DNA of 61,942 nucleotides, counting the filler, from Candidatus Zapsychrus exili (lineage in GTDB: Bacteria; Omnitrophota; Gorgyraeia; Zapsychrales; Zapsychraceae), in the NCBI GenBank assembly GCA_030765585.1. It is 3 parts of 3 records of this genome, joined end to end, with 100 filler letters (N's around TTAATTAATTAA, not from the genome) between each part and the next. Parts side by side here need not be neighbours in the genome. Positions count along the whole stretch, not along the records: positions 28,034 to 47,848 come from JAVCCJ010000126.1; 2 more parts are not named here. The stretch is one strand, 5' to 3'. A program made the translations under genes and the position numbers. Of this stretch, positions 1 to 61,942 are shown one piece after another. Position 1 is the first letter of the stretch, and the number at the start of each line of letters is the position of its first letter. The notes beneath the pieces were generated by a model, which did no database searches, was not told where the DNA came from, and saw only the letters and a list, made by a program, of their open reading frames with translations.

Positions 1-500
1 CAATTTGTATATTAATTTGCGTTATCTTTATTGTTAATAACAAAATCAACAAATCAATATACGATATAAAAGGAGAAAAAGTTGAAACAAAGAAAGCTGT
101 AGGGAGCAAAGGTAAGTTGTCTCTTAGAGCAGATGTAAAGAAAAAGTATGAGAGAAAGTGGAAAGAAACAGATTCTAAAGAACTTGAAAAGTATGGCATT
201 ACTAAAACTAATAGGGTAGTTGAACCATCGACAGCAGAGGAATGGCAAAAGTATATTGAGCACAATGTTGAGAAATTTAAGATTTTTGAAGGAGAAGAGC
301 CTAGAAAAACAATTGAACATGCACAGACAACAAAGCAAGAGTATAAGAAAAAAGTTGATAAGCTTAATGAATATGTTGATATAGTAAAAGACCGCATCAA
401 AAAGGATCCTTTCAATAAAAAGTATCAAACACAATTACAAAATTTATACAGATTAAAAGCCATTGGCAATGTTTTAGAACAGCAAGGTATTGTTAAGTAA
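1..500 (+). CDS. Hypothetical protein, 5'-partial, probably membrane-anchored
   Basis: The frame of ORF 117..500 is open back to position 3 (ICILICVIFIVNNK..., hydrophobic stretch), so the true start lies before the window; TAA at 498-500. Confidence 0.6.
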   Translation, partial: ICILICVIFIVNNKINKSIYDIKGEKVETKKAVGSKGKLSLRADVKKKYERKWKETDSKELEKYGITKTNRVVEPSTAEEWQKYIEHNVEKFKIFEGEEPRKTIEHAQTTKQEYKKKVDKLNEYVDIVKDRIKKDPFNKKYQTQLQNLYRLKAIGNVLEQQGIVK

Positions 501-597
501 GATTATTCTTATAAAAATAGAATAAACATGTGGTTATGTCTGTATTTAGCTGGTAGTGAAAAAATTATTTATGAATTACCACAGGAAGGTGGAATTC

Positions 598-606
598 TGA
601 TACAAT
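598..606 (+). promoter_or_regulatory. Candidate extended -10 promoter for the pil operon
   Basis: TG-A-TACAAT about 50 nt upstream of the pilM ATG; motif match only. Confidence 0.35.
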
Positions 607-655
607 AATACAAAAGATTTCTTTTATTTTGTTTTATTAATACTAATATATATTT

Positions 656-1708
656 ATGTATATTTTAATAGAAAAATACCTTGATACTATTAGGCGTTTT
701 ATGCCTAACAAGACAGATGCTTATTCTGTTGGCTTGGATATTGGTCCGACAGAATGTAAGCTTGTGCAAATTGTTAAAGACGGAGCCTCTTTTGAGCTTA
801 AGGATTGGGCGATTGAGCCCGTTAAAAACGGAGATATAACGTCTGCAGTTAGAGATATTTTGGGAAGCTTGAAATATCCTTATGATTCAGTTTATACCGC
901 AGTATCAGGTCGAGGGACGCTTATACGATATATATCAATGCCTCGCATGTCTTTTGAAGACTTAAGAAATTCTTTTGAAATAGAAGCAGATAAATATTTT
1001 CCATTTTCTCGTGATCAAATATATACAGATTGTTATATTTTAGATCCTCAAGGAAAAGATAAACAAATGTCTGTAATGGTTGCAGCGTCTAAGAAAGAGA
1101 TTGTAGATAAAAGAGTTAGCATATTATCAGATATAGGGGTTAAGACTGAGTTTGTTGGAATAAATCCTGTTGCTTTGGCTAATGCTGCAAGTGTTTTAGG
1201 TTCAGCTGAGAAATATAAGAATGAGTGTGTTGCGTTTTTAGATTTGGGAGAGTCTGTAAGTAATTTAACTGTATTAATTGATGGCCTACCAAAGTTTACA
1301 AGAGATATTTTTGTAGGTGGTCGTGATTTTACTAAAAGAATAAGTAATGCTTTAGAAATTAGCTTTGATGAAGCTGAGAAATTAAAGATTAATCCAAAGA
1401 AAGAACTTCAAAACATAAAAGATGCATGTGAAACATCTATTATGAATATAGTCCAAGAATTAAAACTTTCTTTTGATTATCTTGTTACTGAGAAAAATGT
1501 AGAGATATCTAAATTGATATTAACAGGAGGAGGTTCTCTAGTTGGTGGAGTTTTAGAGGCGCTTGAAAAGAGTTTGGATATGAAAGTAGAGAAGTGGGAT
1601 CCTCTTGAGAATATAAAGTTGTCAGATATTTTACCAAAAAATGAAATAACCAAAAAATCGTTTAAATTAGGAGTGGCCCTAGGATTGGCCCTTTACGAAT
1701 ATGATTGA
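656..1708 (+). CDS. pilM: Type IV pilus assembly protein PilM
   Basis: Actin-like motifs VGLDIG, FLDLG, ILTGGGS, C-terminal ALGLAL; first gene of a PilMNOPQ-ordered operon. Confidence 0.9.
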   Translation: MYILIEKYLDTIRRFMPNKTDAYSVGLDIGPTECKLVQIVKDGASFELKDWAIEPVKNGDITSAVRDILGSLKYPYDSVYTAVSGRGTLIRYISMPRMSFEDLRNSFEIEADKYFPFSRDQIYTDCYILDPQGKDKQMSVMVAASKKEIVDKRVSILSDIGVKTEFVGINPVALANAASVLGSAEKYKNECVAFLDLGESVSNLTVLIDGLPKFTRDIFVGGRDFTKRISNALEISFDEAEKLKINPKKELQNIKDACETSIMNIVQELKLSFDYLVTEKNVEISKLILTGGGSLVGGVLEALEKSLDMKVEKWDPLENIKLSDILPKNEITKKSFKLGVALGLALYEYD

Positions 1709-2294
1709 AATTAATGTTGCTCCAAATTCTTTAAGAAAAAAAAGAAGATCAAGCTTTTCCTTAGGGCTTAATATGCCTATAGAAATAGTGGTCGGCTCAG
1801 TTGCAGGTATGATAATAGCTCTTGTTGTGGCTCATTTGTTACTTGTTTTTATAAGTACAGTTCAGCTTATTAAATATAAAGGACTAGAGACCAGATGGTC
1901 AACCATGCAACCTTTAAAGAAAAGTGCTGATAGGGTTATATCTGAAATGAGATTGCTTCAAGGAAAGAATAAAGATATCCAAGGGATAATGGGTGACAAT
2001 AAAATTTTATGGTCAAAAAAGTTAAATGTTTTAAGCGACATATTACCAAAAGGTGTTTGGTTAAAGAAAATATCATTAAGCGAGAATAAGTTTTTTATAG
2101 AGGGAAGTGCTATATCAAGACAAAAAACGGAAATGGCAAATGTGCATAAATTCACATTGAATCTTAAAGGTAGTGAAAGTTTTTTAGATAATTTTGAAGA
2201 TCTTGAACTAGGCGCCATCAATAGAAAAAAGGTAGAGAAAATTGAAGTTGCAGATTTTCTTATTACGGTAAAAATAAAAGAAAATGAACAATAA
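1701..2294 (+). CDS. pilN: Type IV pilus assembly protein PilN
   Basis: N-terminal MIEINVAP (INLLP-like PilM-binding motif), one TM segment, LPKGVWL motif; overlaps pilM. Confidence 0.85.
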   Translation: MIEINVAPNSLRKKRRSSFSLGLNMPIEIVVGSVAGMIIALVVAHLLLVFISTVQLIKYKGLETRWSTMQPLKKSADRVISEMRLLQGKNKDIQGIMGDNKILWSKKLNVLSDILPKGVWLKKISLSENKFFIEGSAISRQKTEMANVHKFTLNLKGSESFLDNFEDLELGAINRKKVEKIEVADFLITVKIKENEQ

Positions 2295-2901
2295 GATAGA
2301 AGAATACTTATTAAAGTTACAAAACTTGGACGCTAAAAAGCGATATTTATTATTCGTAGGCGTTTTATTGGCTTTCTTTGTTTTAGATTTTTTAATATTA
2401 ATGAGACCGCAACTTGCATCTTTGGCAAAGATAAATAAAAAGTCAGTAAATCTCTCAGCAAAGATTTTAAAATCACAGGATAATATTGATAAACTTGGGT
2501 TTTATAATAGTCAAGTCAAGATTTTTAAAGAAAATGTTTCCGAGGAGCATTTGAGGATAAGTCCTAAAGAAGAAGTTCCTCTTGTGTTAGAAAAGATTTC
2601 TCAGATAGCTGATAAGAATAAGTTTAATGTAGATAGAATAATGCCTCTCTCTGACCAGAAAGAAGTATTGCTTGAAGGTAATGAGCAAAGGTATCTTGCT
2701 TTGCCTGTTTTTGTTAGCGGTAGAAGTAGTTATCATAATTTTGGTAGATTCATTAATGAAATTGAACGTGATAATCTTTTCTTTGGAATAGTTAGTTTGT
2801 CGATTAAACCGCTTGAAGACTCAAAAATAAACTTAGTAGATGTTATTTTTCAGACCATTGTGTTTGAAGACATCAAGGAAGAAGACAAAAATGAGAAATA
2901 A
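2284..2901 (+). CDS. pilO: Type IV pilus assembly protein PilO
   Basis: N-terminal TM, coiled coil, EVPLVLEKIS and YHNFGRFINEIE motifs; position after pilN. Confidence 0.85.
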   Translation: MNNKIEEYLLKLQNLDAKKRYLLFVGVLLAFFVLDFLILMRPQLASLAKINKKSVNLSAKILKSQDNIDKLGFYNSQVKIFKENVSEEHLRISPKEEVPLVLEKISQIADKNKFNVDRIMPLSDQKEVLLEGNEQRYLALPVFVSGRSSYHNFGRFINEIERDNLFFGIVSLSIKPLEDSKINLVDVIFQTIVFEDIKEEDKNEK

Positions 2902-3301
2902 GACCGTTATTTTAAATATGAACAGAATGCTTGTGATTTTCTTTTTTGTTGCTGCTATGTTGAATATTTTGTCTGCAACTGTGTTTGGATTAGAAGATGA
3001 CGATGTTATTGAGGAGATATTCTTTTATGATGATCATGGAAAGCGTGATCCTTTTCTAAAATTAGTTTCAGAGTCTGGAGTTATAGTTAATTATAATGAT
3101 GATTTTCTTTTAAAGGACTTAGAATTAGAAGGTGTTACATTATCTTCGTCAGGAAATAATAATTTGGCTATTATAAATGGAAAAGTAGTGAAGGTTAAAG
3201 ATATGGTCGGTAAGTTTGAAGTTTTAGAAATTGATGCAGAGTTTGTTATTTTAAAGAAAGATAATGAGACTTTCACTCTTCATTTAAAAAAGGAGGAATA
3301 A
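2891..3301 (+). CDS. PilP-like pilus assembly protein (start at ATG 2891 or later, not 2840)
   Basis: KRDPF motif and LEGV...AIING beta-domain; lies between pilO and the secretin. Confidence 0.7.
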   Translation: MRNKTVILNMNRMLVIFFFVAAMLNILSATVFGLEDDDVIEEIFFYDDHGKRDPFLKLVSESGVIVNYNDDFLLKDLELEGVTLSSSGNNNLAIINGKVVKVKDMVGKFEVLEIDAEFVILKKDNETFTLHLKKEE

Positions 3302-3302
3302 A

Positions 3303-4628
3303 ATGTTTAATAGGACGAAGATAGTATACGCCATTATATTTTTTGGACTTTTAAGTTTTTCAGTTTCTTTTGCTCAAGAAGCTGTGCCAAATGTTCCAGT
3401 TATAGAGGTAAATCAGGATGCCGAAGAAGAGGGCTATGTTAGTCTTGATTTTCGCGAGGCTGATATTAAAAATGTTTTAGAGGTGCTAGCTTTAAAGAGC
3501 GGAGTGAATATTGTAGTAAGTCCTAAAGTTACAGGAACTATTTCTGTAAAGTTAGATAATGTAGAATGGCATCAAGCCTTAGATGTTATTTTGCAAACTC
3601 ATGGTTATGCTTCTCAGAAAAGTAACAATATTATTCTTGTTACAACTGTGGATAGTTTAAAACAGATTAGAGAAGATGCAATGCTCTTAGCTGAGCAGGA
3701 GACTCTTAAGACAGAAACTTTTATTTTGAGTTTTAGCAAGGCATCAGAAATAGTTTCATCTATTGAGAAAATGAAATCAGATAGAGGTAGCGTTAATACT
3801 GATGAGAGAACAAATACAATTATAATTACTGATATATCTGAAAAGATAGATTTAATTGGAAAAGTTATAAAAAAATTAGATTCAACAACTCCTCAAGTTT
3901 TAATAGAGTCTAAAATTGTTGAGACGATATTAGGTGATAATGAAAGGCTTGGAATTAACTGGGATGTGACAGGAACTGCCTCAGGTGCTTCACGGAATAT
4001 TATTTATCCATTTCATACGAGCTCAAATAATCCTTTTGCTCCAGGAACTCTTGATGTGTCAACAGCAGGATATACGGCAGGTGTATTAAATTTTACTAAT
4101 TTTCAAGCGGTATTAGAAATGTTAAATACTCGGACAGATACAAATATTATATCTAACCCTAAAATAGTAGCATTGAATAATGTGGAAGCTAAAATCAGTG
4201 TTGGGAGAGAGATAAGAGTTGTTACTGGAAGCACAACGGATGTTAATGGGAATGTTACTGTTGAGCGAAAGCCTATTTATATTGGTATTTCTTTAAAAGT
4301 AAAAGCTCAAGTTAATAATGCTAATTTTGTAACTTTAGACGTTAATCCAGAAGTATCTGAGGCTATTATTATGGAAGTTGATGGGGAAGAACAAACTATT
4401 AAGGATACTAAAGGAGCTCAAACACAAGTTATAATAAAGAGTCAGGATACTCTTGTTATTGGAGGACTTATTAAAAGTAAAGAAGTTGATGCAAAGGATA
4501 AGGTTCCTTTGTTGGGTGATATCCCGGTTCTAGGCTTGCTTTTTAGACATAGTCGAAAAGAAATTGAAAAAACAGATTTACTGATTTTTATTACTCCTAG
4601 TATAGTTACTCCTGAGTTTGGTAAGTAA
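3303..4628 (+). CDS. pilQ: Secretin, PilQ/GspD family
   Basis: Signal peptide, VSLDFREADI N0 domain, PQVLIESKIVE, KVPLLGDIPVLGLLF...LLIFITP secretin signature. Confidence 0.9.
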   Translation: MFNRTKIVYAIIFFGLLSFSVSFAQEAVPNVPVIEVNQDAEEEGYVSLDFREADIKNVLEVLALKSGVNIVVSPKVTGTISVKLDNVEWHQALDVILQTHGYASQKSNNIILVTTVDSLKQIREDAMLLAEQETLKTETFILSFSKASEIVSSIEKMKSDRGSVNTDERTNTIIITDISEKIDLIGKVIKKLDSTTPQVLIESKIVETILGDNERLGINWDVTGTASGASRNIIYPFHTSSNNPFAPGTLDVSTAGYTAGVLNFTNFQAVLEMLNTRTDTNIISNPKIVALNNVEAKISVGREIRVVTGSTTDVNGNVTVERKPIYIGISLKVKAQVNNANFVTLDVNPEVSEAIIMEVDGEEQTIKDTKGAQTQVIIKSQDTLVIGGLIKSKEVDAKDKVPLLGDIPVLGLLFRHSRKEIEKTDLLIFITPSIVTPEFGK

Positions 4629-4760
4629 TGATTTATGGAGAAAGAATTTAATAAGAAGATTTGCAGATTCTTGTATTTTTATAGAGAGCTAAGTCTTCTT
4701 ATAAATAATTTTAAGATTTATAATTTTATATTATAGGAAAGGTTTAACAAAGGTGATATT

Positions 4761-6092
4761 TTGTCGAAAGAAATACTTATTCAAACGCAGAAAGGTGAGA
4801 GACTTGTTGCAATCGTCGAGAAAGGGCGCGTTGAAGATTTTCACATTGAAGCTGATAGGTACCAATCTCTCTTAGGAAACATCTACAAGGGAAAAGTAGA
4901 ATCAATTTTACCATCACTTAACGCTGCTTTTGTAAATATAGGTTGTGAGCGTAATGGATTTCTCTATTTAACAGATGTTGTAAATCCTTTAGTAGAGGAA
5001 GACATATCGGGCCCAAGAAAATTAATAAATAAAATTTTAGGTAAGCCTGAAGAAGAGAAGAAGAAAGAAGTAAAGAAAACGAGGCCTTCTAGATCAAGAA
5101 CAGATAAGCCATTGATATCTTTAGAATTGGGGCAAGAAATAATTGTTCAGGTTGTAAAAGATCCATTTGGAGAAAAAGGCGCAAGACTGACCACTCATGT
5201 TACTTTACCAGGTAGATTTGTTGTTTATATGCCGTTTGATAAACATTCAGGCGTCTCTAAGAAAATTGATAACAGGGTCGAGCGAGCACGTTTAAGAGAA
5301 GTTATGAAGGGTCTTAGTTTTGCAAAGACTGGAGGCTTTATTATAAGAACAGCCTCAAAGAAGCAAGGTAAGCGAGAGCTTCTAAGAGATGGAAAGTTTT
5401 TATATAATATTTGGACTAAGGTTGCAAAGAAGTCAGAACAAGAATCAGCACCATCTTTGTTGTATGAAGAGGGAGAGCTTACTTGGAAAATAGTCCGTGA
5501 TTATTTAAATGATAGGGTTGATAAGCTTATAATAGACGACGAGGGTGACTATACAAGAATTTGTAAATTTGTTCAAACTCTTATCGGTAAGCAAATGGTA
5601 AATAAGATAGAGCATTATAAGGGGCAAGAGCCGCTTTTTGATGCTAAGAATATATCAAAAGAATTAAACAAGATTTATGATAGGCATGTTTATACAAAAT
5701 CTGGTGCTTATGTTATTATTGAAGTAACAGAAGGTTTGATGGTTGTAGATGTAAATAGTGGAAAATTTAAAGCAAAGGCGTCTCCTGGCGATGCTGCTTA
5801 TATGGCAAATATGCATGTTGTCCCAGAAATTGCACGTCAACTTAGACTTCGTGATCTTGGTGGAATTATTGTTATAGATTTTATAGACATGGTAACCGAA
5901 AATCATAGAAGAAGAATTGTTGATGCTTTAAAGCGTGAACTATCAAGAGATACCGCAAAGACAGAGGTTTATAGAATATCTCCTTTAGGGTTAGTTGAAA
6001 TGACAAGGGCAAGAACAGGCAAAACTGTCGAGTCTATCTCTTTTGGAAAGTGCACATATTGTAAAGGTCGTGGAAGAGTTAGAATAGCATAA
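4761..6092 (+). CDS. Ribonuclease E/G family (RNase G-like)
   Basis: GNIYKGKV S1 domain, DVNSG, EIARQLRLRDLGGIIVIDFIDM, C-terminal CTYCKGRG Zn-link. Confidence 0.95.
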   Translation: MSKEILIQTQKGERLVAIVEKGRVEDFHIEADRYQSLLGNIYKGKVESILPSLNAAFVNIGCERNGFLYLTDVVNPLVEEDISGPRKLINKILGKPEEEKKKEVKKTRPSRSRTDKPLISLELGQEIIVQVVKDPFGEKGARLTTHVTLPGRFVVYMPFDKHSGVSKKIDNRVERARLREVMKGLSFAKTGGFIIRTASKKQGKRELLRDGKFLYNIWTKVAKKSEQESAPSLLYEEGELTWKIVRDYLNDRVDKLIIDDEGDYTRICKFVQTLIGKQMVNKIEHYKGQEPLFDAKNISKELNKIYDRHVYTKSGAYVIIEVTEGLMVVDVNSGKFKAKASPGDAAYMANMHVVPEIARQLRLRDLGGIIVIDFIDMVTENHRRRIVDALKRELSRDTAKTEVYRISPLGLVEMTRARTGKTVESISFGKCTYCKGRGRVRIA

Positions 6093-6112
6093 GAATTATT
6101 TAATATAAATGT

Positions 6113-6144
6113 AATAGGGATCAGGCTTAGGTTTGATCCCTATT
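6113..6144 (+). terminator. 14-bp stem hairpin after the RNase gene (terminator or REP-like)
   Basis: AATAGGGATCAGGC-TTAG-GTTTGATCCCTATT, with two G-U pairs. Confidence 0.55.
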
Positions 6145-6304
6145 TACAAAATATCAAATGTAGCATGAATATGGAAGCTTAAACTTTTCTCTTGCAATAT
6201 TTCTATTTATGCATAGAATGTTGACATTAGTTTGCGATTTTGTGCAATATAATAATCAATTAATAACAATAATATTTATAATCTAATATATTTGGAGGAA
6301 AAGT

Positions 6305-6616
6305 ATGTTTGCAATAGTTCAAATTGGTTCTGCTCAATTCAAAGTATCAGAAGGTGATGTTGTAGAGGTAGATCGTCTAGATGAAGAAGCTGGCAAAAAG
6401 CTAAGTTTAGATCAAGTTTTATTGATTTCAGACGACAAAGATGTTAAAGTTGGGCAACCGCATGTAGAAGGCGCGAAGATAGAAGCTCAAGTTATCAAAG
6501 AAGTAAAGGGCCCAAAGACAATAGCATTTACATATCGTAGAACAAAAAATTCTTCAGTTAAGAAGGGTCATCGCAGGAAATTAACATCGCTTAAAATAGA
6601 TAAAATTTCTTCATAA
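6305..6616 (+). CDS. rplU: 50S ribosomal protein L21
   Basis: MFAIVQIGSAQFKVSEGD...KKGHRRKLT; GGAGG SD upstream. Confidence 0.97.
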   Translation: MFAIVQIGSAQFKVSEGDVVEVDRLDEEAGKKLSLDQVLLISDDKDVKVGQPHVEGAKIEAQVIKEVKGPKTIAFTYRRTKNSSVKKGHRRKLTSLKIDKISS

Positions 6617-6635
6617 AGTCTATTCTAAATATTTG

Positions 6636-6668
6636 AGGGGACATCACGTAGAACGGGGTGTCCCCTTT
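6636..6668 (+). terminator. GC-rich hairpin between rplU and obgE
   Basis: AGGGGACATC...GGTGTCCCCT followed by a short T run. Confidence 0.5.
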
Positions 6669-6690
6669 ATAATAGGTATAAGGTAATATT

Positions 6691-7698
6691 ATGATTTTTG
6701 TAGATGAAGCCAGAATTTTTATTGAAGCCGCCTCAGGTGGTAGAGGATGCGAAAGCTTTCATGTAGATAGATCTATGCGCCATCCTAGACCTGATGGAGG
6801 AGATGGTGGTCATGGTGGAGATATAATCTTTGTCGCAAGCAGAAGTATGCATACTTTACTTGATTTTAGATACAAGCAACATTATAAATCTCAGAGTGGT
6901 GCTCATGCAAGTAGTCGTGGCAAAAGAGGTAAGAATGGAAAGAATTGTATTTTAAGAGTTCCGGTTGGAACCATTATCTCTGATCACGAAACAGGGCTTC
7001 AAATAAAAGATTTAACAGAAGACGGACAAGAAGTTGTTGTCGCAAAGGGTGGACGTGGAGGTATTGGTAATGAAGGCAAGAAAGTTATTAAGCCACCTCG
7101 TGATGGAGAAAAACTTACCATTAAGCTTGAGCTTAAGGTTATTGCAGATGTTGGTTTAGTAGGTTTTCCAAATGCAGGCAAGTCTACAATAATAACGAAA
7201 ATATCTAAAGTTAAGTCTCAAATAGCTAATTATCCTTTCACAACAAAACATCCTATTTTAGGAATTGTGTTTGATGAATTTGAAGAGTCTAGCTTTATTG
7301 TAGCTGATTTACCTGGTATAATTGAAGGAGCTCATACTGGTAAAGGTTTAGGAGATAGATTTTTAAGACACGCAGAAAGAACTAAAATATTAGTACATGT
7401 TTTAGATATGGCGGCAACTGAAGATCGTGATCCTTTAGAGGATTATGCGAAGCTAAACAATGAATTAGAAAAATATAGTGACAATTTCGCATTTAAGCAT
7501 AAAATTGTTGTAGCGAATAAAATGGATTTAGAGTATGCGGCTGAGTATTTAGAAAGATTTAAAGAAAAGTATAAAGAAGATATTATTCCAGTTTCTGCCG
7601 TAGAGGCTAGTGGGTTGGATAAATTGGTTGATGTAATAAGAAATACATTGATAAAAGATGCAGAAGAGCAAGAACAAGATGCAGGCGAAGATCAATAG
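6691..7698 (+). CDS. obgE: GTPase ObgE/CgtA
   Basis: MIFVDEARI, Gly-rich Obg fold, GFPNAGKS (G1), YPFTT (G2), DLPG (G3), NKMD (G4). Confidence 0.95.
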   Translation: MIFVDEARIFIEAASGGRGCESFHVDRSMRHPRPDGGDGGHGGDIIFVASRSMHTLLDFRYKQHYKSQSGAHASSRGKRGKNGKNCILRVPVGTIISDHETGLQIKDLTEDGQEVVVAKGGRGGIGNEGKKVIKPPRDGEKLTIKLELKVIADVGLVGFPNAGKSTIITKISKVKSQIANYPFTTKHPILGIVFDEFEESSFIVADLPGIIEGAHTGKGLGDRFLRHAERTKILVHVLDMAATEDRDPLEDYAKLNNELEKYSDNFAFKHKIVVANKMDLEYAAEYLERFKEKYKEDIIPVSAVEASGLDKLVDVIRNTLIKDAEEQEQDAGEDQ

Positions 7699-7722
7699 TT
7701 AAAAAATAAGTTTGAGGAAACT

Positions 7723-8814
7723 ATGTATAGAAAATTCCCAAGAAAAATTAAAAGAATTGTTATAAAAGTAGGCTCAAGTGTTATAGCAACCTATGCAATG
7801 AAACCTAGATCAGCACAATTAAAATCTTTGGCGGCGCAGATCTCTGTATTGCAGAGGCAGGGTATCGAGGTTGTTTTGGTAAGCTCAGGTGCAATTGTTC
7901 TTGGAATGGGAGAAATGAAGCTAAAAAAACGTCCTTCTTCACTTGCCGCATTGCAGGCATTAGCTGCTATAGGCCAGAATGTTCTAATGCGTAAATATAA
8001 CGATTTCTTTAAAGCTAAAAAAATGCGTTGTGCGCAAGTGCTTCTTACGTGGGATGATTTTGATAATCGCGAGCGTTATAATAACGCAAGAAATACATTT
8101 AAAGCGATACTAGAACAAAAGGTAGTGCCTATTGTAAATGAGAATGACACTATATCTACGGATGAAATAAAATTTGGAGATAACGATAAGTTGTCTGCTT
8201 TAGTTGCGAGTTTAATTGACGCTGATTTGTTGCTCATTTTATCTGATGTTGAAGGATTTTATGAGATAAAAACAGATGGTCGTAAAAAAGTAATTTGTGA
8301 AATTAAAGAAATTACAAAAGAAATAGAAAGAATGGCGACGCCAAGTAAGAAAAAAGAAATGTCAAAAGGTGGTATGAGTGCAAAGTTAGAAGCTATTAAA
8401 ATTGCAACGCACGCTAAAATTCCTGCTGTAATAGCACACGGCGAGATAAAAAATGTTTTGTCTCGTGTGCTTAAAGGTGAGCGTATAGGTACGTTATTTG
8501 TAGAGAAGGAAGAAAAATTGATTTCTCGTAAACATTGGATTTCTTTTGGAGCAAAACCAAAAGGAATTTTTGTTGTAGATGACGGAGCTAAAAAAGCTTT
8601 ATTAAGAGGTGGAACAAGCCTTCTTCTTGTAGGAGTTTCTGATACTCAAGGAACTTTTAAAAAAGGGGAAGTTGTAGTGGTTTCAGATAAAAATGGTCAT
8701 GAAATTGCACGTGGAATAAGTAACTATTCTACGGGCGATATTCAAAAGATAGAAGAAAAACAAGGAAAACAAGAAGCAATTCATTGTGATAATATGGTTT
8801 TATCAAAACGTTAA
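7723..8814 (+). CDS. proB: Glutamate 5-kinase with PUA domain
   Basis: VIKVGSS, VSSGA, NENDT...FGDNDKLS, GGMSAK, C-terminal PUA. Confidence 0.97.
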   Translation: MYRKFPRKIKRIVIKVGSSVIATYAMKPRSAQLKSLAAQISVLQRQGIEVVLVSSGAIVLGMGEMKLKKRPSSLAALQALAAIGQNVLMRKYNDFFKAKKMRCAQVLLTWDDFDNRERYNNARNTFKAILEQKVVPIVNENDTISTDEIKFGDNDKLSALVASLIDADLLLILSDVEGFYEIKTDGRKKVICEIKEITKEIERMATPSKKKEMSKGGMSAKLEAIKIATHAKIPAVIAHGEIKNVLSRVLKGERIGTLFVEKEEKLISRKHWISFGAKPKGIFVVDDGAKKALLRGGTSLLLVGVSDTQGTFKKGEVVVVSDKNGHEIARGISNYSTGDIQKIEEKQGKQEAIHCDNMVLSKR

Positions 8815-8831
8815 CTTAACAGGATTATGTT

Positions 8832-10094
8832 ATGAAAACAGCATTAGAAACTAAAATTATAAATATGGCCAAGAAGACGCTTTTAGCGTCAAGAGAACTC
8901 GCTCTAGTCTCAACTAGTGGTAAGAACAAAGCGTTAAAGGGCATGGCTTGTGCGCTTAAAGAAAGCTCAAGCTATCTTATTAAAGAAAATAAGAAAGACC
9001 TACAGGCTGGTAAGGAAAACAAATTGTCAGATGCTCTTTTAGATCGTCTTACTTTAAATGAAAAAAGAATAAAAGGGATGATAGGTTGTATTCTTGATAC
9101 TGCAAAACTAAAAGATCCTTTAGGAGATGTATTAGAAACATATAGGCGCCCTAATGGTCTTATAATAAAGAAAGTAAGATCTGCTATAGGTGTGGTTGGA
9201 ATTATTTATGAATCTCGTCCTAACGTAACAAGCGATTGCATAGGATTATGCATAAAGTCAGGTAATGCCGTTATTTTAAAAGGTGGCAAAGAGGCTTTTT
9301 ATTCTAATCGCGCTATATTTTCTGTTATAAAAAAGTCACTTAAAAATACTAAAATATCAGAAGACAGTATTCAGCTTATTGACTCAACTGATAGAGCTTC
9401 TGTTAATGTTCTTTTAAAGTTAGATAATTATGTAGATTTAATAGTTCCTCGTGGAGGAGAAAGTCTTATACGTTTTGTTGCAGAAAATTCCAGGATACCT
9501 GTTATTAAGCATTACAAAGGAGTATGTCATACCTATGTAAGCGATAAGGCAGACTTAAAAATGGCAGAAAGTATTTGTTTGAATGCTAAATTACAACGTC
9601 CAGGGGTGTGTAACGCGATGGAGACAATGCTTGTAAATAAAAAAGTAGCTAAGAAATTTCTATCTTCAATTATAAGTAAACTGCAAAGTGCAGGAGTTGA
9701 AGTAAGGGGATGTGTTGATACTTGTAAAATAATTAAAAGCATACGACGAGCAAAAGAGAGTGATTGGAGCAAAGAATATCTTGATCTTATTTTATCTGTT
9801 AAGATTGTAGATAGCTTAAAAGATGCGATAGATCATATTAATAAATATGGCTCGAGACATTCTGATGCTATCGTGACTAAAGATAAGTCTCAGGCTCAAA
9901 AGTTTCTAAATGGCGTTGATTCAGCCTGTCTTTATGTGAATGCTTCAACAAGATTCACTGATGGATATGAATTTGGTTTTGGGGCTGAAGTTGGGATAAG
10001 TACGGATAAATTACATGTTCGCGGCCCAATGGCTTTAGAAGGGCTAACTACGTATAAGTATGAAGTTTATGGGAAAGGTCAGATAAGAAAGTGA
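8832..10094 (+). CDS. proA: Gamma-glutamyl phosphate reductase
   Basis: IIYESRPNVT, PGVCNAMET, NASTRFTDG...EVGIST...RGPMALEGLT. Confidence 0.97.
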   Translation: MKTALETKIINMAKKTLLASRELALVSTSGKNKALKGMACALKESSSYLIKENKKDLQAGKENKLSDALLDRLTLNEKRIKGMIGCILDTAKLKDPLGDVLETYRRPNGLIIKKVRSAIGVVGIIYESRPNVTSDCIGLCIKSGNAVILKGGKEAFYSNRAIFSVIKKSLKNTKISEDSIQLIDSTDRASVNVLLKLDNYVDLIVPRGGESLIRFVAENSRIPVIKHYKGVCHTYVSDKADLKMAESICLNAKLQRPGVCNAMETMLVNKKVAKKFLSSIISKLQSAGVEVRGCVDTCKIIKSIRRAKESDWSKEYLDLILSVKIVDSLKDAIDHINKYGSRHSDAIVTKDKSQAQKFLNGVDSACLYVNASTRFTDGYEFGFGAEVGISTDKLHVRGPMALEGLTTYKYEVYGKGQIRK

Positions 10095-10666
10095 AGCGTA
10101 TTGGAATATTAGGCGGAACTTTTAATCCAATTCATATTGGACATCTGGCTATTGCGCAGTGGACTCATGAAAAATTAAAATTGGATAAAGTTATCTTTGT
10201 TCCAACAAGCTTGCCCCCCCATAAAAGTAGTCGAGGGGTTATTGATGCCAAGACTAGATATAAAATGGTTGAGCTGGCAATTGAAGATAATCCTCATTTT
10301 GAAGTTTCTGATTTTGAGATTAAAAAAGGTGGTAAATCGTATAGTATTGATACAATACGATATTTTTCTGAAAAATTTACTAAAAATACTAAACTTTATT
10401 TTATAATTGGTGAAGATTGTTTGTCGACTTTGCATAAATGGAAAGATGTAAAAGAGCTAAATTCTTTAGCATCTTTTGCAGTAGTTAATCGTCCGGGCGT
10501 AAAGCCGTGTAAACCTAAAATAGCTGTTCGTTCTATATTTATGCCAGGCATTGATATTTCATCTTCTTATGTAAGAAAGTGTAGCACGGCGCATAAAACG
10601 TTTAAGTACTTTCTTCCGGAAAAAGTGGAGAAATATATTAAAAGAAACAAACTTTACAAAGGTTAG
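10091..10666 (+). CDS. nadD: Nicotinate-nucleotide adenylyltransferase
   Basis: GGTFNPIHIGH, SYSIDT, FIIGED, ISSS motifs; GTG start overlapping the proA stop. Confidence 0.95.
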   Translation: MKRIGILGGTFNPIHIGHLAIAQWTHEKLKLDKVIFVPTSLPPHKSSRGVIDAKTRYKMVELAIEDNPHFEVSDFEIKKGGKSYSIDTIRYFSEKFTKNTKLYFIIGEDCLSTLHKWKDVKELNSLASFAVVNRPGVKPCKPKIAVRSIFMPGIDISSSYVRKCSTAHKTFKYFLPEKVEKYIKRNKLYKG

Positions 10667-10677
10667 GAGCAGTTTAA

Positions 10678-12099
10678 ATGGCAACAAATCCAAGAAAAGA
10701 AATTAAATTTGGTACAGATGGATGGCGCGCTGTCATATCTGATACTTTTACTTTTAAAAATGTATCTATTTTAGCTCAAGCAATAGCTGATTGGGTAAAA
10801 CAAGATTGTAAAGTAAAAAAAGGTAAGCTTCCAAGAGCTGTTGTTGGTTATGATACTAGATTCTTATCTGCTGAATATGCGGAAATTGTAAGTTGTGTTT
10901 TAGCTAAGAATAATATAGAGATTTTACTATCTGATGCATCTATACCTACTCCTGCATTAAGCTATGGAGTGCCAAAGACTAAAAGTTTTTGTGGAATTAT
11001 GATAACAGCAAGTCATAATCCGGGAAAATTTAATGGTTTAAAGATTAAAAATAATCTTGGCGGAGGAGCTTCAAAAGATATCACTGATAAAGTAGAAACT
11101 TTGCTTTGTAAGAGTTCTGTTAAAACAGATACGATAGAAAATCTTAAGAAAAATAAGAAATTAAAGATTTACGATTTTAAGGAAGATTATTTAGATTTTG
11201 TTAAAAGCTATGTTGATTTAAAGGCTATTAAGAAATCTAAGTTTAAAGTATTGCAAGATGTTATGCATGGAAGTGGTGGTACGCTTCTTGAAGATATATT
11301 AGGTAAGAGCAACATAAGATTGTCTTTAATGCGTTCTGAGGTGAATCCTTCGTTTGCAGGCGGTAAACCAGAACCTATAGTTGAATTCATGGGAGAAATT
11401 TTAAAGAGAGTTAAGAAAGAAAAGTTTGATCTTGGTCTTGTTTTAGATGGTGATGCTGATAGGATTGCTGCTGTTGCTCCTAATGGAGAGTTTATAAGTC
11501 CACAGAAAATATTAGGCCTTGTAGCCCTTCATTTAGTAAGAAATAAAAAACGTACAGGTGGTTTAGTTAAAACTACTTGTGGTACGGTTTTGATAGATAA
11601 TATTTCTAAAAAGCTTGGATTAAAGCTTTATGAAACACCTGTTGGATTTAAATATATATCTGATTTGATGGTGTCGGAGAGAATCGTTGCAGGTGGAGAG
11701 GAAGCTGGTGGAATTGGTGTTCAAGATTATGTTCCGGAACGTGATGGAACACTCGCTGGACTTCTTTTACTTGAAATGATGGTATACCAGAAGAAGAATA
11801 TTAAAAAGATTCTTGATGAAATGGAACGTGAGTTTGGACGTTTTTATTATGAGCGTGCTGATATTGCATTAGGCAAAGGAAAATATGATCCTAAGAAGTT
11901 TTTATCACAAAAAACACTTTTAGGAAAAAAAGTTGTTGGTATGCAAGACTATGATGGTGTTAAGCTTATATGTGAAGATAAAAGTTGGCTTATGTTAAGA
12001 CCATCTGGAACAGAGCCTCTAGTGAGAGCTTATTCAGAAGCTAAAACACTTAAGAAAGCCAAAGAACTTCTTAAAATTGGTGAGAAATTTTTAAAGTAG
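10678..12099 (+). CDS. Phosphoglucomutase/phosphomannomutase family protein
   Basis: FGTDGWR, ITASHNP, DGDADR, GGEEAGG, RPSGTEP. Confidence 0.93.
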   Translation: MATNPRKEIKFGTDGWRAVISDTFTFKNVSILAQAIADWVKQDCKVKKGKLPRAVVGYDTRFLSAEYAEIVSCVLAKNNIEILLSDASIPTPALSYGVPKTKSFCGIMITASHNPGKFNGLKIKNNLGGGASKDITDKVETLLCKSSVKTDTIENLKKNKKLKIYDFKEDYLDFVKSYVDLKAIKKSKFKVLQDVMHGSGGTLLEDILGKSNIRLSLMRSEVNPSFAGGKPEPIVEFMGEILKRVKKEKFDLGLVLDGDADRIAAVAPNGEFISPQKILGLVALHLVRNKKRTGGLVKTTCGTVLIDNISKKLGLKLYETPVGFKYISDLMVSERIVAGGEEAGGIGVQDYVPERDGTLAGLLLLEMMVYQKKNIKKILDEMEREFGRFYYERADIALGKGKYDPKKFLSQKTLLGKKVVGMQDYDGVKLICEDKSWLMLRPSGTEPLVRAYSEAKTLKKAKELLKIGEKFLK

Positions 12100-12163
12100 G
12101 TGACAGGGCTTAGGGTCTAGGTGGTAATTTCTAGAACCTAGTACCTAAAACTTAGGACCTATA
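12097..12163. repeat. Inverted heptamer array (TAGGnnn x4, then nCCTAnn x5)
   Basis: TAGGTGA-CAGGGCT-TAGGGTC-TAGGTGG followed by TTCTAGA-ACCTAGT-ACCTAAA-ACTTAGG-ACCTATA. Confidence 0.65.
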
Positions 12164-12167
12164 TATT

Positions 12168-12746
12168 ATGACATATTGGATTGTTAGAGCATTTGTTAAG
12201 TTTATAAGAATTTTCTTTTTTCCAGTTAAGGTTTACGGAAAAGAAAATATTCCTAAAAAAGGTGCTTTTATATTTGCAAGTAATCATAAAAGCTATATAG
12301 ATCCAATGCTTATTCCTTTGTGTCATAATCGCAGAATGAGTTTTGTTGCAAGAGATACTCTTTTTAAGGGTTTTGTTGGTTGGATCTTGCCAAAGCTAGA
12401 AGCCTTCCCTATTAAAAGGGCGACAGCCGATATTGGTGCTGTAAAAGAAATATTAAAAAGACTAAAAAGAGGTATGCCTGTATTGATTTTTCCTGAAGGG
12501 ACAAGAACGCTAGACCCTTCTAAGCGCGTAATTCAGCCAGGTATAGGAATGATCGCAGCAAAAACAAAATTACCCGTTATCCCTATATATATTGAAGGTT
12601 TAGATAAAGTACTTCCGCCAGATTCTAAGAAAGTAAACAGACATCCTGTTACAGTTACTTTTGGACCACCAAAAACTTACTCTAAAAGCCAGCCTAATGA
12701 AGATGTATCCAATCAAATAATGGATCAAATACTTGATCTTTCTTGA
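12168..12746 (+). CDS. plsC: 1-acyl-sn-glycerol-3-phosphate acyltransferase
   Basis: NHKSYID (HX4D) and FPEGTR motifs. Confidence 0.9.
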   Translation: MTYWIVRAFVKFIRIFFFPVKVYGKENIPKKGAFIFASNHKSYIDPMLIPLCHNRRMSFVARDTLFKGFVGWILPKLEAFPIKRATADIGAVKEILKRLKRGMPVLIFPEGTRTLDPSKRVIQPGIGMIAAKTKLPVIPIYIEGLDKVLPPDSKKVNRHPVTVTFGPPKTYSKSQPNEDVSNQIMDQILDLS

Positions 12747-12890
12747 AGCATTTAAGTTAATAATATTTTTATAATCATTTATTGCAATGAATTCTAGCTT
12801 CTTTTATTGCAAAATAGTAGTTTAATTTATTTAAAATAATAAATAAAAATATTAGTTTAATAAATATAGCAGTAGACTTAAATATTTTCG

Positions 12891-12918
12891 TTGACAAATA
12901 TAAGAAATTTGGGATAAT
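12891..12918 (+). promoter_or_regulatory. Sigma70-type promoter of rpsA
   Basis: TTGACA (12891-12896), 16-nt spacer ending in TGG, GATAAT (12913-12918). Confidence 0.65.
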
Positions 12919-12925
12919 GGGTTCC

Positions 12926-13057
12926 TCCAGACAGCAAAAGAGCTGCGTTTATAGCATTTTTCTGTTTGGACAGTAGAGCTCTACCGACACGGTAAATACA
13001 AAGGCTCTGCTTCTTTAGCTTCATTATTTAGCTTAAGCTTTGATGATCTGAAGAACA
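12926..13057 (+). promoter_or_regulatory. Structured rpsA 5' leader (three consecutive hairpins)
   Basis: CCAGACAG...CTGTTTGG; AGTAGAGCT...GGCTCTGCT with inner TACCG-ACA-CGGTA; TTCTTTA...TGAAGAA with inner TCATTA/TGATGA. Confidence 0.5.
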
Positions 13058-13081
13058 AATAGAAGGAGAGTTTGAATTAAA

Positions 13082-14629
13082 ATGGAACAAGAACAAAAGT
13101 CATTGATGGGTGAGTTGTACAAGGAAACATTTCGCAATCTTAAAGAGGGAGAGATTGTAAAAGGTATAGTAGTAGCTTTTAACGACAAGGAAGTTGTCGT
13201 CGATATAGGATTCAAATCCGAAGGATTTGTGTCTATTGATGAATTTCGTAACATTGAAAATCTTGAGACAGATCTTGAAGTAGATATCTTAATTGAGTCT
13301 ATGGAAGATGATGAAGGTCGCTTAGTTTTATCTCATTTAAAAGCAGAAAAGCTTAAAGGATGGATGAAATTAGGAGACAGCATCAACGAAGGCGATCCTG
13401 TTGAAGGAGTTGTTGTAAAGCAAGTTAGAGGCGGTTTTATAATTGATGTTGAAGGAGTTGAAGCATTTCTACCTATGTCTTTATCAGCTTTTAAAGGTTT
13501 ATCGCAAACTGATATAATGACAAAGAAATTTGTATTCCAAGTTGCTAAGTTAAATAAAGCAAGGCGTAACTTGATTCTTTCTAGAAGAGAAGTTGTCCAG
13601 AAAGAAAGAGAAAAGGTTAGAGGTAAACTTTGGGATAAATTAGAAAAAGGTGAAACGCGTAAAGGAACCGTTAAAGGTATTACTGATTTTGGTGCTTTTA
13701 TTGATTTAGGTGGCGTTGATGGACTTCTTCATATTACTGATATGAGTTGGACACGAATTAATCATCCGTCGGAGATAGTATCGATTGGAGATGAAATTGA
13801 TGTTCTTATATTAGATTATGATAAAGAAGGGTCTAAGGTTTCTTTGGGATTAAAGCAAATAATATCAAATCCTTGGGAAGATGTTTACGAAAAATATCCT
13901 ACTGGAACAAAAGCAAAGGGTAAAATTGTAAATGTTATGCCTTATGGTGTTTTCGTTGAAATAGAAAAAGGAATTGAAGGTTTACTTCATTCGTCTGAGA
14001 TTACTTGGCAAAAAAAGCTAGTTAATCCGCAAGAGATGTTTAAAGTTGGAGACGAAGTAGAAGTTCAAATTATAAATGTTGATAAGGACTCAAAAAGAAT
14101 TTCTCTTAGTATGAAGCAATTGGAAAATAATCCATGGCTTGAAGTTGAAGAGAAATATGCAGTGGGAACAAAGGTAAATGGAAAGGTAAGAGGTTTTACT
14201 GATTACGGAGCTTTTGTTGAGTTAGCTTTAGGACTTGAAGGAATGATACACATTTCTGATATGTCTTGGACAAAAAAGATTAACCATCCTCAAGATATCC
14301 TTGAAAAGGGTCAAGAAGTAGAGGTTATTGTTTTAGCTATTGATTCTGATAATAGAAAGATAAACTTAGGTTTAAAACAATTAACTGAAAACCCTTGGGA
14401 AGATATTGCCAAAAAGTATCCTGTGGACACAGAAATTGAAGCGGAAGTGGTTCTTAATTCAAATTTTGGAGTTTTTGTAAAGCTTGAAGATAATGTAGAA
14501 GCTTTGGTTTATTCTTCAGAAATAGAAAAAGAAGCTGCTGCTGCTTTAAAACCAGGGGATAAGATAAAAGTAAAAATTATTAAGGTTGATGTTGAGCAAA
14601 TGAAAATTGGCGTAAGCGCTAAGCTCTAA
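13082..14629 (+). CDS. rpsA: 30S ribosomal protein S1
   Basis: Tandem S1 repeats (VVVDIGFKSEG, FGAFIDLGGVDGLLHITDMSW, LSLGLKQ-like ends). Confidence 0.97.
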   Translation: MEQEQKSLMGELYKETFRNLKEGEIVKGIVVAFNDKEVVVDIGFKSEGFVSIDEFRNIENLETDLEVDILIESMEDDEGRLVLSHLKAEKLKGWMKLGDSINEGDPVEGVVVKQVRGGFIIDVEGVEAFLPMSLSAFKGLSQTDIMTKKFVFQVAKLNKARRNLILSRREVVQKEREKVRGKLWDKLEKGETRKGTVKGITDFGAFIDLGGVDGLLHITDMSWTRINHPSEIVSIGDEIDVLILDYDKEGSKVSLGLKQIISNPWEDVYEKYPTGTKAKGKIVNVMPYGVFVEIEKGIEGLLHSSEITWQKKLVNPQEMFKVGDEVEVQIINVDKDSKRISLSMKQLENNPWLEVEEKYAVGTKVNGKVRGFTDYGAFVELALGLEGMIHISDMSWTKKINHPQDILEKGQEVEVIVLAIDSDNRKINLGLKQLTENPWEDIAKKYPVDTEIEAEVVLNSNFGVFVKLEDNVEALVYSSEIEKEAAAALKPGDKIKVKIIKVDVEQMKIGVSAKL

Positions 14630-14656
14630 AACCTTATTTTGTAATAATATTATTAA

Positions 14657-14690
14657 AACGGCACCTTTCTGTTAAAGGGAGGTGCCCGTT
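14657..14690 (+). terminator. Hairpin between rpsA and tyrS
   Basis: AACG-GCACCTTTCT...AGGGAGGTGC-C-CGTT; weak U-tract. Confidence 0.45.
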
Positions 14691-14698
14691 ATTATCTT

Positions 14699-15859
14699 AT
14701 GGAAATAAAAAATCTTATAACAGACATATTAAGAGGTACTTCAGAGGCAATTAACGTAGAGACTCTTGAAAAAAAGTTAATTGCAAGTAGCAAAAGTGGA
14801 AAATCTCTTAATATTAAAGCAGGATTTGATCCAACAGCCCCAGATATTCATTTAGGGCATGTTGTTTTACTTCGTAAGCTACGTCAATTACAAGATTTAG
14901 GTCATAAAGTATTTTTTTTAATTGGCGATTTTACTGCTCAAATAGGTGATCCAACCGGACGTGACCAAACAAGAAAAAAAATAGATCAGAGACAGATTAA
15001 GCAAAATTCAAAAACATATCAGAAACAAGCCTTTAAGATATTAGATCTAAGAAAAACGAAAATAGTTTTTAATAGCTCATGGCTATCAAAGTTATCAATT
15101 CAGAAAATGCTAGAATTAACAGCTTATTCTACAGTTGCTCAAATGTTGGCAAGGGCTGATTTTAAGAAAAGAGCTCAAAAAGCTAACGAAATAACCATCT
15201 TAGAGTTTATTTACCCACTATTGCAAGGTTACGATTCTGTACATTTAAAGGCTGATATAGAGCTTGGAGGCACTGATCAGAGGTTTAATTTGCTTATGGG
15301 TCGTCAAATACAAGAGGCTTATGGCCAAGAGCCACAAGCTGTTATAATGACTCCTTTGCTTGAAGGTACTGATGGTGTGCAAAAAATGAGCAAGTCTTTG
15401 AATAATTATATTGGCATTAATGAGTCTTCAAAAGACATTTTTGGCAAAATAATGTCTATTAATGATGATTTGATGTATAAATATTTTGAATTTTTAACGG
15501 ATGAGAGTCTGGATGTGGTTAGATCTCTTCATCCAAAAGAGGCAAAATTATTACTTGCACAGAGAATTGTTGCTCAATTTTATGATGAAAATAAGGCAAA
15601 GGAAGAAAAACAGGATTTTGACAAGGTTTTTAGTCAACATCAGTTACCTGAAGATATGCCTGAATATGATATCAAGGATCAAGAGCAATTAGTTGATATT
15701 TTGCTTAAAAACAAGTTTGTAGAATCAAAGAATGAAGTGCGTAGGCTGATAAAACAGGGTGCAATTACGCATGATGGCAAGAAAATAGGAAGTGAAGATT
15801 TCATGGTAAAAAAGGGTGTTTTAAAGGTTGGCAAGAGACGTTTTCTAAAGATTAAATAA
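14699..15859 (+). CDS. tyrS: Tyrosyl-tRNA synthetase
   Basis: GFDPTAPDIHLGH, YPLLQGYD, GGTDQRFN, KMSKS, C-terminal S4 domain. Confidence 0.97.
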   Translation: MEIKNLITDILRGTSEAINVETLEKKLIASSKSGKSLNIKAGFDPTAPDIHLGHVVLLRKLRQLQDLGHKVFFLIGDFTAQIGDPTGRDQTRKKIDQRQIKQNSKTYQKQAFKILDLRKTKIVFNSSWLSKLSIQKMLELTAYSTVAQMLARADFKKRAQKANEITILEFIYPLLQGYDSVHLKADIELGGTDQRFNLLMGRQIQEAYGQEPQAVIMTPLLEGTDGVQKMSKSLNNYIGINESSKDIFGKIMSINDDLMYKYFEFLTDESLDVVRSLHPKEAKLLLAQRIVAQFYDENKAKEEKQDFDKVFSQHQLPEDMPEYDIKDQEQLVDILLKNKFVESKNEVRRLIKQGAITHDGKKIGSEDFMVKKGVLKVGKRRFLKIK

Positions 15860-15928
15860 AGGTTTCCTTTAAGAACGTAACCCTAATATCTTGAAATAAT
15901 TAGAATAAAAAAAACTTTTATAAAATAC

Positions 15929-15956
15929 TTGACAAAACGATAAAACTGGCTATACT
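15929..15956 (+). promoter_or_regulatory. Sigma70-type promoter for the tRNA-Thr/rpmG/secE/nusG cluster
   Basis: TTGACA (15929-15934), 16-nt spacer, TATACT (15951-15956), A/T tracts upstream. Confidence 0.7.
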
Positions 15957-16148
15957 TGCTATATTTATTGTGCGTAATGAAGTGTAATTTTTTGCGTACT
16001 CTTTTGGAGACTTTAGAGATTATTTACAGCAATGTTATAGAAATTATAACAATTTTGTAGTAGTTAGGAACTTTTATTTTTCTAAGAAAGTTTTAAAATT
16101 ACGAAGTTTTCTCGTCGGAATCCATAAAAGAATATTATTTTAAATTTT

Positions 16149-16221
16149 GCCCCTGTAGCTCAGCCGGAAGAGTACGTCCTTGGTAAGGACGAGGTCACCG
16201 GTTCGATTCCGGTCGGGGGCT
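16149..16221 (+). tRNA. tRNA-Thr (anticodon GGT), CCA not encoded
   Basis: Acceptor GCCCCTG/CGGGGGC, anticodon arm CGTCC-TTGGTAA-GGACG, T-loop GGTTCGATTCC. Confidence 0.95.
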
Positions 16222-16281
16222 TTTAAGACTGTAGTGGAAGTAGTATTAATTAATATAATTTTTTACTGAAAGTTTTTAAAG

Positions 16282-16434
16282 ATGAGAGAGCCAATACAAT
16301 TTCAATGCACAGAATGCAAGCGAATTAATTATAATAGTACAAAAGATAAAAAGCAGAAGCCAGAAAGAATAGAGTTAAAGAAATTTTGTCGTTTTTGTAG
16401 AAAACATGTGATACATAAGGAAATGAAAAAATAG
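16282..16434 (+). CDS. rpmG: 50S ribosomal protein L33, Zn-binding form (not in the ORF track)
   Basis: Hand translation: MREPIQFQCTECKRINYNSTKDKKQKPERIELKKFCRFCRKHVIHKEMKK*; two CxxC pairs. Confidence 0.95.
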   Translation: MREPIQFQCTECKRINYNSTKDKKQKPERIELKKFCRFCRKHVIHKEMKK

Positions 16435-16445
16435 GTTGGAAATTT

Positions 16446-16519
16446 AGGCCTGTAGCTCTAACTGGCAGAGCAACGGTCTCCAAAACCGTGTGTTGTTGGT
16501 TCGAATCCAACCAGGCCTG
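16446..16519 (+). tRNA. tRNA-Trp (anticodon CCA)
   Basis: Acceptor AGGCCTG/CAGGCCT, anticodon arm ACGGT-CTCCAAA-ACCGT, GGTTCGAATCC; canonical position before secE. Confidence 0.95.
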
Positions 16520-16531
16520 TTAAAGTTTAAT

Positions 16532-16717
16532 ATGATAGGAAAAATCAAAAAATTTATTACAGAAGTAACTGTTGAACTAAAGAAGGTTTCTTGGTCAACA
16601 AAGCAAGAGCTTATGGATGCTACATGGATTGTCATGATAAGCTCAGGATGCTTAGGTCTTTTTATTGGTTGTACGGACTTTGTTCTTTCAAAATTATTGG
16701 GAATAATTATTAGGTAG
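16532..16717 (+). CDS. secE: Preprotein translocase subunit SecE (start corrected to ATG 16532)
   Basis: FITEVTVELKKVSWS motif plus one TM; the ORF-track start at 16490 lies inside tRNA-Trp. Confidence 0.92.
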   Translation: MIGKIKKFITEVTVELKKVSWSTKQELMDATWIVMISSGCLGLFIGCTDFVLSKLLGIIIR

Positions 16718-16721
16718 TATT

Positions 16722-17255
16722 ATGGATAATAACAAGTGGTACGTCGTTCATACGCAAACAGGTTCAGAAGAGAAGGCAAAAGCTGGGCTAGAAAGCCGTA
16801 TAAATACAACAGAATTAAAGAATTATATTAAAGAAGTTGTTGTCCCTACTGAGCAAGTTTCAGAAATAAGGGGTGGGAAAAAACGTATTACATCTAGAAA
16901 ATTTTTCCCAGGATACATTCTTATAAGTATGGAAATGAATAAGGAAAGCTGGTATCTTGTTAAAACAACTCCTGGAATAACAGGTTTTATTGGTCCAGGA
17001 AGACGACCTACACCTATCTCAGAACAAGAAGTTGATTCTATCCTAAAACGTACAGAAGACACCGAAACCAAACCAACTCCAAAAATGACTTTCGAAATTG
17101 ACGAATCAATTAGGATTTCTCAGGGTCCTTTTGCAAATTTTAATGGGACAGTAATGGAGATTTATCCTGATAGAGGAAAAATGAAGGTAAGCGTTTCGAT
17201 TTTTGGTAGATCAACTTTAGTTGAATTAGAATATTGGCAAGTGGAGAAGCTATAA
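16722..17255 (+). CDS. nusG: Transcription termination/antitermination factor NusG
   Basis: WYVVHT, FFPGYI, KOW motif [13 protein letters not shown]. Confidence 0.97.
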
Positions 17256-17256
17256 A

Positions 17257-17685
17257 ATGGCAAAAAAAGAGATTATTGCTCAAATAAAATTATATGTGCC
17301 TGCAGGACAGGCTAACCCAGCACCACCTGTTGGACCTGCTTTAGGTCAACATGGTGTAAACATTATGGGTTTTTGTAAAGCTTTTAATGATAAAACAAAA
17401 GGCAGAGAAGGTCTTATATTGCCTGCTGTTATTAGCGTTTATAAGGATAAGTCTTTTGATTTTATTATAAAGACACCACCAAGCTCTATTCTTATAAAGA
17501 AGGCTGCTAATTTAGCTAAAGCATCTGGTTTAGCTGGCAAAGAGAAGATTGCAACAATAACAAAAGATCAAGTTAAAGAAATAGCTAAGATAAAGATGGA
17601 AGATTTAAATACATCTGATGAGTCAGAGGCTGTTAAATCAATTGAAGGAACAGCAAGAAGTATGGGAATTGAGGTAGAAAGATAA
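17257..17685 (+). CDS. rplK: 50S ribosomal protein L11
   Basis: [33 protein letters not shown]. Confidence 0.98.
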
Positions 17686-18365
17686 TGACTAAGATAAGTA
17701 AAAGAGTAAAAGAATTTTCTAATATAGTTGATAAAGATAAAATTTATTCTATAGATGAAGCAATTGATCAGATTGCTAATTTTCCAAAAGTAAAGTTTGA
17801 TGAAACAGTTGAAATACACCTTTTCTTGAATGTTAATCCTAAGAGCTCAGATCAAATTGTAAGAGGAACTGTTGCTTTGCCTAATGGTTTAGGTAAAGAA
17901 GTTAGAGTGGCTGTATTTTGTAAAGGTGAGCTTGAGAAAAAAGCAAAAGATGTTGGAGCTGATTTCGTTGGCGCAGAAGAATTGATAGAAAAAGTTTCTA
18001 AAGGATTTCTAGATTTTGATGTTGTAGTAGCTTCTCCTGATATGATGCGTGATTTAAGTAAATTAGGAAAAGTATTAGGTCCTCGTGGCCTTATGCCTAC
18101 GCCAAAAGCAGGAACGGTTACTGCAGATATAGAAAAAGCAATTCAGGAAGTTAAAGCCGGTAAGATTGAGTTTAAGACTGATAAGCAAGCAGGCATACAT
18201 GTCGGAATCGGAAAAAGATCTTTTTCAAAAGATAAATTGATGGAAAATATAAAACATTTAGTAGATGCTATTAATGCAGCCAAACCAATTGCGGTAAAGG
18301 GGCATTTAATTAAGTCATCTTCAATAACAACAACAATGGGCCCAGGATTAAAGGTAGCATTATGA
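17685..18365 (+). CDS. rplA: 50S ribosomal protein L1
   Basis: KFDETVE, LGPRGLMPTPKAGTV, TTMGPG. Confidence 0.98.
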   Translation: MTKISKRVKEFSNIVDKDKIYSIDEAIDQIANFPKVKFDETVEIHLFLNVNPKSSDQIVRGTVALPNGLGKEVRVAVFCKGELEKKAKDVGADFVGAEELIEKVSKGFLDFDVVVASPDMMRDLSKLGKVLGPRGLMPTPKAGTVTADIEKAIQEVKAGKIEFKTDKQAGIHVGIGKRSFSKDKLMENIKHLVDAINAAKPIAVKGHLIKSSSITTTMGPGLKVAL

Positions 18366-18892
18366 AAAAAGTTGGTCAAATATTTAGAGAAAGTTTAGTT
18401 AGCCAAGTTGAGAAAGGATTTAATGAGAATAGCAATGTTTTTCTCTTAAATTATTCTAAGGTTTCAGGATCTCAAGTTAGTGAACTAAGAAAAGATTTGA
18501 AGAAAGTTGGAGCAAGTGTTTATGCGGCCAAGAATTCTGTTGCACGCTTAGCTCTTCAAAGCGTAGATTATGGTGATTTGTCTAAGGACGTGCAAGGTCA
18601 AATGGCTTTTGTATGGAGCAGCGATGATTCATCTGAATTATCAAAGATTTTAGTTAAGTTTGCAAAGGCTTTTGAAGATGTAGAGGTTCAAGGAGGAGTT
18701 TTAGAAGGAAAAATTATAAGTTCAGCAGATGTTACTAGATTATCAGACTTACCACCGAGAGAAGTTCTTTTAGCGACTCTTATGGCAACAATGCAAGCTC
18801 CTCTAACAAGATTAGCAGGCGCTTTAAATGCCAAAACAAGAGATTTATTATCTATATTAAAACAATTAAGTGAACAAAAGGGAGGAAAATAA
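18362..18892 (+). CDS. rplJ: 50S ribosomal protein L10
   Basis: [26 protein letters not shown]; synteny. Confidence 0.93.
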
Positions 18893-18893
18893 A

Positions 18894-19325
18894 ATGACTG
18901 AAAACACAGCAGAAGAGAAAAAAGAAGTTGTAGCTCTTTCGCCAAAGCTGGAAGAGGTTTTAAAGACCGTCGAAGGCTTAACAGCTCTTGAGCTTTCTGA
19001 ATTAGTCAAGGGAATGGAAGACAAATTTGGAATTACAGCAGCAGCTCCTATGGCAGCAGGTATGATGATGCCAATGGCAGGTGGAGCAGTAGGTGGAGAA
19101 GCTGAAGAAGAAAAAACAGAGTTTGATGTTGTTATCGCAGAAGTTGGCCCTAACAAAATTGCTGTTATTAAAGAGGTTCGTGCCGCAACAAGTTTAGGCT
19201 TGAAAGAAGCTAAAGATTTAGTTGAAGCTGAACCAAAAGCTGTTAAAGAAGCTGTAACTAAAGAAGAAGCTGAAGAGCTTAAGAAAAAGCTAGAAGCAGC
19301 TGGCGCTAAAATTGAACTAAAGTAA
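18894..19325 (+). CDS. rplL: 50S ribosomal protein L7/L12 (start corrected to ATG 18894)
   Basis: [36 protein letters not shown] upstream of 18894. Confidence 0.97.
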
Positions 19326-19362
19326 ACTTTTTTGAATAATTTGAAAAAGTTTTTGTTTCTTT
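19324..19362 (+). terminator. Weak AT-rich hairpin plus T tract between rplL and rpoB (possible attenuator)
   Basis: AAACTTTTTTGAA-TAA-TTTGAAAAAGTTT followed by TTGTTTCTTT. Confidence 0.35.
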
Positions 19363-19398
19363 AGCCTTTAAAATAACCTTTTTGAGAAAAAGAAAAAT

Positions 19399-22300
19399 AT
19401 GAGCATATTAAAAACTAAAGATTTTAGTAAGTTTCAACATGAATTTGATCTTCCTCATTTACTAGATATTCAACGTGTTGCATATGATAGCTTTTTGCAA
19501 AGATATATTTCATCTGAAAAACGTACTGATAATGGATTAGAAGAAGTTTTTCGTGAAGTATTTCCGCTTGAAAGTTATGATGGGCAAATTAAGCTTGAAT
19601 ATATGAGCTATGTGTTAGGGAAAGAAAAATATTCTGCTATAGAATGTAGACGAAGAGGTATGACTTATTCTGCGCCGTTAAAAGTAAAACTTCGTTTAAT
19701 AACACCAGTTGATATTAAAGAACAAGAAGTATATTTTGGTGATTTTCCTCTTATGACTGATACAGGTACTTTCATTATCAATGGTGATGAAAGAGTAGTT
19801 GTTTCTCAAATCCAACGTCCTCCTGGAGTTTCTTTTGAAGAAGAGCTTCATCCAACAGGTAGAAGCCTTTATCATGGTCGCATAATTCCTGCAAGGGGCG
19901 CTTGGTTTGAAATTAAATATGATCTTAACAATATTTTATTAGTTTATGTTGATCGTAGACGTAATTTCCCAGCTACACAGATTTTGAGAATAATGGGTCT
20001 TTCTAATGCTGAAGATATGAAGAAAATGTTGGGAGATGATTTTGATAAGCTTGCTCCTACTTTAGAAAAAGATCATACTACTACTAAAGAAGAGGCTTTA
20101 TTAGATTTTTATCGTAAAATGCGTCCTACTGAACCAGCTACTGTTGAAGTCGCTGATGCATTGTTTTTTAGGCTTTTCTTTGAGCCAAAACGTTATGATT
20201 TAAGCAAAGTTGGAAGACATATTATTAATCGTAAGTTAAAGCTAGATGTTTCTCTAGATAATAGAGTGCTTGATATTGGAACAGTTGTTGAAGTTGTTCG
20301 TTATTTAATTGGTTTAAGAGAAGGTCGTGGCGAAACTGATGATATTGACCATCTTGGAAATAGAAGAATTAAGACAGTAGGTGAATTAGTACAAAATCAA
20401 GTAAGAATTGGTCTTGCGCGTTTAGAACGTTCGATTAAAGAGCGTTTAGTTGTAATGAACAATTTTGAAAACTTAACAGCACATCATTTAATCAATTCCA
20501 GACTTTTTTCAAATCAAATTCAAGATTTCTTCGCAAGAAGTCAGTTATCTCAATTTATGGATCAAGTAAATCCATTATCAGAGATGACTCATAAAAGACG
20601 TTTAAGTGCTTTGGGGCCAGGTGGTTTATCTAGGGAAAGAGCTGGTTTTGAAGTTAGAGACGTTCATCCTACTCATTATGGACGCGTTTGTCCTATTGAA
20701 ACTCCTGAAGGTCCAAATATTGGACTTATTGCATCTTTAACTATTTGCGCTAGAGTAAATGAGTTAGGTTTTATAGAAACGCCTTATCGCAAAGTTGTAA
20801 ATGGTAAGGTTACTAAAAAAATAGAATTTTTGACAGCTGATAAAGATCAAAATGAACATATAGCTCAGGCTAATGTTCCTATAGATAAAGATGGAAACTT
20901 CCTTACAAAAGAAGCTTCTTGCCGATTTAAAACAGATTTTCCAAAATCAAATCCAAAAGATGTAGGCTATATGGACGTATCTCCATTACAGATTGTATCT
21001 GTTGCTGCATCTTTAATTCCATTTTTAGAGCATGATGATGCTAATAGAGCTCTAATGGGATCTAATATGCAACGCCAAGCAGTTCCACTTATGATACCAG
21101 AGGTACCTTTAGTTGGAACAGGCATGGAAGAAAAAGTTGCCAGAGATTCAGGTGTAGTTATCATTTCAGGGCAATCGGGAACAGTTAAAAAAGTAGATGC
21201 TCGTGAAATAGTTATAAATGATACAGTTTATCCTTTAAAGAATTACCAAAGAACAAACGCAAATACATGTATACATCAAAGTCCATTAGTTAAAGTTGGT
21301 GAAAAAGTTCAAAAAGGACAAATAATTGCTGACGGCATTGCAACAAAGAACGGAAAACTTTCTTTGGGTCGTAATGTATTGGTTGCGTTTATGCCTTGGA
21401 GAGGATATAACTTTGAGGATGCTATTCTAATTAATGAAAAATTAGTTAAAGAAGATGTATTTACTTCAATTCATGTAGAAAAATTTGAACTTGAGTGTCG
21501 TGAGACAAGATTAGGAAATGAAGAAATCACTCGTGATATTCCTAATGTAAGTGAAGAAGCTTTAGTTAATTTAAATGATGATGGAATTATTCGTATAGGA
21601 GCTGAGGTTAAGCCAGGAGATATTTTAATTGGTAAAGTAACTCCTAAGAGTGAAAAAGAACTTTCTCCCGAAGAAAGATTGTTAAGAGCAATTTTTGGAG
21701 AAAAAGCTGCGGATATTCGTGATACATCAATGACGCTTACTCCTGGAGTTGAAGGAGTTGTAGTTAATACAGAAACTTTTCAACGTAGTGAAAGAGGAAG
21801 AAAAACAAAGGTCGACAAGAAAAAAGAGCAAGAAGCAGTTGAAAAGATAAAAGCTTATTATGTGCAAGAGCATATTTTTCTTGAAGATGAGAGAGAAAAG
21901 AAATTATGTAAGCTTCTAGGTGTTGGAAAAAATAAATTGGATAAAATTAAGTTAAGTGATCTAGAAGAAGAATCAGAAGAAAGAGAAATGTTTGGGTTTT
22001 ATGAAGATAAGTTTGCCGAATTGACAGAAGATCAAGAGAGAGAAATAGAAAGAGTTAAAAAGGGTGACGAGTTGCCTGCCGGAGTGTTAAAAAGAGTTGT
22101 TGTTTATGTTGCAACAAAGAGAAAAGTTTCTGAAGGGGATAAGATGGCAGGACGCCATGGAAACAAAGGTATCGTGTCTAGAATATTACCAGCAGAAGAT
22201 ATGCCATTTTTAGAAGATGGAACTGCTGTAGATATAGTTTTGAATCCTTTAGGAGTTCCTTCTCGTATGAACGTTGGACAGCTTTTAGAAACGCATTTGG

Positions 22301-22875
22301 GTTGGGCGGCTAAATCTCTTGGATTTAATTCAGCCACTCCTGTATTTAATGGAGCTAGTGAAAAAGAAATCTGGGATTCTTTAAAAGAGGCAGGATTACC
22401 GGAAAACGGCAAGACTACTGTTTTTGATGGATATACTGGTAGACCTTTTGATCAAAAGGTTACCGTAGGTTATATATATATGCTTAAACTAAATCATCTT
22501 GTTGACGAGAAAATTCATGCTCGTTCAATAGGACCATATTCTCTTGTTACGCAGCAACCATTGGGTGGTAAAGCTCATTTTGGTGGTCAGCGTTTTGGTG
22601 AAATGGAAGTTTGGGCTCTTGAAGCATATGGAGCAGCTTATACACTTCAAGAAATTTTCACGGTTAAAAGTGATGACGTAGCAGGCAGAAGTAGAATGTA
22701 CGAAGCTATAGTAAAAGGGCAGCAAAAGTTAGAGCCTGGAACTCCAGAGTCATTTAATGTTTTGATTAAGGAACTACAAGGTTTATGTCTAGATGTAAAA
22801 ATGGTAAAAGCTAATTCTTCAGAAGGCATAAAATCATCTGTTAAAACCGTCAAGCAAGCTAAAAAGTTATTATAA
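19399..22875 (+). CDS. rpoB: RNA polymerase beta subunit
   Basis: GTFIINGDERVVVSQ, SQFMDQ, CPIETPEGPNIGLI, GDKMAGRHGNKG, GGQRFGEMEVWALEAYGAA. Confidence 0.99.
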   Translation: MSILKTKDFSKFQHEFDLPHLLDIQRVAYDSFLQRYISSEKRTDNGLEEVFREVFPLESYDGQIKLEYMSYVLGKEKYSAIECRRRGMTYSAPLKVKLRLITPVDIKEQEVYFGDFPLMTDTGTFIINGDERVVVSQIQRPPGVSFEEELHPTGRSLYHGRIIPARGAWFEIKYDLNNILLVYVDRRRNFPATQILRIMGLSNAEDMKKMLGDDFDKLAPTLEKDHTTTKEEALLDFYRKMRPTEPATVEVADALFFRLFFEPKRYDLSKVGRHIINRKLKLDVSLDNRVLDIGTVVEVVRYLIGLREGRGETDDIDHLGNRRIKTVGELVQNQVRIGLARLERSIKERLVVMNNFENLTAHHLINSRLFSNQIQDFFARSQLSQFMDQVNPLSEMTHKRRLSALGPGGLSRERAGFEVRDVHPTHYGRVCPIETPEGPNIGLIASLTICARVNELGFIETPYRKVVNGKVTKKIEFLTADKDQNEHIAQANVPIDKDGNFLTKEASCRFKTDFPKSNPKDVGYMDVSPLQIVSVAASLIPFLEHDDANRALMGSNMQRQAVPLMIPEVPLVGTGMEEKVARDSGVVIISGQSGTVKKVDAREIVINDTVYPLKNYQRTNANTCIHQSPLVKVGEKVQKGQIIADGIATKNGKLSLGRNVLVAFMPWRGYNFEDAILINEKLVKEDVFTSIHVEKFELECRETRLGNEEITRDIPNVSEEALVNLNDDGIIRIGAEVKPGDILIGKVTPKSEKELSPEERLLRAIFGEKAADIRDTSMTLTPGVEGVVVNTETFQRSERGRKTKVDKKKEQEAVEKIKAYYVQEHIFLEDEREKKLCKLLGVGKNKLDKIKLSDLEEESEEREMFGFYEDKFAELTEDQEREIERVKKGDELPAGVLKRVVVYVATKRKVSEGDKMAGRHGNKGIVSRILPAEDMPFLEDGTAVDIVLNPLGVPSRMNVGQLLETHLGWAAKSLGFNSATPVFNGASEKEIWDSLKEAGLPENGKTTVFDGYTGRPFDQKVTVGYIYMLKLNHLVDEKIHARSIGPYSLVTQQPLGGKAHFGGQRFGEMEVWALEAYGAAYTLQEIFTVKSDDVAGRSRMYEAIVKGQQKLEPGTPESFNVLIKELQGLCLDVKMVKANSSEGIKSSVKTVKQAKKLL

Positions 22876-22884
22876 GGAAAAAAT

Positions 22885-25800
22885 ATGATTAAGAAAAAAG
22901 TCGATATAGAAAGTCAAGATAGAATAACTATTCAGATAGCATCAGCAGAGGTTATAAACTCTTGGTCTTGCGGCATTATAAAGAAAGCAGAAACGCTTAA
23001 TTATAGGACTCTTAAGCCTGAAAAGGATGGTCTTTTCTGTGAAAAGATTTTTGGTCCTGTACGTGATTGGGAATGTAATTGCGGAAAATATAAGGGCATT
23101 AAGTTCAAAGGCATAACTTGTGATAGATGCGGTGTTACAGTGACTCGATCTTCTGTTCGTCGTGAAAGAATGGGTCATATTGATTTAGCATGTCCTGTAA
23201 CTCATATTTGGTTTTATAAAGCTGTACCTAGCAGATTAGCTGCTTTATTAGAGATAGGTTTAAGAGACCTAGAAAAGCTTATTTATTACGAAGAGTATAT
23301 AGTTATAGATGCAGGTGATACTAGCCTTAAAAATAGACAATTCTTGTCTGAAGAAGAATATCAGAATGCGTTGGTCAAGTACGGAGGAGGATTTAAGGCA
23401 AAGATTGGTGCTGATGCAATAAAAGAAATCTTAAAAGATTTAGATCTTAATGCTCTTTGTAAGAAATTAAGAAAAGATTTAGACAAAGCAAATCCAGCAG
23501 GAACAAATGCTAAAAAAATTGCTAAGACTTTAAAAATAATTGAAGATTTTAGAGGTTCGGATAATTCAGCTGAGTGGATGGTTCTAGATGTACTTCCTGT
23601 AATTCCACCAGACTTAAGACCACTTGTGCCATTAGAAGGTGGACGTTTTGCTACTTCTGATCTTAACGACCTTTATCGTCGTGTTATCAATCGTAATAAT
23701 CGTTTAAAGAAATTGATGGATCTTAATGCTCCAGAAATTATTTGTAGAAACGAAAAACGTATGCTTCAAGAAGCTGTTGATGCATTACTTGATAATGGAA
23801 GACATGGTCGTCCAGTTCTTGGATCAGGAAATAGACCTTTAAAATCTTTATCTGATATGCTTAAAGGAAAGCAAGGAAGATTTAGAATGAACTTGCTAGG
23901 TAAGCGTGTTGATTATTCAGGACGTTCTGTTATTGTCGTTGGCCCTGAACTAAAGCTACATCAATGCGGATTACCAAAAAAGATGGCGTTAGAGTTGTTT
24001 GAGCCTTTTATTATTAGAAAACTTCGTGAAAAAGGTTTTGTTCATACTATTAAGGGCGCCAAGAGAATGGTTGAAAAAGCTAAGGTTGAAGTTTGGGATA
24101 TTTTAGATGAAGTAATAAAAGATCATCCTGTAATGCTAAATCGTGCTCCAACCCTTCATCGTTTAAGTATTCAAGCATTTTATCCTACACTTGTTGAAGG
24201 AAAAGCTATAAAATTGCATCCGCTTGTTTGTGCTGCTTTTAACGCTGACTTCGACGGAGATCAAATGGCTGTCCATTTGCCTTTATCATTAGAGGCTCAA
24301 ATGGAATGTAGGTTAGAATTGTTATCTATAAATAATTTATTTTCTCCAGCTGATGGAAGGCCTGTTATGTCGCCATCTCAGGATGTTGTTTTAGGCCTTT
24401 ATTATTTAACAAAAGAAGATGTAGATGAGAACAAAGAAAATAATCGTATTTTTGCATCACAAGAAGAAGTTGTTATCGCCCATAATGACGGCTTAATAAC
24501 TCTTCATGACAGAATTAAGTTAAGACTTGAGATTCCTGTTTGGGGAGAAGAAAAACCATCATTAGTTATTTCTCAAGAAAAAGCAATGAATGTGGGCGGA
24601 AAAAGCGAAGAAGAAGATAATAAGCCAATTGTAATAGAAACAACGGTTGGAAGAGTTTTGTTTAATGAAAAATTGCCTCAAGATTATGGTTTTGTTAATG
24701 AATTATTAGATAAAAAGAAAATTGGAGCTGTTATCTCGGATTGTTATAAAAGATTTGGACAATATAAAACTGTTAATTTGTTAGATGATTTAAAAACATT
24801 AGGTTTCGCTAGAGCAACTTTAGCTGGTATTTCTATTGGAATAACAGATTTAACTATACCTAAAGAAAAAGTAGATATTCTTAAAAATTCTAATCATGAA
24901 ATTAGTAAAGTTGAAGATCAATATTTGAAAGGTATCATTACTCAAAGAGAAAGATATAACAAGGTTATCGACGTTTGGACTCATACAACGGAGGCTATAT
25001 CAGATCTTGTTTTCAAGAGAATGGATTCTTTTAATCCAGTATTTATTATGGCTGATTCAGGCGCAAGAGGCTCACGTCTTCAAATTAGACAGCTTTCAGG
25101 TATGCGTGGTCTTATGGCAAAGCCATCAGGTGAAATTATTGAGAATCCAATTACTGCAAGTTTCCGTGAGGGTCTTACAGTGCTTGAATATTTTATCTCG
25201 ACTCATGGTGCTAGAAAAGGTTTAGCTGATACAGCTTTAAAGACAGCTGACGCAGGTTACTTGACTCGTCGTCTTGTTGACGTTGCTCAAGAAAGTGTTG
25301 TAATAGAAGAAGATTGTAGAACTCTTAGTGGAATTACAGTTGCAGCTATTGTTGAGGGTGATGAGCTTGTTGTTAGTTTAAGAGAAAGAATTACAGGCCG
25401 TGTTGCATTAGATAGCATAGTTGATATTGTTACAGATCAAAGAGTTGTAGAAGCTGGCGAAGTTATTACAGAAGAGAAAGCGGAGTTTATTGAGCATCTT
25501 GGAATTGAAAAGGTTCGTATAAGAAGTGTTCTTACTTGTGAATCTGAACGTGGCGTATGTATTAAATGTTATGGACGAAATCTAGCAACTCGTAGATTAG
25601 TTGAAATAGGAGAGGCTGTTGGAGTTATTGCAGCACAAAGTATTGGTGAGCCTGGTACTCAGCTTACTATGCGTACTTTCCATATTGGTGGTACTGCTTC
25701 TCGTTCTGTTGAGCAGTCTTTTTACAAATCTAAAAATGATGGAATTGCAAAATATCATCAGCTAAGAGTTGTTGCTAAAGGAAATGAATTTATTGTTCTT

Positions 25801-27006
25801 AATCGTAACGGTTCTATTAGTATTAACAATGAATTCGGACGAGAATTTGATAGATATACACTTCCTCAAGGAGCATCCATTAAAGTTCCTGACGGAGGAA
25901 ATGTTAAAAAAGATAAAATATTTGTTACATGGGATCCGTATACAGTTCCTATTATTACAGAAGTTAAGGGTTTCGTTAATTCTGAAGATTTGATTCCAGA
26001 CGTTACTGTTCAGGAAGAAAAGAATCCTATAACGGGCGTTACCGAAAGAGTTATCGTCGAGCATAAGCAAGAATATCATCCACAGATGATTATTACCGAC
26101 GACGCACAAGAGATTGTTGGAATTTATTCTATTCCGATAGGAGCACATATTCTTGTTAAAGACAAGCAATTGGTAAACGCTGGTGATTTAATTGCAAAGA
26201 TTCCTAGATCTGCAGGAAAGACACGTGATATTACTGGTGGTCTTCCTCGAGTAGCAGAATTATTTGAAGCAAGAAAACCAAAAGATCCAGCTGTTATTAG
26301 CGAGATTGATGGAACAGTTGAATTTGGTGAAGATAAAAAAGGACGTAGAACTATTATTGTAAAAAGTGCTACAGACATGTCATCAGAATATACTATTCCT
26401 CACGGAAAACATCCTAATGTTTACAAAGGGGATAGAGTATTTGCTGGGCAACAACTTACAGATGGGCCAGTTGTTCCTCATGATATTTTAAGAGTTTGTG
26501 GTGATAAAGTTTTACAAGAGTATTTGTTAAATGAAGTTCAAGAGGTTTATCGTCTACAAGGTGTACGTATCAATGATAAACATATTGAGCTTATTATTTC
26601 TCAAATGCTTAAGAAAGTTAAGATAGAGGATGGCGGAGATACTGACTTCTTGGTCGGCGAGCAAATCAATAGAAACACTTTTAAAAAAGCCAACGAAGAG
26701 GTTATGAAAAAGAAGGGTAAACCAGCTCAAGCAACCCCACTTTTACTAGGTATTACTAAGGTTTCTTTAACTACTGAAAGTTTCATTTCTTCAGCAAGTT
26801 TTCAAGAAACAACTAGGGTCTTGACAGAAGCCGCATCTTCTGGTAAAGTCGACCTCCTTCGCGGGTTAAAAGAAAACGTTATTGTGGGACATTTAATTCC
26901 TGCAGGAACAGGTTTAAAAAAATACAATAAAATAGAAATGGTGAAATATGCCGACGATACAGCAGCTGATCAGGAAGAGCAGGATCAACAAGAAAAAGAA
27001 GGGTAA
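22885..27006 (+). CDS. rpoC: RNA polymerase beta' subunit
   Basis: Zn finger, NADFDGD catalytic motif, bridge helix [23 protein letters not shown]. Confidence 0.99.
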
Positions 27007-27325
27007 GTCTCCAGCTTTACAGAATTGTCCATTCCGTCGCGGAGTGTGTCTTCAAGTAAAGACGATGACGCCAAAGAAACCAAACTCTGCGCTACGTAAA
27101 ATAGCTAGAGTGCGCTTATCAAATAAGTTTGAGGTTACTTCATATATCCCAGGAGAAGGACATAACTTACAAGAACATTCAATTGTTTTAGTAAGAGGTG
27201 GAAGAGTTAAGGATTTGCCTGGAGTTAGATATCATATTGTTCGTGGAGCATTGGATACTGCAGGCGTTGATAAAAGAAAAAGATCTCGTTCAAAATATGG
27301 AACAAAGAAAGCAGAGGGTAAATAA
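26948..27325 (+). CDS. rpsL: 30S ribosomal protein S12
   Basis: [33 protein letters not shown]. Confidence 0.99.
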
Positions 27326-27330
27326 GACAG

Positions 27331-27801
27331 ATGAGAAGAAGAAGCGCAGAAAAAAGAGAACTGTTACCTGAACCAAAATATAATAGTAGTCTTGTTTCGA
27401 AGTTTATAAACAATATTATGTTGGAAGGAAAGAAAACTGTTGCAGAAAGTATTGTTTATGGCGCACTTGAAATTTTAGAAGAAAAGACAGGGGAAAAAGA
27501 CGGTTTAAAGATTTTTAACAAAGCTATGGATAATGTTCGCCCTAGATTAGAAGTTAAAGCAAGACGTGTTGGTGGTGCTACTTATCAAGTTCCTATTGAA
27601 GTTCCAATGAATCGTAGTAATGCGCTTGCGATGAGATGGATCAGAGATTTTGCTAAAAAGAAAAAAGGTAGACCAATGAAAATTAAGCTGGCGGAAGAAT
27701 TGTTAGCAGCTTATAAAGGAGAAGGTGCTGCTGTTAAAAAGCGAGATGATACACATAAGATGGCATAAGCAAATAAGGCATTTTCACATTTAAAGTGGTA
27801 A
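27331..27801 (+). CDS. rpsG: 30S ribosomal protein S7 with an apparent internal TAA at 27766-27768
   Basis: [11 protein letters not shown]. After HKMA-TAA the frame continues [13 protein letters not shown] (27801), giving the usual 156-aa length if TAA was GAA. Confidence 0.95.
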
Positions 27802-27820
27802 AAGGAAATATATAGATATT

Positions 27821-27933
27821 ATGGAAGTTACTCAATTACAAGACGTCAGAAATACTGGAATCATAGATCATATTGATGCTGGTAAAACAACTACAACAGA
27901 ACATATTTTGTTCTACACAGGCGTTATACATAA
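27821..27933 (+). CDS. fusA: Elongation factor G, N-terminal fragment cut by contig end
   Basis: [38 protein letters not shown]1 motif HIDAGKTT; follows rpsL-rpsG. Confidence 0.9.
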
Positions 27934-28033
27934 NNNNNNNNNNNNNNNNNNNNNNNNNNNNNNNNNNNNNNNNNNNNTTAATTAATTAANNNNNNNNNNN
28001 NNNNNNNNNNNNNNNNNNNNNNNNNNNNNNNNN
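27934..28033. other. Artificial contig linker
   Basis: 44 N + TTAATTAATTAA (stops in all six frames) + 44 N; identical to the linker at 47849. Confidence 0.97.
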
Positions 28034-28760
28034 CATCAGTAAATAAATCTTCATCAGATTCATAGCCTGCTTTCTTAAGTCTAAAATTAATTAATTCCTT
28101 AGTCTCTTTTGCATCAAGAGGATTAAGCGTAAACTTAAAACTTATCCTATCCATAAAATTGCTCATATGAACAACCTTAGAATATAATTCAAGTTGGCCC
28201 AGCAAAACTAGCTGAATAAGTTTTTGTTCATTTGTTTCAAAATTAAGAAGAATTCTCAATGTTTCAAGCGTTGCAAGATCTAACTTTTGAGCCTCATCGA
28301 CTAAAAGGATTATGGTTCTGTTTTCATCAAAAGTTTTTTTCAACAAAAATTGTTCAATTGTATCTTTTAAATCCATAATATCGCCATCTTTTATTTCATA
28401 ACCTTTTGGTAAATCTATGTTGAAATTACGAACTAGCGAGGAGAGAAACTGTCCTTCATTGTCAAACACTGGATCTAAGATCATGTGAAATATCATATCT
28501 CCGCGCTTATTTAATTCATGAAGCAATTTTCTGGAAAGGGTCGTTTTTCCTGTACCAACGTCTCCTAAAATTACCGAAAGTCCTCTTCGAAGACGAAGCT
28601 CAATAAGTAAATTTGTAAGAGCAAGGTCGTGCTCTCTCGTCGGATAGAAAAACTCTGGATCAGGACTAGTGGCAAATGGTTCTTTATCTAGGCCAAGGAT
28701 AGAATAATATCCTAAAATCTTTTCAGCGCCACTAAATCCTACTTGTTTGGAATCGTGCAT
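28034..28760 (-). CDS. ExeA/GspA-like AAA ATPase, 3'-partial
   Basis: PFATSPDPEFFY, Walker A GDVGTGKT, Walker B LLVDEAQ, VLLGQLEL; runs into the gap. Confidence 0.88.
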
Positions 28761-28858
28761 GTTTTTATATAAATCTTTATATTATAGATAGTATAATAAT
28801 TATGGAAGGACTTCTAAATTTAGATATATCTTATCATAAGTTATTATACAATCAAGGC

Positions 28859-29848
28859 TTATTTGTTTTCTTGTGACCTTTTCAAAATACAAAAATTAAC
28901 AAATCCTGTTAAAAAACCTAACATTCTAGAAAAAGCTCTAAAAAACATTACAACACTTAAAAAAAAGCTATCAATAGGGCTTTTTGCCATTAAAATCCCA
29001 TAAAAAATCTCTATACACAGCAAAATAATCGCCATAAAAAGATATATTTTTGCACTGAAACCTAAAAATATGCTCAAAAACAAACTAATCAAAATTAAAA
29101 TCGTAACTGGAACCTCAAAAATGTCCTTCCAAAACGTATAATCATCCCCCTTTGCCATTTTAGGATGCTCAATATACATTTTTACCCTCCAAAAGCCATG
29201 TCTAAACTGCTCCTTTAAATATTTCCAAAAATCAGAAGGATGCAAATGATCCACTAAAGAACTTGGTTCAAAATAAATTTTATAACCTAATTCTACAAGC
29301 TTATAGCTTAAGTCGTTATCCTCTCCACTTGCAGAAGGATAACTTGTATTAAAGCCACCTACTTCTTCAAAGATATTTCTTCTTATACCAAAATTATAGC
29401 TACCAAAGACTTTAGATCTCTGCGGCATTAAAAATTGATGTCTGAACAAAATTTCTTTATATATGCACCTTGCAAGTAAATTATTATTGTTCGCAATACC
29501 ATAGCTACCAGATACAACTGCAACAGCTTTGTCATCAAAATGCACTATTGCATTTTTTATCCAATCTTTTTGAGGGACACAATCAGAATCTGTAAAAAAT
29601 ACTATTTCTCCTGTTGCATTTTTTGCCCCAAAATTTCTTGCCTGTGCAGGACCTTGATTCTTTTGATAAAAATATTTTACATCTTTAAAATTAGAAACTA
29701 AATTTCTTGTATTGTCTGTAGATTCATCATCAACAACAATTAATTCAACATCTCCATAACTTTGATTCAAAACAGCATTCAAAGTTTTAGAAATATTCTT
29801 TTCACAATTGTACGCAGGAATAACAACACTTACTTTTAAATTATTCAT
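28859..29848 (-). CDS. Glycosyltransferase family 2 with C-terminal TM helices (start corrected to ATG 29848)
   Basis: VSVVIPAYN, VDDES, FTDSD (DXD), GED; hydrophobic C-terminus. Confidence 0.9.
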   Translation of the reverse strand: MNNLKVSVVIPAYNCEKNISKTLNAVLNQSYGDVELIVVDDESTDNTRNLVSNFKDVKYFYQKNQGPAQARNFGAKNATGEIVFFTDSDCVPQKDWIKNAIVHFDDKAVAVVSGSYGIANNNNLLARCIYKEILFRHQFLMPQRSKVFGSYNFGIRRNIFEEVGGFNTSYPSASGEDNDLSYKLVELGYKIYFEPSSLVDHLHPSDFWKYLKEQFRHGFWRVKMYIEHPKMAKGDDYTFWKDIFEVPVTILILISLFLSIFLGFSAKIYLFMAIILLCIEIFYGILMAKSPIDSFFLSVVMFFRAFSRMLGFLTGFVNFCILKRSQENK

Positions 29849-30509
29849 TTTTTTTAGAAAAAGTAAAAAGCAACATTCCAAATATTTTTCCTAATAACTT
29901 ATCTGGCGAAAAAACAAAAGGAAAAACATTTATACCGCCTTCTAAAATTACTTTTAAATTGTTGCGTTCATTTAAATTAATTAATTCTTTGAATGTAAAA
30001 GGTTTTTCTTTTATGCCTGGCATAAAAAATGGTCTAAGTATTTGCCAAGGAGAAAAAACATTTGGAACAAATGTAATAATTATTCCATCAGTAGACAAAA
30101 CATTGATTAAATTATTTAAAATTTTATCTTGATCTTCTTTTTTAAAATGCTCAAATAAACCATCAGAAAAAATAATATCAAACCTATCGCTTATTTCTTC
30201 ACGTAAATCCGACGACAACAAATCATTATTCAAAATAATAGTTTTATTGTTTGTTATTTTCTTTGTTATCTCTAATGCTTCTACTGAATAATCTAAAGAA
30301 TATGTTTTAGCTTCACTACAGATAAAATATTTCGAAAAAAATCCACTGCCACAACCTGCATCCAATATTTTCTTGTCTTTACTTACATTGTTAGACAAAA
30401 GTTTTATTATTCTTTTTTTTGATCAACTTATTTTAGTAAATTGCTTTGAATTTTCTAAACTCCAAAAATTATTCCAATTGCTAGATTTTATTATAGTAAA
30501 ATCACTCAT
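29841..30509 (-). pseudogene. Class I SAM-dependent methyltransferase with in-frame TGA at 30423-30425
   Basis: ILDAGCGSG motif I. From ATG 30509 the frame reads MSDFTIIKSSNWNNFWSLENSKQFTKIS*SKKRIIKLLSNN..., in frame with ORF 29841..30398. Confidence 0.7.
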
Positions 30510-30567
30510 AAAATATTTATTATTTCCTGTAATATAAAAAAGTTATAGAACTTTCTAGAAACTTTTA

Positions 30568-30921
30568 TTATTTATTTTCTTTCTCTTTTATTTTCTTTAT
30601 TTCGAGTTCAAGTAAACTAATCTTTTGAGCCATTATATCATTGCGATTATTTTGCTGACAAAGAAATATTGTAATAAGCAAACTTAAAAAAACAAAAACA
30701 CTTAACAAAGAAAAGAAAATAAAATTACTTGGCAATTGAAATCCTAATAAATATGCAATTTTAAACAGAATTTTATCAAAAATAGAAAAGAATACAGCCA
30801 AAATAGATACAATAATCCACGAAAAAGCATATTTAAACATTAATTTTTCTCTTCTGATAAGGTCTATAACAAAAATTAATGCAGACAAAGAAATAACTAT
30901 TGCTAATATTTTTATATTCAT
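30568..30921 (-). CDS. DUF2304-like membrane protein
   Basis: Three TM segments, LIRREKL..KYA.SW, C-terminal AQKISLL; typical partner of a DPM1-like GT2. Confidence 0.8.
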   Translation of the reverse strand: MNIKILAIVISLSALIFVIDLIRREKLMFKYAFSWIIVSILAVFFSIFDKILFKIAYLLGFQLPSNFIFFSLLSVFVFLSLLITIFLCQQNNRNDIMAQKISLLELEIKKIKEKENK

Positions 30922-31633
30922 TACAAATCATCTCCCTTTCTCTTAAACTTATCCAATAAAATTGCAAATGTTACCTTTATCATATAATAAAGGGTCTTTA
31001 AATATCGTATTGAGCTTGTTCCTGAGACTCTTTTATTCATCTTAACTGCAGTCTCTTTTATTTTTGCCATATATCTATCTGCTACTAATATTTCCTCTGG
31101 TTCTGGAAAATCGTGCGGATAATATTCTGCAAAGATTTTAATCATTCGCTTATTGTATGCCCTAAATCCAGATGTTGGGTCGGTAACTTTATAATCCGTT
31201 AACAAACTAATAAGTGAAGAAAAAAAATTTATACCTATTCTGCGCACAAAAGAAAACCTATAATTTGAAAGAGAACCAACAAAACGACTTCCTATTGCTA
31301 TATCCAACTCTTCCTTTAATAAAAAATCTATTATTTTTTCCAAATAACTAATATCATGTTGACCATCCCCATCAATTCTAACAACTAAATCAAATTCGTG
31401 ATTTCTTGCGTATTTAAATCCTGTCTGTACTGCGGCTCCTATCCCTAAATTAAATGGTAAAGAAACAACATTGGCTCCTGCATCTTCTGCCATCTTTGCT
31501 GTTTTATCTACAGATCCATCGTCGATAACCAGAACATCTGATGAAAGTTTTAATGAAAACGCCTCTTTCACAGTATTTGCTATGTTTCCTTCTTCATTGT
31601 ATGCTGGAATTATAACTGTATTTTATTTTTCAT
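30921..31633 (-). pseudogene. DPM1-like glycosyltransferase family 2, frameshifted near the start
   Basis: ATG 31633 reads MKNKIQL*, while TVIIPAYNEE...DDGS...DGDGQH...DPTSGFR lies in another frame; adding one base restores a 237-aa ORF. Confidence 0.72.
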
Positions 31634-31643
31634 AATAAATTTT

Positions 31644-32929
31644 TCACTTAATATCTTTTTCTTTCATTTTGTTCTTATAAATAAGATACATTGTAGCATA
31701 ATCAATGATATTTCTATCTTCTTCAGCCCCAAAATAGCGATTAGGGCTAAGGCCTCTAAAACTAAACACGCTGCCGTCAGGATGATGGCCTCTCCCTGTG
31801 ACTAAAAGCATCATAGAACCATCTTCTAAGTCAAACATACTTTTTAAGAGCACTTGTCCTGCAGAGTTTTCTCCCATAAGAGCAGCAATACCTCTTTTTT
31901 GCATTACTCCAGAGAATAACTCTGACGCGCTACCAGACCCTTCATTTATCAATATTGCTAAAGGGCCGCTATATTTAAATTTAGTTGGCATATTGGGAAC
32001 ATACAACATAGATTTCTCTTCATCTCTTCTTTGGAAATAAGCGAACTCTTCTCCTGGTCTGGTTCCAAAAAGAATGAAGAAAACTCTCTAGCAGCTAGTG
32101 GTGAGCCGCCAGGGTTACCTCTTAAATCAATTATCAGACCGTTTATTGGACCATTTTTCTTAAAATATTCTAAAAAACGAAAAATATCCTCAGCTGTCTT
32201 TCTATTAAAATGAACAATTTCTAGACCATATATACCTGCAGCTTTAGTGGGAAATATAAAAACCTGCTGCTTAAAATAATTCTTACTTACAACATCAATG
32301 TCCCTATGGACACTGTCACTTTTATCAAAAAAACCTATTCTTACCTGCTCATCTGCGAAAGGAGTTAATAATTCGTTAATCTTTTCTACATTAAACTCCT
32401 TTATATCATTTTCATCAATCTTTACAATAATATCGCCTATTCTTAAACCCTTTACATAAGCATCTGAACGTGGCTCTACTTGCGTAGCTTCATACCCATC
32501 TTTTACTAATTCACCCACTATTCCTAGATCAATCTTCCTTCCTAAAACGCTAGCTACATATTCTTTTGCTGGTTTAGGTGGATAAAAAGCAGAAAATATA
32601 TCATACGTCTCCTTCAATTTTTTTATAAGTAAATCAGCGCTTCTCCAGCGCGTAGAATCGATAACTTCATCCTTATCTTCTAGCTTGCTATAAATTTTCT
32701 CATCAAAAGTATTTAAAAACTCTTCAAAAACTCCACGTTCTATTGGCTTAAAATAATTCTTGTTCATCACATCATAAACTTCTTCAAAAAATTCAATATA
32801 CTTTGTATAGGCAGCACCTTTTTCGTCTTTATTAGCCGCATATACAATATTTTGCGCTCCAAAGAACAAAATAACGGACAATAATATGGTTCTATTAAAT
32901 AATGTCGTACGATTTAATTTAAAATACAT
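31644..32929 (-). pseudogene. S41 family (CtpA-like) C-terminal protease with PDZ domain, split by a 5-bp duplication
   Basis: IIDLRGNPGG in ORF 31958..32929 and GSASELF in ORF 31644..32009. Removing one CTGGT at 32054-32063 joins them (LEPGEEFAYFQRR...), giving 426 aa. Confidence 0.8.
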
Positions 32930-33014
32930 AAACTTATATTAAACAAGTTTGTAATGGCAAGGAAAAATATTAACAAGCGCATCTTCTCTTTATATTATAT
33001 ATAAGAATAAACTT

Positions 33015-33428
33015 TTATCTCATATACTTTTTAATATCAGAAGATTCAAATTGCGTTATACGGCCATCTTCGTTTTTATCAAAAACTTCCAGGATTCTTG
33101 AATTAATTGCAATCCAACCTCTTCTTTGCAGTGTAAAATGAATATCTAAAATAAATTTCTTAATCTCTTCTTTTTGAAGTATTTTATCCTTATTTAAATC
33201 ATATATTTCTTCAATTTTATTAGAAACTTCTGGGGAAGATTCCAACATTTCTTCAATCCTTAAATGGAATGGATTTTTAGAGATAGGTTTTACTTGTTGG
33301 GTATTTTTATTTTCTTCTACCTTAACAACATCTTTAATGTTTTCTGAAGAAGCAAATTTTATATAAACAAAAACGAACATAAAAAGAAAAGCAAAAGTTA
33401 ACATAACCAATTTTTTTATTTTAATCAT
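33015..33428 (-). CDS. Exported or membrane-anchored EF-hand-like protein
   Basis: N-terminal basic+hydrophobic segment; loops DLNKDKILQKEE and DKNEDGRITQFE. Confidence 0.6.
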   Translation of the reverse strand: MIKIKKLVMLTFAFLFMFVFVYIKFASSENIKDVVKVEENKNTQQVKPISKNPFHLRIEEMLESSPEVSNKIEEIYDLNKDKILQKEEIKKFILDIHFTLQRRGWIAINSRILEVFDKNEDGRITQFESSDIKKYMR

Positions 33429-33462
33429 ATTTAAAAGCTTTCTTAGTATTAATTTTTATTAT

Positions 33463-34200
33463 CTAAACTGCCATAAGCTCTTCTAAATTAATAACAACTT
33501 CTTTTTCTTCTACAAATTTCTTTAATAAATTGCTCTCGCTTTTTGTTAAAAAATTACCCTGCTCATAAACGCGAAATTCCTTCTTAAGATTATTTTTTAA
33601 ATCAATTAAAGAAATATCTGCATTAGATACAAAATCTCGATGATGTCTCCCTTTTCTATAATCAGGCATATCTTTTGGGGCTTCTAAATACTTTTCAATC
33701 TTATTTAAGTCAAAACCATAAAGTATCGTGCCATGATGTAAAATAAATTCTCTTCCTCTTTTTTGCGCATTGCCCGATATTTTCTTAGAATTAGATTTAA
33801 GAGCAATATCTGAGATTGGCATAAATGCGGATTCCAATCCCAATTTATCTAAAGCCCTTGTAACCTTGCCAAGAATAAAATTATAAGATTTGCCTATGTC
33901 CGATAACTTTGGATTTATCTTTTTTGAAAGGATTAAAGAATAATTAAAACAACCTCTTCCTTGCAACACAGTACCTCCGCCCGAGCATCTTTTTAAAACA
34001 GGTATTTTATCCTCCAGAACATTATCAATCTTTATATCTTCAGTCTCTTTAGAGATTCTCCCTAAAACAACAAAAGGTTCTTTGGATTCCCAAAATCTTA
34101 AGACCTCTCCAGTGTTTTCATTTTCTGCTAAATGAAAAAGAACTTCATCAAACAAAATATTTTCTTCTGGACTATTGAATGAAATATCTTTTAGTATCAT
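33463..34200 (-). CDS. Lipoate-protein ligase / octanoyltransferase family protein
   Basis: LRFWE, KRCSGGGTV, KKISGNAQ, HHGTILY; last gene of the gcv operon. Confidence 0.88.
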   Translation of the reverse strand: MILKDISFNSPEENILFDEVLFHLAENENTGEVLRFWESKEPFVVLGRISKETEDIKIDNVLEDKIPVLKRCSGGGTVLQGRGCFNYSLILSKKINPKLSDIGKSYNFILGKVTRALDKLGLESAFMPISDIALKSNSKKISGNAQKRGREFILHHGTILYGFDLNKIEKYLEAPKDMPDYRKGRHHRDFVSNADISLIDLKNNLKKEFRVYEQGNFLTKSESNLLKKFVEEKEVVINLEELMAV

Positions 34201-34206
34201 AAAAAA

Positions 34207-35652
34207 TTAAATAAAGTAGCTCGTATTAATGTCCATTGCTGCTTTTACTTCGTTTGGACGACTTACAGGGGTTGTTTTTGGAAAATCTTTAAAATCTTCT
34301 GGAGATTTTTTGCTTAAAACATCTGCTTCTTTCATTTTCTCAATGAACCAATCTATGGTACTTTTTGACTCTGTTTCAGTAGGTTCAATCATTATCGCTT
34401 CTTTAACAGTCAAAGGAAAATATACTGTAGGTGGATGCATGCCTTGATCTATCAAAAATTTTGCTATATCTATTGCGTGCACTCCTCTGCCTGCTTGCTT
34501 ACTTGCTGAAAAGACACATTCATGCATACAATGCCTATCATAAGCCAAGTCATAATATTCTTTTAACTGTTCTTTAATATAATTTGCATTTAACACAGCC
34601 ATATTGCTTACCTCTTTTAGGCCTTCTTTTCCTAAAAGAAGGATATATGCGTAAGCTCTTAACAGTATCGAAAAGTTCCCATAAAAAGACGCAATATATC
34701 CTATAGATTCTGGATAATCGTAATCTAGAGAATAAAATCCTTTATCATCTTTTATAACCCTAGATATTGGCAAATATGGTATAAGTTTTTTATTCACTCC
34801 AACAGGTCCTGCTCCTGGCCCTCCGCCACCATGCGGAGTTGAAAAAGTTTTGTGAATATTAATATGCACAATATCAAAACCAACATCTGCAGGCCTACAC
34901 CTTCCTAAAGTAGCATTTAAATTTGCTCCATCATAATACATAAGCCCGTCAACCGCGTGAATCATATCAGCTATCTTTTCAATATCAGAATTAAAAACTC
35001 CATGCGTATTAGGAGACGTTAACATAAGCCCAGCTACTTCATCAGTTACCACTTCTTTTAATTTTTCTAAATCTATAACACCATTTTTATCTGATGGGAC
35101 ACAAATCATTTCGTATCCTGCAATAGCTGCTGTTGCAGGATTTGTACCATGAGATGCGTCTGGTACAATAATATATTTTTTCTTATTTCCTTTTACTTTA
35201 TGATAAGCGGCTATCATCATAACACCAGTCAACTCTCCGTGGGCCCCCGCTAATGGCTGCATAGTAAATGCATCCATACCTGTTATTTCGCACAATAATT
35301 GCTCCATTTCAAAAAGCACTTCAAGCGAGCCTTGTACTAATTTCTCCCCTTGTTTTAATTGCGGCAATAAAGGGTGCATATCTGCAAATTCTGGCATAGC
35401 TGCTATTTTCTCTGTAAACTTTGGATTATATTTCATAGTACAGGACCCTAAAGGGTAAAAATGAGTATCTACTCCAAAGTTTCTTTTAGAAAGTCTTGAA
35501 AAGTGACGTATAACATCCAATTCAGAAAGCTCTGGCAATTTAGCAGCTTCTTTTCTTGTGTACTTAGATGGTACCTTAGCATCTCCAACATCGCTGTTAG
35601 GATTTAAATACCCTCTTAAGCCATCTACACTTTTTTCAAAAATTAATTCCAT
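34207..35652 (-). CDS. gcvPB: Glycine dehydrogenase subunit 2
   Basis: YPLGSCTMKYNP, AGAHGE, HGTNPATA, HKTFSTPHGGGGPG. Confidence 0.97.
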   Translation of the reverse strand: MELIFEKSVDGLRGYLNPNSDVGDAKVPSKYTRKEAAKLPELSELDVIRHFSRLSKRNFGVDTHFYPLGSCTMKYNPKFTEKIAAMPEFADMHPLLPQLKQGEKLVQGSLEVLFEMEQLLCEITGMDAFTMQPLAGAHGELTGVMMIAAYHKVKGNKKKYIIVPDASHGTNPATAAIAGYEMICVPSDKNGVIDLEKLKEVVTDEVAGLMLTSPNTHGVFNSDIEKIADMIHAVDGLMYYDGANLNATLGRCRPADVGFDIVHINIHKTFSTPHGGGGPGAGPVGVNKKLIPYLPISRVIKDDKGFYSLDYDYPESIGYIASFYGNFSILLRAYAYILLLGKEGLKEVSNMAVLNANYIKEQLKEYYDLAYDRHCMHECVFSASKQAGRGVHAIDIAKFLIDQGMHPPTVYFPLTVKEAIMIEPTETESKSTIDWFIEKMKEADVLSKKSPEDFKDFPKTTPVSRPNEVKAAMDINTSYFI

Positions 35653-35662
35653 AATTTTTCTA

Positions 35663-35795
35663 AAATACGAAACTCTAAACTCGAAATACTAAACAAATCA
35701 AAAGTAATAAATTCAAATAATTTCAATACCTTTTAAAATTTTGGTCATTCAAATTTCTAATTTGTTTCTAATTTCGAATTTAGGATTTAGGATTT
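35663..35795. repeat. Long imperfect inverted repeat built of heptamer units between gcvPA and gcvPB
   Basis: AAATACGAAACTCTAAACTCGAAATACTAAACAAAT (35663-35698) pairs with ATTTGTTTCTAATTTCGAATTTAGGATTTAGGATTT (35760-35795). Confidence 0.75.
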
Positions 35796-37133
35796 ATCCT
35801 TTAATACCTCTTTTAGAGCCTTTGCATAATTTAAAATCTCTTCTTTAGTTCTTTTTTCTGTTACAGCAATAATCATATAATGTTCCATGCCTTTATAATA
35901 TCGTCCTAACGGAAATCCTGCAGCGAAACCTTTGTTTATCATTTGCTCGACTACATAACATGCGTCCTTCGACAAACAAACTGTAAATTCATTAAATGTT
36001 GGTGAACTTCTTTTGACCTCTACACCTTTTATTTTCTCAAGCGTTTGCCTTGCGAATTCTCCTTTTTTATAATTAAGCTCGGCTAACTCCTTAAAACCCT
36101 GCTTACCCAACAAAGACATAAAGACCAAACCCTGTAAAGCACAAAGAGCTGCATTAGTACAAATATTTGAAGTTGCTTTTTCTCGTCTTATATGTTGCTC
36201 TCTTGCTTGCAAAGTATTTACAAAACATCTTCGACCTTGCTTATCTGTAGTCTCTCCAACAATTCTTCCTGGCATTTTACGCACATATTTCTTTTTAGTG
36301 GCCATAAATCCAAAATAAGGCCCTCCTAAATTAAGAGGTAGTCCTAAGCTTTGACCATCGCCAACTACAATATCAGCCCCCATCTCTCCTGGAGTTTTAA
36401 GTACGCCTAAAGATATAGGATACACGCTCTCAATAACTAAAATTCCTTTACTATGAGCTTGTTCAATAATGTCTGAATGATCATCAATGGCTCCAAAAAA
36501 GTTTGGATTTTGCAATATAATAGCAGCAGTATCTTTATCCAATAATTCACTAATTTTATCTCTATCGCTATGACCATGCGTGACAGGGGTTTCTTCAAAC
36601 TCAAAATTTAAATTGCTTGTATAAGTTTTTAAAATCTTTCTATATATTGGACTTACGCCACCATCCATAATAATTTTATTACGCTTAGTAACACGAATAG
36701 CCATCATAGCAGCTTCGTAAAGAGCTGTTCCTCCATCATAAAGAGAAGCGTTAGCAATATCCATATTGGTTAATGTACAAATAGAACTTTGAAATTCATA
36801 TAATGCCTGCAAAAACCCCTGTGAACATTCTGGTTGATATGGGGTATAAGCTGTATAAAATTCTGACCTAGACATAACTGTAGATAGTGCAGCAGGAACA
36901 TAGTGGTCGTAATAACCTCCACCAACAAAATTAATCAAACTAGAAGTATTTTTACAAGCAATGGCTTGAAGTTTTTTGACTACCTCAAATTCTGATTTAC
37001 CAGATGGCAGATTAAATGACTTTGGAGAATGCTTGGGTCCGATATCCTTAAACAAATCGTCTACAGATTCTACACCGATACATTTAAGCATCTCCTCTAC
37101 ATCTTTTTTTGTATTAGCAATATAAGGAATCAC
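35787..37133 (-). CDS. gcvPA: Glycine dehydrogenase subunit 1
   Basis: EFYTAYTPYQPECSQG, NASLYDG, QAREQHIRREKATSNICT. Confidence 0.97.
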   Translation of the reverse strand: MIPYIANTKKDVEEMLKCIGVESVDDLFKDIGPKHSPKSFNLPSGKSEFEVVKKLQAIACKNTSSLINFVGGGYYDHYVPAALSTVMSRSEFYTAYTPYQPECSQGFLQALYEFQSSICTLTNMDIANASLYDGGTALYEAAMMAIRVTKRNKIIMDGGVSPIYRKILKTYTSNLNFEFEETPVTHGHSDRDKISELLDKDTAAIILQNPNFFGAIDDHSDIIEQAHSKGILVIESVYPISLGVLKTPGEMGADIVVGDGQSLGLPLNLGGPYFGFMATKKKYVRKMPGRIVGETTDKQGRRCFVNTLQAREQHIRREKATSNICTNAALCALQGLVFMSLLGKQGFKELAELNYKKGEFARQTLEKIKGVEVKRSSPTFNEFTVCLSKDACYVVEQMINKGFAAGFPLGRYYKGMEHYMIIAVTEKRTKEEILNYAKALKEVLKDKS

Positions 37134-37204
37134 TGCGGATTAATCTCCAAAAAGCATAAAAATGCTTATTCTAAGTAATATGTAGAATTAAATAAATACT
37201 AACC

Positions 37205-37591
37205 TTAACCTTCAGATTCTAAAAACTTTCGATATTCATCGGCTGTCATTAGGTTGGAAGCCTCTTCGGGATCTGAAATTTCTATTTTTGCAATCCATCC
37301 ATTTTCATAAGGAGACTTGTTTATAAGGCCGGGCTCTACTTCTAAATCGTTATTTACCTCAACAATCTTTCCAGACATTGGAGAAAAAATATCACTTGCT
37401 GCTTTAACTGATTCAACAGAAGCAAGATCTCCAAATTGATCTATTTCGTCGTCCTTTGCTGGCAACTCTACAAATGTTATGTCGCCTAAAGATTCTTGAG
37501 CATAATCTGAAATGCCAACAGTCACAATATTATCTTCTATGCTGGCCCATTCATGTTCTTTCGTGTAAATAAAATTATCATTAACTTCCAT
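37205..37591 (-). CDS. gcvH: Glycine cleavage system H protein
   Basis: YTKEHEW, GISDYAQESLGDI, VESVKAASD (lipoyl-Lys). Confidence 0.97.
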   Translation of the reverse strand: MEVNDNFIYTKEHEWASIEDNIVTVGISDYAQESLGDITFVELPAKDDEIDQFGDLASVESVKAASDIFSPMSGKIVEVNNDLEVEPGLINKSPYENGWIAKIEISDPEEASNLMTADEYRKFLESEG

Positions 37592-37602
37592 ATGGCTTTC
37601 TC

Positions 37603-38700
37603 CTATTTTTTAAGGGAACCTCTTTTATAAAATAATTTTGACGAAACTACTGCTTCTTCTCTCTTGTTTTCATTACCAAACAAAATTTTATTATCCCTAT
37701 CAGCATGCTCTGTCAAAACAAATCCTAGTCCTATGCCACGCTCCATCTCTGGAGAAAATGTTCCGCTTGTCACAACACCAATCTCTTTATCCTCTGCATA
37801 AATTTTCTGCTCTGCGCGAGGAGACCTTCTGCTACTAGACACAAAACCAACTATTTTTCTTTTTAAGCCTTCTTGTTTTTGTCTAGTAATCACATCCTTA
37901 CCTATAAAATTTTTATTCAAATCAACAAATCTACTTAAACCAGACTCTAGCGGACTTACATCTTCGCCTAGCTCATGGCCATAAAGACTATATCCCATCT
38001 CAAGCCTTAAAACATCTCTTGCCCCTAGTCCAGCTGGTTTAACTTTGCCGTCTTCTAAAAGAGCATTCCAAAGAACCTTTACTTTATCTGCAGGATAATA
38101 TATTTCATATCCCAACTCACCAGTATAACCTGTTCGACTAATAATAACATTCTCACCCAAAAGTTGAAAATAATCAAATGTATAATAATCTAATTTACTG
38201 ACATCATCAACAAAAGAACTTAAAATTTCTCTTGATCTCGGGCCTTGTAAATCTAGCTTAGCAGTTGATTCTGACACATCTTTAAAACAAGCCTTAGAAC
38301 TCAATCTAGATTTAACATGTTCTTTATCTTTTTCTGTTGTTGCACTATTTACAACAAGAAACCACTTATCCTTATCTTCCCTAAAAACAATTAAATCATC
38401 AATCACGCCGCCGTCTTCATTTAGCATACAACCATATCTACATGACTTAATCGGCATATCAGATACAGACATGGTCAAAAGAGAATCCAATCCGCTTTCA
38501 ACACAATCTCCTTCTACTATAAACTCTCCCATGTGAGATATATCAAAAAGTGTTGCTTGCTCTCTAGTATATTTATATTCTGCTAAAATGCCTTCGTATT
38601 GTACTGGCATTTCCCAACCGCCAAAGTCTACCATTTTAGCAGAAAGAGCAATATGTGATTCGTAAAGAGGAGTTTTCTTTAAAGTTATTTTTTCTATCAT
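37603..38700 (-). CDS. gcvT: Glycine cleavage system aminomethyltransferase T
   Basis: FGGWEMPVQY, FDISHMG, SRTGYTGELGYE, GLGARDVLRLE. Confidence 0.97.
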   Translation of the reverse strand: MIEKITLKKTPLYESHIALSAKMVDFGGWEMPVQYEGILAEYKYTREQATLFDISHMGEFIVEGDCVESGLDSLLTMSVSDMPIKSCRYGCMLNEDGGVIDDLIVFREDKDKWFLVVNSATTEKDKEHVKSRLSSKACFKDVSESTAKLDLQGPRSREILSSFVDDVSKLDYYTFDYFQLLGENVIISRTGYTGELGYEIYYPADKVKVLWNALLEDGKVKPAGLGARDVLRLEMGYSLYGHELGEDVSPLESGLSRFVDLNKNFIGKDVITRQKQEGLKRKIVGFVSSSRRSPRAEQKIYAEDKEIGVVTSGTFSPEMERGIGLGFVLTEHADRDNKILFGNENKREEAVVSSKLFYKRGSLKK

Positions 38701-38715
38701 AAGTTGTGAAAATAC

Positions 38716-38865
38716 TGGCTCTTTCTTTATATAAATTGCAAAAAGAGCCTAATTAGAGCCATTCGAATTATGGCTCAAATATTTTATATAAATACCAAAA
38801 CTTTGTAAAGAACTAAACCCATTTTTATTGGCTCTTTCTCAATTAAACTAAAAAAGAAAGAGCCT
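38716..38865. repeat. Three GGCTC/GAGCC-stem hairpins upstream of gcvT
   Basis: GGCTCTTT...AAAGAGCC at 38717-38749 and 38830-38864; GAGCCAT...ATGGCTC at 38756-38776. Confidence 0.65.
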
Positions 38866-38951
38866 GATTACACGGATTTTAAAAAAAGATTTTACAGATA
38901 AAGACAACTTGTCTTAATCAGTATAATCCGCATTTAATCTGTGCAATCAGG
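38863..38951. repeat. Palindromic GATTACAC(G/A)GAT-type hairpin element
   Basis: CCTGATTACACGGATT...AATCTGTGCAATCAGG, with inner AAGACA/TGTCTT. Confidence 0.7.
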
Positions 38952-38983
38952 GCCATTACATATATTTTAAGAAAATGACCCTT

Positions 38984-41104
38984 TTATTCCCCTACTCTTT
39001 TTTGGAATTTAGTATATATTCTATAATAATTTTTATCGTCTTCTTTGCCTGTTCTGTAAATCTTTATACGATAAGGGCCTATTTCTTGCCAAAATGGTTG
39101 CTTAAATTTAAAAATGGTCAAACCTCCGTTAGGGTTCGATGTAATTTCAGACGCTTTAATTGGATATGATCCATTTTTCTCTTTAGACAGAACCCACACA
39201 GGCGCTTTTATATCAAGTGAATATAGATAAGCAACTAGTCCATCCGTAGGATTTCCAACTTTATATATTCTTGTGACCAAGCTTTTCATGTTAGACGGAT
39301 TATTAACAATATCCATAATACCTTTATATAAATAAACTTTTTCTTTAGTTCCTATGTTTCTCACATCATCTTTTACTAAATGTATATATTCTTTTGACGG
39401 AACATTTTTTCTTTTATCACGCTGCAATTTAGCAGCATCTAGCAACCAAACTCTTCCTAGATATTTTTTATTCTTAGAAAATTGATTTAACATTAAATAT
39501 CTATGAGCTAGTGTTTCTTGCTCGAGTGACCATATAAAACTTGATACAAGAGTAGGAAATGAACAAACGGCATAATCTGCTAAATTGCCTTTCCTTATCA
39601 ATTCATTCAAGAAAATATCATCATCAAATTGCGCATAATCACTATGTGCTGCCAAATATATAGAATCTTTTGTAGTTGGCGGAATAAGAATATATCCCTC
39701 CTTAGGCTCTAATATATGATTTATATCAACAACTTTTAATTTCTCTTTCAAACTTGGATTTAAACAATCAATCATAACAGAGCGATGAGGATGTTTTTTA
39801 TATGTATAGATTTGAGATATGCCCAACTTCTCCATTTTGTTTGAAAGAAAATGGGTTGCCATTCGCGTAGGATAGGCATCGCTAAAGAAAGCATATGCAT
39901 TTAATGCTATGTGCAAAAGAAAAACAATAATAACTAATACCTGTAACGATTTCTTAGGCAAAAATTTACCTATAATTTTACTATCTTCTTTTAAGAAAAT
40001 ATAACCACTATAACCTATCATAAAAACTATACCCAACATCGTTGGGAAAAAAGTAGTTCCACATTGGGCGATCTTTTTAAACTCCAGAACAAAAGGAACA
40101 ATAAAACTTAGAACTATAACACCTATAGTTCTATAAAGAATTACTTTATCTTTTAAATAAGAGAAAGCGCACTTGTATATGAAATAAACTAAACATATGC
40201 AATATAGAGGAAACAAAACAGGCATTGTTATCATTAAAAATTTAAATATCCAAAACCATCCACCATTGGTTTGTGCTATATCCGTTTTGATCCATTGCTG
40301 CAGCACAGGTTGATTATAATAAAAATGATTATTATCAGACGCTGTATTTATATATGACATTGAGCCACTTAAACTACCTAAAGCTGTAGGATAAGTAAAA
40401 TAAATAAACGCAGCTAAAAATCCAAGAAAAGCACATATTATAAATTCTATCGACTCTCTGTAGGAGATGCCGCCTTTCTCTTCTTTATCTAAAATAAAAA
40501 ACTTATATAAGAAAACAGCAAAACAAAATGGGATATACGCTGCAGAAGTTATTGATGCAAAAAATGCGCATCCAAGAGATGCCCCAGAAAGAACGTAACA
40601 TGTGTATTTCAAAACAGATTTCTTAGATGCAAACAAAAGTAGTGCAATAGCGATAAGCACAAACATCAATCCTGTTATTTGATGCCTAATAAATAAAATA
40701 TACACATACGGCCAATAACTAGTTACGAAAACAAGATAAGTTATCCAAGCCGACTTTACATTCCATATCTTATAAGCAATTAAATAAATAAGAACAGATG
40801 CTATAAAAAAACTAAAAAGACACACAACAATAAAAGGCCTTAATGTGACAAGGTCGCCCATAATTCTTTGAACATCGGAAACAAGTAACAAAAACATTTC
40901 CTTGCTATGTAACCACAGAAGATTTGTATAATTATGTATCTCAGAGATATGTTTAAGCTCTGGTATTCTTAATGTAGCTGGAAAATAATAATCTTCTGCA
41001 TCGGTGGGCCAAAAGTTCATATTCCAAATCAAGCACCCCAAAGCAATAGAAATTATCAATGAACATAAAATAACAAGTACTAAATTTTTTTGTATAGTTG
41101 ACAT
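38984..41104 (-). CDS. Large multi-pass membrane protein, possibly GT-C (ArnT/PMT-like) glycosyltransferase
   Basis: About 10-11 TM segments, acidic motif WPTDAEDYY in the first loop, soluble C-terminal region; family assignment is inference. Confidence 0.55.
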   Translation of the reverse strand: MSTIQKNLVLVILCSLIISIALGCLIWNMNFWPTDAEDYYFPATLRIPELKHISEIHNYTNLLWLHSKEMFLLLVSDVQRIMGDLVTLRPFIVVCLFSFFIASVLIYLIAYKIWNVKSAWITYLVFVTSYWPYVYILFIRHQITGLMFVLIAIALLLFASKKSVLKYTCYVLSGASLGCAFFASITSAAYIPFCFAVFLYKFFILDKEEKGGISYRESIEFIICAFLGFLAAFIYFTYPTALGSLSGSMSYINTASDNNHFYYNQPVLQQWIKTDIAQTNGGWFWIFKFLMITMPVLFPLYCICLVYFIYKCAFSYLKDKVILYRTIGVIVLSFIVPFVLEFKKIAQCGTTFFPTMLGIVFMIGYSGYIFLKEDSKIIGKFLPKKSLQVLVIIVFLLHIALNAYAFFSDAYPTRMATHFLSNKMEKLGISQIYTYKKHPHRSVMIDCLNPSLKEKLKVVDINHILEPKEGYILIPPTTKDSIYLAAHSDYAQFDDDIFLNELIRKGNLADYAVCSFPTLVSSFIWSLEQETLAHRYLMLNQFSKNKKYLGRVWLLDAAKLQRDKRKNVPSKEYIHLVKDDVRNIGTKEKVYLYKGIMDIVNNPSNMKSLVTRIYKVGNPTDGLVAYLYSLDIKAPVWVLSKEKNGSYPIKASEITSNPNGGLTIFKFKQPFWQEIGPYRIKIYRTGKEDDKNYYRIYTKFQKRVGE

Positions 41105-42549
41105 TATTTTTTCTTTCTAGAAAATTTTCTAAATAATTTATTAATAAAATTAATACAAACAATACGTACAGCACTTATGGCTGGTTTTAATACGGCAAAT
41201 ATTCCATGTCTTTTTATCATTGGCCATATTCTCCACCAACATAAATATATTCGTATAAGCCCTTTTCTTTGTAGAAATATTACATCCTCTGGCTTTAAAC
41301 CATTAACCTCCATTACCGCCGATCCGTATCTTTGATAATTAGAAAAATTTGTATCAACTATTTTTAAACCAAACTGTTCTTTTTTTGCCATCTCAAACAT
41401 CTCAGTTCCTGGATAAGGCATCGCAACACTATAGGTAGCATGTTGTATATCTTTGGCTTTACATAAAAAGTCTACCGTTCTTTTTATACTTTCTGCATCT
41501 TCACCCGGAAGTCCAAGCATTACAGAGTTAATTGTCTCAATCCCATATCTTGCATTAAGCTTATTTGCTTCAATACAACTTTCCATCGAGATTTCTTTTT
41601 TTATAATCTTCCTAATCTTAGGATCTGCTGTTTCTAACCCAAAACTCATTCGTATTAAACCACAGCTTTTAAACTCTTTTACTATTTCTTCATCCCAAAT
41701 ATTTGCGCGTGTGCTCCCTTCAAAAGTAAAATCTAGATTATTCTTTTTTATTTCTCTGCAAAGAGAAAATATATATTCACGATTTAACGTCAGTGTATCA
41801 TCTAAGAAATAAATATGTTTTATATTTAAATCATTTACCAAATATTTAAGTTCTTTAATAACTTCCTCTAAAGAGCGTCTTCTAACTTTTTTCCCATACA
41901 AACTATTAGCACAAAAAACACAATCAAAAGGACAACCTCTGCTCATAAAAAAAGATGTATAATTTTTAACCCCTTGTAAAGTTCCAACAGAATACTTTTT
42001 ATAAGGAATCAAATGCCTTGCCGGCCATGGAATAGTGTCTAAATCATCGATTCTTTGTATGTCGCCGTGATAAACAATTCTGCCCTCTTCTTTTCGCATT
42101 ACGCCACAAATTCCATCACCCCTTTTGCCTTTTTCAAAACTTTTTAAGAAATCAAAGAAAATACCTTCACTTTCACCTATAAATAAATAATCAAAAATAT
42201 CTAAAAAGGCTTCTTCCCGAACCAAAGACGGATGAGCTCCTCCAACAGCAATTGGAGTTGAGAAATTGTTCTTAAGTAATGACGCTACCTCAGTTATTCT
42301 ATGAAAAAATGGAGTAGTGGCTGATAAACCAATTAAGTCTGGTTTAAATTGAGAAACTCTCTCTATTATTGTTTTATCATCAAGCTCTTCTACTTCAGCA
42401 TCTATTATTTGAACTTCCCAGCCAGCTTGTTCTGCGATAGCTCCAATATAACAAAGACTCAAAGGCGGAAAAGACGATGCCTTTTTAGCAATATTTTTTA
42501 AAACTCCAAATGTGGAGCACCAAGAAGGGAATACAAGTGATAGTCTCAT
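41104..42549 (-). CDS. B12-binding radical SAM protein
   Basis: PPLSLCYI and VGGAHPS (cobalamin-binding), SRGCPFDCVFC (CxxxCxxC), MLGLPGE, PYPGT. Confidence 0.92.
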   Translation of the reverse strand: MRLSLVFPSWCSTFGVLKNIAKKASSFPPLSLCYIGAIAEQAGWEVQIIDAEVEELDDKTIIERVSQFKPDLIGLSATTPFFHRITEVASLLKNNFSTPIAVGGAHPSLVREEAFLDIFDYLFIGESEGIFFDFLKSFEKGKRGDGICGVMRKEEGRIVYHGDIQRIDDLDTIPWPARHLIPYKKYSVGTLQGVKNYTSFFMSRGCPFDCVFCANSLYGKKVRRRSLEEVIKELKYLVNDLNIKHIYFLDDTLTLNREYIFSLCREIKKNNLDFTFEGSTRANIWDEEIVKEFKSCGLIRMSFGLETADPKIRKIIKKEISMESCIEANKLNARYGIETINSVMLGLPGEDAESIKRTVDFLCKAKDIQHATYSVAMPYPGTEMFEMAKKEQFGLKIVDTNFSNYQRYGSAVMEVNGLKPEDVIFLQRKGLIRIYLCWWRIWPMIKRHGIFAVLKPAISAVRIVCINFINKLFRKFSRKKK

Positions 42550-42575
42550 TTTTAATTTATTTCTTAAAATTTTGA

Positions 42576-42616
42576 CCAGTCGAAGCTAAATGCGAAAGCC
42601 TTTTAGCGAAGACTGG
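42576..42616. repeat. Hairpin element fused to the tRNA 3' CCA
   Basis: CCAGTC-GAA-GCTAAA-TGC-GAAA-GC-CT-TTTAGC-GAA-GACTGG; the final TGG is the CCA of the split tRNA. Confidence 0.75.
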
Positions 42617-42669
42617 CGCGCCTGAGAGGATTCGAACCTCCCAACACCCAGTTCCGAAGACTGGTGCTC

Positions 42670-42689
42670 CCTGCCTGCCGGCAGACAGG
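42670..42689. mobile_element. 20-bp palindromic mini-insertion within the tRNA D arm
   Basis: CCTGCCTGCCGGCAGACAGG separates ...GGTGCTC from TATCCAGCT, which are contiguous (GGTGCTCTATCCA) in the intact copy. Confidence 0.7.
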
Positions 42690-42727
42690 TATCCAGCTAC
42701 GTCTTATAACGTTAACACTTCTTAAAA

Positions 42728-42801
42728 CGCGCCCGGGAGGACTCGAACCTCCAACACCCAGTTCCGAAGACTGGTGCTCTATCCAATTGAACTACGGGCG
42801 C
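42728..42801 (-). tRNA. tRNA-Arg (anticodon TCG), intact, CCA not encoded
   Basis: Reverse complement GCGCCCGTAGTTCAATTGGATAGAGCACCAGTCTTCGGAACTGGGTGTTGGAGGTTCGAGTCCTCCCGGGCGCG; anticodon arm CCAGT-CTTCGGA-ACTGG. Confidence 0.93.
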
Positions 42802-42895
42802 TTAAACTAGTAAATCCATCAAGTCCAGACCGAAATGTCAGGACAAGCGCATAAAAATAACATTTTCTTCACAAAAAACATTGCAACATCCAGCT

Positions 42896-42937
42896 TCCGC
42901 CACAATAGATGGCGGATTCGCCAATCTGTTTGGCGAA
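42896..42937. mobile_element. Two tandem 21-bp palindromic mini-insertions between tRNA positions 13 and 14
   Basis: TCCGCCA-CAATAGA-TGGCGGA and TTCGCCA-ATCTGTT-TGGCGAA between ATCCAGCT and GAGCTACAGGCGC. Confidence 0.7.
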
Positions 42938-43182
42938 GAGCTACAGGCGCTTAATCTAAATTACATACTGGTTGAAATCGCACGCTCTGTTTTATCTTAA
43001 AATCACACAAACAGAAAACAGGCAAGCGCTTAATTTATTCGTAGCAAACATCATCACAATCTTCATTGTTTGCGACAACCAAATTTACATCTCTTTTGTT
43101 ATTTAAATTAACTTTGAATAATTTTATATAAAAAAATACTGATAAAGAAATAAAGAAACAAATTATAGCAATAATAGAAAAT

Positions 43183-44097
43183 TTATTTATCTTCACTTTT
43201 TAATCTTTCTACAGCTTCTTTCATTTCTTCATATGAAGATTGATGAGTTTCTATTACCTTCATTACTGAATCATCAAAATAATGTATTATAGAGCCTATA
43301 TTCATGTCACCAACAAATGGAGCTTTATGATCTCTTCTTTTTTTCATACCATGAATATGAACTCCAATCAATTTGTCCTTATATGCATCCAATGCCTCTT
43401 TCTGAGAAAAAATTCCCAACCTTTCGTTCATTTCAGCATGTCCTAAATCGTGCCAATAATACATACCTTTGCTGTTAAAACGAGAAAGAAAATATCCTAT
43501 CTCATCAAAATTAGGAATTTCCAGTGGATAGTATCTTGTTTCAAGCCCTATCTTTATTCCTTGGCTTTTGGCATAGTCACAAACAACCTCAAAACTTTTA
43601 TCTAATGCCTTTATGTGCTCAGGCGACTTATCTTTTCTTATCTTTAATATGCGAGATTTTTCCTGTTCAAATTCTTCTGTTTTAAACTTTCCGTCCATAT
43701 ACAAATCAAATAAATATTTTGATCTTATATCCTGATCTATATCAACATCTCCTGCATGTAGCACAACAACAGGACAATCAAATTTCTTAGCTGTATCTAT
43801 TGTATTTTTCGTCCAACAAACAGCCTTTTGCCTCTCATCTTCATCTAAAGAAGACAGACGATAATAATTAGAATTATGTCTAGGCGATATCTCATCATCA
43901 GGGACAGGACAAAAATTATGAACACTTACAACTTTGATATTTAATTCTTTAACAAAACCATAAAGCTGATCTAAGTGCTCTTTGGTAATAGAATAATTTA
44001 TTTCAATGGCGTCTATTCCCAAATCCTTTACCTGACAAAGCCATGCTTTTATATCATTATCGGGTTTATAATTCCAAGATGTAGAAATTGCTAACAT
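43183..44097 (-). CDS. Sugar-phosphate isomerase/epimerase (AP endonuclease 2 TIM-barrel) family
   Basis: SVHNFCP, VVLHAG, IGLETR, WHDLGH, GVHIHG, DHKAP metal-site pattern. Confidence 0.8.
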   Translation of the reverse strand: MLAISTSWNYKPDNDIKAWLCQVKDLGIDAIEINYSITKEHLDQLYGFVKELNIKVVSVHNFCPVPDDEISPRHNSNYYRLSSLDEDERQKAVCWTKNTIDTAKKFDCPVVVLHAGDVDIDQDIRSKYLFDLYMDGKFKTEEFEQEKSRILKIRKDKSPEHIKALDKSFEVVCDYAKSQGIKIGLETRYYPLEIPNFDEIGYFLSRFNSKGMYYWHDLGHAEMNERLGIFSQKEALDAYKDKLIGVHIHGMKKRRDHKAPFVGDMNIGSIIHYFDDSVMKVIETHQSSYEEMKEAVERLKSEDK

Positions 44098-44106
44098 AGT
44101 CTCGCT

Positions 44107-44307
44107 TTACCCTTCTGAGCCTAAGTTATCAACGACTTTCTTAACTTCCATTTCAGCCTTTTGTATCTTCTCTTTACACACATTTATCAAAGATACGGCT
44201 TCTTTTACTGCGCAAGAAAGTTCATCAACATCAATCTCTTCGTTTTCTATCTTTTCTACAATTTCTTCTAATCTTTTCATCGCTTTGCTATATTTTACTT
44301 CAGCCAT
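44107..44307 (-). CDS. xseB: Exodeoxyribonuclease VII small subunit
   Basis: YSKAMKRLEEIVEKIE...C.EK.QKAE; follows xseA. Confidence 0.93.
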   Translation of the reverse strand: MAEVKYSKAMKRLEEIVEKIENEEIDVDELSCAVKEAVSLINVCKEKIQKAEMEVKKVVDNLGSEG

Positions 44308-45631
44308 TTTGTCCTCCGGTTTTTATATTTATTATACGACTTGTTAAAAATCCATCTGCTGTTTCTGTGCTAATATCGTCCTGTTCTTTCGCACTCTTAA
44401 TACTTTTTATAATCTTTCCATCTTTGTCTCTAGTTACGGAAAATCCTCTTTTTAAAGTGTTTACAGGATCAAGTGCATCAACCAATTTCTGAAATCCTAT
44501 AATATTCTTTTTATCATTTTTCAACCTTGAAATTACAACTTTCATCAAACAATCTTTTTTCGTATCTATTATATTTCTGAAATCTTTCAACAAAACTTCT
44601 GGCCTATGTTTAAATAGCTCTATAATCCTAATAATTTCCGCATTATGTTCTTTTAAATATCTATTAGTGTTTGCCTCTAACTTGGCAGCTAAATTTTTTA
44701 ATTTACCCTTATCTTCTGCGATTCTCTGTTGAGAAATATTTATTATTTCCTCTAATATTTGGTCAATATCTATAAGATACTCTTCTGTCAGTCCTACCAA
44801 ATATTGGGCAACAGCTGTAGGCGTCTTAAAGAACGAATGCGCTGCTAAATCAGTTACGCTCATATCTATTTCATGACCTATTCCACTTAATACCGGTATT
44901 TTAAGAGATGCAATTTTTTCTGCAATAACCTGGCTATCAAAACAACTTAAATCTGATATTGACCCTCCGCCACGAGTCACTACAATTGCATCTAAATTCT
45001 TTACTTTATTTAATGCACCCAAGGCCTTACATACATCTTTTTCAGCATTCTTACCCTGCATTAAAGCATTTTTGAAATAAACTTTAAATCCAAATCCACT
45101 CTTCTTAAGCTCTGATAAGAAATCATTATAGGCTGCTGAATCGCCTGAGGTTATGAGCCCTATATTAAGCGGGACAACTGGGGCATCCAATTGTTTATTT
45201 TTGTCGAGTATTCCTTTTTCCTGAAGAAGCGCTATGAGCTTTCTTTTTTCTTGCGCTATTTTTCCTAAAGTATAAACAGGGTCAATACTTTCAACGCTTA
45301 AGCGAACTCTTCCATGAGGAGGATAAAAATCAACTTTACAAGCAAACTTAACCTCAATATCATCTTTTAAAGAAAAGGCATTTTCGCTTTTCTTTAAGAT
45401 TTCTTCAATGTATGGTCTTCTGCTTGCCCAAATAACCAAATCAATACAAGCCTTTGTATCATTTGTTCCTTGATCTTTTTCGACAAGCTGAAAAAAAACA
45501 TGTTTCTTATTTTTGCTTCTATTATATTGTTGGATTTCTCCACAAACCCATAAAGACTGCGGAAACCCCATATTGATAACATCTTTTATGAGATTATTAA
45601 GTTCTGATACTGTTAAAAATTCTTTATCCAT
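44300..45631 (-). CDS. xseA: Exodeoxyribonuclease VII large subunit
   Basis: LTVSELN, RGGGSISDL, SGIGHEID, TPTAVA, TLKRGFS. Confidence 0.96.
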   Translation of the reverse strand: MDKEFLTVSELNNLIKDVINMGFPQSLWVCGEIQQYNRSKNKKHVFFQLVEKDQGTNDTKACIDLVIWASRRPYIEEILKKSENAFSLKDDIEVKFACKVDFYPPHGRVRLSVESIDPVYTLGKIAQEKRKLIALLQEKGILDKNKQLDAPVVPLNIGLITSGDSAAYNDFLSELKKSGFGFKVYFKNALMQGKNAEKDVCKALGALNKVKNLDAIVVTRGGGSISDLSCFDSQVIAEKIASLKIPVLSGIGHEIDMSVTDLAAHSFFKTPTAVAQYLVGLTEEYLIDIDQILEEIINISQQRIAEDKGKLKNLAAKLEANTNRYLKEHNAEIIRIIELFKHRPEVLLKDFRNIIDTKKDCLMKVVISRLKNDKKNIIGFQKLVDALDPVNTLKRGFSVTRDKDGKIIKSIKSAKEQDDISTETADGFLTSRIINIKTGGQNG

Positions 45632-45750
45632 GATTATACAATTAAGAAGGGTTTAGAAAGTAGTATTCTATATACAAAACATCACTTCTACAAGAAAAAT
45701 AATATAGATATATTAATATAAGTATTATTTAAATAAAAAGGTGGGGAGTT

Positions 45751-46146
45751 TTAATAAGCCGATGCTCTCCTGTTTGATTGCCGAGCTGTTTTTAACTTAT
45801 CTTTTTGCTTCCTTCTTGTTTCTTTCATAGCTAACTTGTTAGCCTTGCTTTTTCGCTTTAACTCTTGATTCGTTGCTCTTGTCTTTCTTTTTACATCTTT
45901 CATTTTTCGTTTTGTATCAACCTGCTTGCTCTTCAAATCTCTTCTAAGCTGTTTTATATGCGCCAAATTGCTTTTAATTTTTTGCTTTATATTGTCAGTA
46001 TGAGACTTAATATCTCTCATAAATCTTTTAAATTTCTGTTGAGCGCTTATTTTGCGCGCAGGTCTCCTTGATTGCCGTGCATTTGATGACACAGAAATAA
46101 ATAGAAAAATGAACAAAATTATAAATATTTTATATTGTTTTTTCAT
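45751..46146 (-). CDS. Hypothetical exported, highly basic coiled-coil protein
   Basis: Signal-peptide-like N-terminus, then K/R-rich helix; co-oriented with neighbours. Confidence 0.55.
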   Translation of the reverse strand: MKKQYKIFIILFIFLFISVSSNARQSRRPARKISAQQKFKRFMRDIKSHTDNIKQKIKSNLAHIKQLRRDLKSKQVDTKRKMKDVKRKTRATNQELKRKSKANKLAMKETRRKQKDKLKTARQSNRRASAY

Positions 46147-46159
46147 AATAAATACAAAT

Positions 46160-46858
46160 TTAAGCTATATTTTTATATTCTGAACTATTTGCCTCTTTAA
46201 GTCCACAATATAATTGTACTTGTGAAATCATATAAAAAGGAATAAAAATCACTGAAAATATCTCAACAGCTGCTTTTGTCAGTCCAACATCAATATTTTG
46301 AAAAAACTTAATAAACAAAATAGGAGTTAAAGATAGCATCGTTAAAATAAGCAAAAATTGAAGCACTATCCAGAATTTTCCCTTTATCAGCTCAATACTG
46401 CCTTTAAATGCTTCAGTATATTTTTTATTCTCTAAAACAACAATAACATCTGCGAACATAAAGATTGCTCCAATAAACAATCCTGGAAGCACAAAAAAGA
46501 CAAATCCCATCCCCATAAGAAACAAAACTGACATATAAACAGCGACATATCTCAAATATCTTCCTTTTGTTTCTTCAAAAACCTTTGCAAAGCTTAAAAC
46601 CAAACCAGAACGCAATTTATAAGACGCATAAATCAACATAATAGCAATACGGCATAAAATTAAAGAACTTGTGATAATAATAAGAAATATAGCTTCTTCT
46701 GGCTTTTTAAAGAAATTATTTATAATCTGTCTCGTAGCCAAATTAAATACTCCATAAAAAAGACTCAGGCTAATAAAAAACTGAAAATTCTTCTTATACA
46801 TTTCCATTGAATTGCTAAGGATCTTAGACAAGTCGATAATATTATTTATTTTATTCAT
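46160..46858 (-). CDS. Hypothetical integral membrane protein
   Basis: About five TM segments, FVLPG...VVLE...AFKGS..L.KG.FW pattern. Confidence 0.7.
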   Translation of the reverse strand: MNKINNIIDLSKILSNSMEMYKKNFQFFISLSLFYGVFNLATRQIINNFFKKPEEAIFLIIITSSLILCRIAIMLIYASYKLRSGLVLSFAKVFEETKGRYLRYVAVYMSVLFLMGMGFVFFVLPGLFIGAIFMFADVIVVLENKKYTEAFKGSIELIKGKFWIVLQFLLILTMLSLTPILFIKFFQNIDVGLTKAAVEIFSVIFIPFYMISQVQLYCGLKEANSSEYKNIA

Positions 46859-47848
46859 TGTACCCTTCTTTAATGTTATTAATTAACGTTCTATTGTGTA
46901 TGGCAGATGCATGCCGAGGATTTATTATAAGCGCTTGCTCGTAATCAGCAAGTGCTAAATCGTACTTTTCAATTTCCTTAAATAAATTTCCTCTATTGTA
47001 ATAAAAATCAGCAGAACTTTTATCTATTTCTATAGCCTTATTAAAATCCTTCAAAGCCAAATTATATTTCCCTCTAGACTTATAAAGTATGGCTCTATTA
47101 TTATACCCTTGTGCAAAATTAGGATTAACAGATATGCTTTTGTTATATTCTAAAATAGCTAAATCATAATTTCCTGCCATATCATATACTAACCCTCTAT
47201 TTGTATACGCAGATGCTATCTCTGCATCTAATCTTATTGACATATTAAAATCCTTTAAAGCTAAATCGTTCTTCTTAGCATAAAGATAAATAAGACCTCT
47301 ATTATTATATACACTAGCATTTTTAGGGTCTGACTTTATAGCTTTATTAAAATCATTAAACGCCAAGCCCAACTTACCGCTCAACTTATAAAGCATACCT
47401 CTGTTATTAAGTGCTTTTCCATAATCTGGCTTTATTTCTAACGCTTTATTATAATCTAAAAAAGCTAAATCATATCGATTCAAACTTATATATGCTTCTC
47501 CTCTATTAGCAAAAGCTAAATATTCGTCACTGTAATTATCTATGACACGACTCCACAAACTCACACTATCTTTCCATACTAAAACCTGAGAATATGTCTG
47601 CCTACCAAAAAAAGAAAATGCTACCAATACTGCGATAAGAACAACTTTACCTACAATTTTGCTATGAGCTGTTTTCTTGATTGTTTCATAAATCAAATAT
47701 CCTATAAATATACAAAATCCTAAACTAGGTAAATACATATATCTATCAGCGACTATTGTTCTGTCTACTTTATAATCAAATCTTAGAAGAAAAAATATTG
47801 ATACTAAAAAATACGCCCAAGAAAAAACAAACCACTTATTCTTCCTAA
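46851..47848 (-). CDS. Membrane protein with C-terminal TPR array (TMTC-like), 5'-partial
   Basis: Frame open to the gap (RKNKWFVFS...VADRYMYLPSLG), VWKDSVSLW, then about six NRG-type TPR repeats. Confidence 0.82.
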
Positions 47849-47948
47849 NNNNNNNNNNNNNNNNNNNNNNNNNNNNNNNNNNNNNNNNNNNNTTAATTAA
47901 TTAANNNNNNNNNNNNNNNNNNNNNNNNNNNNNNNNNNNNNNNNNNNN
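47849..47948. other. Artificial contig linker
   Basis: 44 N + TTAATTAATTAA + 44 N. Confidence 0.97.
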
Positions 47949-47949
47949 G

Positions 47950-48108
47950 ATAGGACCAATAATATTAACTGATAAATGGCGCAAGTATACTATTGATTTA
48001 AGAGGTAAAGATTTGTCTTATATCAGCGGTGGATTTGGATGGTCGACTAGTGAAGGCGTTAACCAAGATTCTTGTATTTTTTATCTTGATGATATTAGAT
48101 ACGAATAA
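47950..48108 (+). CDS. C-terminal fragment of a carbohydrate-binding-like (beta-sandwich) protein, 5'-partial
   Basis: Hand translation IGPIILTDKWRKYTIDLRGKDLSYISGGFGW...FYLDDIRYE*; W..YTI.L and FYLDDI are typical of galactose-binding-like domains. Confidence 0.6.
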   Translation: MGPIILTDKWRKYTIDLRGKDLSYISGGFGWSTSEGVNQDSCIFYLDDIRYE

Positions 48109-48135
48109 AATTATTGTATAAAGATTTTTAATATT

Positions 48136-48171
48136 AAGCCAGCTTAAATTTTTAATTTAAGCTGGCTTTTT
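48136..48171 (+). terminator. Intrinsic terminator
   Basis: Perfect 15-bp stem AAGCCAGCTTAAATT-TTT-AATTTAAGCTGGCTT followed by TTTGTTT. Confidence 0.85.
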
Positions 48172-48282
48172 GTTTAGTAGATATATCTTAAAAATACTGT
48201 TTTGTTCTTGTATTGCTAATAATAGTTTGTTATATTCATAATAACTACAATAATATAACTATATAATAGTAGGAATTTCCCT

Positions 48283-49632
48283 ATGTCAAAAGTTGCCAAA
48301 CAGAGCATATACATCCTCATAGTATTATTAATACTTAGTATCTTTTTTGCAGGCATTTCTTTAATGGATAAGCAAAAACTCGAGGTTATAAAGAGTAGCC
48401 TTTTAAGAGAAGTGCAAAATTTAGAGGGTGAAGTTGATACCTATATGTTGCAAGTTAAAACATTAAAAAATGAAGAAAAGAAATATCAAGAAAAAATAAA
48501 AGGCTTCAAAGAAGAAGTAGAGGCGTTTGAAAAAGAACGTTATGAATTTACAATGACAATAAAAGATTTAAAGAAACAGTCTGAAAAGAGTGAAGAAAAT
48601 ATAGTAAAAGCTGAAGAGGAAAATCAAAAATGGAAGAAGCGTTTGGATGAGGCCAGAAAACAACGCGATGAGTTGGTTAAAAAACTTAAAGAAAAGCCAG
48701 AGCCTGAAATTATTTATAAAGAGGTTATAAAAGAAGTATTTGTAGATGTTCCAAAATATGAAGAAGAAGTAATAGAAGAAGTAAAAGAAGATTTAGATAA
48801 AGAAAAAGTTGAAATAAAGCCTTTGCTGGCAGATTATCAACAAGAAGAAGAATATTGGGCAGATATTTTAAAAGAAAAAGCCTCTTTGGAAGTGGAGATA
48901 GATAGATTGTCAGAAGAGCTTGATAAGAATTCAATTGAGATAGTTGATTTAAAACAAGCGAATGCCAATTTTGAATTAGAGCTAGAAAATGTAGTTAAAG
49001 AAAAAGAAGAAAAAGAAATTGATAATAAGTATAAGAAAGAAATAATTGATAATCTTTCTTTGGAATTAGCAAGATCTAAAAGCGACAGAAGATACGTTTA
49101 TGAAAGATCAGATAAGCTAGGGAAAGAAACTGTAGCATTGCGTAAACAGATGAAGCAAATGATAGCTATTAAAACAGCTCTTGAGAAAACAATTGTGAAG
49201 TTAAGAAGTCAAAATATTAAGATGAAGAAAAGTCTTCGAAAGAATGATGGCTTGATTCAGGGTAAGATAGACGAAATTTGGGATATTAAAGCAAGTTTAG
49301 ACGAATCTTTTAAAGAATCTAGAAATTCTGCAATTGAAGGAGTGGAATTACCCCCTATCATTGTTAGCTCAGCAAAGCCAGAAGATCCTCTAAACCCTAG
49401 TTTAGAGAAGCCAGGAATTGACGCAAAGGTTTTAAGTATCAATGAAGATAACAATTTTGCTATTATAAATGTAGGCGAAAAATCTGGGGTTAAAATAGGT
49501 GATGTATTGACTGTTTATCATGGGCCTGAATATATTGCTCGAATTGAAGTTATACAGGTAAGGCAAGATATTTGCGCAGCTGATATAAAAGAGCAATCTA
49601 CAAAAATAGAGGCTGGAGATATCGTAAGATAA
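48283..49632 (+). CDS. Membrane-anchored long coiled-coil protein with C-terminal beta domain
   Basis: N-terminal TM, about 300 aa E/K-rich coiled coil, C-terminal VLSINEDNNFAIINVGEKSGVKIGD. Confidence 0.7.
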   Translation: MSKVAKQSIYILIVLLILSIFFAGISLMDKQKLEVIKSSLLREVQNLEGEVDTYMLQVKTLKNEEKKYQEKIKGFKEEVEAFEKERYEFTMTIKDLKKQSEKSEENIVKAEEENQKWKKRLDEARKQRDELVKKLKEKPEPEIIYKEVIKEVFVDVPKYEEEVIEEVKEDLDKEKVEIKPLLADYQQEEEYWADILKEKASLEVEIDRLSEELDKNSIEIVDLKQANANFELELENVVKEKEEKEIDNKYKKEIIDNLSLELARSKSDRRYVYERSDKLGKETVALRKQMKQMIAIKTALEKTIVKLRSQNIKMKKSLRKNDGLIQGKIDEIWDIKASLDESFKESRNSAIEGVELPPIIVSSAKPEDPLNPSLEKPGIDAKVLSINEDNNFAIINVGEKSGVKIGDVLTVYHGPEYIARIEVIQVRQDICAADIKEQSTKIEAGDIVR

Positions 49633-49634
49633 AT

Positions 49635-50639
49635 ATGCAAAAGAAGAAAATAAGCATAAATGATGTTGCCCGCAGAGCGGGCGTTTCTATTACCACGGTT
49701 TCTCGTGTAATAAATAATGTTCCTACCGTATCTAAAAAAAATCGTATTAAAGTTGAAGAAGCTGTTGCACATCTAAATTTCCAACCTGATGTAAGTGCCC
49801 AACGTCTAGCCAGCGGAACTAATAATTCAATAGGGCTTGTTATGCCAGGCTATCCTGGAATCTTTCATTCTTTTTATGCAGTAGAAATCATACGAGGCGT
49901 AGGACATTCTTGCGAATCATTAGGATTGGATTTGTTGTTTCATATTACAAATGGGTTTAATCCTCTTAATGCAAGTAATGTAGGTGGAATAATATTTGCT
50001 GATGTTATTGAGAATAGAAAACAGGTTGAAGAAGCAGTAAAAAGAGGTAAGCATTGTTTTATTGTAAATAATAATCTTCTGGATTTAGATGTAAACTATA
50101 TAGCTGTTGATAATAGAAAAGGCGGAGAACTAGCCGCAGATTATTTGTCTGGATTTGGACATAAAAAAATAGCGACAATAACAGGTGATATGAACACTCA
50201 GTCAGGTCAGCAAAGACTTAAAGGGTTTAAACAGATTTTAGAAGATAAAAAAATACCTTTGCCTGATGAATATATTTATAGGGGGGATTACTCCAGACGA
50301 TCTGCCAGATTGGCAGCAGAACATTTCTTAAATCTGGATGAAAGGCCAACAGCTATATTTGCAGCAAGTGATGACATGGCCTTAGAGGCTATAACAACGT
50401 TTATGGAATGTGGCATAGAAATACCAAAAGATATGTCTATAATTGGATATGATGATAACCCTGCCTGTCTTTATGGTCCAGTAGCATTAACAACTGTGAA
50501 GCAGCCTCTTTTTGAGATAGCAAAAGATGCCGTTAAGTATCTTCATGAGATTATAAATGGTAAGAATACTGAGAAAAAGAAAATTATGCTTCCGCCAGAA
50601 TTAATAGTAAGAGATTCTTGCGCCCTTGCCAAAAAATAA
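49635..50639 (+). CDS. LacI family transcriptional regulator
   Basis: SINDVARRAGVSITTVSRVIN HTH; PTAIFAASD, SIIGYDD, LTTVKQP, LIVRDS. Confidence 0.95.
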   Translation: MQKKKISINDVARRAGVSITTVSRVINNVPTVSKKNRIKVEEAVAHLNFQPDVSAQRLASGTNNSIGLVMPGYPGIFHSFYAVEIIRGVGHSCESLGLDLLFHITNGFNPLNASNVGGIIFADVIENRKQVEEAVKRGKHCFIVNNNLLDLDVNYIAVDNRKGGELAADYLSGFGHKKIATITGDMNTQSGQQRLKGFKQILEDKKIPLPDEYIYRGDYSRRSARLAAEHFLNLDERPTAIFAASDDMALEAITTFMECGIEIPKDMSIIGYDDNPACLYGPVALTTVKQPLFEIAKDAVKYLHEIINGKNTEKKKIMLPPELIVRDSCALAKK

Positions 50640-50652
50640 TCTCACCCACCAA

Positions 50653-50846
50653 TCAACTTTCTTTTCGCATAGAAAATGATAAAATAATATTTTTGTTCTT
50701 ATTTTGTTTGATCAATTCATACTCTTTAAGAACAAGTAACCATTTACTAGTAATTGCCTGTTGTGTTGTTTTATTCACTTGGTAACTACCTCCTTTCCTG
50801 GTTTTATCCAGTATAGCGGTTGTTACCGAAATTGTGAAGTACTACA
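50653..50846 (-). mobile_element. Probable IS481-like left-end remnant with truncated transposase
   Basis: Minus strand: TGTAGTACTTCACAATTTCGGTAACA end, internal TTCACA-17-TATACT promoter, AAGGAGGT SD, then GTG-started 41-aa ORF (50778-50653) MNKTTQQAITSKWLLVLKEYELIKQNK...; family assignment from recalled resemblance only. Confidence 0.5.
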
Positions 50847-50941
50847 CTGCCGGTAGGCACGTAAAGTCCCGTTGGAACCACGTCCCTTTACGGGCAGGGA
50901 ATCTCTGCTTCTCTAGTTGTGAGGCGGTAGCATAGCTTTCC

Positions 50942-50970
50942 TTGACAAATATAACCTTTCACGATACATT
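50942..50970 (+). promoter_or_regulatory. Sigma70-type promoter of mnmG
   Basis: TTGACA (50942-50947), 17-nt spacer, TACATT (50965-50970). Confidence 0.55.
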
Positions 50971-50972
50971 TA

Positions 50973-52865
50973 ATGTCAATTATGAAAAGAAAATATGATT
51001 GTATAGTTATAGGAGCAGGTCATGCAGGAGTAGAGGCTGCGTTGGCTTCTAGTCGCATGGATTGCTCTACCCTTATGGTAACATTGTTTTTTGATACTAT
51101 AGGGCAGATGAGCTGTAATCCTGCTGTAGGTGGAGTAGGAAAAGGTCAACTTGTCAAAGAAATTGATGCGCTAGGCGGGCAAATGGCCATAACTTCTGAT
51201 AAGACAGGTATTCAGTTTCGTCAACTTAATATATCAAAAGGCGCTGCTGTACGCTCATCAAGATGCCAGTCAGATCGTAAATTATATAAGCGTTATATGC
51301 AGGATATTGTTCGCTCACAAGATAATCTGGATGTGTTGGAAGATGAAGCTGTAGAAATTTTAGTTAAAAGCAATAAAATAATTGGTTTAAAAACAAAAAG
51401 CGGTAAAGAAATTAAATGTAAAACAGTTGTTGTTGCAGCAGGGACATTTCTAAATGGACGTATCCATATGGGGCAAAACATAACTCCTGGTGGTCGCATT
51501 AATGAGCCAGCCTCAACAGAATTGGTCGATAGCTTAAAGGGGTTGGGTTTTGGAATCCTGTCTTTTAAGACAGGGACACCTCCGCGCTTGGATGGCAAGA
51601 CAATTAATTTTGAAGGATTAGAGGAGCAACATTCTGATAAAATTCCAGTACCATTTTCTTTTAAAACAAAAGAAATCTTAGGAAATCAAAAGCTACTTCC
51701 TTGTTACATTACCCATACAAATAAAAGGACGCATGATATTATAAAAGAGAATATGCATTTATCTCCCATGTATTCTGGCCAGATTAATTCTACGGGAGTA
51801 AGATATTGTCCTTCAATAGAAGATAAGTTAAAAAAGTTTGGAGACAAGACAAGCCATCAGGTTTTTCTTGAACCAGAGGGGTTGGATACTGATGAATATT
51901 ATCCTAACGGGATATCTACTGGATTGCCTGCCGATGTTCAAGAAAAGTTTGTACATTCAATTAAAGGATTAGAAAAAGTTAAATTTAATTGTTATGGCTA
52001 TTCAATTGAACATGCTGTCATTCCTCCTACATCGCTCAAAGCTTCTTTAGAAACAAAGGCTGTTAGTGGTCTTTTTTTGGCAGGACAGATAAATGGTACA
52101 ACAGGGTATGAAGAAGCAGCTGCGCAAGGATTAATGGCGGGAATAAATGCTGCTTTAAAAGCTAAAAAAAAGAAGCCTTTTGTTTTAAAAAGAGATCAGG
52201 CGTATATTGGAGTCTTGATAGATGATCTTATTACGAAAGGTACTGAAGAGCCGTACAGGATGTTTACATCCAGAGTTGAATATAGACTTATAGTTAGAGA
52301 AGATAATGCAGACAACAGGCTTGCTAAAGATGGCTATAAGCTTGGATTATTAAGCAAAGAAGAATACGAAAAGGTGCAAGAAAAATATAAACTTATAAAC
52401 AAGGAAATAAAGCGTTTAAAGAGAGTGCGCATAAAAAAGAGTTCGGAATTAAATGATGAGCTAGAGAAAAGAGGAAGTTCTCCATTAAGACAGTCTACTC
52501 TACTTTACGATCTTTTAAAACGTCCTGAAGTAGATTATAAAATGATAGCATCTTTTGATGAGGGAGCAGGGGAATTATCAGATAAAGTTATTGAGCAAGT
52601 TGAGTATGAGACAAAATATGAAGGCTTTATTATAAGGCAGTTAAAAGATGTAGAGCGTTTTAAACATATTGAGAATATTAAGATTCCAAAAGATATAGAT
52701 TATGATTCAATCGCAAGTTTATCTTTTGAGATTCGTCAGAAACTAAAAGCATTTATCCCTGAAAACTTAGGTCAAGCTAATAGAATATCCGGTGTTACAC
52801 CCGCTGCCATATCAATACTTATGGTGTATTTGAAGAAAAGAAGTTTAGAGAAGAGAAAGAAATAA
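50973..52865 (+). CDS. mnmG: tRNA U34 carboxymethylaminomethyl modification enzyme MnmG (true start may be ATG 50982)
   Basis: VIGAGHAGVEAA, MSCNPAVGG, RYCPSIEDK, AGQINGTTGYEEAAAQG, YRMFTSRVEYRL. Confidence 0.98.
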   Translation: MSIMKRKYDCIVIGAGHAGVEAALASSRMDCSTLMVTLFFDTIGQMSCNPAVGGVGKGQLVKEIDALGGQMAITSDKTGIQFRQLNISKGAAVRSSRCQSDRKLYKRYMQDIVRSQDNLDVLEDEAVEILVKSNKIIGLKTKSGKEIKCKTVVVAAGTFLNGRIHMGQNITPGGRINEPASTELVDSLKGLGFGILSFKTGTPPRLDGKTINFEGLEEQHSDKIPVPFSFKTKEILGNQKLLPCYITHTNKRTHDIIKENMHLSPMYSGQINSTGVRYCPSIEDKLKKFGDKTSHQVFLEPEGLDTDEYYPNGISTGLPADVQEKFVHSIKGLEKVKFNCYGYSIEHAVIPPTSLKASLETKAVSGLFLAGQINGTTGYEEAAAQGLMAGINAALKAKKKKPFVLKRDQAYIGVLIDDLITKGTEEPYRMFTSRVEYRLIVREDNADNRLAKDGYKLGLLSKEEYEKVQEKYKLINKEIKRLKRVRIKKSSELNDELEKRGSSPLRQSTLLYDLLKRPEVDYKMIASFDEGAGELSDKVIEQVEYETKYEGFIIRQLKDVERFKHIENIKIPKDIDYDSIASLSFEIRQKLKAFIPENLGQANRISGVTPAAISILMVYLKKRSLEKRKK

Positions 52866-52866
52866 A

Positions 52867-53607
52867 ATGTCTTTAAACAAAAAGATTTTTTACCAGAATA
52901 ATACGTTTAGATTCTTTGTATTGCTTGTTTTTTTCGTAGCTTGTTGGTTTTTAGGCAGGATATTTGAAGTAGATATATATGAGTATCAAGATTTTCTTTC
53001 TAATTATTCTCTTGTCTTGTCAGGTACGATTTTTGTTTGTCTTTATGTAGCTATTACCACTTTTGTTTGGTTTGGGCCTAAGGATGTTTTTAGGATATTA
53101 GGCGCTATTCTTTTTGGCCCACTTGTAAGCACTATTTTTGTTTTTATAGCAGAGATGTTTAATGCATTTATATTGTTTTCTTTGAGTCGTAGACTGGGTA
53201 GAAAATTTATTGAACAAAAGTTTAAGTTAAAGTCGAAGCAGTTAGACAATACTAGCCAAGCGTCTGGGTTTTTAGGTATTTTAGCATTAAGAATAAATCC
53301 AATTATTCCTTTTCGCATTCAAGACCTAGGAGCCGGTTTATCTTCAGCGTCGTTTAATAAATATTTAATAGCTATTGCTATAGCATCTCCAATTCGTATT
53401 TTTTGGTTGCAGTATATTTTGGCAGGGGTAGGGCAGAATATTTTTAAGGATTTAAGTTCTGTTGTTAATTTTTTAATGGATAATCCAGTTATTATTGTTT
53501 ATAGCCAAATATATTTCCTTATCATCATCATTTTATCTGTTATTGCATTAGTCGTAAGAAAAAGTGGTGCCAAAAAAGTGGTGCCTAGCACTGTAGATAC
53601 TATTTAG
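52867..53607 (+). CDS. VTT-domain (TVP38/TMEM64/DedA-like) membrane protein
   Basis: GAILFG, LSRRLGR, LRINPIIPF pattern; multiple TM segments. Confidence 0.85.
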   Translation: MSLNKKIFYQNNTFRFFVLLVFFVACWFLGRIFEVDIYEYQDFLSNYSLVLSGTIFVCLYVAITTFVWFGPKDVFRILGAILFGPLVSTIFVFIAEMFNAFILFSLSRRLGRKFIEQKFKLKSKQLDNTSQASGFLGILALRINPIIPFRIQDLGAGLSSASFNKYLIAIAIASPIRIFWLQYILAGVGQNIFKDLSSVVNFLMDNPVIIVYSQIYFLIIIILSVIALVVRKSGAKKVVPSTVDTI

Positions 53608-54616
53608 CACCTTTATCGATAAGAAGTTTTATAATATCGGCTTTACTTGCGCGCATTAAAGGGGTGATTCTAAATAAGTCTGGTTGATTCACATCTGCTC
53701 CAGCTTCTATCAATAATTTAGCGACTTCTAGTTGATTAGGAAAGTTTTCTCCTGTGTTACTTACTGCTTCACTTAATGGAGTGTATCCGTTATAGTCGGG
53801 TTTATTTACATCAGCACCTTTTTTGATTAATAGTGAAATAATTTTTTTGCGACCCCACCAACTTGCCTCAATAAGAAGAGTTTTTCCTTCTAATGGCCCA
53901 TGACGATTAATATCGTTTTCTTTATCTAAAAGAAGATTTATGGTATTAATATGTCCACTTCGAACAGTTTTAAAAATAGCAGTAGGACTTATTATGGCTT
54001 TTTTCTTTAAAAGGAACTTTAAGACTTCTAAGTTCCCAGAATAAGCTGCTATATCAGCAGCAGTTTCTAAATCGTTTTCTGAACTCGACCACCCTTTAGC
54101 ATTAATGTCAGATTTCTTTCTCATGAGCAATTTAACTAAGCTAAGGTCTCCTTTATAAGCAGCGCACATAAGCGGTGTCCAATCCCAGTTTATATTAAAT
54201 CCATAGATAGCTCTTCTATACCCACGGACGTCTATATTGGCTCCAGATAAGATTAAAGCTTTGGCAGCTTTTAGATAGTCATACATAATAGCATTGATTA
54301 GTAGAGGGGAAGGTCCTGTGCTTATTAGATTTGGGTCTGCTCCACGTTTTATAAGAAGACGGACTAGTTTATTCCTATTGCCAGAAACAGCAGCCTGCAA
54401 AGCATCGTTAAGTCTGTTTTGTGGTTTATTTTCTTCTAGCTTTAGCATTTTTTTAACAGCTTTAATATTTCCATTACGAGCTGCAGAGTAGAAACCTCCT
54501 TTTTTAAAATTAGCAAAGGCAAAAGAAGCGAATAAGACTAAAGATAGAAGACTAAAGACAGAAGACATCTTAAGAAATTTTTGGATTTTAATTTTTAATT
54601 TTTGGTTTTTAGTCAT
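53600..54616 (-). CDS. Exported ankyrin-repeat protein
   Basis: Signal-like segment, then repeats such as TPLMCAAYKG, KGADVN, TPLSEA, TPLMRA. Confidence 0.88.
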   Translation of the reverse strand: MTKNQKLKIKIQKFLKMSSVFSLLSLVLFASFAFANFKKGGFYSAARNGNIKAVKKMLKLEENKPQNRLNDALQAAVSGNRNKLVRLLIKRGADPNLISTGPSPLLINAIMYDYLKAAKALILSGANIDVRGYRRAIYGFNINWDWTPLMCAAYKGDLSLVKLLMRKKSDINAKGWSSSENDLETAADIAAYSGNLEVLKFLLKKKAIISPTAIFKTVRSGHINTINLLLDKENDINRHGPLEGKTLLIEASWWGRKKIISLLIKKGADVNKPDYNGYTPLSEAVSNTGENFPNQLEVAKLLIEAGADVNQPDLFRITPLMRASKADIIKLLIDKGAK

Positions 54617-55221
54617 TAGTTAATCAAGGTTTGTTTTAACACCACTTCTGCCATCATCGAAGCACACATTGTAACTCTAGGAGACATAGGAGGGTGTCCG
54701 TCGTTTGTATCTGTTTTATTATCTCCAACAAAATAAATATTGTCTAGCTTTTTAACTAAAATTGGATGTTCATTTGATATTCCTGCCATGCCATTTCCAG
54801 TTATAATTGTTGGAGCCTTATCTTGATAATATTCAACAAATTCGTGTTTATATTCTGTTTTGTCGAACGCTTCAATAATAAATTCACAATTCTTAAAAAA
54901 GTTTTCACCGTTGTTTTTTGACCATTTGACATGGTGTGCTTTTATATTAAGGTCTGGATTTATTTTTAGAAGTCTATTTTTAAGTGTATCTATTTTATTT
55001 TGGCCTATTTCGTTAATAAAATATTGTTGGCGGTTTAAGTTAGAAGGCTCTATTGTGTCTAAATCTAATATCTCAATGTTTTTAAATCCAGATCTGACTA
55101 AGATAATAGCTACATTTGATCCCAAACCTCCAGCGCCACCAATTCCTATATTAACAGATTGGATTTTATCAAATTGTTCTTGGGTTAAATATTTAAGTAA
55201 ACCTTCATGGAATTGATTCAT
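54616..55221 (-). CDS. thiF: ThiS adenylyltransferase ThiF
   Basis: GAGGLGSN, DTIEPSNLNRQ, EAFD, PRV; in the thi operon. Confidence 0.9.
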   Translation of the reverse strand: MNQFHEGLLKYLTQEQFDKIQSVNIGIGGAGGLGSNVAIILVRSGFKNIEILDLDTIEPSNLNRQQYFINEIGQNKIDTLKNRLLKINPDLNIKAHHVKWSKNNGENFFKNCEFIIEAFDKTEYKHEFVEYYQDKAPTIITGNGMAGISNEHPILVKKLDNIYFVGDNKTDTNDGHPPMSPRVTMCASMMAEVVLKQTLIN

Positions 55222-55222
55222 G

Positions 55223-55639
55223 TTATTTCTCGTCGTAAATTTCCTCTTCTGCGTCTTCTTGATATAGCTCTTGAGGGTCTATATCATCTTTTATATGAGT
55301 TTTGACTTTATTTCTTTTTCTGTCCACAATTTCTTGAGTTTGTTTGTATAGAGAATCAAAGGCATCTATTAAAAGCGTTGAAAGAGGTGTATGATTTACT
55401 TGTCCTTTTTTAGGATCTTTTTTTACTAAAATATGATGTTGTGGAGCAATACGAGCTTCTATGTGTATATTGTATGAATGATCAACATGTTGATTGTTTT
55501 GAATTTGTTCTAGAGTGACATGACAGCTTATTATGTCGTCACAAATACGATCTAGTTTAGATATTTTTTCTTCAACAAGTTCTGTGATATCGCCTTTATC
55601 TTTCCATCCTTTTAAAGTTAATTTTAATGGCGTTTGCAT
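55223..55639 (-). CDS. HPF/RaiA-family ribosome-associated protein
   Basis: KLDRICDDIISCHVTLE...Y.IHIE...DAFD...KVKTH pattern; acidic tail. Confidence 0.72.
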   Translation of the reverse strand: MQTPLKLTLKGWKDKGDITELVEEKISKLDRICDDIISCHVTLEQIQNNQHVDHSYNIHIEARIAPQHHILVKKDPKKGQVNHTPLSTLLIDAFDSLYKQTQEIVDRKRNKVKTHIKDDIDPQELYQEDAEEEIYDEK

Positions 55640-55653
55640 TTTTTCTCCTTATT

Positions 55654-56676
55654 TTATGCTACTTCATTTTTAATTCTTCTCCAGTCGGTTAAGACCGGAT
55701 CAAAATTTTGTTTTTTTAATAGTTCTATTATTTCTTTTGTGGTTCGGTTATCTTTTATATCAAATTGAGGACTTTGTTCTTGTGGTGTTTCTAAGGTATA
55801 TCCTCCGACTGAAGTATTGGATTCAGCTGATATACGAGTTACACCAAGCCCAAGCGCCTTATCTCTTAAATTTTTATTTTCTCTTGTTGATAAATTTATT
55901 CCAATACGAGGGAATAGAATGCGTGTAAGGCAAATAATTTTAACTAATGTAATATCGTCGACATCGCAAAAGGAAAGATTCTCTCCCTTAACAGTTCTAA
56001 GTCTAGGAAAGGAGAGGCTGTATTCTATTCCAGGAAAATTACGTTCCATTTCTTTTAGATGTTGATAAAGGCAATAGACATCTTCTGCTATATTTGAAAG
56101 TCCAAGAAGTACTCCCATAGAAATGTATCTTATGCCAGCGAAGGCCGCGCGATATGGGGTTTCTCTTCTGTAATTATAATCTGCTTTTTTGCCGGATATG
56201 TGAAGCTCTTTGTAGCGGTCTTTATCGTATGTCTCTTGATAAATTGTAATTCCATCTACACCACTTAGAAATAATTCTTTGTATTCATGACTTTCCATTG
56301 GATAGACTTCTAAAGATATGTTGGGAAAATAATTCTTTGCTATTTTGACAGCTTCTTTTAAATATGGCAATGGCGTTATTTTATGTGATTCTCCAGTTAG
56401 AAGCAAAATATTTTCAATACCTTTGTTTGCTATGTAAGACATTTCCTGCTTAGTTTGTTCAGGTGTTAATTTAAAGCGTTTCATTTTGTTGTGACTATTG
56501 AAACCGCAATAAGTGCAATGGCTATTACAATAGTTTGATAAATAAAGGGGGGTATAGAGAGAAATCGTCCTTCCGAAATATTGTTCGGTAAGTTTTTTAG
56601 CTTTTTTAGCTAAACTTTCAATATATTGTGGATCATCGTTGTTTAAGATGCTTTTTAATTCTTGTAAGTCGATCAT
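55654..56676 (-). CDS. thiH: 2-iminoacetate synthase ThiH (radical SAM)
   Basis: LYTPLYLSNYCNSHCTYCGF, YQETY, SFPRLR, LSTRE. Confidence 0.93.
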   Translation of the reverse strand: MIDLQELKSILNNDDPQYIESLAKKAKKLTEQYFGRTISLYTPLYLSNYCNSHCTYCGFNSHNKMKRFKLTPEQTKQEMSYIANKGIENILLLTGESHKITPLPYLKEAVKIAKNYFPNISLEVYPMESHEYKELFLSGVDGITIYQETYDKDRYKELHISGKKADYNYRRETPYRAAFAGIRYISMGVLLGLSNIAEDVYCLYQHLKEMERNFPGIEYSLSFPRLRTVKGENLSFCDVDDITLVKIICLTRILFPRIGINLSTRENKNLRDKALGLGVTRISAESNTSVGGYTLETPQEQSPQFDIKDNRTTKEIIELLKKQNFDPVLTDWRRIKNEVA

Positions 56677-57458
56677 AACTTTTCGTAAAGAAATCCTGTT
56701 AAAGGAGAGGAGGCCTCTGCTTGGTTGCGCGATTCTCTTAAGCTGCTTAAATATGCTAGTCTGCCAGCTTCAATTGCCAGTGAGAAGCTTTTTGCTATTG
56801 TAATTGGATCTTTTGCTGTTGCAACAGCTGTGTTAACTAAAACAGCATCTGCGCCCATTTCCATTGCCTCAGCAGCTTGTGATGGAGCCCCTATGCCAGC
56901 GTCTACTATAATTGGAACATCAATCTCTTCAATTAAAACTCTTATAAGCTCTTTTACTCTAAGCCCTCGATTGCTTCCTATCAAGGAACCCAAGGGCATA
57001 ACCGTATGTGCTCCAACATTCACAAGTTCACGCGCTACATAAAGATCAGGCGAAACATAAGGAAAAACGATAAAACCGTCTTTTACTAATTCTCCGGCTG
57101 CCTTTATAGTTTCGTTATTGTCAGGTAAAAGATATTTGCTATCGTTTATTACTTCAATTTTTATCCAGTTTCCGCATCCAGACTCCCTAGCTAGATTAGC
57201 AATTCTTATAGCTTCTTTTGCATTTCTAGCACCAGAAGTGTTGGTCAGTATTGTTATGTTATCTGGAATGTATTCTAATATATTCTCTTCGCTACGCTCT
57301 ATGTCTATTCTTCTTAGAGCTACCGTAACTAGTTCTGTGCCAGAGTTTATTATAGACTCATGCAGGTTAGTTTTGTTTTTGAATTTTCCAGTACCGAGTA
57401 AAAAGCGGTTTTTAAATTCTTTGTTATTTATAATTAATGGATCGTTTATTTTATTCAT
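56673..57458 (-). CDS. thiG: Thiazole synthase ThiG
   Basis: LLGTGKF, TVALRR, WIKIEVI, MPLGSLIGS, DAGIGAPS, ASSP. Confidence 0.97.
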   Translation of the reverse strand: MNKINDPLIINNKEFKNRFLLGTGKFKNKTNLHESIINSGTELVTVALRRIDIERSEENILEYIPDNITILTNTSGARNAKEAIRIANLARESGCGNWIKIEVINDSKYLLPDNNETIKAAGELVKDGFIVFPYVSPDLYVARELVNVGAHTVMPLGSLIGSNRGLRVKELIRVLIEEIDVPIIVDAGIGAPSQAAEAMEMGADAVLVNTAVATAKDPITIAKSFSLAIEAGRLAYLSSLRESRNQAEASSPLTGFLYEKL

Positions 57459-57471
57459 AATGATTAATCTA

Positions 57472-57672
57472 TTATCCTCCTCCGACGAAACTTACAAGCT
57501 CTATTTTGTCACTGTCGTTTACTGCGACATCTTGCCAATTAAGACTTTTGACTATTTTTCCATTTACCTCAGCTATGACGTACTTAGGTGTTTTGCAGGT
57601 TTGTTTAATAAGGTCGCTTAAAAGAAGCCGTTGATTAAACGATCGTTCTTTACCATTTATAATAATGTTCAT
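57472..57672 (-). CDS. thiS: Sulfur carrier protein ThiS
   Basis: 66 aa ending IELVSFVGGG. Confidence 0.95.
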   Translation of the reverse strand: MNIIINGKERSFNQRLLLSDLIKQTCKTPKYVIAEVNGKIVKSLNWQDVAVNDSDKIELVSFVGGG

Positions 57673-57791
57673 GATGGTGTATCTTAGAATATTTCTTATT
57701 AAAAAGCAAATATTAATAAAATACTTATACTTATTACTGATATTAATTATTCTTTGACTATAATTTCTTATAATGGCATAATAAATCCCTT

Positions 57792-57989
57792 ATGGAGCAA
57801 TACATCTGTCCTAATTGCAAGAATTCTATTTATGATGAGGATGTGCTTTTATGTCATTTTTGTGGAGAAAGCCTGCAAAGAGCATCGAAAGGCTTTATAA
57901 GTAAAATTAGGTATTCAAATCAAAAAATAATTTGGTTTTTTTTGATATTTTTGGTATTATTTGGGTTCGTGCTTCTTTTAGTTAGATAA
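57792..57989 (+). CDS. Small zinc-ribbon membrane protein
   Basis: CPNC...CHFC plus C-terminal TM helix. Confidence 0.7.
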   Translation: MEQYICPNCKNSIYDEDVLLCHFCGESLQRASKGFISKIRYSNQKIIWFFLIFLVLFGFVLLLVR

Positions 57990-58004
57990 GGAAATAATGA
58001 GCTT

Positions 58005-58406
58005 ATGGATAATGTAAATATACAGCAAGATGAAGCATTCGGATATCAGCTTCTTTTAGATCTTTATGATTGTAAAAGCCAAGTCTGTGATGACCTTGGA
58101 CTTTGTTATCAATTTCTTGATGAGATTGTAGATGCTTTGGGTATGGAGAAACAAGCCCCACCAAATATATTTAGAAGTGATGCTGTACGTTTTCCAGATA
58201 AAGCAGGATTGTCAGGATGGGCTCCACTAATTGAAAGCTCAATTGTAATTCATACTTTAACTGTAAAAGATTATATTTCTGTAGATGTTTATTGTTGCAA
58301 GAAGTTTAGCGTAGAAGTAGCAAAAGAAATGTGTAATAAATTTTTTGGTCCAAAAAGAATAGAAGAGCAATATTTTAAAAGAGGAATAAATTATTACAAA
58401 GAGTAA
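58005..58406 (+). CDS. speD: S-adenosylmethionine decarboxylase-like pyruvoyl proenzyme
   Basis: FGYQLLLDLYDC, GLSG...LIESSIVIHT (ES cleavage site), SVDVYCC, RG. Confidence 0.75.
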   Translation: MDNVNIQQDEAFGYQLLLDLYDCKSQVCDDLGLCYQFLDEIVDALGMEKQAPPNIFRSDAVRFPDKAGLSGWAPLIESSIVIHTLTVKDYISVDVYCCKKFSVEVAKEMCNKFFGPKRIEEQYFKRGINYYKE

Positions 58407-58441
58407 TCGTAGATAACTTACGATAGCTATATATTTTTATC

Positions 58442-60904
58442 ATGCCTTATACTATAAAAGAAATACAAAAAATAGAAGAGAAATGGCAAAATATTTGGAA
58501 AGATAAAGAGATCTTTAAGGTCGACGAAATTTTAGATAAGCCAAAATATTATTGTTTAGAAATGTTTCCATATCCTTCAGGTAAAATTCATATGGGCCAT
58601 GTAAGGAACTATACTATTGCTGATGTTATTTCTCGTTTTAAAATGGCACAAGGTTTTAATGTCCTTCATCCAATGGGATATGATGCCTTTGGACAGCCTG
58701 CCGAGAACGCTGCTATAAAACACAATACTGATCCATCTGAATGGACAGAGACTTGTATAGATCAGATGAGAGAAGGCTTAAAGCGTATGGGATTTTCGTA
58801 TGATTGGAATCGTGAAATTAAAACATGTGATAAAGATTATTATAAATGGAATCAGTGGATTTTTATAAAGATGTTTGAGCGTGGTCTTGCATATAAAAAG
58901 TCTTCTTCTGTTAATTGGTGCTCTAGCTGTGAAACTACTTTGGCAAATGAAGAAGTTATAAATGGAGGTTGTTGGAGATGTAAGACGGATGTTTTGCAAA
59001 AAGACCTAGATCAATGGTATTTAAAAATTACTGATTATTCAGAAAAGCTATTGGAAGATCTTAAAATGCTTGAGCATTGGCCAGATAGAGTTGTTTCTAT
59101 GCAGGAAAACTGGATAGGCAAAAGCCATGGCGTTGAAATATATTTTAAAGTCAAAGAGACTAATGATCCAATACCAGTCTTTACTACCAGAGCAGACACT
59201 ATTTTTGGAGCAACATATGTTGTGCTTGCACCAGAACATCATCTAGTTGACAAGTTGATCAAAGGAATAGATAACGAAGGAGCCATTAGAAAGTTTATAG
59301 ATAGAGTAGCTAATCAAAGTAAAAGTCTTAGAATGTCAGGAGATCTTAAGAAAGAAGGAATGTTTACTGGCAAATATGCTATTAATCCAGCAAATGATGA
59401 GGTTGTTCCTATTTGGATAGCTGACTATGTTTTGATGGAATATGGAACTGGCGCTATTATGGCTGTTCCTACTCATGATCAAAGAGACTTCTTGTTTGCA
59501 AAAGAGTATGATCTGCCTAAAAGAATTGTTATTAAAGATTCTAAACACCCTGATATGAAGCAAGAGAGTATGAGTTGTGCTTATGAAGGCGAAGGCGTTT
59601 TAGTTGACTCAAAAGAATTCGATGGACTAGGCAATGTTGAGGCGATTGAGAAAATAGGTAAGTGGTTTGAAAAGAATAAAAAAGGAAAAATAACTGTTCA
59701 CTGGCGATTGCGTGATTGGCTGATTTCTCGTCAGAGATATTGGGGAACTCCAATACCTATGATTTATTGTGATACATGCGGTATAGTTCCTGTGCCAGAA
59801 GATAAACTTCCTGTTGAGTTGCCAAAAGACATTAAAATAACTGGAGAAGGTGGAAGTCCTCTAGAGAAATCTGAAGATTTTGTAAAAGTAAAATGTCCTA
59901 AATGTTCAAAAGATGCTAAGAGAGAGACTGATACAATGGCAACATTTTTTGATTCTTCTTGGTATTATTTAAGATATTGTTCGCCAAAAAGCGATAAAGT
60001 GTTTGATTGTGATGCTGCTCAATATTGGATGCCAGTTGATCAGTACATAGGAGGCATTGAACACGCTATTCTACATCTTCTTTATTCACGTTTTTTCACA
60101 AAGTTTTTAAAAGATTTAAAGCTAATTGATTTTGATGAGCCGTTTATTAAGCTTTTAACGCAAGGCATGGTGCTAAAAGATGGTGAGGTTATGTCTAAAT
60201 CTAGAGGGAATACTGTAGATCCTGACGCTGTTATTAGCAAATATGGTACAGATTCGCTTCGTCTAGCTATACTTTTTGCAGCTCCACCTGAAGATCAGCT
60301 TGAATGGAATGATAATGCTGTTGATGGTGCATGGAAATTTTTAAATCGTATTAATAGACTTTTTGAAGATAGATATGATTCAGATTCTTCAGGTAAAACT
60401 GAAATGGACAAAGAAGATAAAGATTTGAATTTTGCGTTGCACGAGACTATTAGAAAAGTAACTGAGGATATCTCTAATCATAAATTTAATACGGCAATTA
60501 GTAGTATAATGATTTTAATGAATACTGTTGATAAATATAATAAATATGCAGATCCGAATAAAGAGCTTCTGGACAATGTTGTTAAAAACATTGTTTTAAT
60601 GCTGTCTCCAATTACTCCACATCTTTGTGAAGAGCTTTGGCAAAAGATGAATATGCCAGAGGAGACAATTACAAAAGCGCAATGGCCGAAATATGACGAG
60701 GCTGCGCTTGTTACAGATTCAGTTAAGATTATTGCACAAGTCAATGGTAAGCTAAGAGATAGGTTTGATATAGATTTTGATGCAAAAGAAGAAGATGTGA
60801 AAAAGATAGTTTTAGATAACGAGAATATAAGAAAATGGATAGAAGGTAAATCTATAAAGAAATTTATTTATATTCCAAATAAGTTAGTGAATATTGTAGT
60901 TTAA
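58442..60904 (+). CDS. leuS: Leucyl-tRNA synthetase
   Basis: MFPYPSGKIHMGH, GTGAIMAVP, DWLISRQRYWG, MSKSRGN, QVNGKLR. Confidence 0.98.
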   Translation: MPYTIKEIQKIEEKWQNIWKDKEIFKVDEILDKPKYYCLEMFPYPSGKIHMGHVRNYTIADVISRFKMAQGFNVLHPMGYDAFGQPAENAAIKHNTDPSEWTETCIDQMREGLKRMGFSYDWNREIKTCDKDYYKWNQWIFIKMFERGLAYKKSSSVNWCSSCETTLANEEVINGGCWRCKTDVLQKDLDQWYLKITDYSEKLLEDLKMLEHWPDRVVSMQENWIGKSHGVEIYFKVKETNDPIPVFTTRADTIFGATYVVLAPEHHLVDKLIKGIDNEGAIRKFIDRVANQSKSLRMSGDLKKEGMFTGKYAINPANDEVVPIWIADYVLMEYGTGAIMAVPTHDQRDFLFAKEYDLPKRIVIKDSKHPDMKQESMSCAYEGEGVLVDSKEFDGLGNVEAIEKIGKWFEKNKKGKITVHWRLRDWLISRQRYWGTPIPMIYCDTCGIVPVPEDKLPVELPKDIKITGEGGSPLEKSEDFVKVKCPKCSKDAKRETDTMATFFDSSWYYLRYCSPKSDKVFDCDAAQYWMPVDQYIGGIEHAILHLLYSRFFTKFLKDLKLIDFDEPFIKLLTQGMVLKDGEVMSKSRGNTVDPDAVISKYGTDSLRLAILFAAPPEDQLEWNDNAVDGAWKFLNRINRLFEDRYDSDSSGKTEMDKEDKDLNFALHETIRKVTEDISNHKFNTAISSIMILMNTVDKYNKYADPNKELLDNVVKNIVLMLSPITPHLCEELWQKMNMPEETITKAQWPKYDEAALVTDSVKIIAQVNGKLRDRFDIDFDAKEEDVKKIVLDNENIRKWIEGKSIKKFIYIPNKLVNIVV

Positions 60905-60963
60905 TTTAAACAGACATTATCCCTACCCCAGAAGTTCGCTCGATTTCCCCACAATATTATAAA

Positions 60964-61305
60964 ATGCTTAATTTTACAAAACAGGAGAGGGTTGTTTTAG
61001 TTTTGCTTGTTACAATTGCTCTTTGTGGCTCTATCTTTAACTATGTATTTAAAAGATATCCAGAACTAAAAGATATAGTAAATTTTGCAGATAGCAGTGA
61101 TATATATCCAAAAGTAGATATAAATACTGCAAGCGTAGAGGATTTTGTTGTTATTCCCTACATAGGAGAATATACGGCAAAAAACATTGTTGAATATCGA
61201 CGAAGATATGGGATTTTTAATTCAATAGAACAGTTAAAGCAAGTTCGCGGAATAAGGGAAAAGAATTATAATATTTTTTCTAAATATTTAAGGATTAAAC
61301 AGTAA
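60964..61305 (+). CDS. comEA: ComEA-like helix-hairpin-helix DNA-binding protein
   Basis: TM anchor, VDINTAS...IPYIG...A..IV.YR...G.F.S..L..V.GI. Confidence 0.85.
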   Translation: MLNFTKQERVVLVLLVTIALCGSIFNYVFKRYPELKDIVNFADSSDIYPKVDINTASVEDFVVIPYIGEYTAKNIVEYRRRYGIFNSIEQLKQVRGIREKNYNIFSKYLRIKQ

Positions 61306-61942
61306 ATGACAACGAAAGTTCACAGGCCTTTTATTTTTATTGTTTTGTTTTATGCATCAGGAATTTTGTTTAGTTCTTTCTTCGAGTTTCCTTTTAAGTA
61401 TATTTGCCTATTAGCCCTTTCTTTGCTTTGTATTGTTATTGTATTTATTAAGAAAAACTTTATTAAAAATATTTTTATCTTGTTTATTATCTTCTTCGCG
61501 GGCTCTTTGTCTGTTCAAAGCAGATTGCTTATAGAGAAAGATCATATTCTCCATATAAGAAAGTTTTATCGAAAACAGCCTATTGGAATAAAAGGGGTCG
61601 TTGTATCTGATGTTAAGAAAACCACATTGTATAATCGCCACAAGACTTCCTTTGCCTTTAAAGTAGAAGCAGTAAATACAAAGTGGGGTCTAAAAGAGAA
61701 ACAAGGAAAGATTTTAGTTAATATTTTTAATGATATTGATATTTGTTATGGAGATTATTTATATTTAGAAGGGAAATTGCACTATCCGTATAATTTTTCT
61801 AACGATAAGAGATCTTTTTATAAAGACTATTTGTCTCGTCGTGATATGCATCTTATTTTAAGTGTTAAAAAGAATTCTTTGATAAAGGTATGAGAGCATA
61901 ATAAAGCAAATCCTATAAGGAGAGGATCACTTAATTTAAGAA
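61306..61942 (+). CDS. comEC: ComEC/Rec2 N-terminal region (DUF4131-like), with in-frame TGA at 61891-61893; 3'-partial
   Basis: TM hairpin plus OB-like domain (YGD.L.LEGKL..P.N...Y..YL) directly after comEA; frame stays open past the TGA to the window end. Confidence 0.7.

Follow-up and report, generated by a model that had tools for sequence, protein, structure and literature searches.

How did a complete tRNA-Arg gene come to lie inside the pieces of another tRNA-Arg gene? The question is raised by a locus in a window of 61,942 nt, that is, the whole stretch of DNA analysed here, which is composed of three contigs separated by runs of N. The locus is part of a 19,815-nt contig (G000:C56) of the source genome (G000), a metagenome bin of 2.04 Mb in 129 contigs with 96% completeness. 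Upstream of it on the same strand are XseA, a 66-aa ORF, which is taken to be a putative XseB from its position beside XseA, and a gene for an AP_endo2-like TIM-barrel protein; the downstream neighbor, also on the same strand, is a B12-binding radical SAM gene. An earlier note, made from the sequence alone, had described an intact tRNA-Arg within the D-loop of a second, split one and had proposed that a single element recombined there and duplicated an 8-bp core. All of its coordinates, which lie on the minus strand, proved correct.

Read in the sense of the tRNA genes (minus strand throughout), the locus starts with a leader-like TTAA followed by GCGCTTG (43023–43033), which matches the pattern TWAWGCGCYYG and precedes a weak hairpin. 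The 5′ piece of the outer tRNA-Arg (42938–42950) comprises tRNA positions 1–13, that is, the 5′ strands of the acceptor stem and D-stem. It is followed by a 42-nt double hairpin of two 21-nt GC-rich palindromes, hereafter DH (42896–42937); when folded as DNA, none of 200 shuffled sequences folded as well (z −6.06). The first copy of the D-loop octamer AGCTGGAT (42888–42895) corresponds to outer positions 14–21 and ends this relic. Then come an 86-nt spacer, S1 (42802–42887; z −1.48), which holds another leader with a GCGCTTG start (42854–42844) and a weak hairpin, the intact inner tRNA-Arg(TCG) without an encoded CCA (42728–42801), and a 29-nt spacer, S2 (42699–42727; z −0.52). The second copy of AGCTGGAT (42698–42691) and one further A (together 42690–42698) correspond to outer positions 14–22. 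A 20-nt palindrome, SH (42670–42689; z −1.83), is located at the junction of D-loop and D-stem between GGATA and GAGC, and is followed by the outer 3′ body from the 3′ strand of the D-stem to the acceptor end with an encoded CCA (42614–42669). Immediately 3′ of this CCA is a 38-nt tail hairpin (42576–42613; z −3.65). The two octamers thus enclose a segment of 189 nt (42887–42699) with the intact tRNA in it, as the earlier note had pointed out. Because this segment, DH, and SH all lie within the outer gene, that gene has been cut three times, not once.

We compared the occurrence of the short motifs in the window with chance expectation. The octamer occurs three times versus 1.98 expected, which is not significant; its weight lies in its register and context, not in its count. 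The exact 13-mer of the outer 5′ piece is found once, and with up to two mismatches there are four occurrences versus 0.36 expected, all of them tRNA 5′ ends. The pattern TWAWGCGCYYG, which combines the leader with the first seven tRNA bases, occurs six times versus 0.31 expected, and four of the six copies are clustered within 240 nt at this locus (43033, 42954, 42854, and 42805). This clustering suggests that, besides the starts of the inner gene and of the outer 5′ piece, the locus holds two further, shorter relic starts (43033–43023 and 42854–42844), the first of which is possibly its oldest relic. The outer 5′ piece has a leader that is like that of the inner gene, at the 3′ end of S1, over about 10–14 nt. 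The second octamer is preceded by GT, which is also compatible with tRNA positions 7–8. S1 and S2 had no BLAST similarity in 40 relatives, and inspection of ten loci by eye showed no likeness to the leaders and trailers that accompany tRNA genes of inner type. Neither the 189-nt segment nor its flanks recurred elsewhere in the source genome or in the 40 relatives, and no terminal inverted repeats were seen on reading the ends of the segment. Within 42400–43300, there were no sigma-70-type promoters versus 2.9 expected, and terminator-like matches were confined to DH.

The arrangement of these parts is real. Logan contigs of run X1, which may be the source sample, covered 42450–42871 and 42843–43052, that of run X2 covered 42800–43026, and that of run X3 covered 42580–42730, each with 0 differences. 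Since the zero-difference contigs come from three runs, which are listed under three studies, every junction is bridged. Two features could raise the suspicion of a chimera or a collapsed repeat, namely the origin of the genome from a metagenome bin (129 contigs) and the Logan depth of 2–3× at the locus; however, the agreement of the three runs and the shortness of the 8-nt repeats, which could hardly mislead an assembler, leave next to no chance of an artefact. Salt-lake metagenome runs contain DNA of the locus.

The outer pieces were then joined in a script (42950–42938, the octamer, one A, and 42669–42614). ARAGORN recognized the product as a tRNA-Arg(tcg) of 78 nt. Its identity to the intact gene of relatives was 94.7% in G017, 92.2% in G021, and 90.7% in G012, and its identity to the inner copy was 89.3%; the inner tRNA was 86.7–90.8% identical to tRNA-Arg(TCG) of G042, G043, G031, and G033. 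The tail hairpin is kept behind tRNA-Arg in four other genera (G012, G021, G011, and G016), where BLAST matched its region (query positions 392–485) with 85–88% identity. The ARAGORN call, the identity to relatives, and the conserved tail hairpin together indicate that the outer pieces are one former gene of native type, which supports the earlier view of a single tRNA-Arg(TCG) broken in the D-loop. The distinguishing acceptor pair of that view was also confirmed: the inner gene has C-G at pair 6:67, and only the outer pieces have T-A. There is no decay in the outer stems: pairing is perfect in the acceptor stem and the anticodon stem, and one G-T occurs in the T stem.

In the locus as it stands, ARAGORN calls two tRNA-Arg(tcg) genes (42728–42801 and 42614–42692). 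Rfam accepts only the inner copy, which matches the full model with 64.1 bits; the other call reached 18.4 bits with the tRNA-Sec model, against a cut-off of 47. A complete replacement gene does therefore lie inside the outer pieces, and on these scores it is predicted to be the sole working copy, while the outer gene is best read as a pseudogene. An encoded CCA was considered as a mark of foreign origin and ruled out, as about half of the 35 tRNAs of the source genome encode it.

To place the locus in its family, we collected AP_endo2 genes (E up to 1e-40), which were found in 19 of 45 family genomes. Exactly one tRNA-Arg(TCG) was present downstream of AP_endo2 in 10 of the 18 other loci, usually before gcvT, and two such genes were present in none of the 18. 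In sister genomes, the site between AP_endo2 and GcvT hosts both sequence types. The tRNA is outer-like in G044 (89.3% to outer, 80.0% to inner) and G041 (87.0% and 77.9%), and inner-like in G042 (78.7% and 87.8%) and G043 (80.0% and 86.7%). The presence of both types at one site, even inside one genus, means that the gene was replaced during the history of the family. The source genome carries both types, one of them broken. A scan of metagenomes with the AP_endo2 protein gave six loci, five of which had no tRNA downstream; the sixth was 99% identical, and its sequence stops within the gene. Among Logan contigs at the site, no empty-site or intermediate state was seen. Short tRNA 5′ starts were observed upstream in G020, G045, and G041–G043, where they are extended by hairpins whose base mimics an acceptor stem.

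A parallel layout was found in the source genome itself, at the contig that carries its second DH copy (G000:C13). There, the first 12 bases of a tRNA-Lys are followed by DH, five D-loop bases, and the break; a 27-nt spacer, an intact tRNA-Lys(CTT), 49 nt with a hairpin, and a 34-nt 3′ relic with CCA come next. The outer tRNA-Lys pieces leave a gap of 26 nt and show no duplication. Among the tRNA loci, the break points vary from position 8 to position 27, without a clean duplication, and one locus (L121) contains serial partial tRNA copies.

We searched for further copies of DH. Of the order's 168 genomes, 13 contained a relaxed pattern, and a reversed-pattern control had 0 matches. The relaxed pattern also occurred at no fewer than 121 loci (≥121) in genome_contigs, a species-level collection; a stricter pattern found only the two copies of the source genome among 45 family genomes. 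The copy number is 1–7 per genome, the titles of the records are Candidatus Omnitrophota or "uncultured Planctomycetales" bins, and the viral contig collection gave 0 matches. DH is thus a repeat family of Candidatus Omnitrophota. Of 94 unique copies, 13 lie within the D-arm of a tRNA copy that is truncated to its 5′ part, and an intact tRNA with matching identity stands next to it. Eight of these were detected automatically, by requiring that DH interrupt a copy of a tRNA's first 32 nt and that this tRNA be called at the locus itself (8 + 4 flanking bases, at most one mismatch), and five were added by eye (the nested tRNA-Arg locus, L036, L048, L104, and L121). The partner tRNAs are Arg-TCG, Arg-ACG, Lys, Met, Pro, Val, Trp, Thr, and Asn. 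DH follows tRNA position 8, 12, 13, 17, or 18, the relic ends 4–10 nt later, and the intact tRNA lies 8–94 nt away, or 268 nt with an intervening ORF. In all five informative cases the polarity was uniform, with the T..A-closed hairpin before the C..G-closed one in the tRNA sense.

Removal of DH restored a tRNA at 0 of the 94 unique sites, indicating that the copies bearing DH are always truncated or multiply broken. At sites other than tRNAs no local target duplication was seen, so that insertion of DH does not by itself duplicate its target. Copies were also found inside RNase P RNA, tmRNA, and two c-di-GMP-I riboswitches, all of which still score above the Rfam cut-offs. SH is a second small family, with three sites in the source genome (including C30 and C51) and three in relatives (G035, G038, and G011). 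In G035, it occupies the same D-loop/D-stem junction, in the 5′ half of a tRNA-Asn. DH and SH are families that markedly prefer the D-arms of broken tRNA copies. Their concentration in dead D-arms may reflect either such a preference combined with selective loss from live genes or a part played in the break itself.

Small GIY-YIG nuclease genes are a second recurrent neighbor of tRNA genes. The source genome has nine small GIY-YIG ORFs above the Pfam cut-off, three of which lie within 150 nt upstream, on the same strand, of a tRNA-Glu, a tRNA-Ser 5′ half, and a tRNA-Pro 5′ half, respectively. The ORF next to tRNA-Glu encodes 88 aa (L194:1492–1758). Using the GIY-YIG protein of contig C24 of this genome, itself adjacent to a tRNA, as the query for the order, we found a homologue in 155 of 168 genomes. 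In the best 30 loci, 18 of 34 GIY-YIG hits had a tRNA within 400 nt, always on the same strand (18/18), and in 14 of the 18 the tRNA was 70–179 nt downstream of the ORF; as these loci rank highest in similarity to a query that itself lies next to a tRNA, and orthology is probable for many of them, the counts overstate independence. In 8 of these 14 cases, a copy of the first 11–20 bases of the tRNA, followed by hairpins, was present upstream of the ORF. L214 has a 3′ relic in addition to the 5′ relic. Two loci combine the nuclease genes with the palindromes: in L106, DH lies in a tRNA-Asn relic that is followed by a small, frameshifted GIY-YIG ORF and then by an intact tRNA-Asn, and G035 contains a tRNA-Asn relic with SH, a GIY-YIG ORF, and an intact tRNA-Asn. 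The possibility that DH represents the fused termini of GIY-YIG cassettes was considered and found unsupported, as DH was not seen at the ends of GIY-YIG genes.

In these sister loci, the intact layout runs from a 5′ relic, which breaks off in the D-arm, through hairpins, a GIY-YIG gene, and a leader to a complete tRNA. At the nested tRNA-Arg locus, the 5′ relic (42950–42888) ends at position 21 and carries DH, and a complete tRNA of the same identity (42801–42728) follows on the same strand, downstream of the relic. The six frames of 42550–43182 yielded neither a GIY-YIG ORF nor a remnant of one; the best HMM match had an E value of 0.42 and a negative score. Given that the 86-nt S1 contains no such ORF, the nested locus is at most a gene-less remnant of a cassette.

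By analogy with the cassettes of sister genomes, we infer a similar origin for the nested locus, and we consider, with a probability of roughly 60%, that it is a gene-less scar of the replacement of a tRNA gene by a GIY-YIG cassette and was later colonized by palindromic repeats. In this scheme, a predicted GIY-YIG nuclease would break the resident tRNA gene in the D-arm, and repair from donor DNA would install the linked replacement tRNA, while the displaced ends of the old gene would remain as relics. The nuclease gene would later decay and be lost, and the palindromes would insert into the dead pieces. The older resident would be the outer, GCGCCTG-type gene with its conserved tail hairpin, and the replacement would be the second type with its own leader. 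The 8-nt duplication speaks against this origin, since it is not expected from a GIY-YIG cut alone, and so do the finding of no GIY-YIG ORF or remnant in the locus and the failure of S1 and S2 to match anything in 40 relatives.

A rival origin is a small mobile element of integrase or transposon type, which would have carried a whole tRNA-Arg into the D-loop in a single insertion and duplicated AGCTGGAT, with DH and SH being unrelated, later arrivals. The two octamers are exact and in register, and they form a core direct repeat at both ends of the insert, as in an att site. The abutting pieces rebuild a full tRNA with no gap and no overlap beyond the 8 nt, and the T6-A67 pair is confined to them. 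However, the octamer count alone is not significant, and the source genome's ten Phage_integrase matches include none on contig C56. The contig therefore offers no tyrosine recombinase for an integrase-type att-site insertion, and the earlier remark that no recombinase is adjacent holds for this class. The segment lacks visible terminal inverted repeats, neither it nor its flanks recur in the source genome or the 40 relatives, and a 44-mer of the inner tRNA had 0 matches in viral contigs. Moreover, the parallel locus on C13 has a 26-nt gap in place of a duplication, and break points elsewhere range from position 8 to 27. What stands of the originally proposed recombination is the break in the D-loop and the whole tRNA inside it; one clean event at an 8-bp core does not, in view of the DH and SH insertions, the two additional relic starts, the variable break points at other loci, and the small GIY-YIG gene, in place of an integrase, that occupies the corresponding space in sister genomes. 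We therefore regard a single insertion of this kind as quite unlikely. Tandem amplification followed by decay is an unlikely origin as well, though one that would account for the four serial modules of leader and 5′ start within 240 nt. Head-to-tail copies would have arisen, all but one of which decayed by deletion and acquisition of palindromes, and the outer pieces would stem from different copies. Consistent with this, the GT before the second octamer may represent positions 7–8, so that the 3′ piece could lack only positions 1–6 and five D-loop bases. The likeness of the outer 5′ and inner leaders over about 10–14 nt and the serial partial copies at L121 point in the same direction, and amplification of a tRNA segment driven by SegB is known (PMC13096335). 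On the other hand, the inner and outer genes are only 89.3% identical and each resembles genes of other genera more than it does its counterpart, the spacers repeat one another only in the leader, and the exact abutment at 8 nt would be a coincidence.

The remaining alternative is that the outer gene still functions: the inner tRNA would be excised from a common transcript, DH and SH would be removed, and the pieces would be joined or held together as a split tRNA. Its undecayed stems are compatible with this, as is the finding that RNase P RNA, tmRNA, and c-di-GMP-I riboswitches with a DH copy inside keep scores above the Rfam cut-offs. An intact isoacceptor is nevertheless present, none of the 94 DH sites yields a tRNA after DH removal, and no complementary leader and trailer were seen. 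To our knowledge, there is no bacterial pathway for removing three unrelated inserts, which also counts against it. The spliced or processed outer gene, which the earlier note had listed as a less likely alternative, is accordingly highly improbable, as only the inner copy scores as a tRNA. Replacement by a GIY-YIG cassette remains our preferred explanation.

If replacement by GIY-YIG cassettes is correct, tiny nuclease cassettes repeatedly overwrite tRNA genes across a whole phylum, each leaving readable relics, and bacterial tRNA genes would have a new mode of turnover that is chromosomal, aimed at the D-arm, and free of integrases. It would also explain why some tRNA calls in metagenome bins are false or duplicated, the second tRNA-Arg called by ARAGORN being an example, and would reveal small DNA palindromes with an unusual preference for genes of structured RNAs. 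The nested locus is probably a kind of mobile-element scar, of recurrent tRNA-gene replacement and palindromic colonists; being a decayed remnant, its value is that of a well-bridged example which keeps both relic ends. More speculatively, we may be dealing with an undescribed selfish system directed against tRNA genes in Omnitrophota and their kin, a proposal that is doubtful at present. Its GIY-YIG nucleases would break the D-arm and install a linked replacement, DH and SH would be companions that home with one polarity into D-arms and structured-RNA genes and are possibly moved in trans by the nucleases, and the nested tRNA-Arg would be the fossil of a takeover. With the replacement copy linked to it, such a cassette would be hard to lose. 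In the literature covered, that is, outside subscription journals, we found no account of arrays of tRNA relics with palindromes and none of chromosomal GIY-YIG cassettes splitting tRNA genes.

Several known systems resemble parts of this picture. In archaea such as Nanoarchaeum and Caldivirga, split and multi-intron tRNAs are the only copies and are joined via RNA motifs by an archaeal enzyme. They share with the nested locus that pieces of one tRNA are encoded apart, but the host here is bacterial, a complete isoacceptor separates the pieces, and there is no hint of joining. Closer to the proposed mechanism, and a precedent for it, is SegB of phages T4 and T6, a GIY-YIG enzyme which cuts inside tRNA genes, leaves 2-nt ends, and drives the inheritance of its own tRNA region (PMC2330249). 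It is further described as driving segmental amplification of a tRNA gene through break repair (PMC13096335). Both systems have a GIY-YIG gene beside tRNA genes on the same strand and a tRNA region that is replaced or amplified. SegB is a phage enzyme that recognizes a T-arm motif, whereas the Omnitrophota genes are chromosomal, encode putative nucleases of about 90 aa, and are associated with breaks in the D-arm. The relics and hairpins left behind, and a nested locus without a nuclease gene, are further differences.

Small palindromic repeats such as REP/BIME and RPE are known in bacteria (PMC3733652, PMC2229807, and PMC3184786). Like these repeats, DH and SH are short, GC-rich, multi-copy palindromes with compensatory changes in their stems, and some copies are found inside RNA genes without destroying them. 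Unlike them, DH is present at only 1–7 copies per genome, is conserved across a phylum, lies in tRNA D-arm relics in 13 of 94 cases, and has one polarity. No RAYT gene flanked by DH was found; the source genome has three Y1_Tnp genes, which are flanked by other hairpins.

Within tRNA genes, integrases reportedly prefer certain sublocations, which Williams is said in 2002 to have named as the anticodon loop, the T loop, or the 3′ end. It is well known that integrating elements leave partial tRNA genes behind (PMC9897764). Such elements resemble the nested locus in that they break the tRNA and restore a working copy, while a fragment persists as a direct repeat. They restore the 3′ part and carry an integrase, whereas the nested locus has mainly a 5′ relic, a break in the D-arm, a segment of 189 nt, and an integrase-free contig. 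Elsewhere in the source genome, integrase genes adjoin copies of tRNA-Ser(gct).

The 42-nt double hairpin (DH), a copy of which lies in the 5' relic of the broken outer tRNA-Arg, was also found inside other structured-RNA genes, namely within an RNase P RNA (L031:1369-1786; 129.8 bits), a tmRNA (L066:339-790; 115.4 bits), and two c-di-GMP-I riboswitches (L039:1482-1616 and L041:1437-1559), all of which scored above the respective Rfam cut-offs. At L066, the DH-bearing tmRNA is followed downstream by a tail hairpin and a GIY-YIG ORF.

The tail hairpin of the studied locus (window 42576-42613) begins immediately 3' of the tRNA-Arg CCA and is kept in several genera, with conserved copies in L003, L004, L006, and L028. 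Similar tails follow a tRNA-Ala on contig C98 of the source genome (G000) and a tRNA 3' fragment on its contig C51. The window itself is built from three contigs: N runs at 27934-28033 and 47849-47948 join C52 to C56 and C56 to the end of C59, and features separated by these runs need not be neighbours in the genome. Hairpins were also found 35-75 nt upstream of tRNA-Arg(TCG) in the relatives' loci L185 (G041), L186 (G042), and L189 (G043). The 5' arm of these hairpins starts as the tRNA does, with its first 7-9 bases, whereas the complement of those bases closes the 3' arm; an A/T-rich run comes after each hairpin. They resemble acceptor-stem minihelices.

Lone tRNA 5' halves ending right past the anticodon loop were found in G000 for tRNA-Arg (C100:600-760) and for tRNA-Ser (L193, C54:5924-9142). 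The tRNA-Ser half is preceded both by a GIY-YIG gene and by a hairpin of the minihelix type. Contig C26 (5,162 nt; loci L196, C26:1-1677, and L198, C26:3497-5162) carries a small GIY-YIG gene and then a tRNA-Pro 5' half, which ends just past the anticodon loop. Because the two ends of this contig overlap exactly over 127 nt, it is probably a circular element of ~5 kb.

Further tRNA relics and duplications were detected in G000. At C63:1500-1900, the last 17 nt of tRNA-Arg(TCT) are present twice together with 46 nt of trailer, the two copies being separated by a 35-nt GC-rich element; a similar element lies upstream of a lone tRNA-Arg 3' fragment at C51:150-450. At C77:11480-11700, a tRNA-Cys 5' relic of 10-12 nt is followed by a GC-rich hairpin other than DH, 55 nt upstream of an intact tRNA-Cys with a near-identical leader. 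Tyrosine integrase genes are no more than about 1 kb away from tRNA-Ser(gct) copies on C36 and C117 and, on C18, from a tRNA-Pro call of 69 nt; therefore, classical integrase-tRNA islands also exist in this genome.

Follow-up and report, generated by a model that had tools for sequence, protein, structure and literature searches.

The window analysed here, 61,942 nucleotides in all, consists of three contigs joined end to end from the draft genome of Candidatus Zapsychrus exili (2.04 Mb, 129 contigs, 34% G+C). One of them, contig C56 (window positions 28034-47848), carries a split tRNA-Arg locus, in which two pieces of a tRNA gene are separated by a segment of 187 bp (42701-42887) with an intact tRNA-Arg(TCG) gene inside it. 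The features of the locus, together with a related repeat elsewhere in the window, are listed in Table 1.

Table 1. Features of the split tRNA-Arg locus and of a related composite repeat (window coordinates)
Feature	Position	Strand	Remarks
Type A tRNA-Arg(TCG) 5' remnant: acceptor 5' strand, bases 8-9, D-stem 5' strand, GCGCCTGTAGCTC	42938-42950	-	Matches the intact type A genes of relatives
42-nt double hairpin: two abutting 21-nt hairpins, 7-8 bp stem	42917-42937 + 42896-42916	-	
Insertion point of the 42-nt double hairpin	42896-42937	-	Between D-stem 5' strand and D loop
D-loop piece, AGCTGGAT	42888-42895	-	End of the 5' remnant
86-nt spacer of the inserted segment	42802-42887	-	Includes imperfect hairpin 42823-42844
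Intact tRNA-Arg(TCG), type B, without encoded CCA	42728-42801	-	ARAGORN; Rfam 64.1 bits
27-nt spacer	42701-42727	-	Intact tRNA to 3' remnant
D-arm bases, second copy, GTAGCTGGATA	42690-42700	-	Start of the 3' remnant; 5 nt short of a full D arm
20-nt palindrome, one mismatch from CCTGCCTGCCGGCAGGCAGG	42670-42689	.	Between D loop and D-stem 3' strand
Type A tRNA-Arg(TCG) 3' remnant, D-stem 3' strand to encoded CCA (GAGCACC...CCA)	42614-42669	-	
Trailer hairpin after CCA	42576-42613	-	Conserved after tRNA-Arg genes in several related genera
64-nt composite repeat, includes motif 50847-50859	50836-50899	+	Recurs in contig C51

Read along the minus strand, the 5' piece runs from GCGCCTGTAGCTC through the two 21-nt hairpins to AGCTGGAT, and the 3' piece from GTAGCTGGATA through the 20-nt palindrome to GAGCACC...CCA. 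In the D arm, this order places the inserts at the 5' stem/loop border and at the loop/3' stem border. The ends of the inserts cannot be moved even by one base and there is therefore no target duplication. A first-pass annotation of this DNA had described the three palindromes and their position at the two D-arm borders, and on re-reading the sequence we recovered the same coordinates, the same letters and the same clean, unshiftable borders. Its further statement, that removing the palindromes restores the gene exactly, proved incorrect, since the halves are separated by 187 bp that include a working paralogue.

The two outer pieces share D-arm bases. Both break points fall in the D arm, with an overlap of about 15 nt, and the 3' piece lacks 5 nt of that arm. 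The acceptor strands of the pieces pair with each other and, when the pieces are joined in silico, ARAGORN predicts a cloverleaf tRNA-Arg(TCG). The intact type B gene, which exceeds the gathering cut-off of 29 bits for Rfam RF00005, is the working copy; the 3' remnant falls below the same cut-off with a score of 15.2 bits. An ARAGORN prediction at 42614-42692 incorporates bases of the palindrome and is a mis-call of this remnant. The 86-nt spacer of the insert contains no open reading frame.

Folded as DNA, the three hairpins have energies of -8.2, -7.4 and -5.2 kcal/mol and the 42-nt doublet one of -16.3 kcal/mol (z = -7.4). Within the window, YYCGCCA-N7-TGGCGRR matches only the two halves of the doublet, and the 20-mer, at three or fewer mismatches, only 42670-42689. 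Neither pattern occurs in 100 dinucleotide shuffles of the window, which excludes chance for both. Over the genome as a whole 108 GC-rich perfect hairpins were counted, against 26 in one Markov shuffle. The fourth hairpin that had been annotated, at 42823-42844, does exist, but it forms seven of eight pairs and has no second copy in the genome at four or fewer mismatches. A partial copy of the 20-nt motif had also been noted at 50847-50859. It is present as part of the 64-nt composite, in which a palindrome resembling the 20-mer is divided, one half on each side of a 33-nt hairpin. The C51 copy of this composite is set into a pseudo-copy of tRNA-Arg(CCT), where D loop and D stem meet. An IS element adjoining position 50836 was considered and rejected: the upstream reading frame encodes a LacI-family regulator, the downstream one MnmG, and a transposase is absent.

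The locus could be compared with contigs from three public sequencing runs (X1, X2 and X3), which are filed under three studies, perhaps represent one campaign and perhaps include the source sample. These contigs, which were assembled independently, cover 42434-42871, 42843-43052, 42800-43026 and 42580-42730 with no differences. Their agreement means that the locus is no artefact of assembly. That the genome is a draft of 129 contigs, and the window itself three contigs joined, might prompt the idea that the palindromes are products of assembly or of read fold-back, the latter having been offered as a refutation in the first-pass annotation. The probability of this is negligible: both remnants are identical in the contigs of the three runs, decayed copies of the palindromes are present in the genome, and the 20-mer is found in isolate genomes of several genera.

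We used the locus as a query against 40 relatives. Uninterrupted type A tRNA-Arg(TCG) genes are present in four related genera (G012, G021, G017 and G005), usually in the interval between gcvT and the same sugar-isomerase-like gene. Relative to the ancestral gene the hairpins are therefore insertions, and filled and empty orthologous sites, a comparison suggested with the original observation, both exist. The split type A copy, with its CCA and trailer, is 85-87% identical to genes of G012, G021 and G011; the nearest relatives of the intact type B copy are those of G031 (93%) and G033. Alignment scores divide in the same way, the joined remnants favouring the type A genes of relatives and the intact copy favouring G031 and G033. 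The split type A copy, uninterrupted in those four genera, represents the ancestral gene. At this locus selfish DNA has remodelled a tRNA-Arg(UCG) gene: the type A gene was cut in its D arm by the 187-bp segment, which supplies a replacement type B tRNA-Arg(UCG), and each leftover half bears discrete hairpin insertions without target duplication.

The same order of parts is found in G033, where a 5' type A remnant with two D-loop hairpins is followed by a GIY-YIG gene of 89 amino acids, the type B tRNA, a hairpin-rich stretch, the last type A bases and gcvT. The window has this order, but with 86 nt in place of the GIY-YIG gene. The layout with a GIY-YIG gene also occurs in a WWE3 bacterium (L096), in a gammaproteobacterium in which the gene is truncated (L098) and in a viral contig (L249), and in L096 and L249 the 20-mer lies within the D arm of the remnant. 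Within the present genome, the tRNA-Lys(CTT) locus of contig C13 consists of a 5' remnant with a double hairpin, an intact gene, and a hairpin with a 3' remnant; this layout contains no nuclease gene. Double hairpins also occupy the T loop of 3' pseudo-copies of tRNA-Arg(CCT) and tRNA-Arg(TCT). No DNA similar to the 86-nt spacer was found among the 40 relatives, and the 187-bp segment (query 42701-42885) has no homology outside the tRNA in the corresponding loci of 11 relatives. As the insert shares the tRNA alone with these relatives, it is solely the layout that points to a cassette origin.

A simpler history would involve no cassette, only a local tandem duplication of tRNA-Arg followed by deletions, with hairpins accumulating neutrally in the dead copies. 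At four loci (L205, L209, L211 and C13) spare 5' fragments match their own neighbouring tRNA and have short upstream flanks that also look duplicated, contig C63 has a clear tandem duplication behind tRNA-Arg(TCT), and the palindromes are common in intergenic DNA as well. At the window locus, however, the remnants are of type A and the central gene is of type B, with separate nearest relatives in other genera, and both breaks are in the D arm with their short overlap. The order of parts, moreover, is shared with G033, where it includes a nuclease gene, and the occurrence of different palindromes at the same D-arm border is not predicted by neutral accumulation. On this evidence we regard duplication as an unlikely explanation. 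Two further candidates were rejected. Archaeal-type tRNA introns or split tRNA genes do not apply, given that the tRNAs and their neighbourhood are bacterial and that an intact paralogue lies between the halves; nor does the remnant of an integrase att site, there being no integrase nearby and a segment of just 187 bp.

Both palindromes belong to families. Of 401 genomes sampled from the phylum, 151 contain the pattern CCTRYCTGCCGGCAGRYAGG, the richest with 51 copies, and a reversed control matched nowhere. Nearly every copy in the phylum is the perfect palindrome CCTGCCTGCCGGCAGGCAGG, of which the 20-nt element in the window is a slightly decayed copy. The exact 20-mer was located in at least 123 stretches of named genomes, a collection in which about one match would be expected by chance at equal base frequencies, and in 40 stretches of viral contigs. 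It is letter-identical in at least ten other phyla. Among the matches listed the hosts include Patescibacteria, Bacteroidota (isolates included), Planctomycetota, Gamma- and Deltaproteobacteria, Bdellovibrionales, Nitrospirota and Chloroflexi, and isolate genomes from several genera are represented. The present genome holds the one-mismatch copy of the window and about five more decayed copies; as there is no perfect copy, the family looks inactive here. A tally of 81 flanks gave weak preferences for A at position -1 (34/81) and at position -3 (37/81) and no target duplication. Some copies are nested within other copies and within other repeat families.

The 20-mer recurs in tRNA D arms: apart from the window, such sites were seen in tRNA-Arg(CCT) on contigs C41 and C51 and at L055, L074, L096, L249, L089 and L046. 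Insertion exactly at the D-loop/D-stem border is seen in L055 and, within this genome, in tRNA-Arg(TCG) and tRNA-Arg(CCT); in L074 and L096 it is 2 nt further inside. At L098 the D-loop/D-stem border is taken by a distinct palindrome of 33 nt, an indication that the position is governed by the site and not by the insert. That different tRNA genes have acquired similar inserts at one and the same D-arm position agrees with insertion in trans, as had been proposed. In RNase P RNA, the 20-mer was located in the P3 loop (L041).

The doublet, defined as two abutting copies of YYCGCCA-N7-TGGCGRR, occurs in 55 of the 401 genomes, again with no match to the reversed control. Counted genome-wide, as the first-pass annotation had advised, both families prove to be multi-copy over hundreds of genomes. 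Further copies in this genome are on contigs C13 and C70. The stems are perfect in most copies, their ends covary (TC..GA, CC..GG, CT..AG, TT..AA) and the loops are semi-conserved. T at position -1 is weakly preferred (19 of 33 oriented doublets). Frequent locations of the doublet are RNase P RNA loops and, in spare 5' fragments of tRNA genes, the D arm. In L205, L209, L211 and C13 it stands right after the TAGCT of a short 5' tRNA-Arg or tRNA-Lys fragment that adjoins an intact tRNA on its upstream side, and the doublet of the window is one base further along. Three copies are in RNase P RNA genes; in L207, the sole one of these genes aligned to the model, the insertion is in the P9 loop. One copy lies at the start of a cobalamin riboswitch.

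Hairpins of this kind might instead have evolved in place as functional RNA or DNA signals, for example processing sites, terminators or protein-binding sites. All three doublet copies of this genome are upstream of tRNA genes, the covariation of the doublet stems fits such a role, and a conserved trailer hairpin follows tRNA-Arg genes. We nevertheless hold this explanation to be very improbable. Letter-identical 20-mers are found across phyla and in contexts unrelated to one another; the interruptions of tRNA, of RNase P RNA and of other repeats have clean borders; relatives have empty orthologous sites; and none of the three hairpins at the locus is followed by a T run.

The 20-mer sites were examined after excision in silico. 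In 5/110 loci, compared with 0.7% of 5329 control positions, the site is where the loop of a flanking hairpin (stem of at least 6) meets the 3' stem; it is at a hairpin tip (at least 5 bp) in 2/110 loci compared with 0.1% of controls. A D-arm motif of tRNA is present at six of 30 doublet junctions and at 7 of 2862 control positions, and two further D-arm junctions were recognized by eye (L195 and L196). RNase P RNA harbours members of both families in its apical loops. A preference for hairpin loops or structured single-stranded sites, as the first-pass annotation had suggested, is thus partly supported: there is enrichment at hairpin borders and in D arms, but most copies lie away from such sites. 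The more general proposal of a class of very short hairpins inserted in trans fared better. The empty sites, the multi-copy families and the absence of matches to reversed controls all agree with it, and mobility in trans is well supported. The suggestion that an HUH or RAYT-like enzyme is responsible was not upheld, for the reasons given below.

We were interested in which enzyme might move these elements and considered two types of gene. With a GIY-YIG profile built from five proteins, which distant members of the family may escape, a small GIY-YIG frame was found within about 1.2-1.5 kb of the 20-mer at 4/110 loci, a fifth match being a frame of 714 amino acids. Such a frame was nearby at one of 40 viral 20-mer loci and at two of 30 doublet loci. 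Five palindrome-rich and five palindrome-free genomes, a small sample chosen by palindrome count and containing relatives that are not independent, are not discriminated by the numbers of either gene: total GIY-YIG matches are 5, 4, 11, 5 and 13 in the former versus 2, 4, 4, 2 and 2 in the latter, and Y1_Tnp counts, with a weak trend of the same kind, are 5, 4, 5, 5 and 5 versus 3, 3, 3, 2 and 2. Small GIY-YIG genes are present in all five of the palindrome-free genomes examined.

Small GIY-YIG genes, counted together with gene fragments, number about nine in the present genome; three of these loci adjoin tRNA genes or fragments, and the genes are flanked by other hairpins. Six small GIY-YIG proteins gave only sub-threshold matches in NCBIfam, to a group I intron endonuclease model, and a sequence search of the PDB returned weak matches to UPF0213 proteins (1ywl and 1zg2). 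DNA joining is not a known activity of GIY-YIG nucleases, and a separate copying step would therefore be required. Striking as the shared layout is, the link to these nucleases is circumstantial. A small GIY-YIG nuclease is the likeliest driver that we can name, although we propose it tentatively and at well below even odds.

The alternative enzyme is an HUH transposase of the Y1 type (RAYT or IS200/IS605-type TnpA), which would move REP-like elements in trans as single-stranded DNA, the 42-nt doublet being a minimal pair of left and right ends. Hairpin ends and the lack of a target duplication are the outcome of peel-and-paste transposition, as the discussion section of PMC11893778 also has it. 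This genome has three or four Y1_Tnp genes, all ten genomes of the comparison contain them, with slightly more in the palindrome-rich set, and in G166, the genome richest in palindromes, one lies 1.5 kb from a 20-mer copy. The T that precedes 19 of 33 doublets, and the GTAGCT found before the doublet in several tRNAs, could also be read in this way. Yet the GTAG/CGTC tag is absent beside the three hairpins and beside the 81 tallied 20-mer flanks, and no conserved tetranucleotide target emerged from the weak preferences seen in those flanks and in 33 oriented doublets. E. coli TnpA-REP requires GTAG and a mismatch in the stem (PMC3333891), and the 20-mer, as a perfect palindrome, has no such mismatch. 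The Y1 genes on contigs C33 and C65 adjoin GTAG-tagged repeats of other sequence, and neither these two nor the Y1 gene on C49 is flanked by the present hairpins. In four palindrome-dense regions of G166, no gene flanked by palindromes was found; the copies are between housekeeping genes and inside other repeats. A nuclease or transposase consistently flanked by the palindromes, for which the first-pass annotation had advised a search, was accordingly not encountered at any of these places. We consider movement by an HUH enzyme unlikely. The remaining probability falls to some other enzyme or to template switching during repair.

The reading that we favour, with a probability of about 0.65 that leaves the identity of the enzyme aside, is that real mobile mini-palindromes lie in the remnants of a split and replaced tRNA gene. 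The 187-bp segment would be a nuclease-less derivative of a small tRNA-lodging GIY-YIG cassette such as that of G033. The palindromes would be non-autonomous and copied in trans, as single-stranded hairpins, into exposed loops or stem/loop borders, and redundant tRNA remnants may be sites where such insertions are tolerated. If the tentative choice of enzyme is right, a small UPF0213/Ssn-like GIY-YIG nuclease would break the D-arm region and a copy of the palindrome would then be built into the break, where it would also protect the remnant from being cut again.

A bolder form of this idea, about which we are more doubtful than hopeful, is that these are the smallest known bacterial transposable elements: non-coding, single-stranded hairpins copied in trans by a small nuclease-type enzyme, as yet unrecognized as a transposase, into hairpin loops left exposed in tRNA, in RNase P RNA and in other repeats. 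That enzyme may be a UPF0213/Ssn-like GIY-YIG protein of tRNA-lodged cassettes and phages, and the fact that more than ten phyla share an identical 20-mer would reflect the continuing horizontal spread of enzyme and recognition sequence together.

If the hairpins are mobile, they represent a widespread and overlooked selfish-DNA process that reshapes stable-RNA genes across bacteria. There are consequences for annotation: tRNA gene calls are broken, hairpin-bearing tRNA copies are missed by prediction, and RNase P RNA is inflated, the gene of one relative reaching 541 nt against a model of 367 positions. There may also be a new DNA-moving enzyme activity to be found, and a sequence that is identical across phyla offers a concrete handle on the partner protein. 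Analogous finds, namely the Ssn nucleases and the IS200/IS605 enzymes, became useful tools.

Small palindromic elements that are tolerated inside genes, RNA genes included, are familiar from the Rickettsia palindromic elements and from miniature elements derived from IS200/IS605. Those are 100-150 bp long and lineage-specific, unlike the elements described here, which are 20-42 bp and one of which is pan-bacterial. Keyword searches of the literature returned work on mitochondrial hairpin elements, SegB and Ssn only. Searched with the 20-mer string, the literature library gave no match.

The REP/BIME sequences and their RAYT enzymes (PMC3333891; PMC3733652) resemble the present families in being short (20-40 nt), GC-rich, multi-copy palindromes that are probably moved in trans as single-stranded hairpins. 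This genome has, in addition, classical GTAG-tagged REPs beside Y1 genes. The elements at issue differ in that they lack the GTAG/CGTC tag and one family is a perfect palindrome, in that copies are the same in different phyla and not species-specific, and in that they lie inside tRNA and RNase P RNA genes with no flanked transposase gene.

Ssn enzymes are GIY-YIG single-strand nucleases associated with NTS/SRM hairpin repeats, and act on single-stranded hairpin DNA (Chenal et al., 2025; PMC11893778, excerpts). Here too small single-domain GIY-YIG genes occur together with hairpin repeats, and the genome contains SRM-like repeats of the form ATTCCCGC-N4-GCGGGAAT. The three hairpins, however, do not match the NTS/SRM motif given in those excerpts (CGTCATTCCC..GGGAAT type), and a small GIY-YIG gene adjoins our elements only rarely, at the few loci counted above. 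The paper does not mention tRNA at all, nor insertion of the repeats.

The phage T4 nuclease SegB is another GIY-YIG case (PMC2330249, excerpts). Its small gene lies among or within tRNA genes and is accompanied by a resistant replacement allele, an arrangement that fits the layout of G033, L096, L098 and L249. It differs from the window, which has no nuclease gene and whose host tRNA, instead of being co-converted, has been duplicated and split. In the excerpts SegB has no counterpart to the palindromes.

In form, the mitochondrial hairpin elements are similar (fungal double-hairpin elements, sponge RHEs and yeast GC clusters; PMC2800124, excerpts, with the Allomyces and yeast cases taken from its citations). 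They too are GC-rich hairpins in AT-rich DNA, with helices of about 10 bp, 7-nt loops and tandem double hairpins, and are inserted into and retained in structural RNA genes. The features that characterize the DHE/RHE elements, short GC-rich hairpins and tandem pairs in intergenic DNA and in structural-RNA loops, were all found here. The present families, in contrast, belong to phage-like contigs and to the chromosomes of bacteria, one element keeps every letter from phylum to phylum, and there is a strong association with spare tRNA fragments. Because the bacterial setting differs, we speak of likeness to the DHE/RHE elements and not of membership. REP/RAYT, Ssn/SRM, the mitochondrial elements and SegB are, within the parts of the sources drawn on, the closest systems described, and each departs from the present elements in at least one defining feature.

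In three public runs from lake samples (X1-X3), the palindrome that interrupts the tRNA-Arg(TCG) remnant, together with the D-loop bases (window 42662-42698), is matched by short, high-depth contigs of up to about 148x, which derive from the same lake samples. From the palindrome and D-loop bases these contigs run on into the 5' part of another tRNA. Since the continuation is a different tRNA, the sequences suggest that other, more abundant organisms in these samples carry the same D-arm insertion. Because the window consists of three contigs joined by N runs, arguments from neighbourhood cannot cross either join. The coordinates of the features are collected in the table.

Features and their coordinates (G000 is the genome under study; C-numbers denote contigs)
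Feature	Location	Remarks
N runs	window 27934-28033 and 47849-47948	join C52, C56 and the end of C59
CCA-overlapping trailer hairpin	window 42576-42616	CCAGTC-TTCG-CTAAA..TTTAG-CTTCG-ACTGG
3' pseudo-copies of tRNA-Arg(CCT) and tRNA-Arg(TCT)	G000 C51:198-310 and C63 about 1660-1760	
tRNA-Asn(GTT)-like gene with group I intron	G000 C70, about 7458-7760	intron, locus L253:484-698
RNase P RNA gene	fetched locus L041 (G103:C1), 1464-2004	
GTAG-tagged REP doublets and other repeats	G000 C33 (3011-8426), C65 (9456-16261), C22 (3971-4276)	

The T loop of the tRNA-Arg(CCT) and tRNA-Arg(TCT) 3' pseudo-copies holds two-hairpin inserts of about 50-57 nt, and behind the tRNA of the C63 locus a stretch of about 100 bp is duplicated in tandem. 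In two viral contigs (L241 and L215) a tRNA-Met-like gene carries the 20-nt palindrome where its variable loop meets the T stem; in L241 this gene is still predicted as a tRNA of 92 nt (ARAGORN). The palindrome is also found in one apical loop of the L041 RNase P RNA. At least four such loops, this one included, hold large extra stretches, the gene being 541 nt in length against a model of 367 positions, and it may be riddled with hairpin insertions.

One copy of the 42-nt double hairpin is located about 70 nt upstream of the tRNA-Asn(GTT)-like gene, the anticodon loop of which contains the group I intron (RF00028, 80.8 bits). The trailer hairpin is kept behind tRNA-Arg genes in several genera, and its core has multiple matching places, at 88-97%, in G033 and other relatives.

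On contig C26 of G000 (5162 nt) a single GIY-YIG gene is divided between both contig ends, which suggests that the contig represents a circular or tandemly repeated unit. This gene adjoins the 5' half of a tRNA-Pro(GGG), ahead of which lie 8 nt of tRNA sequence and a long hairpin.

Y1_Tnp (HUH transposase) genes of G000 at C33:5040 and C65:3044 have classical GTAG-tagged REP doublets grouped close by. Distinct from these doublets are two further repeat families, namely the GGGGAGAGG..GGTGAGGGG repeats, present at several contig ends, and the ATCCCTGC/ATTCCCGC-N4 palindromes, which resemble SRM, the hairpin repeats of Ssn GIY-YIG nucleases.
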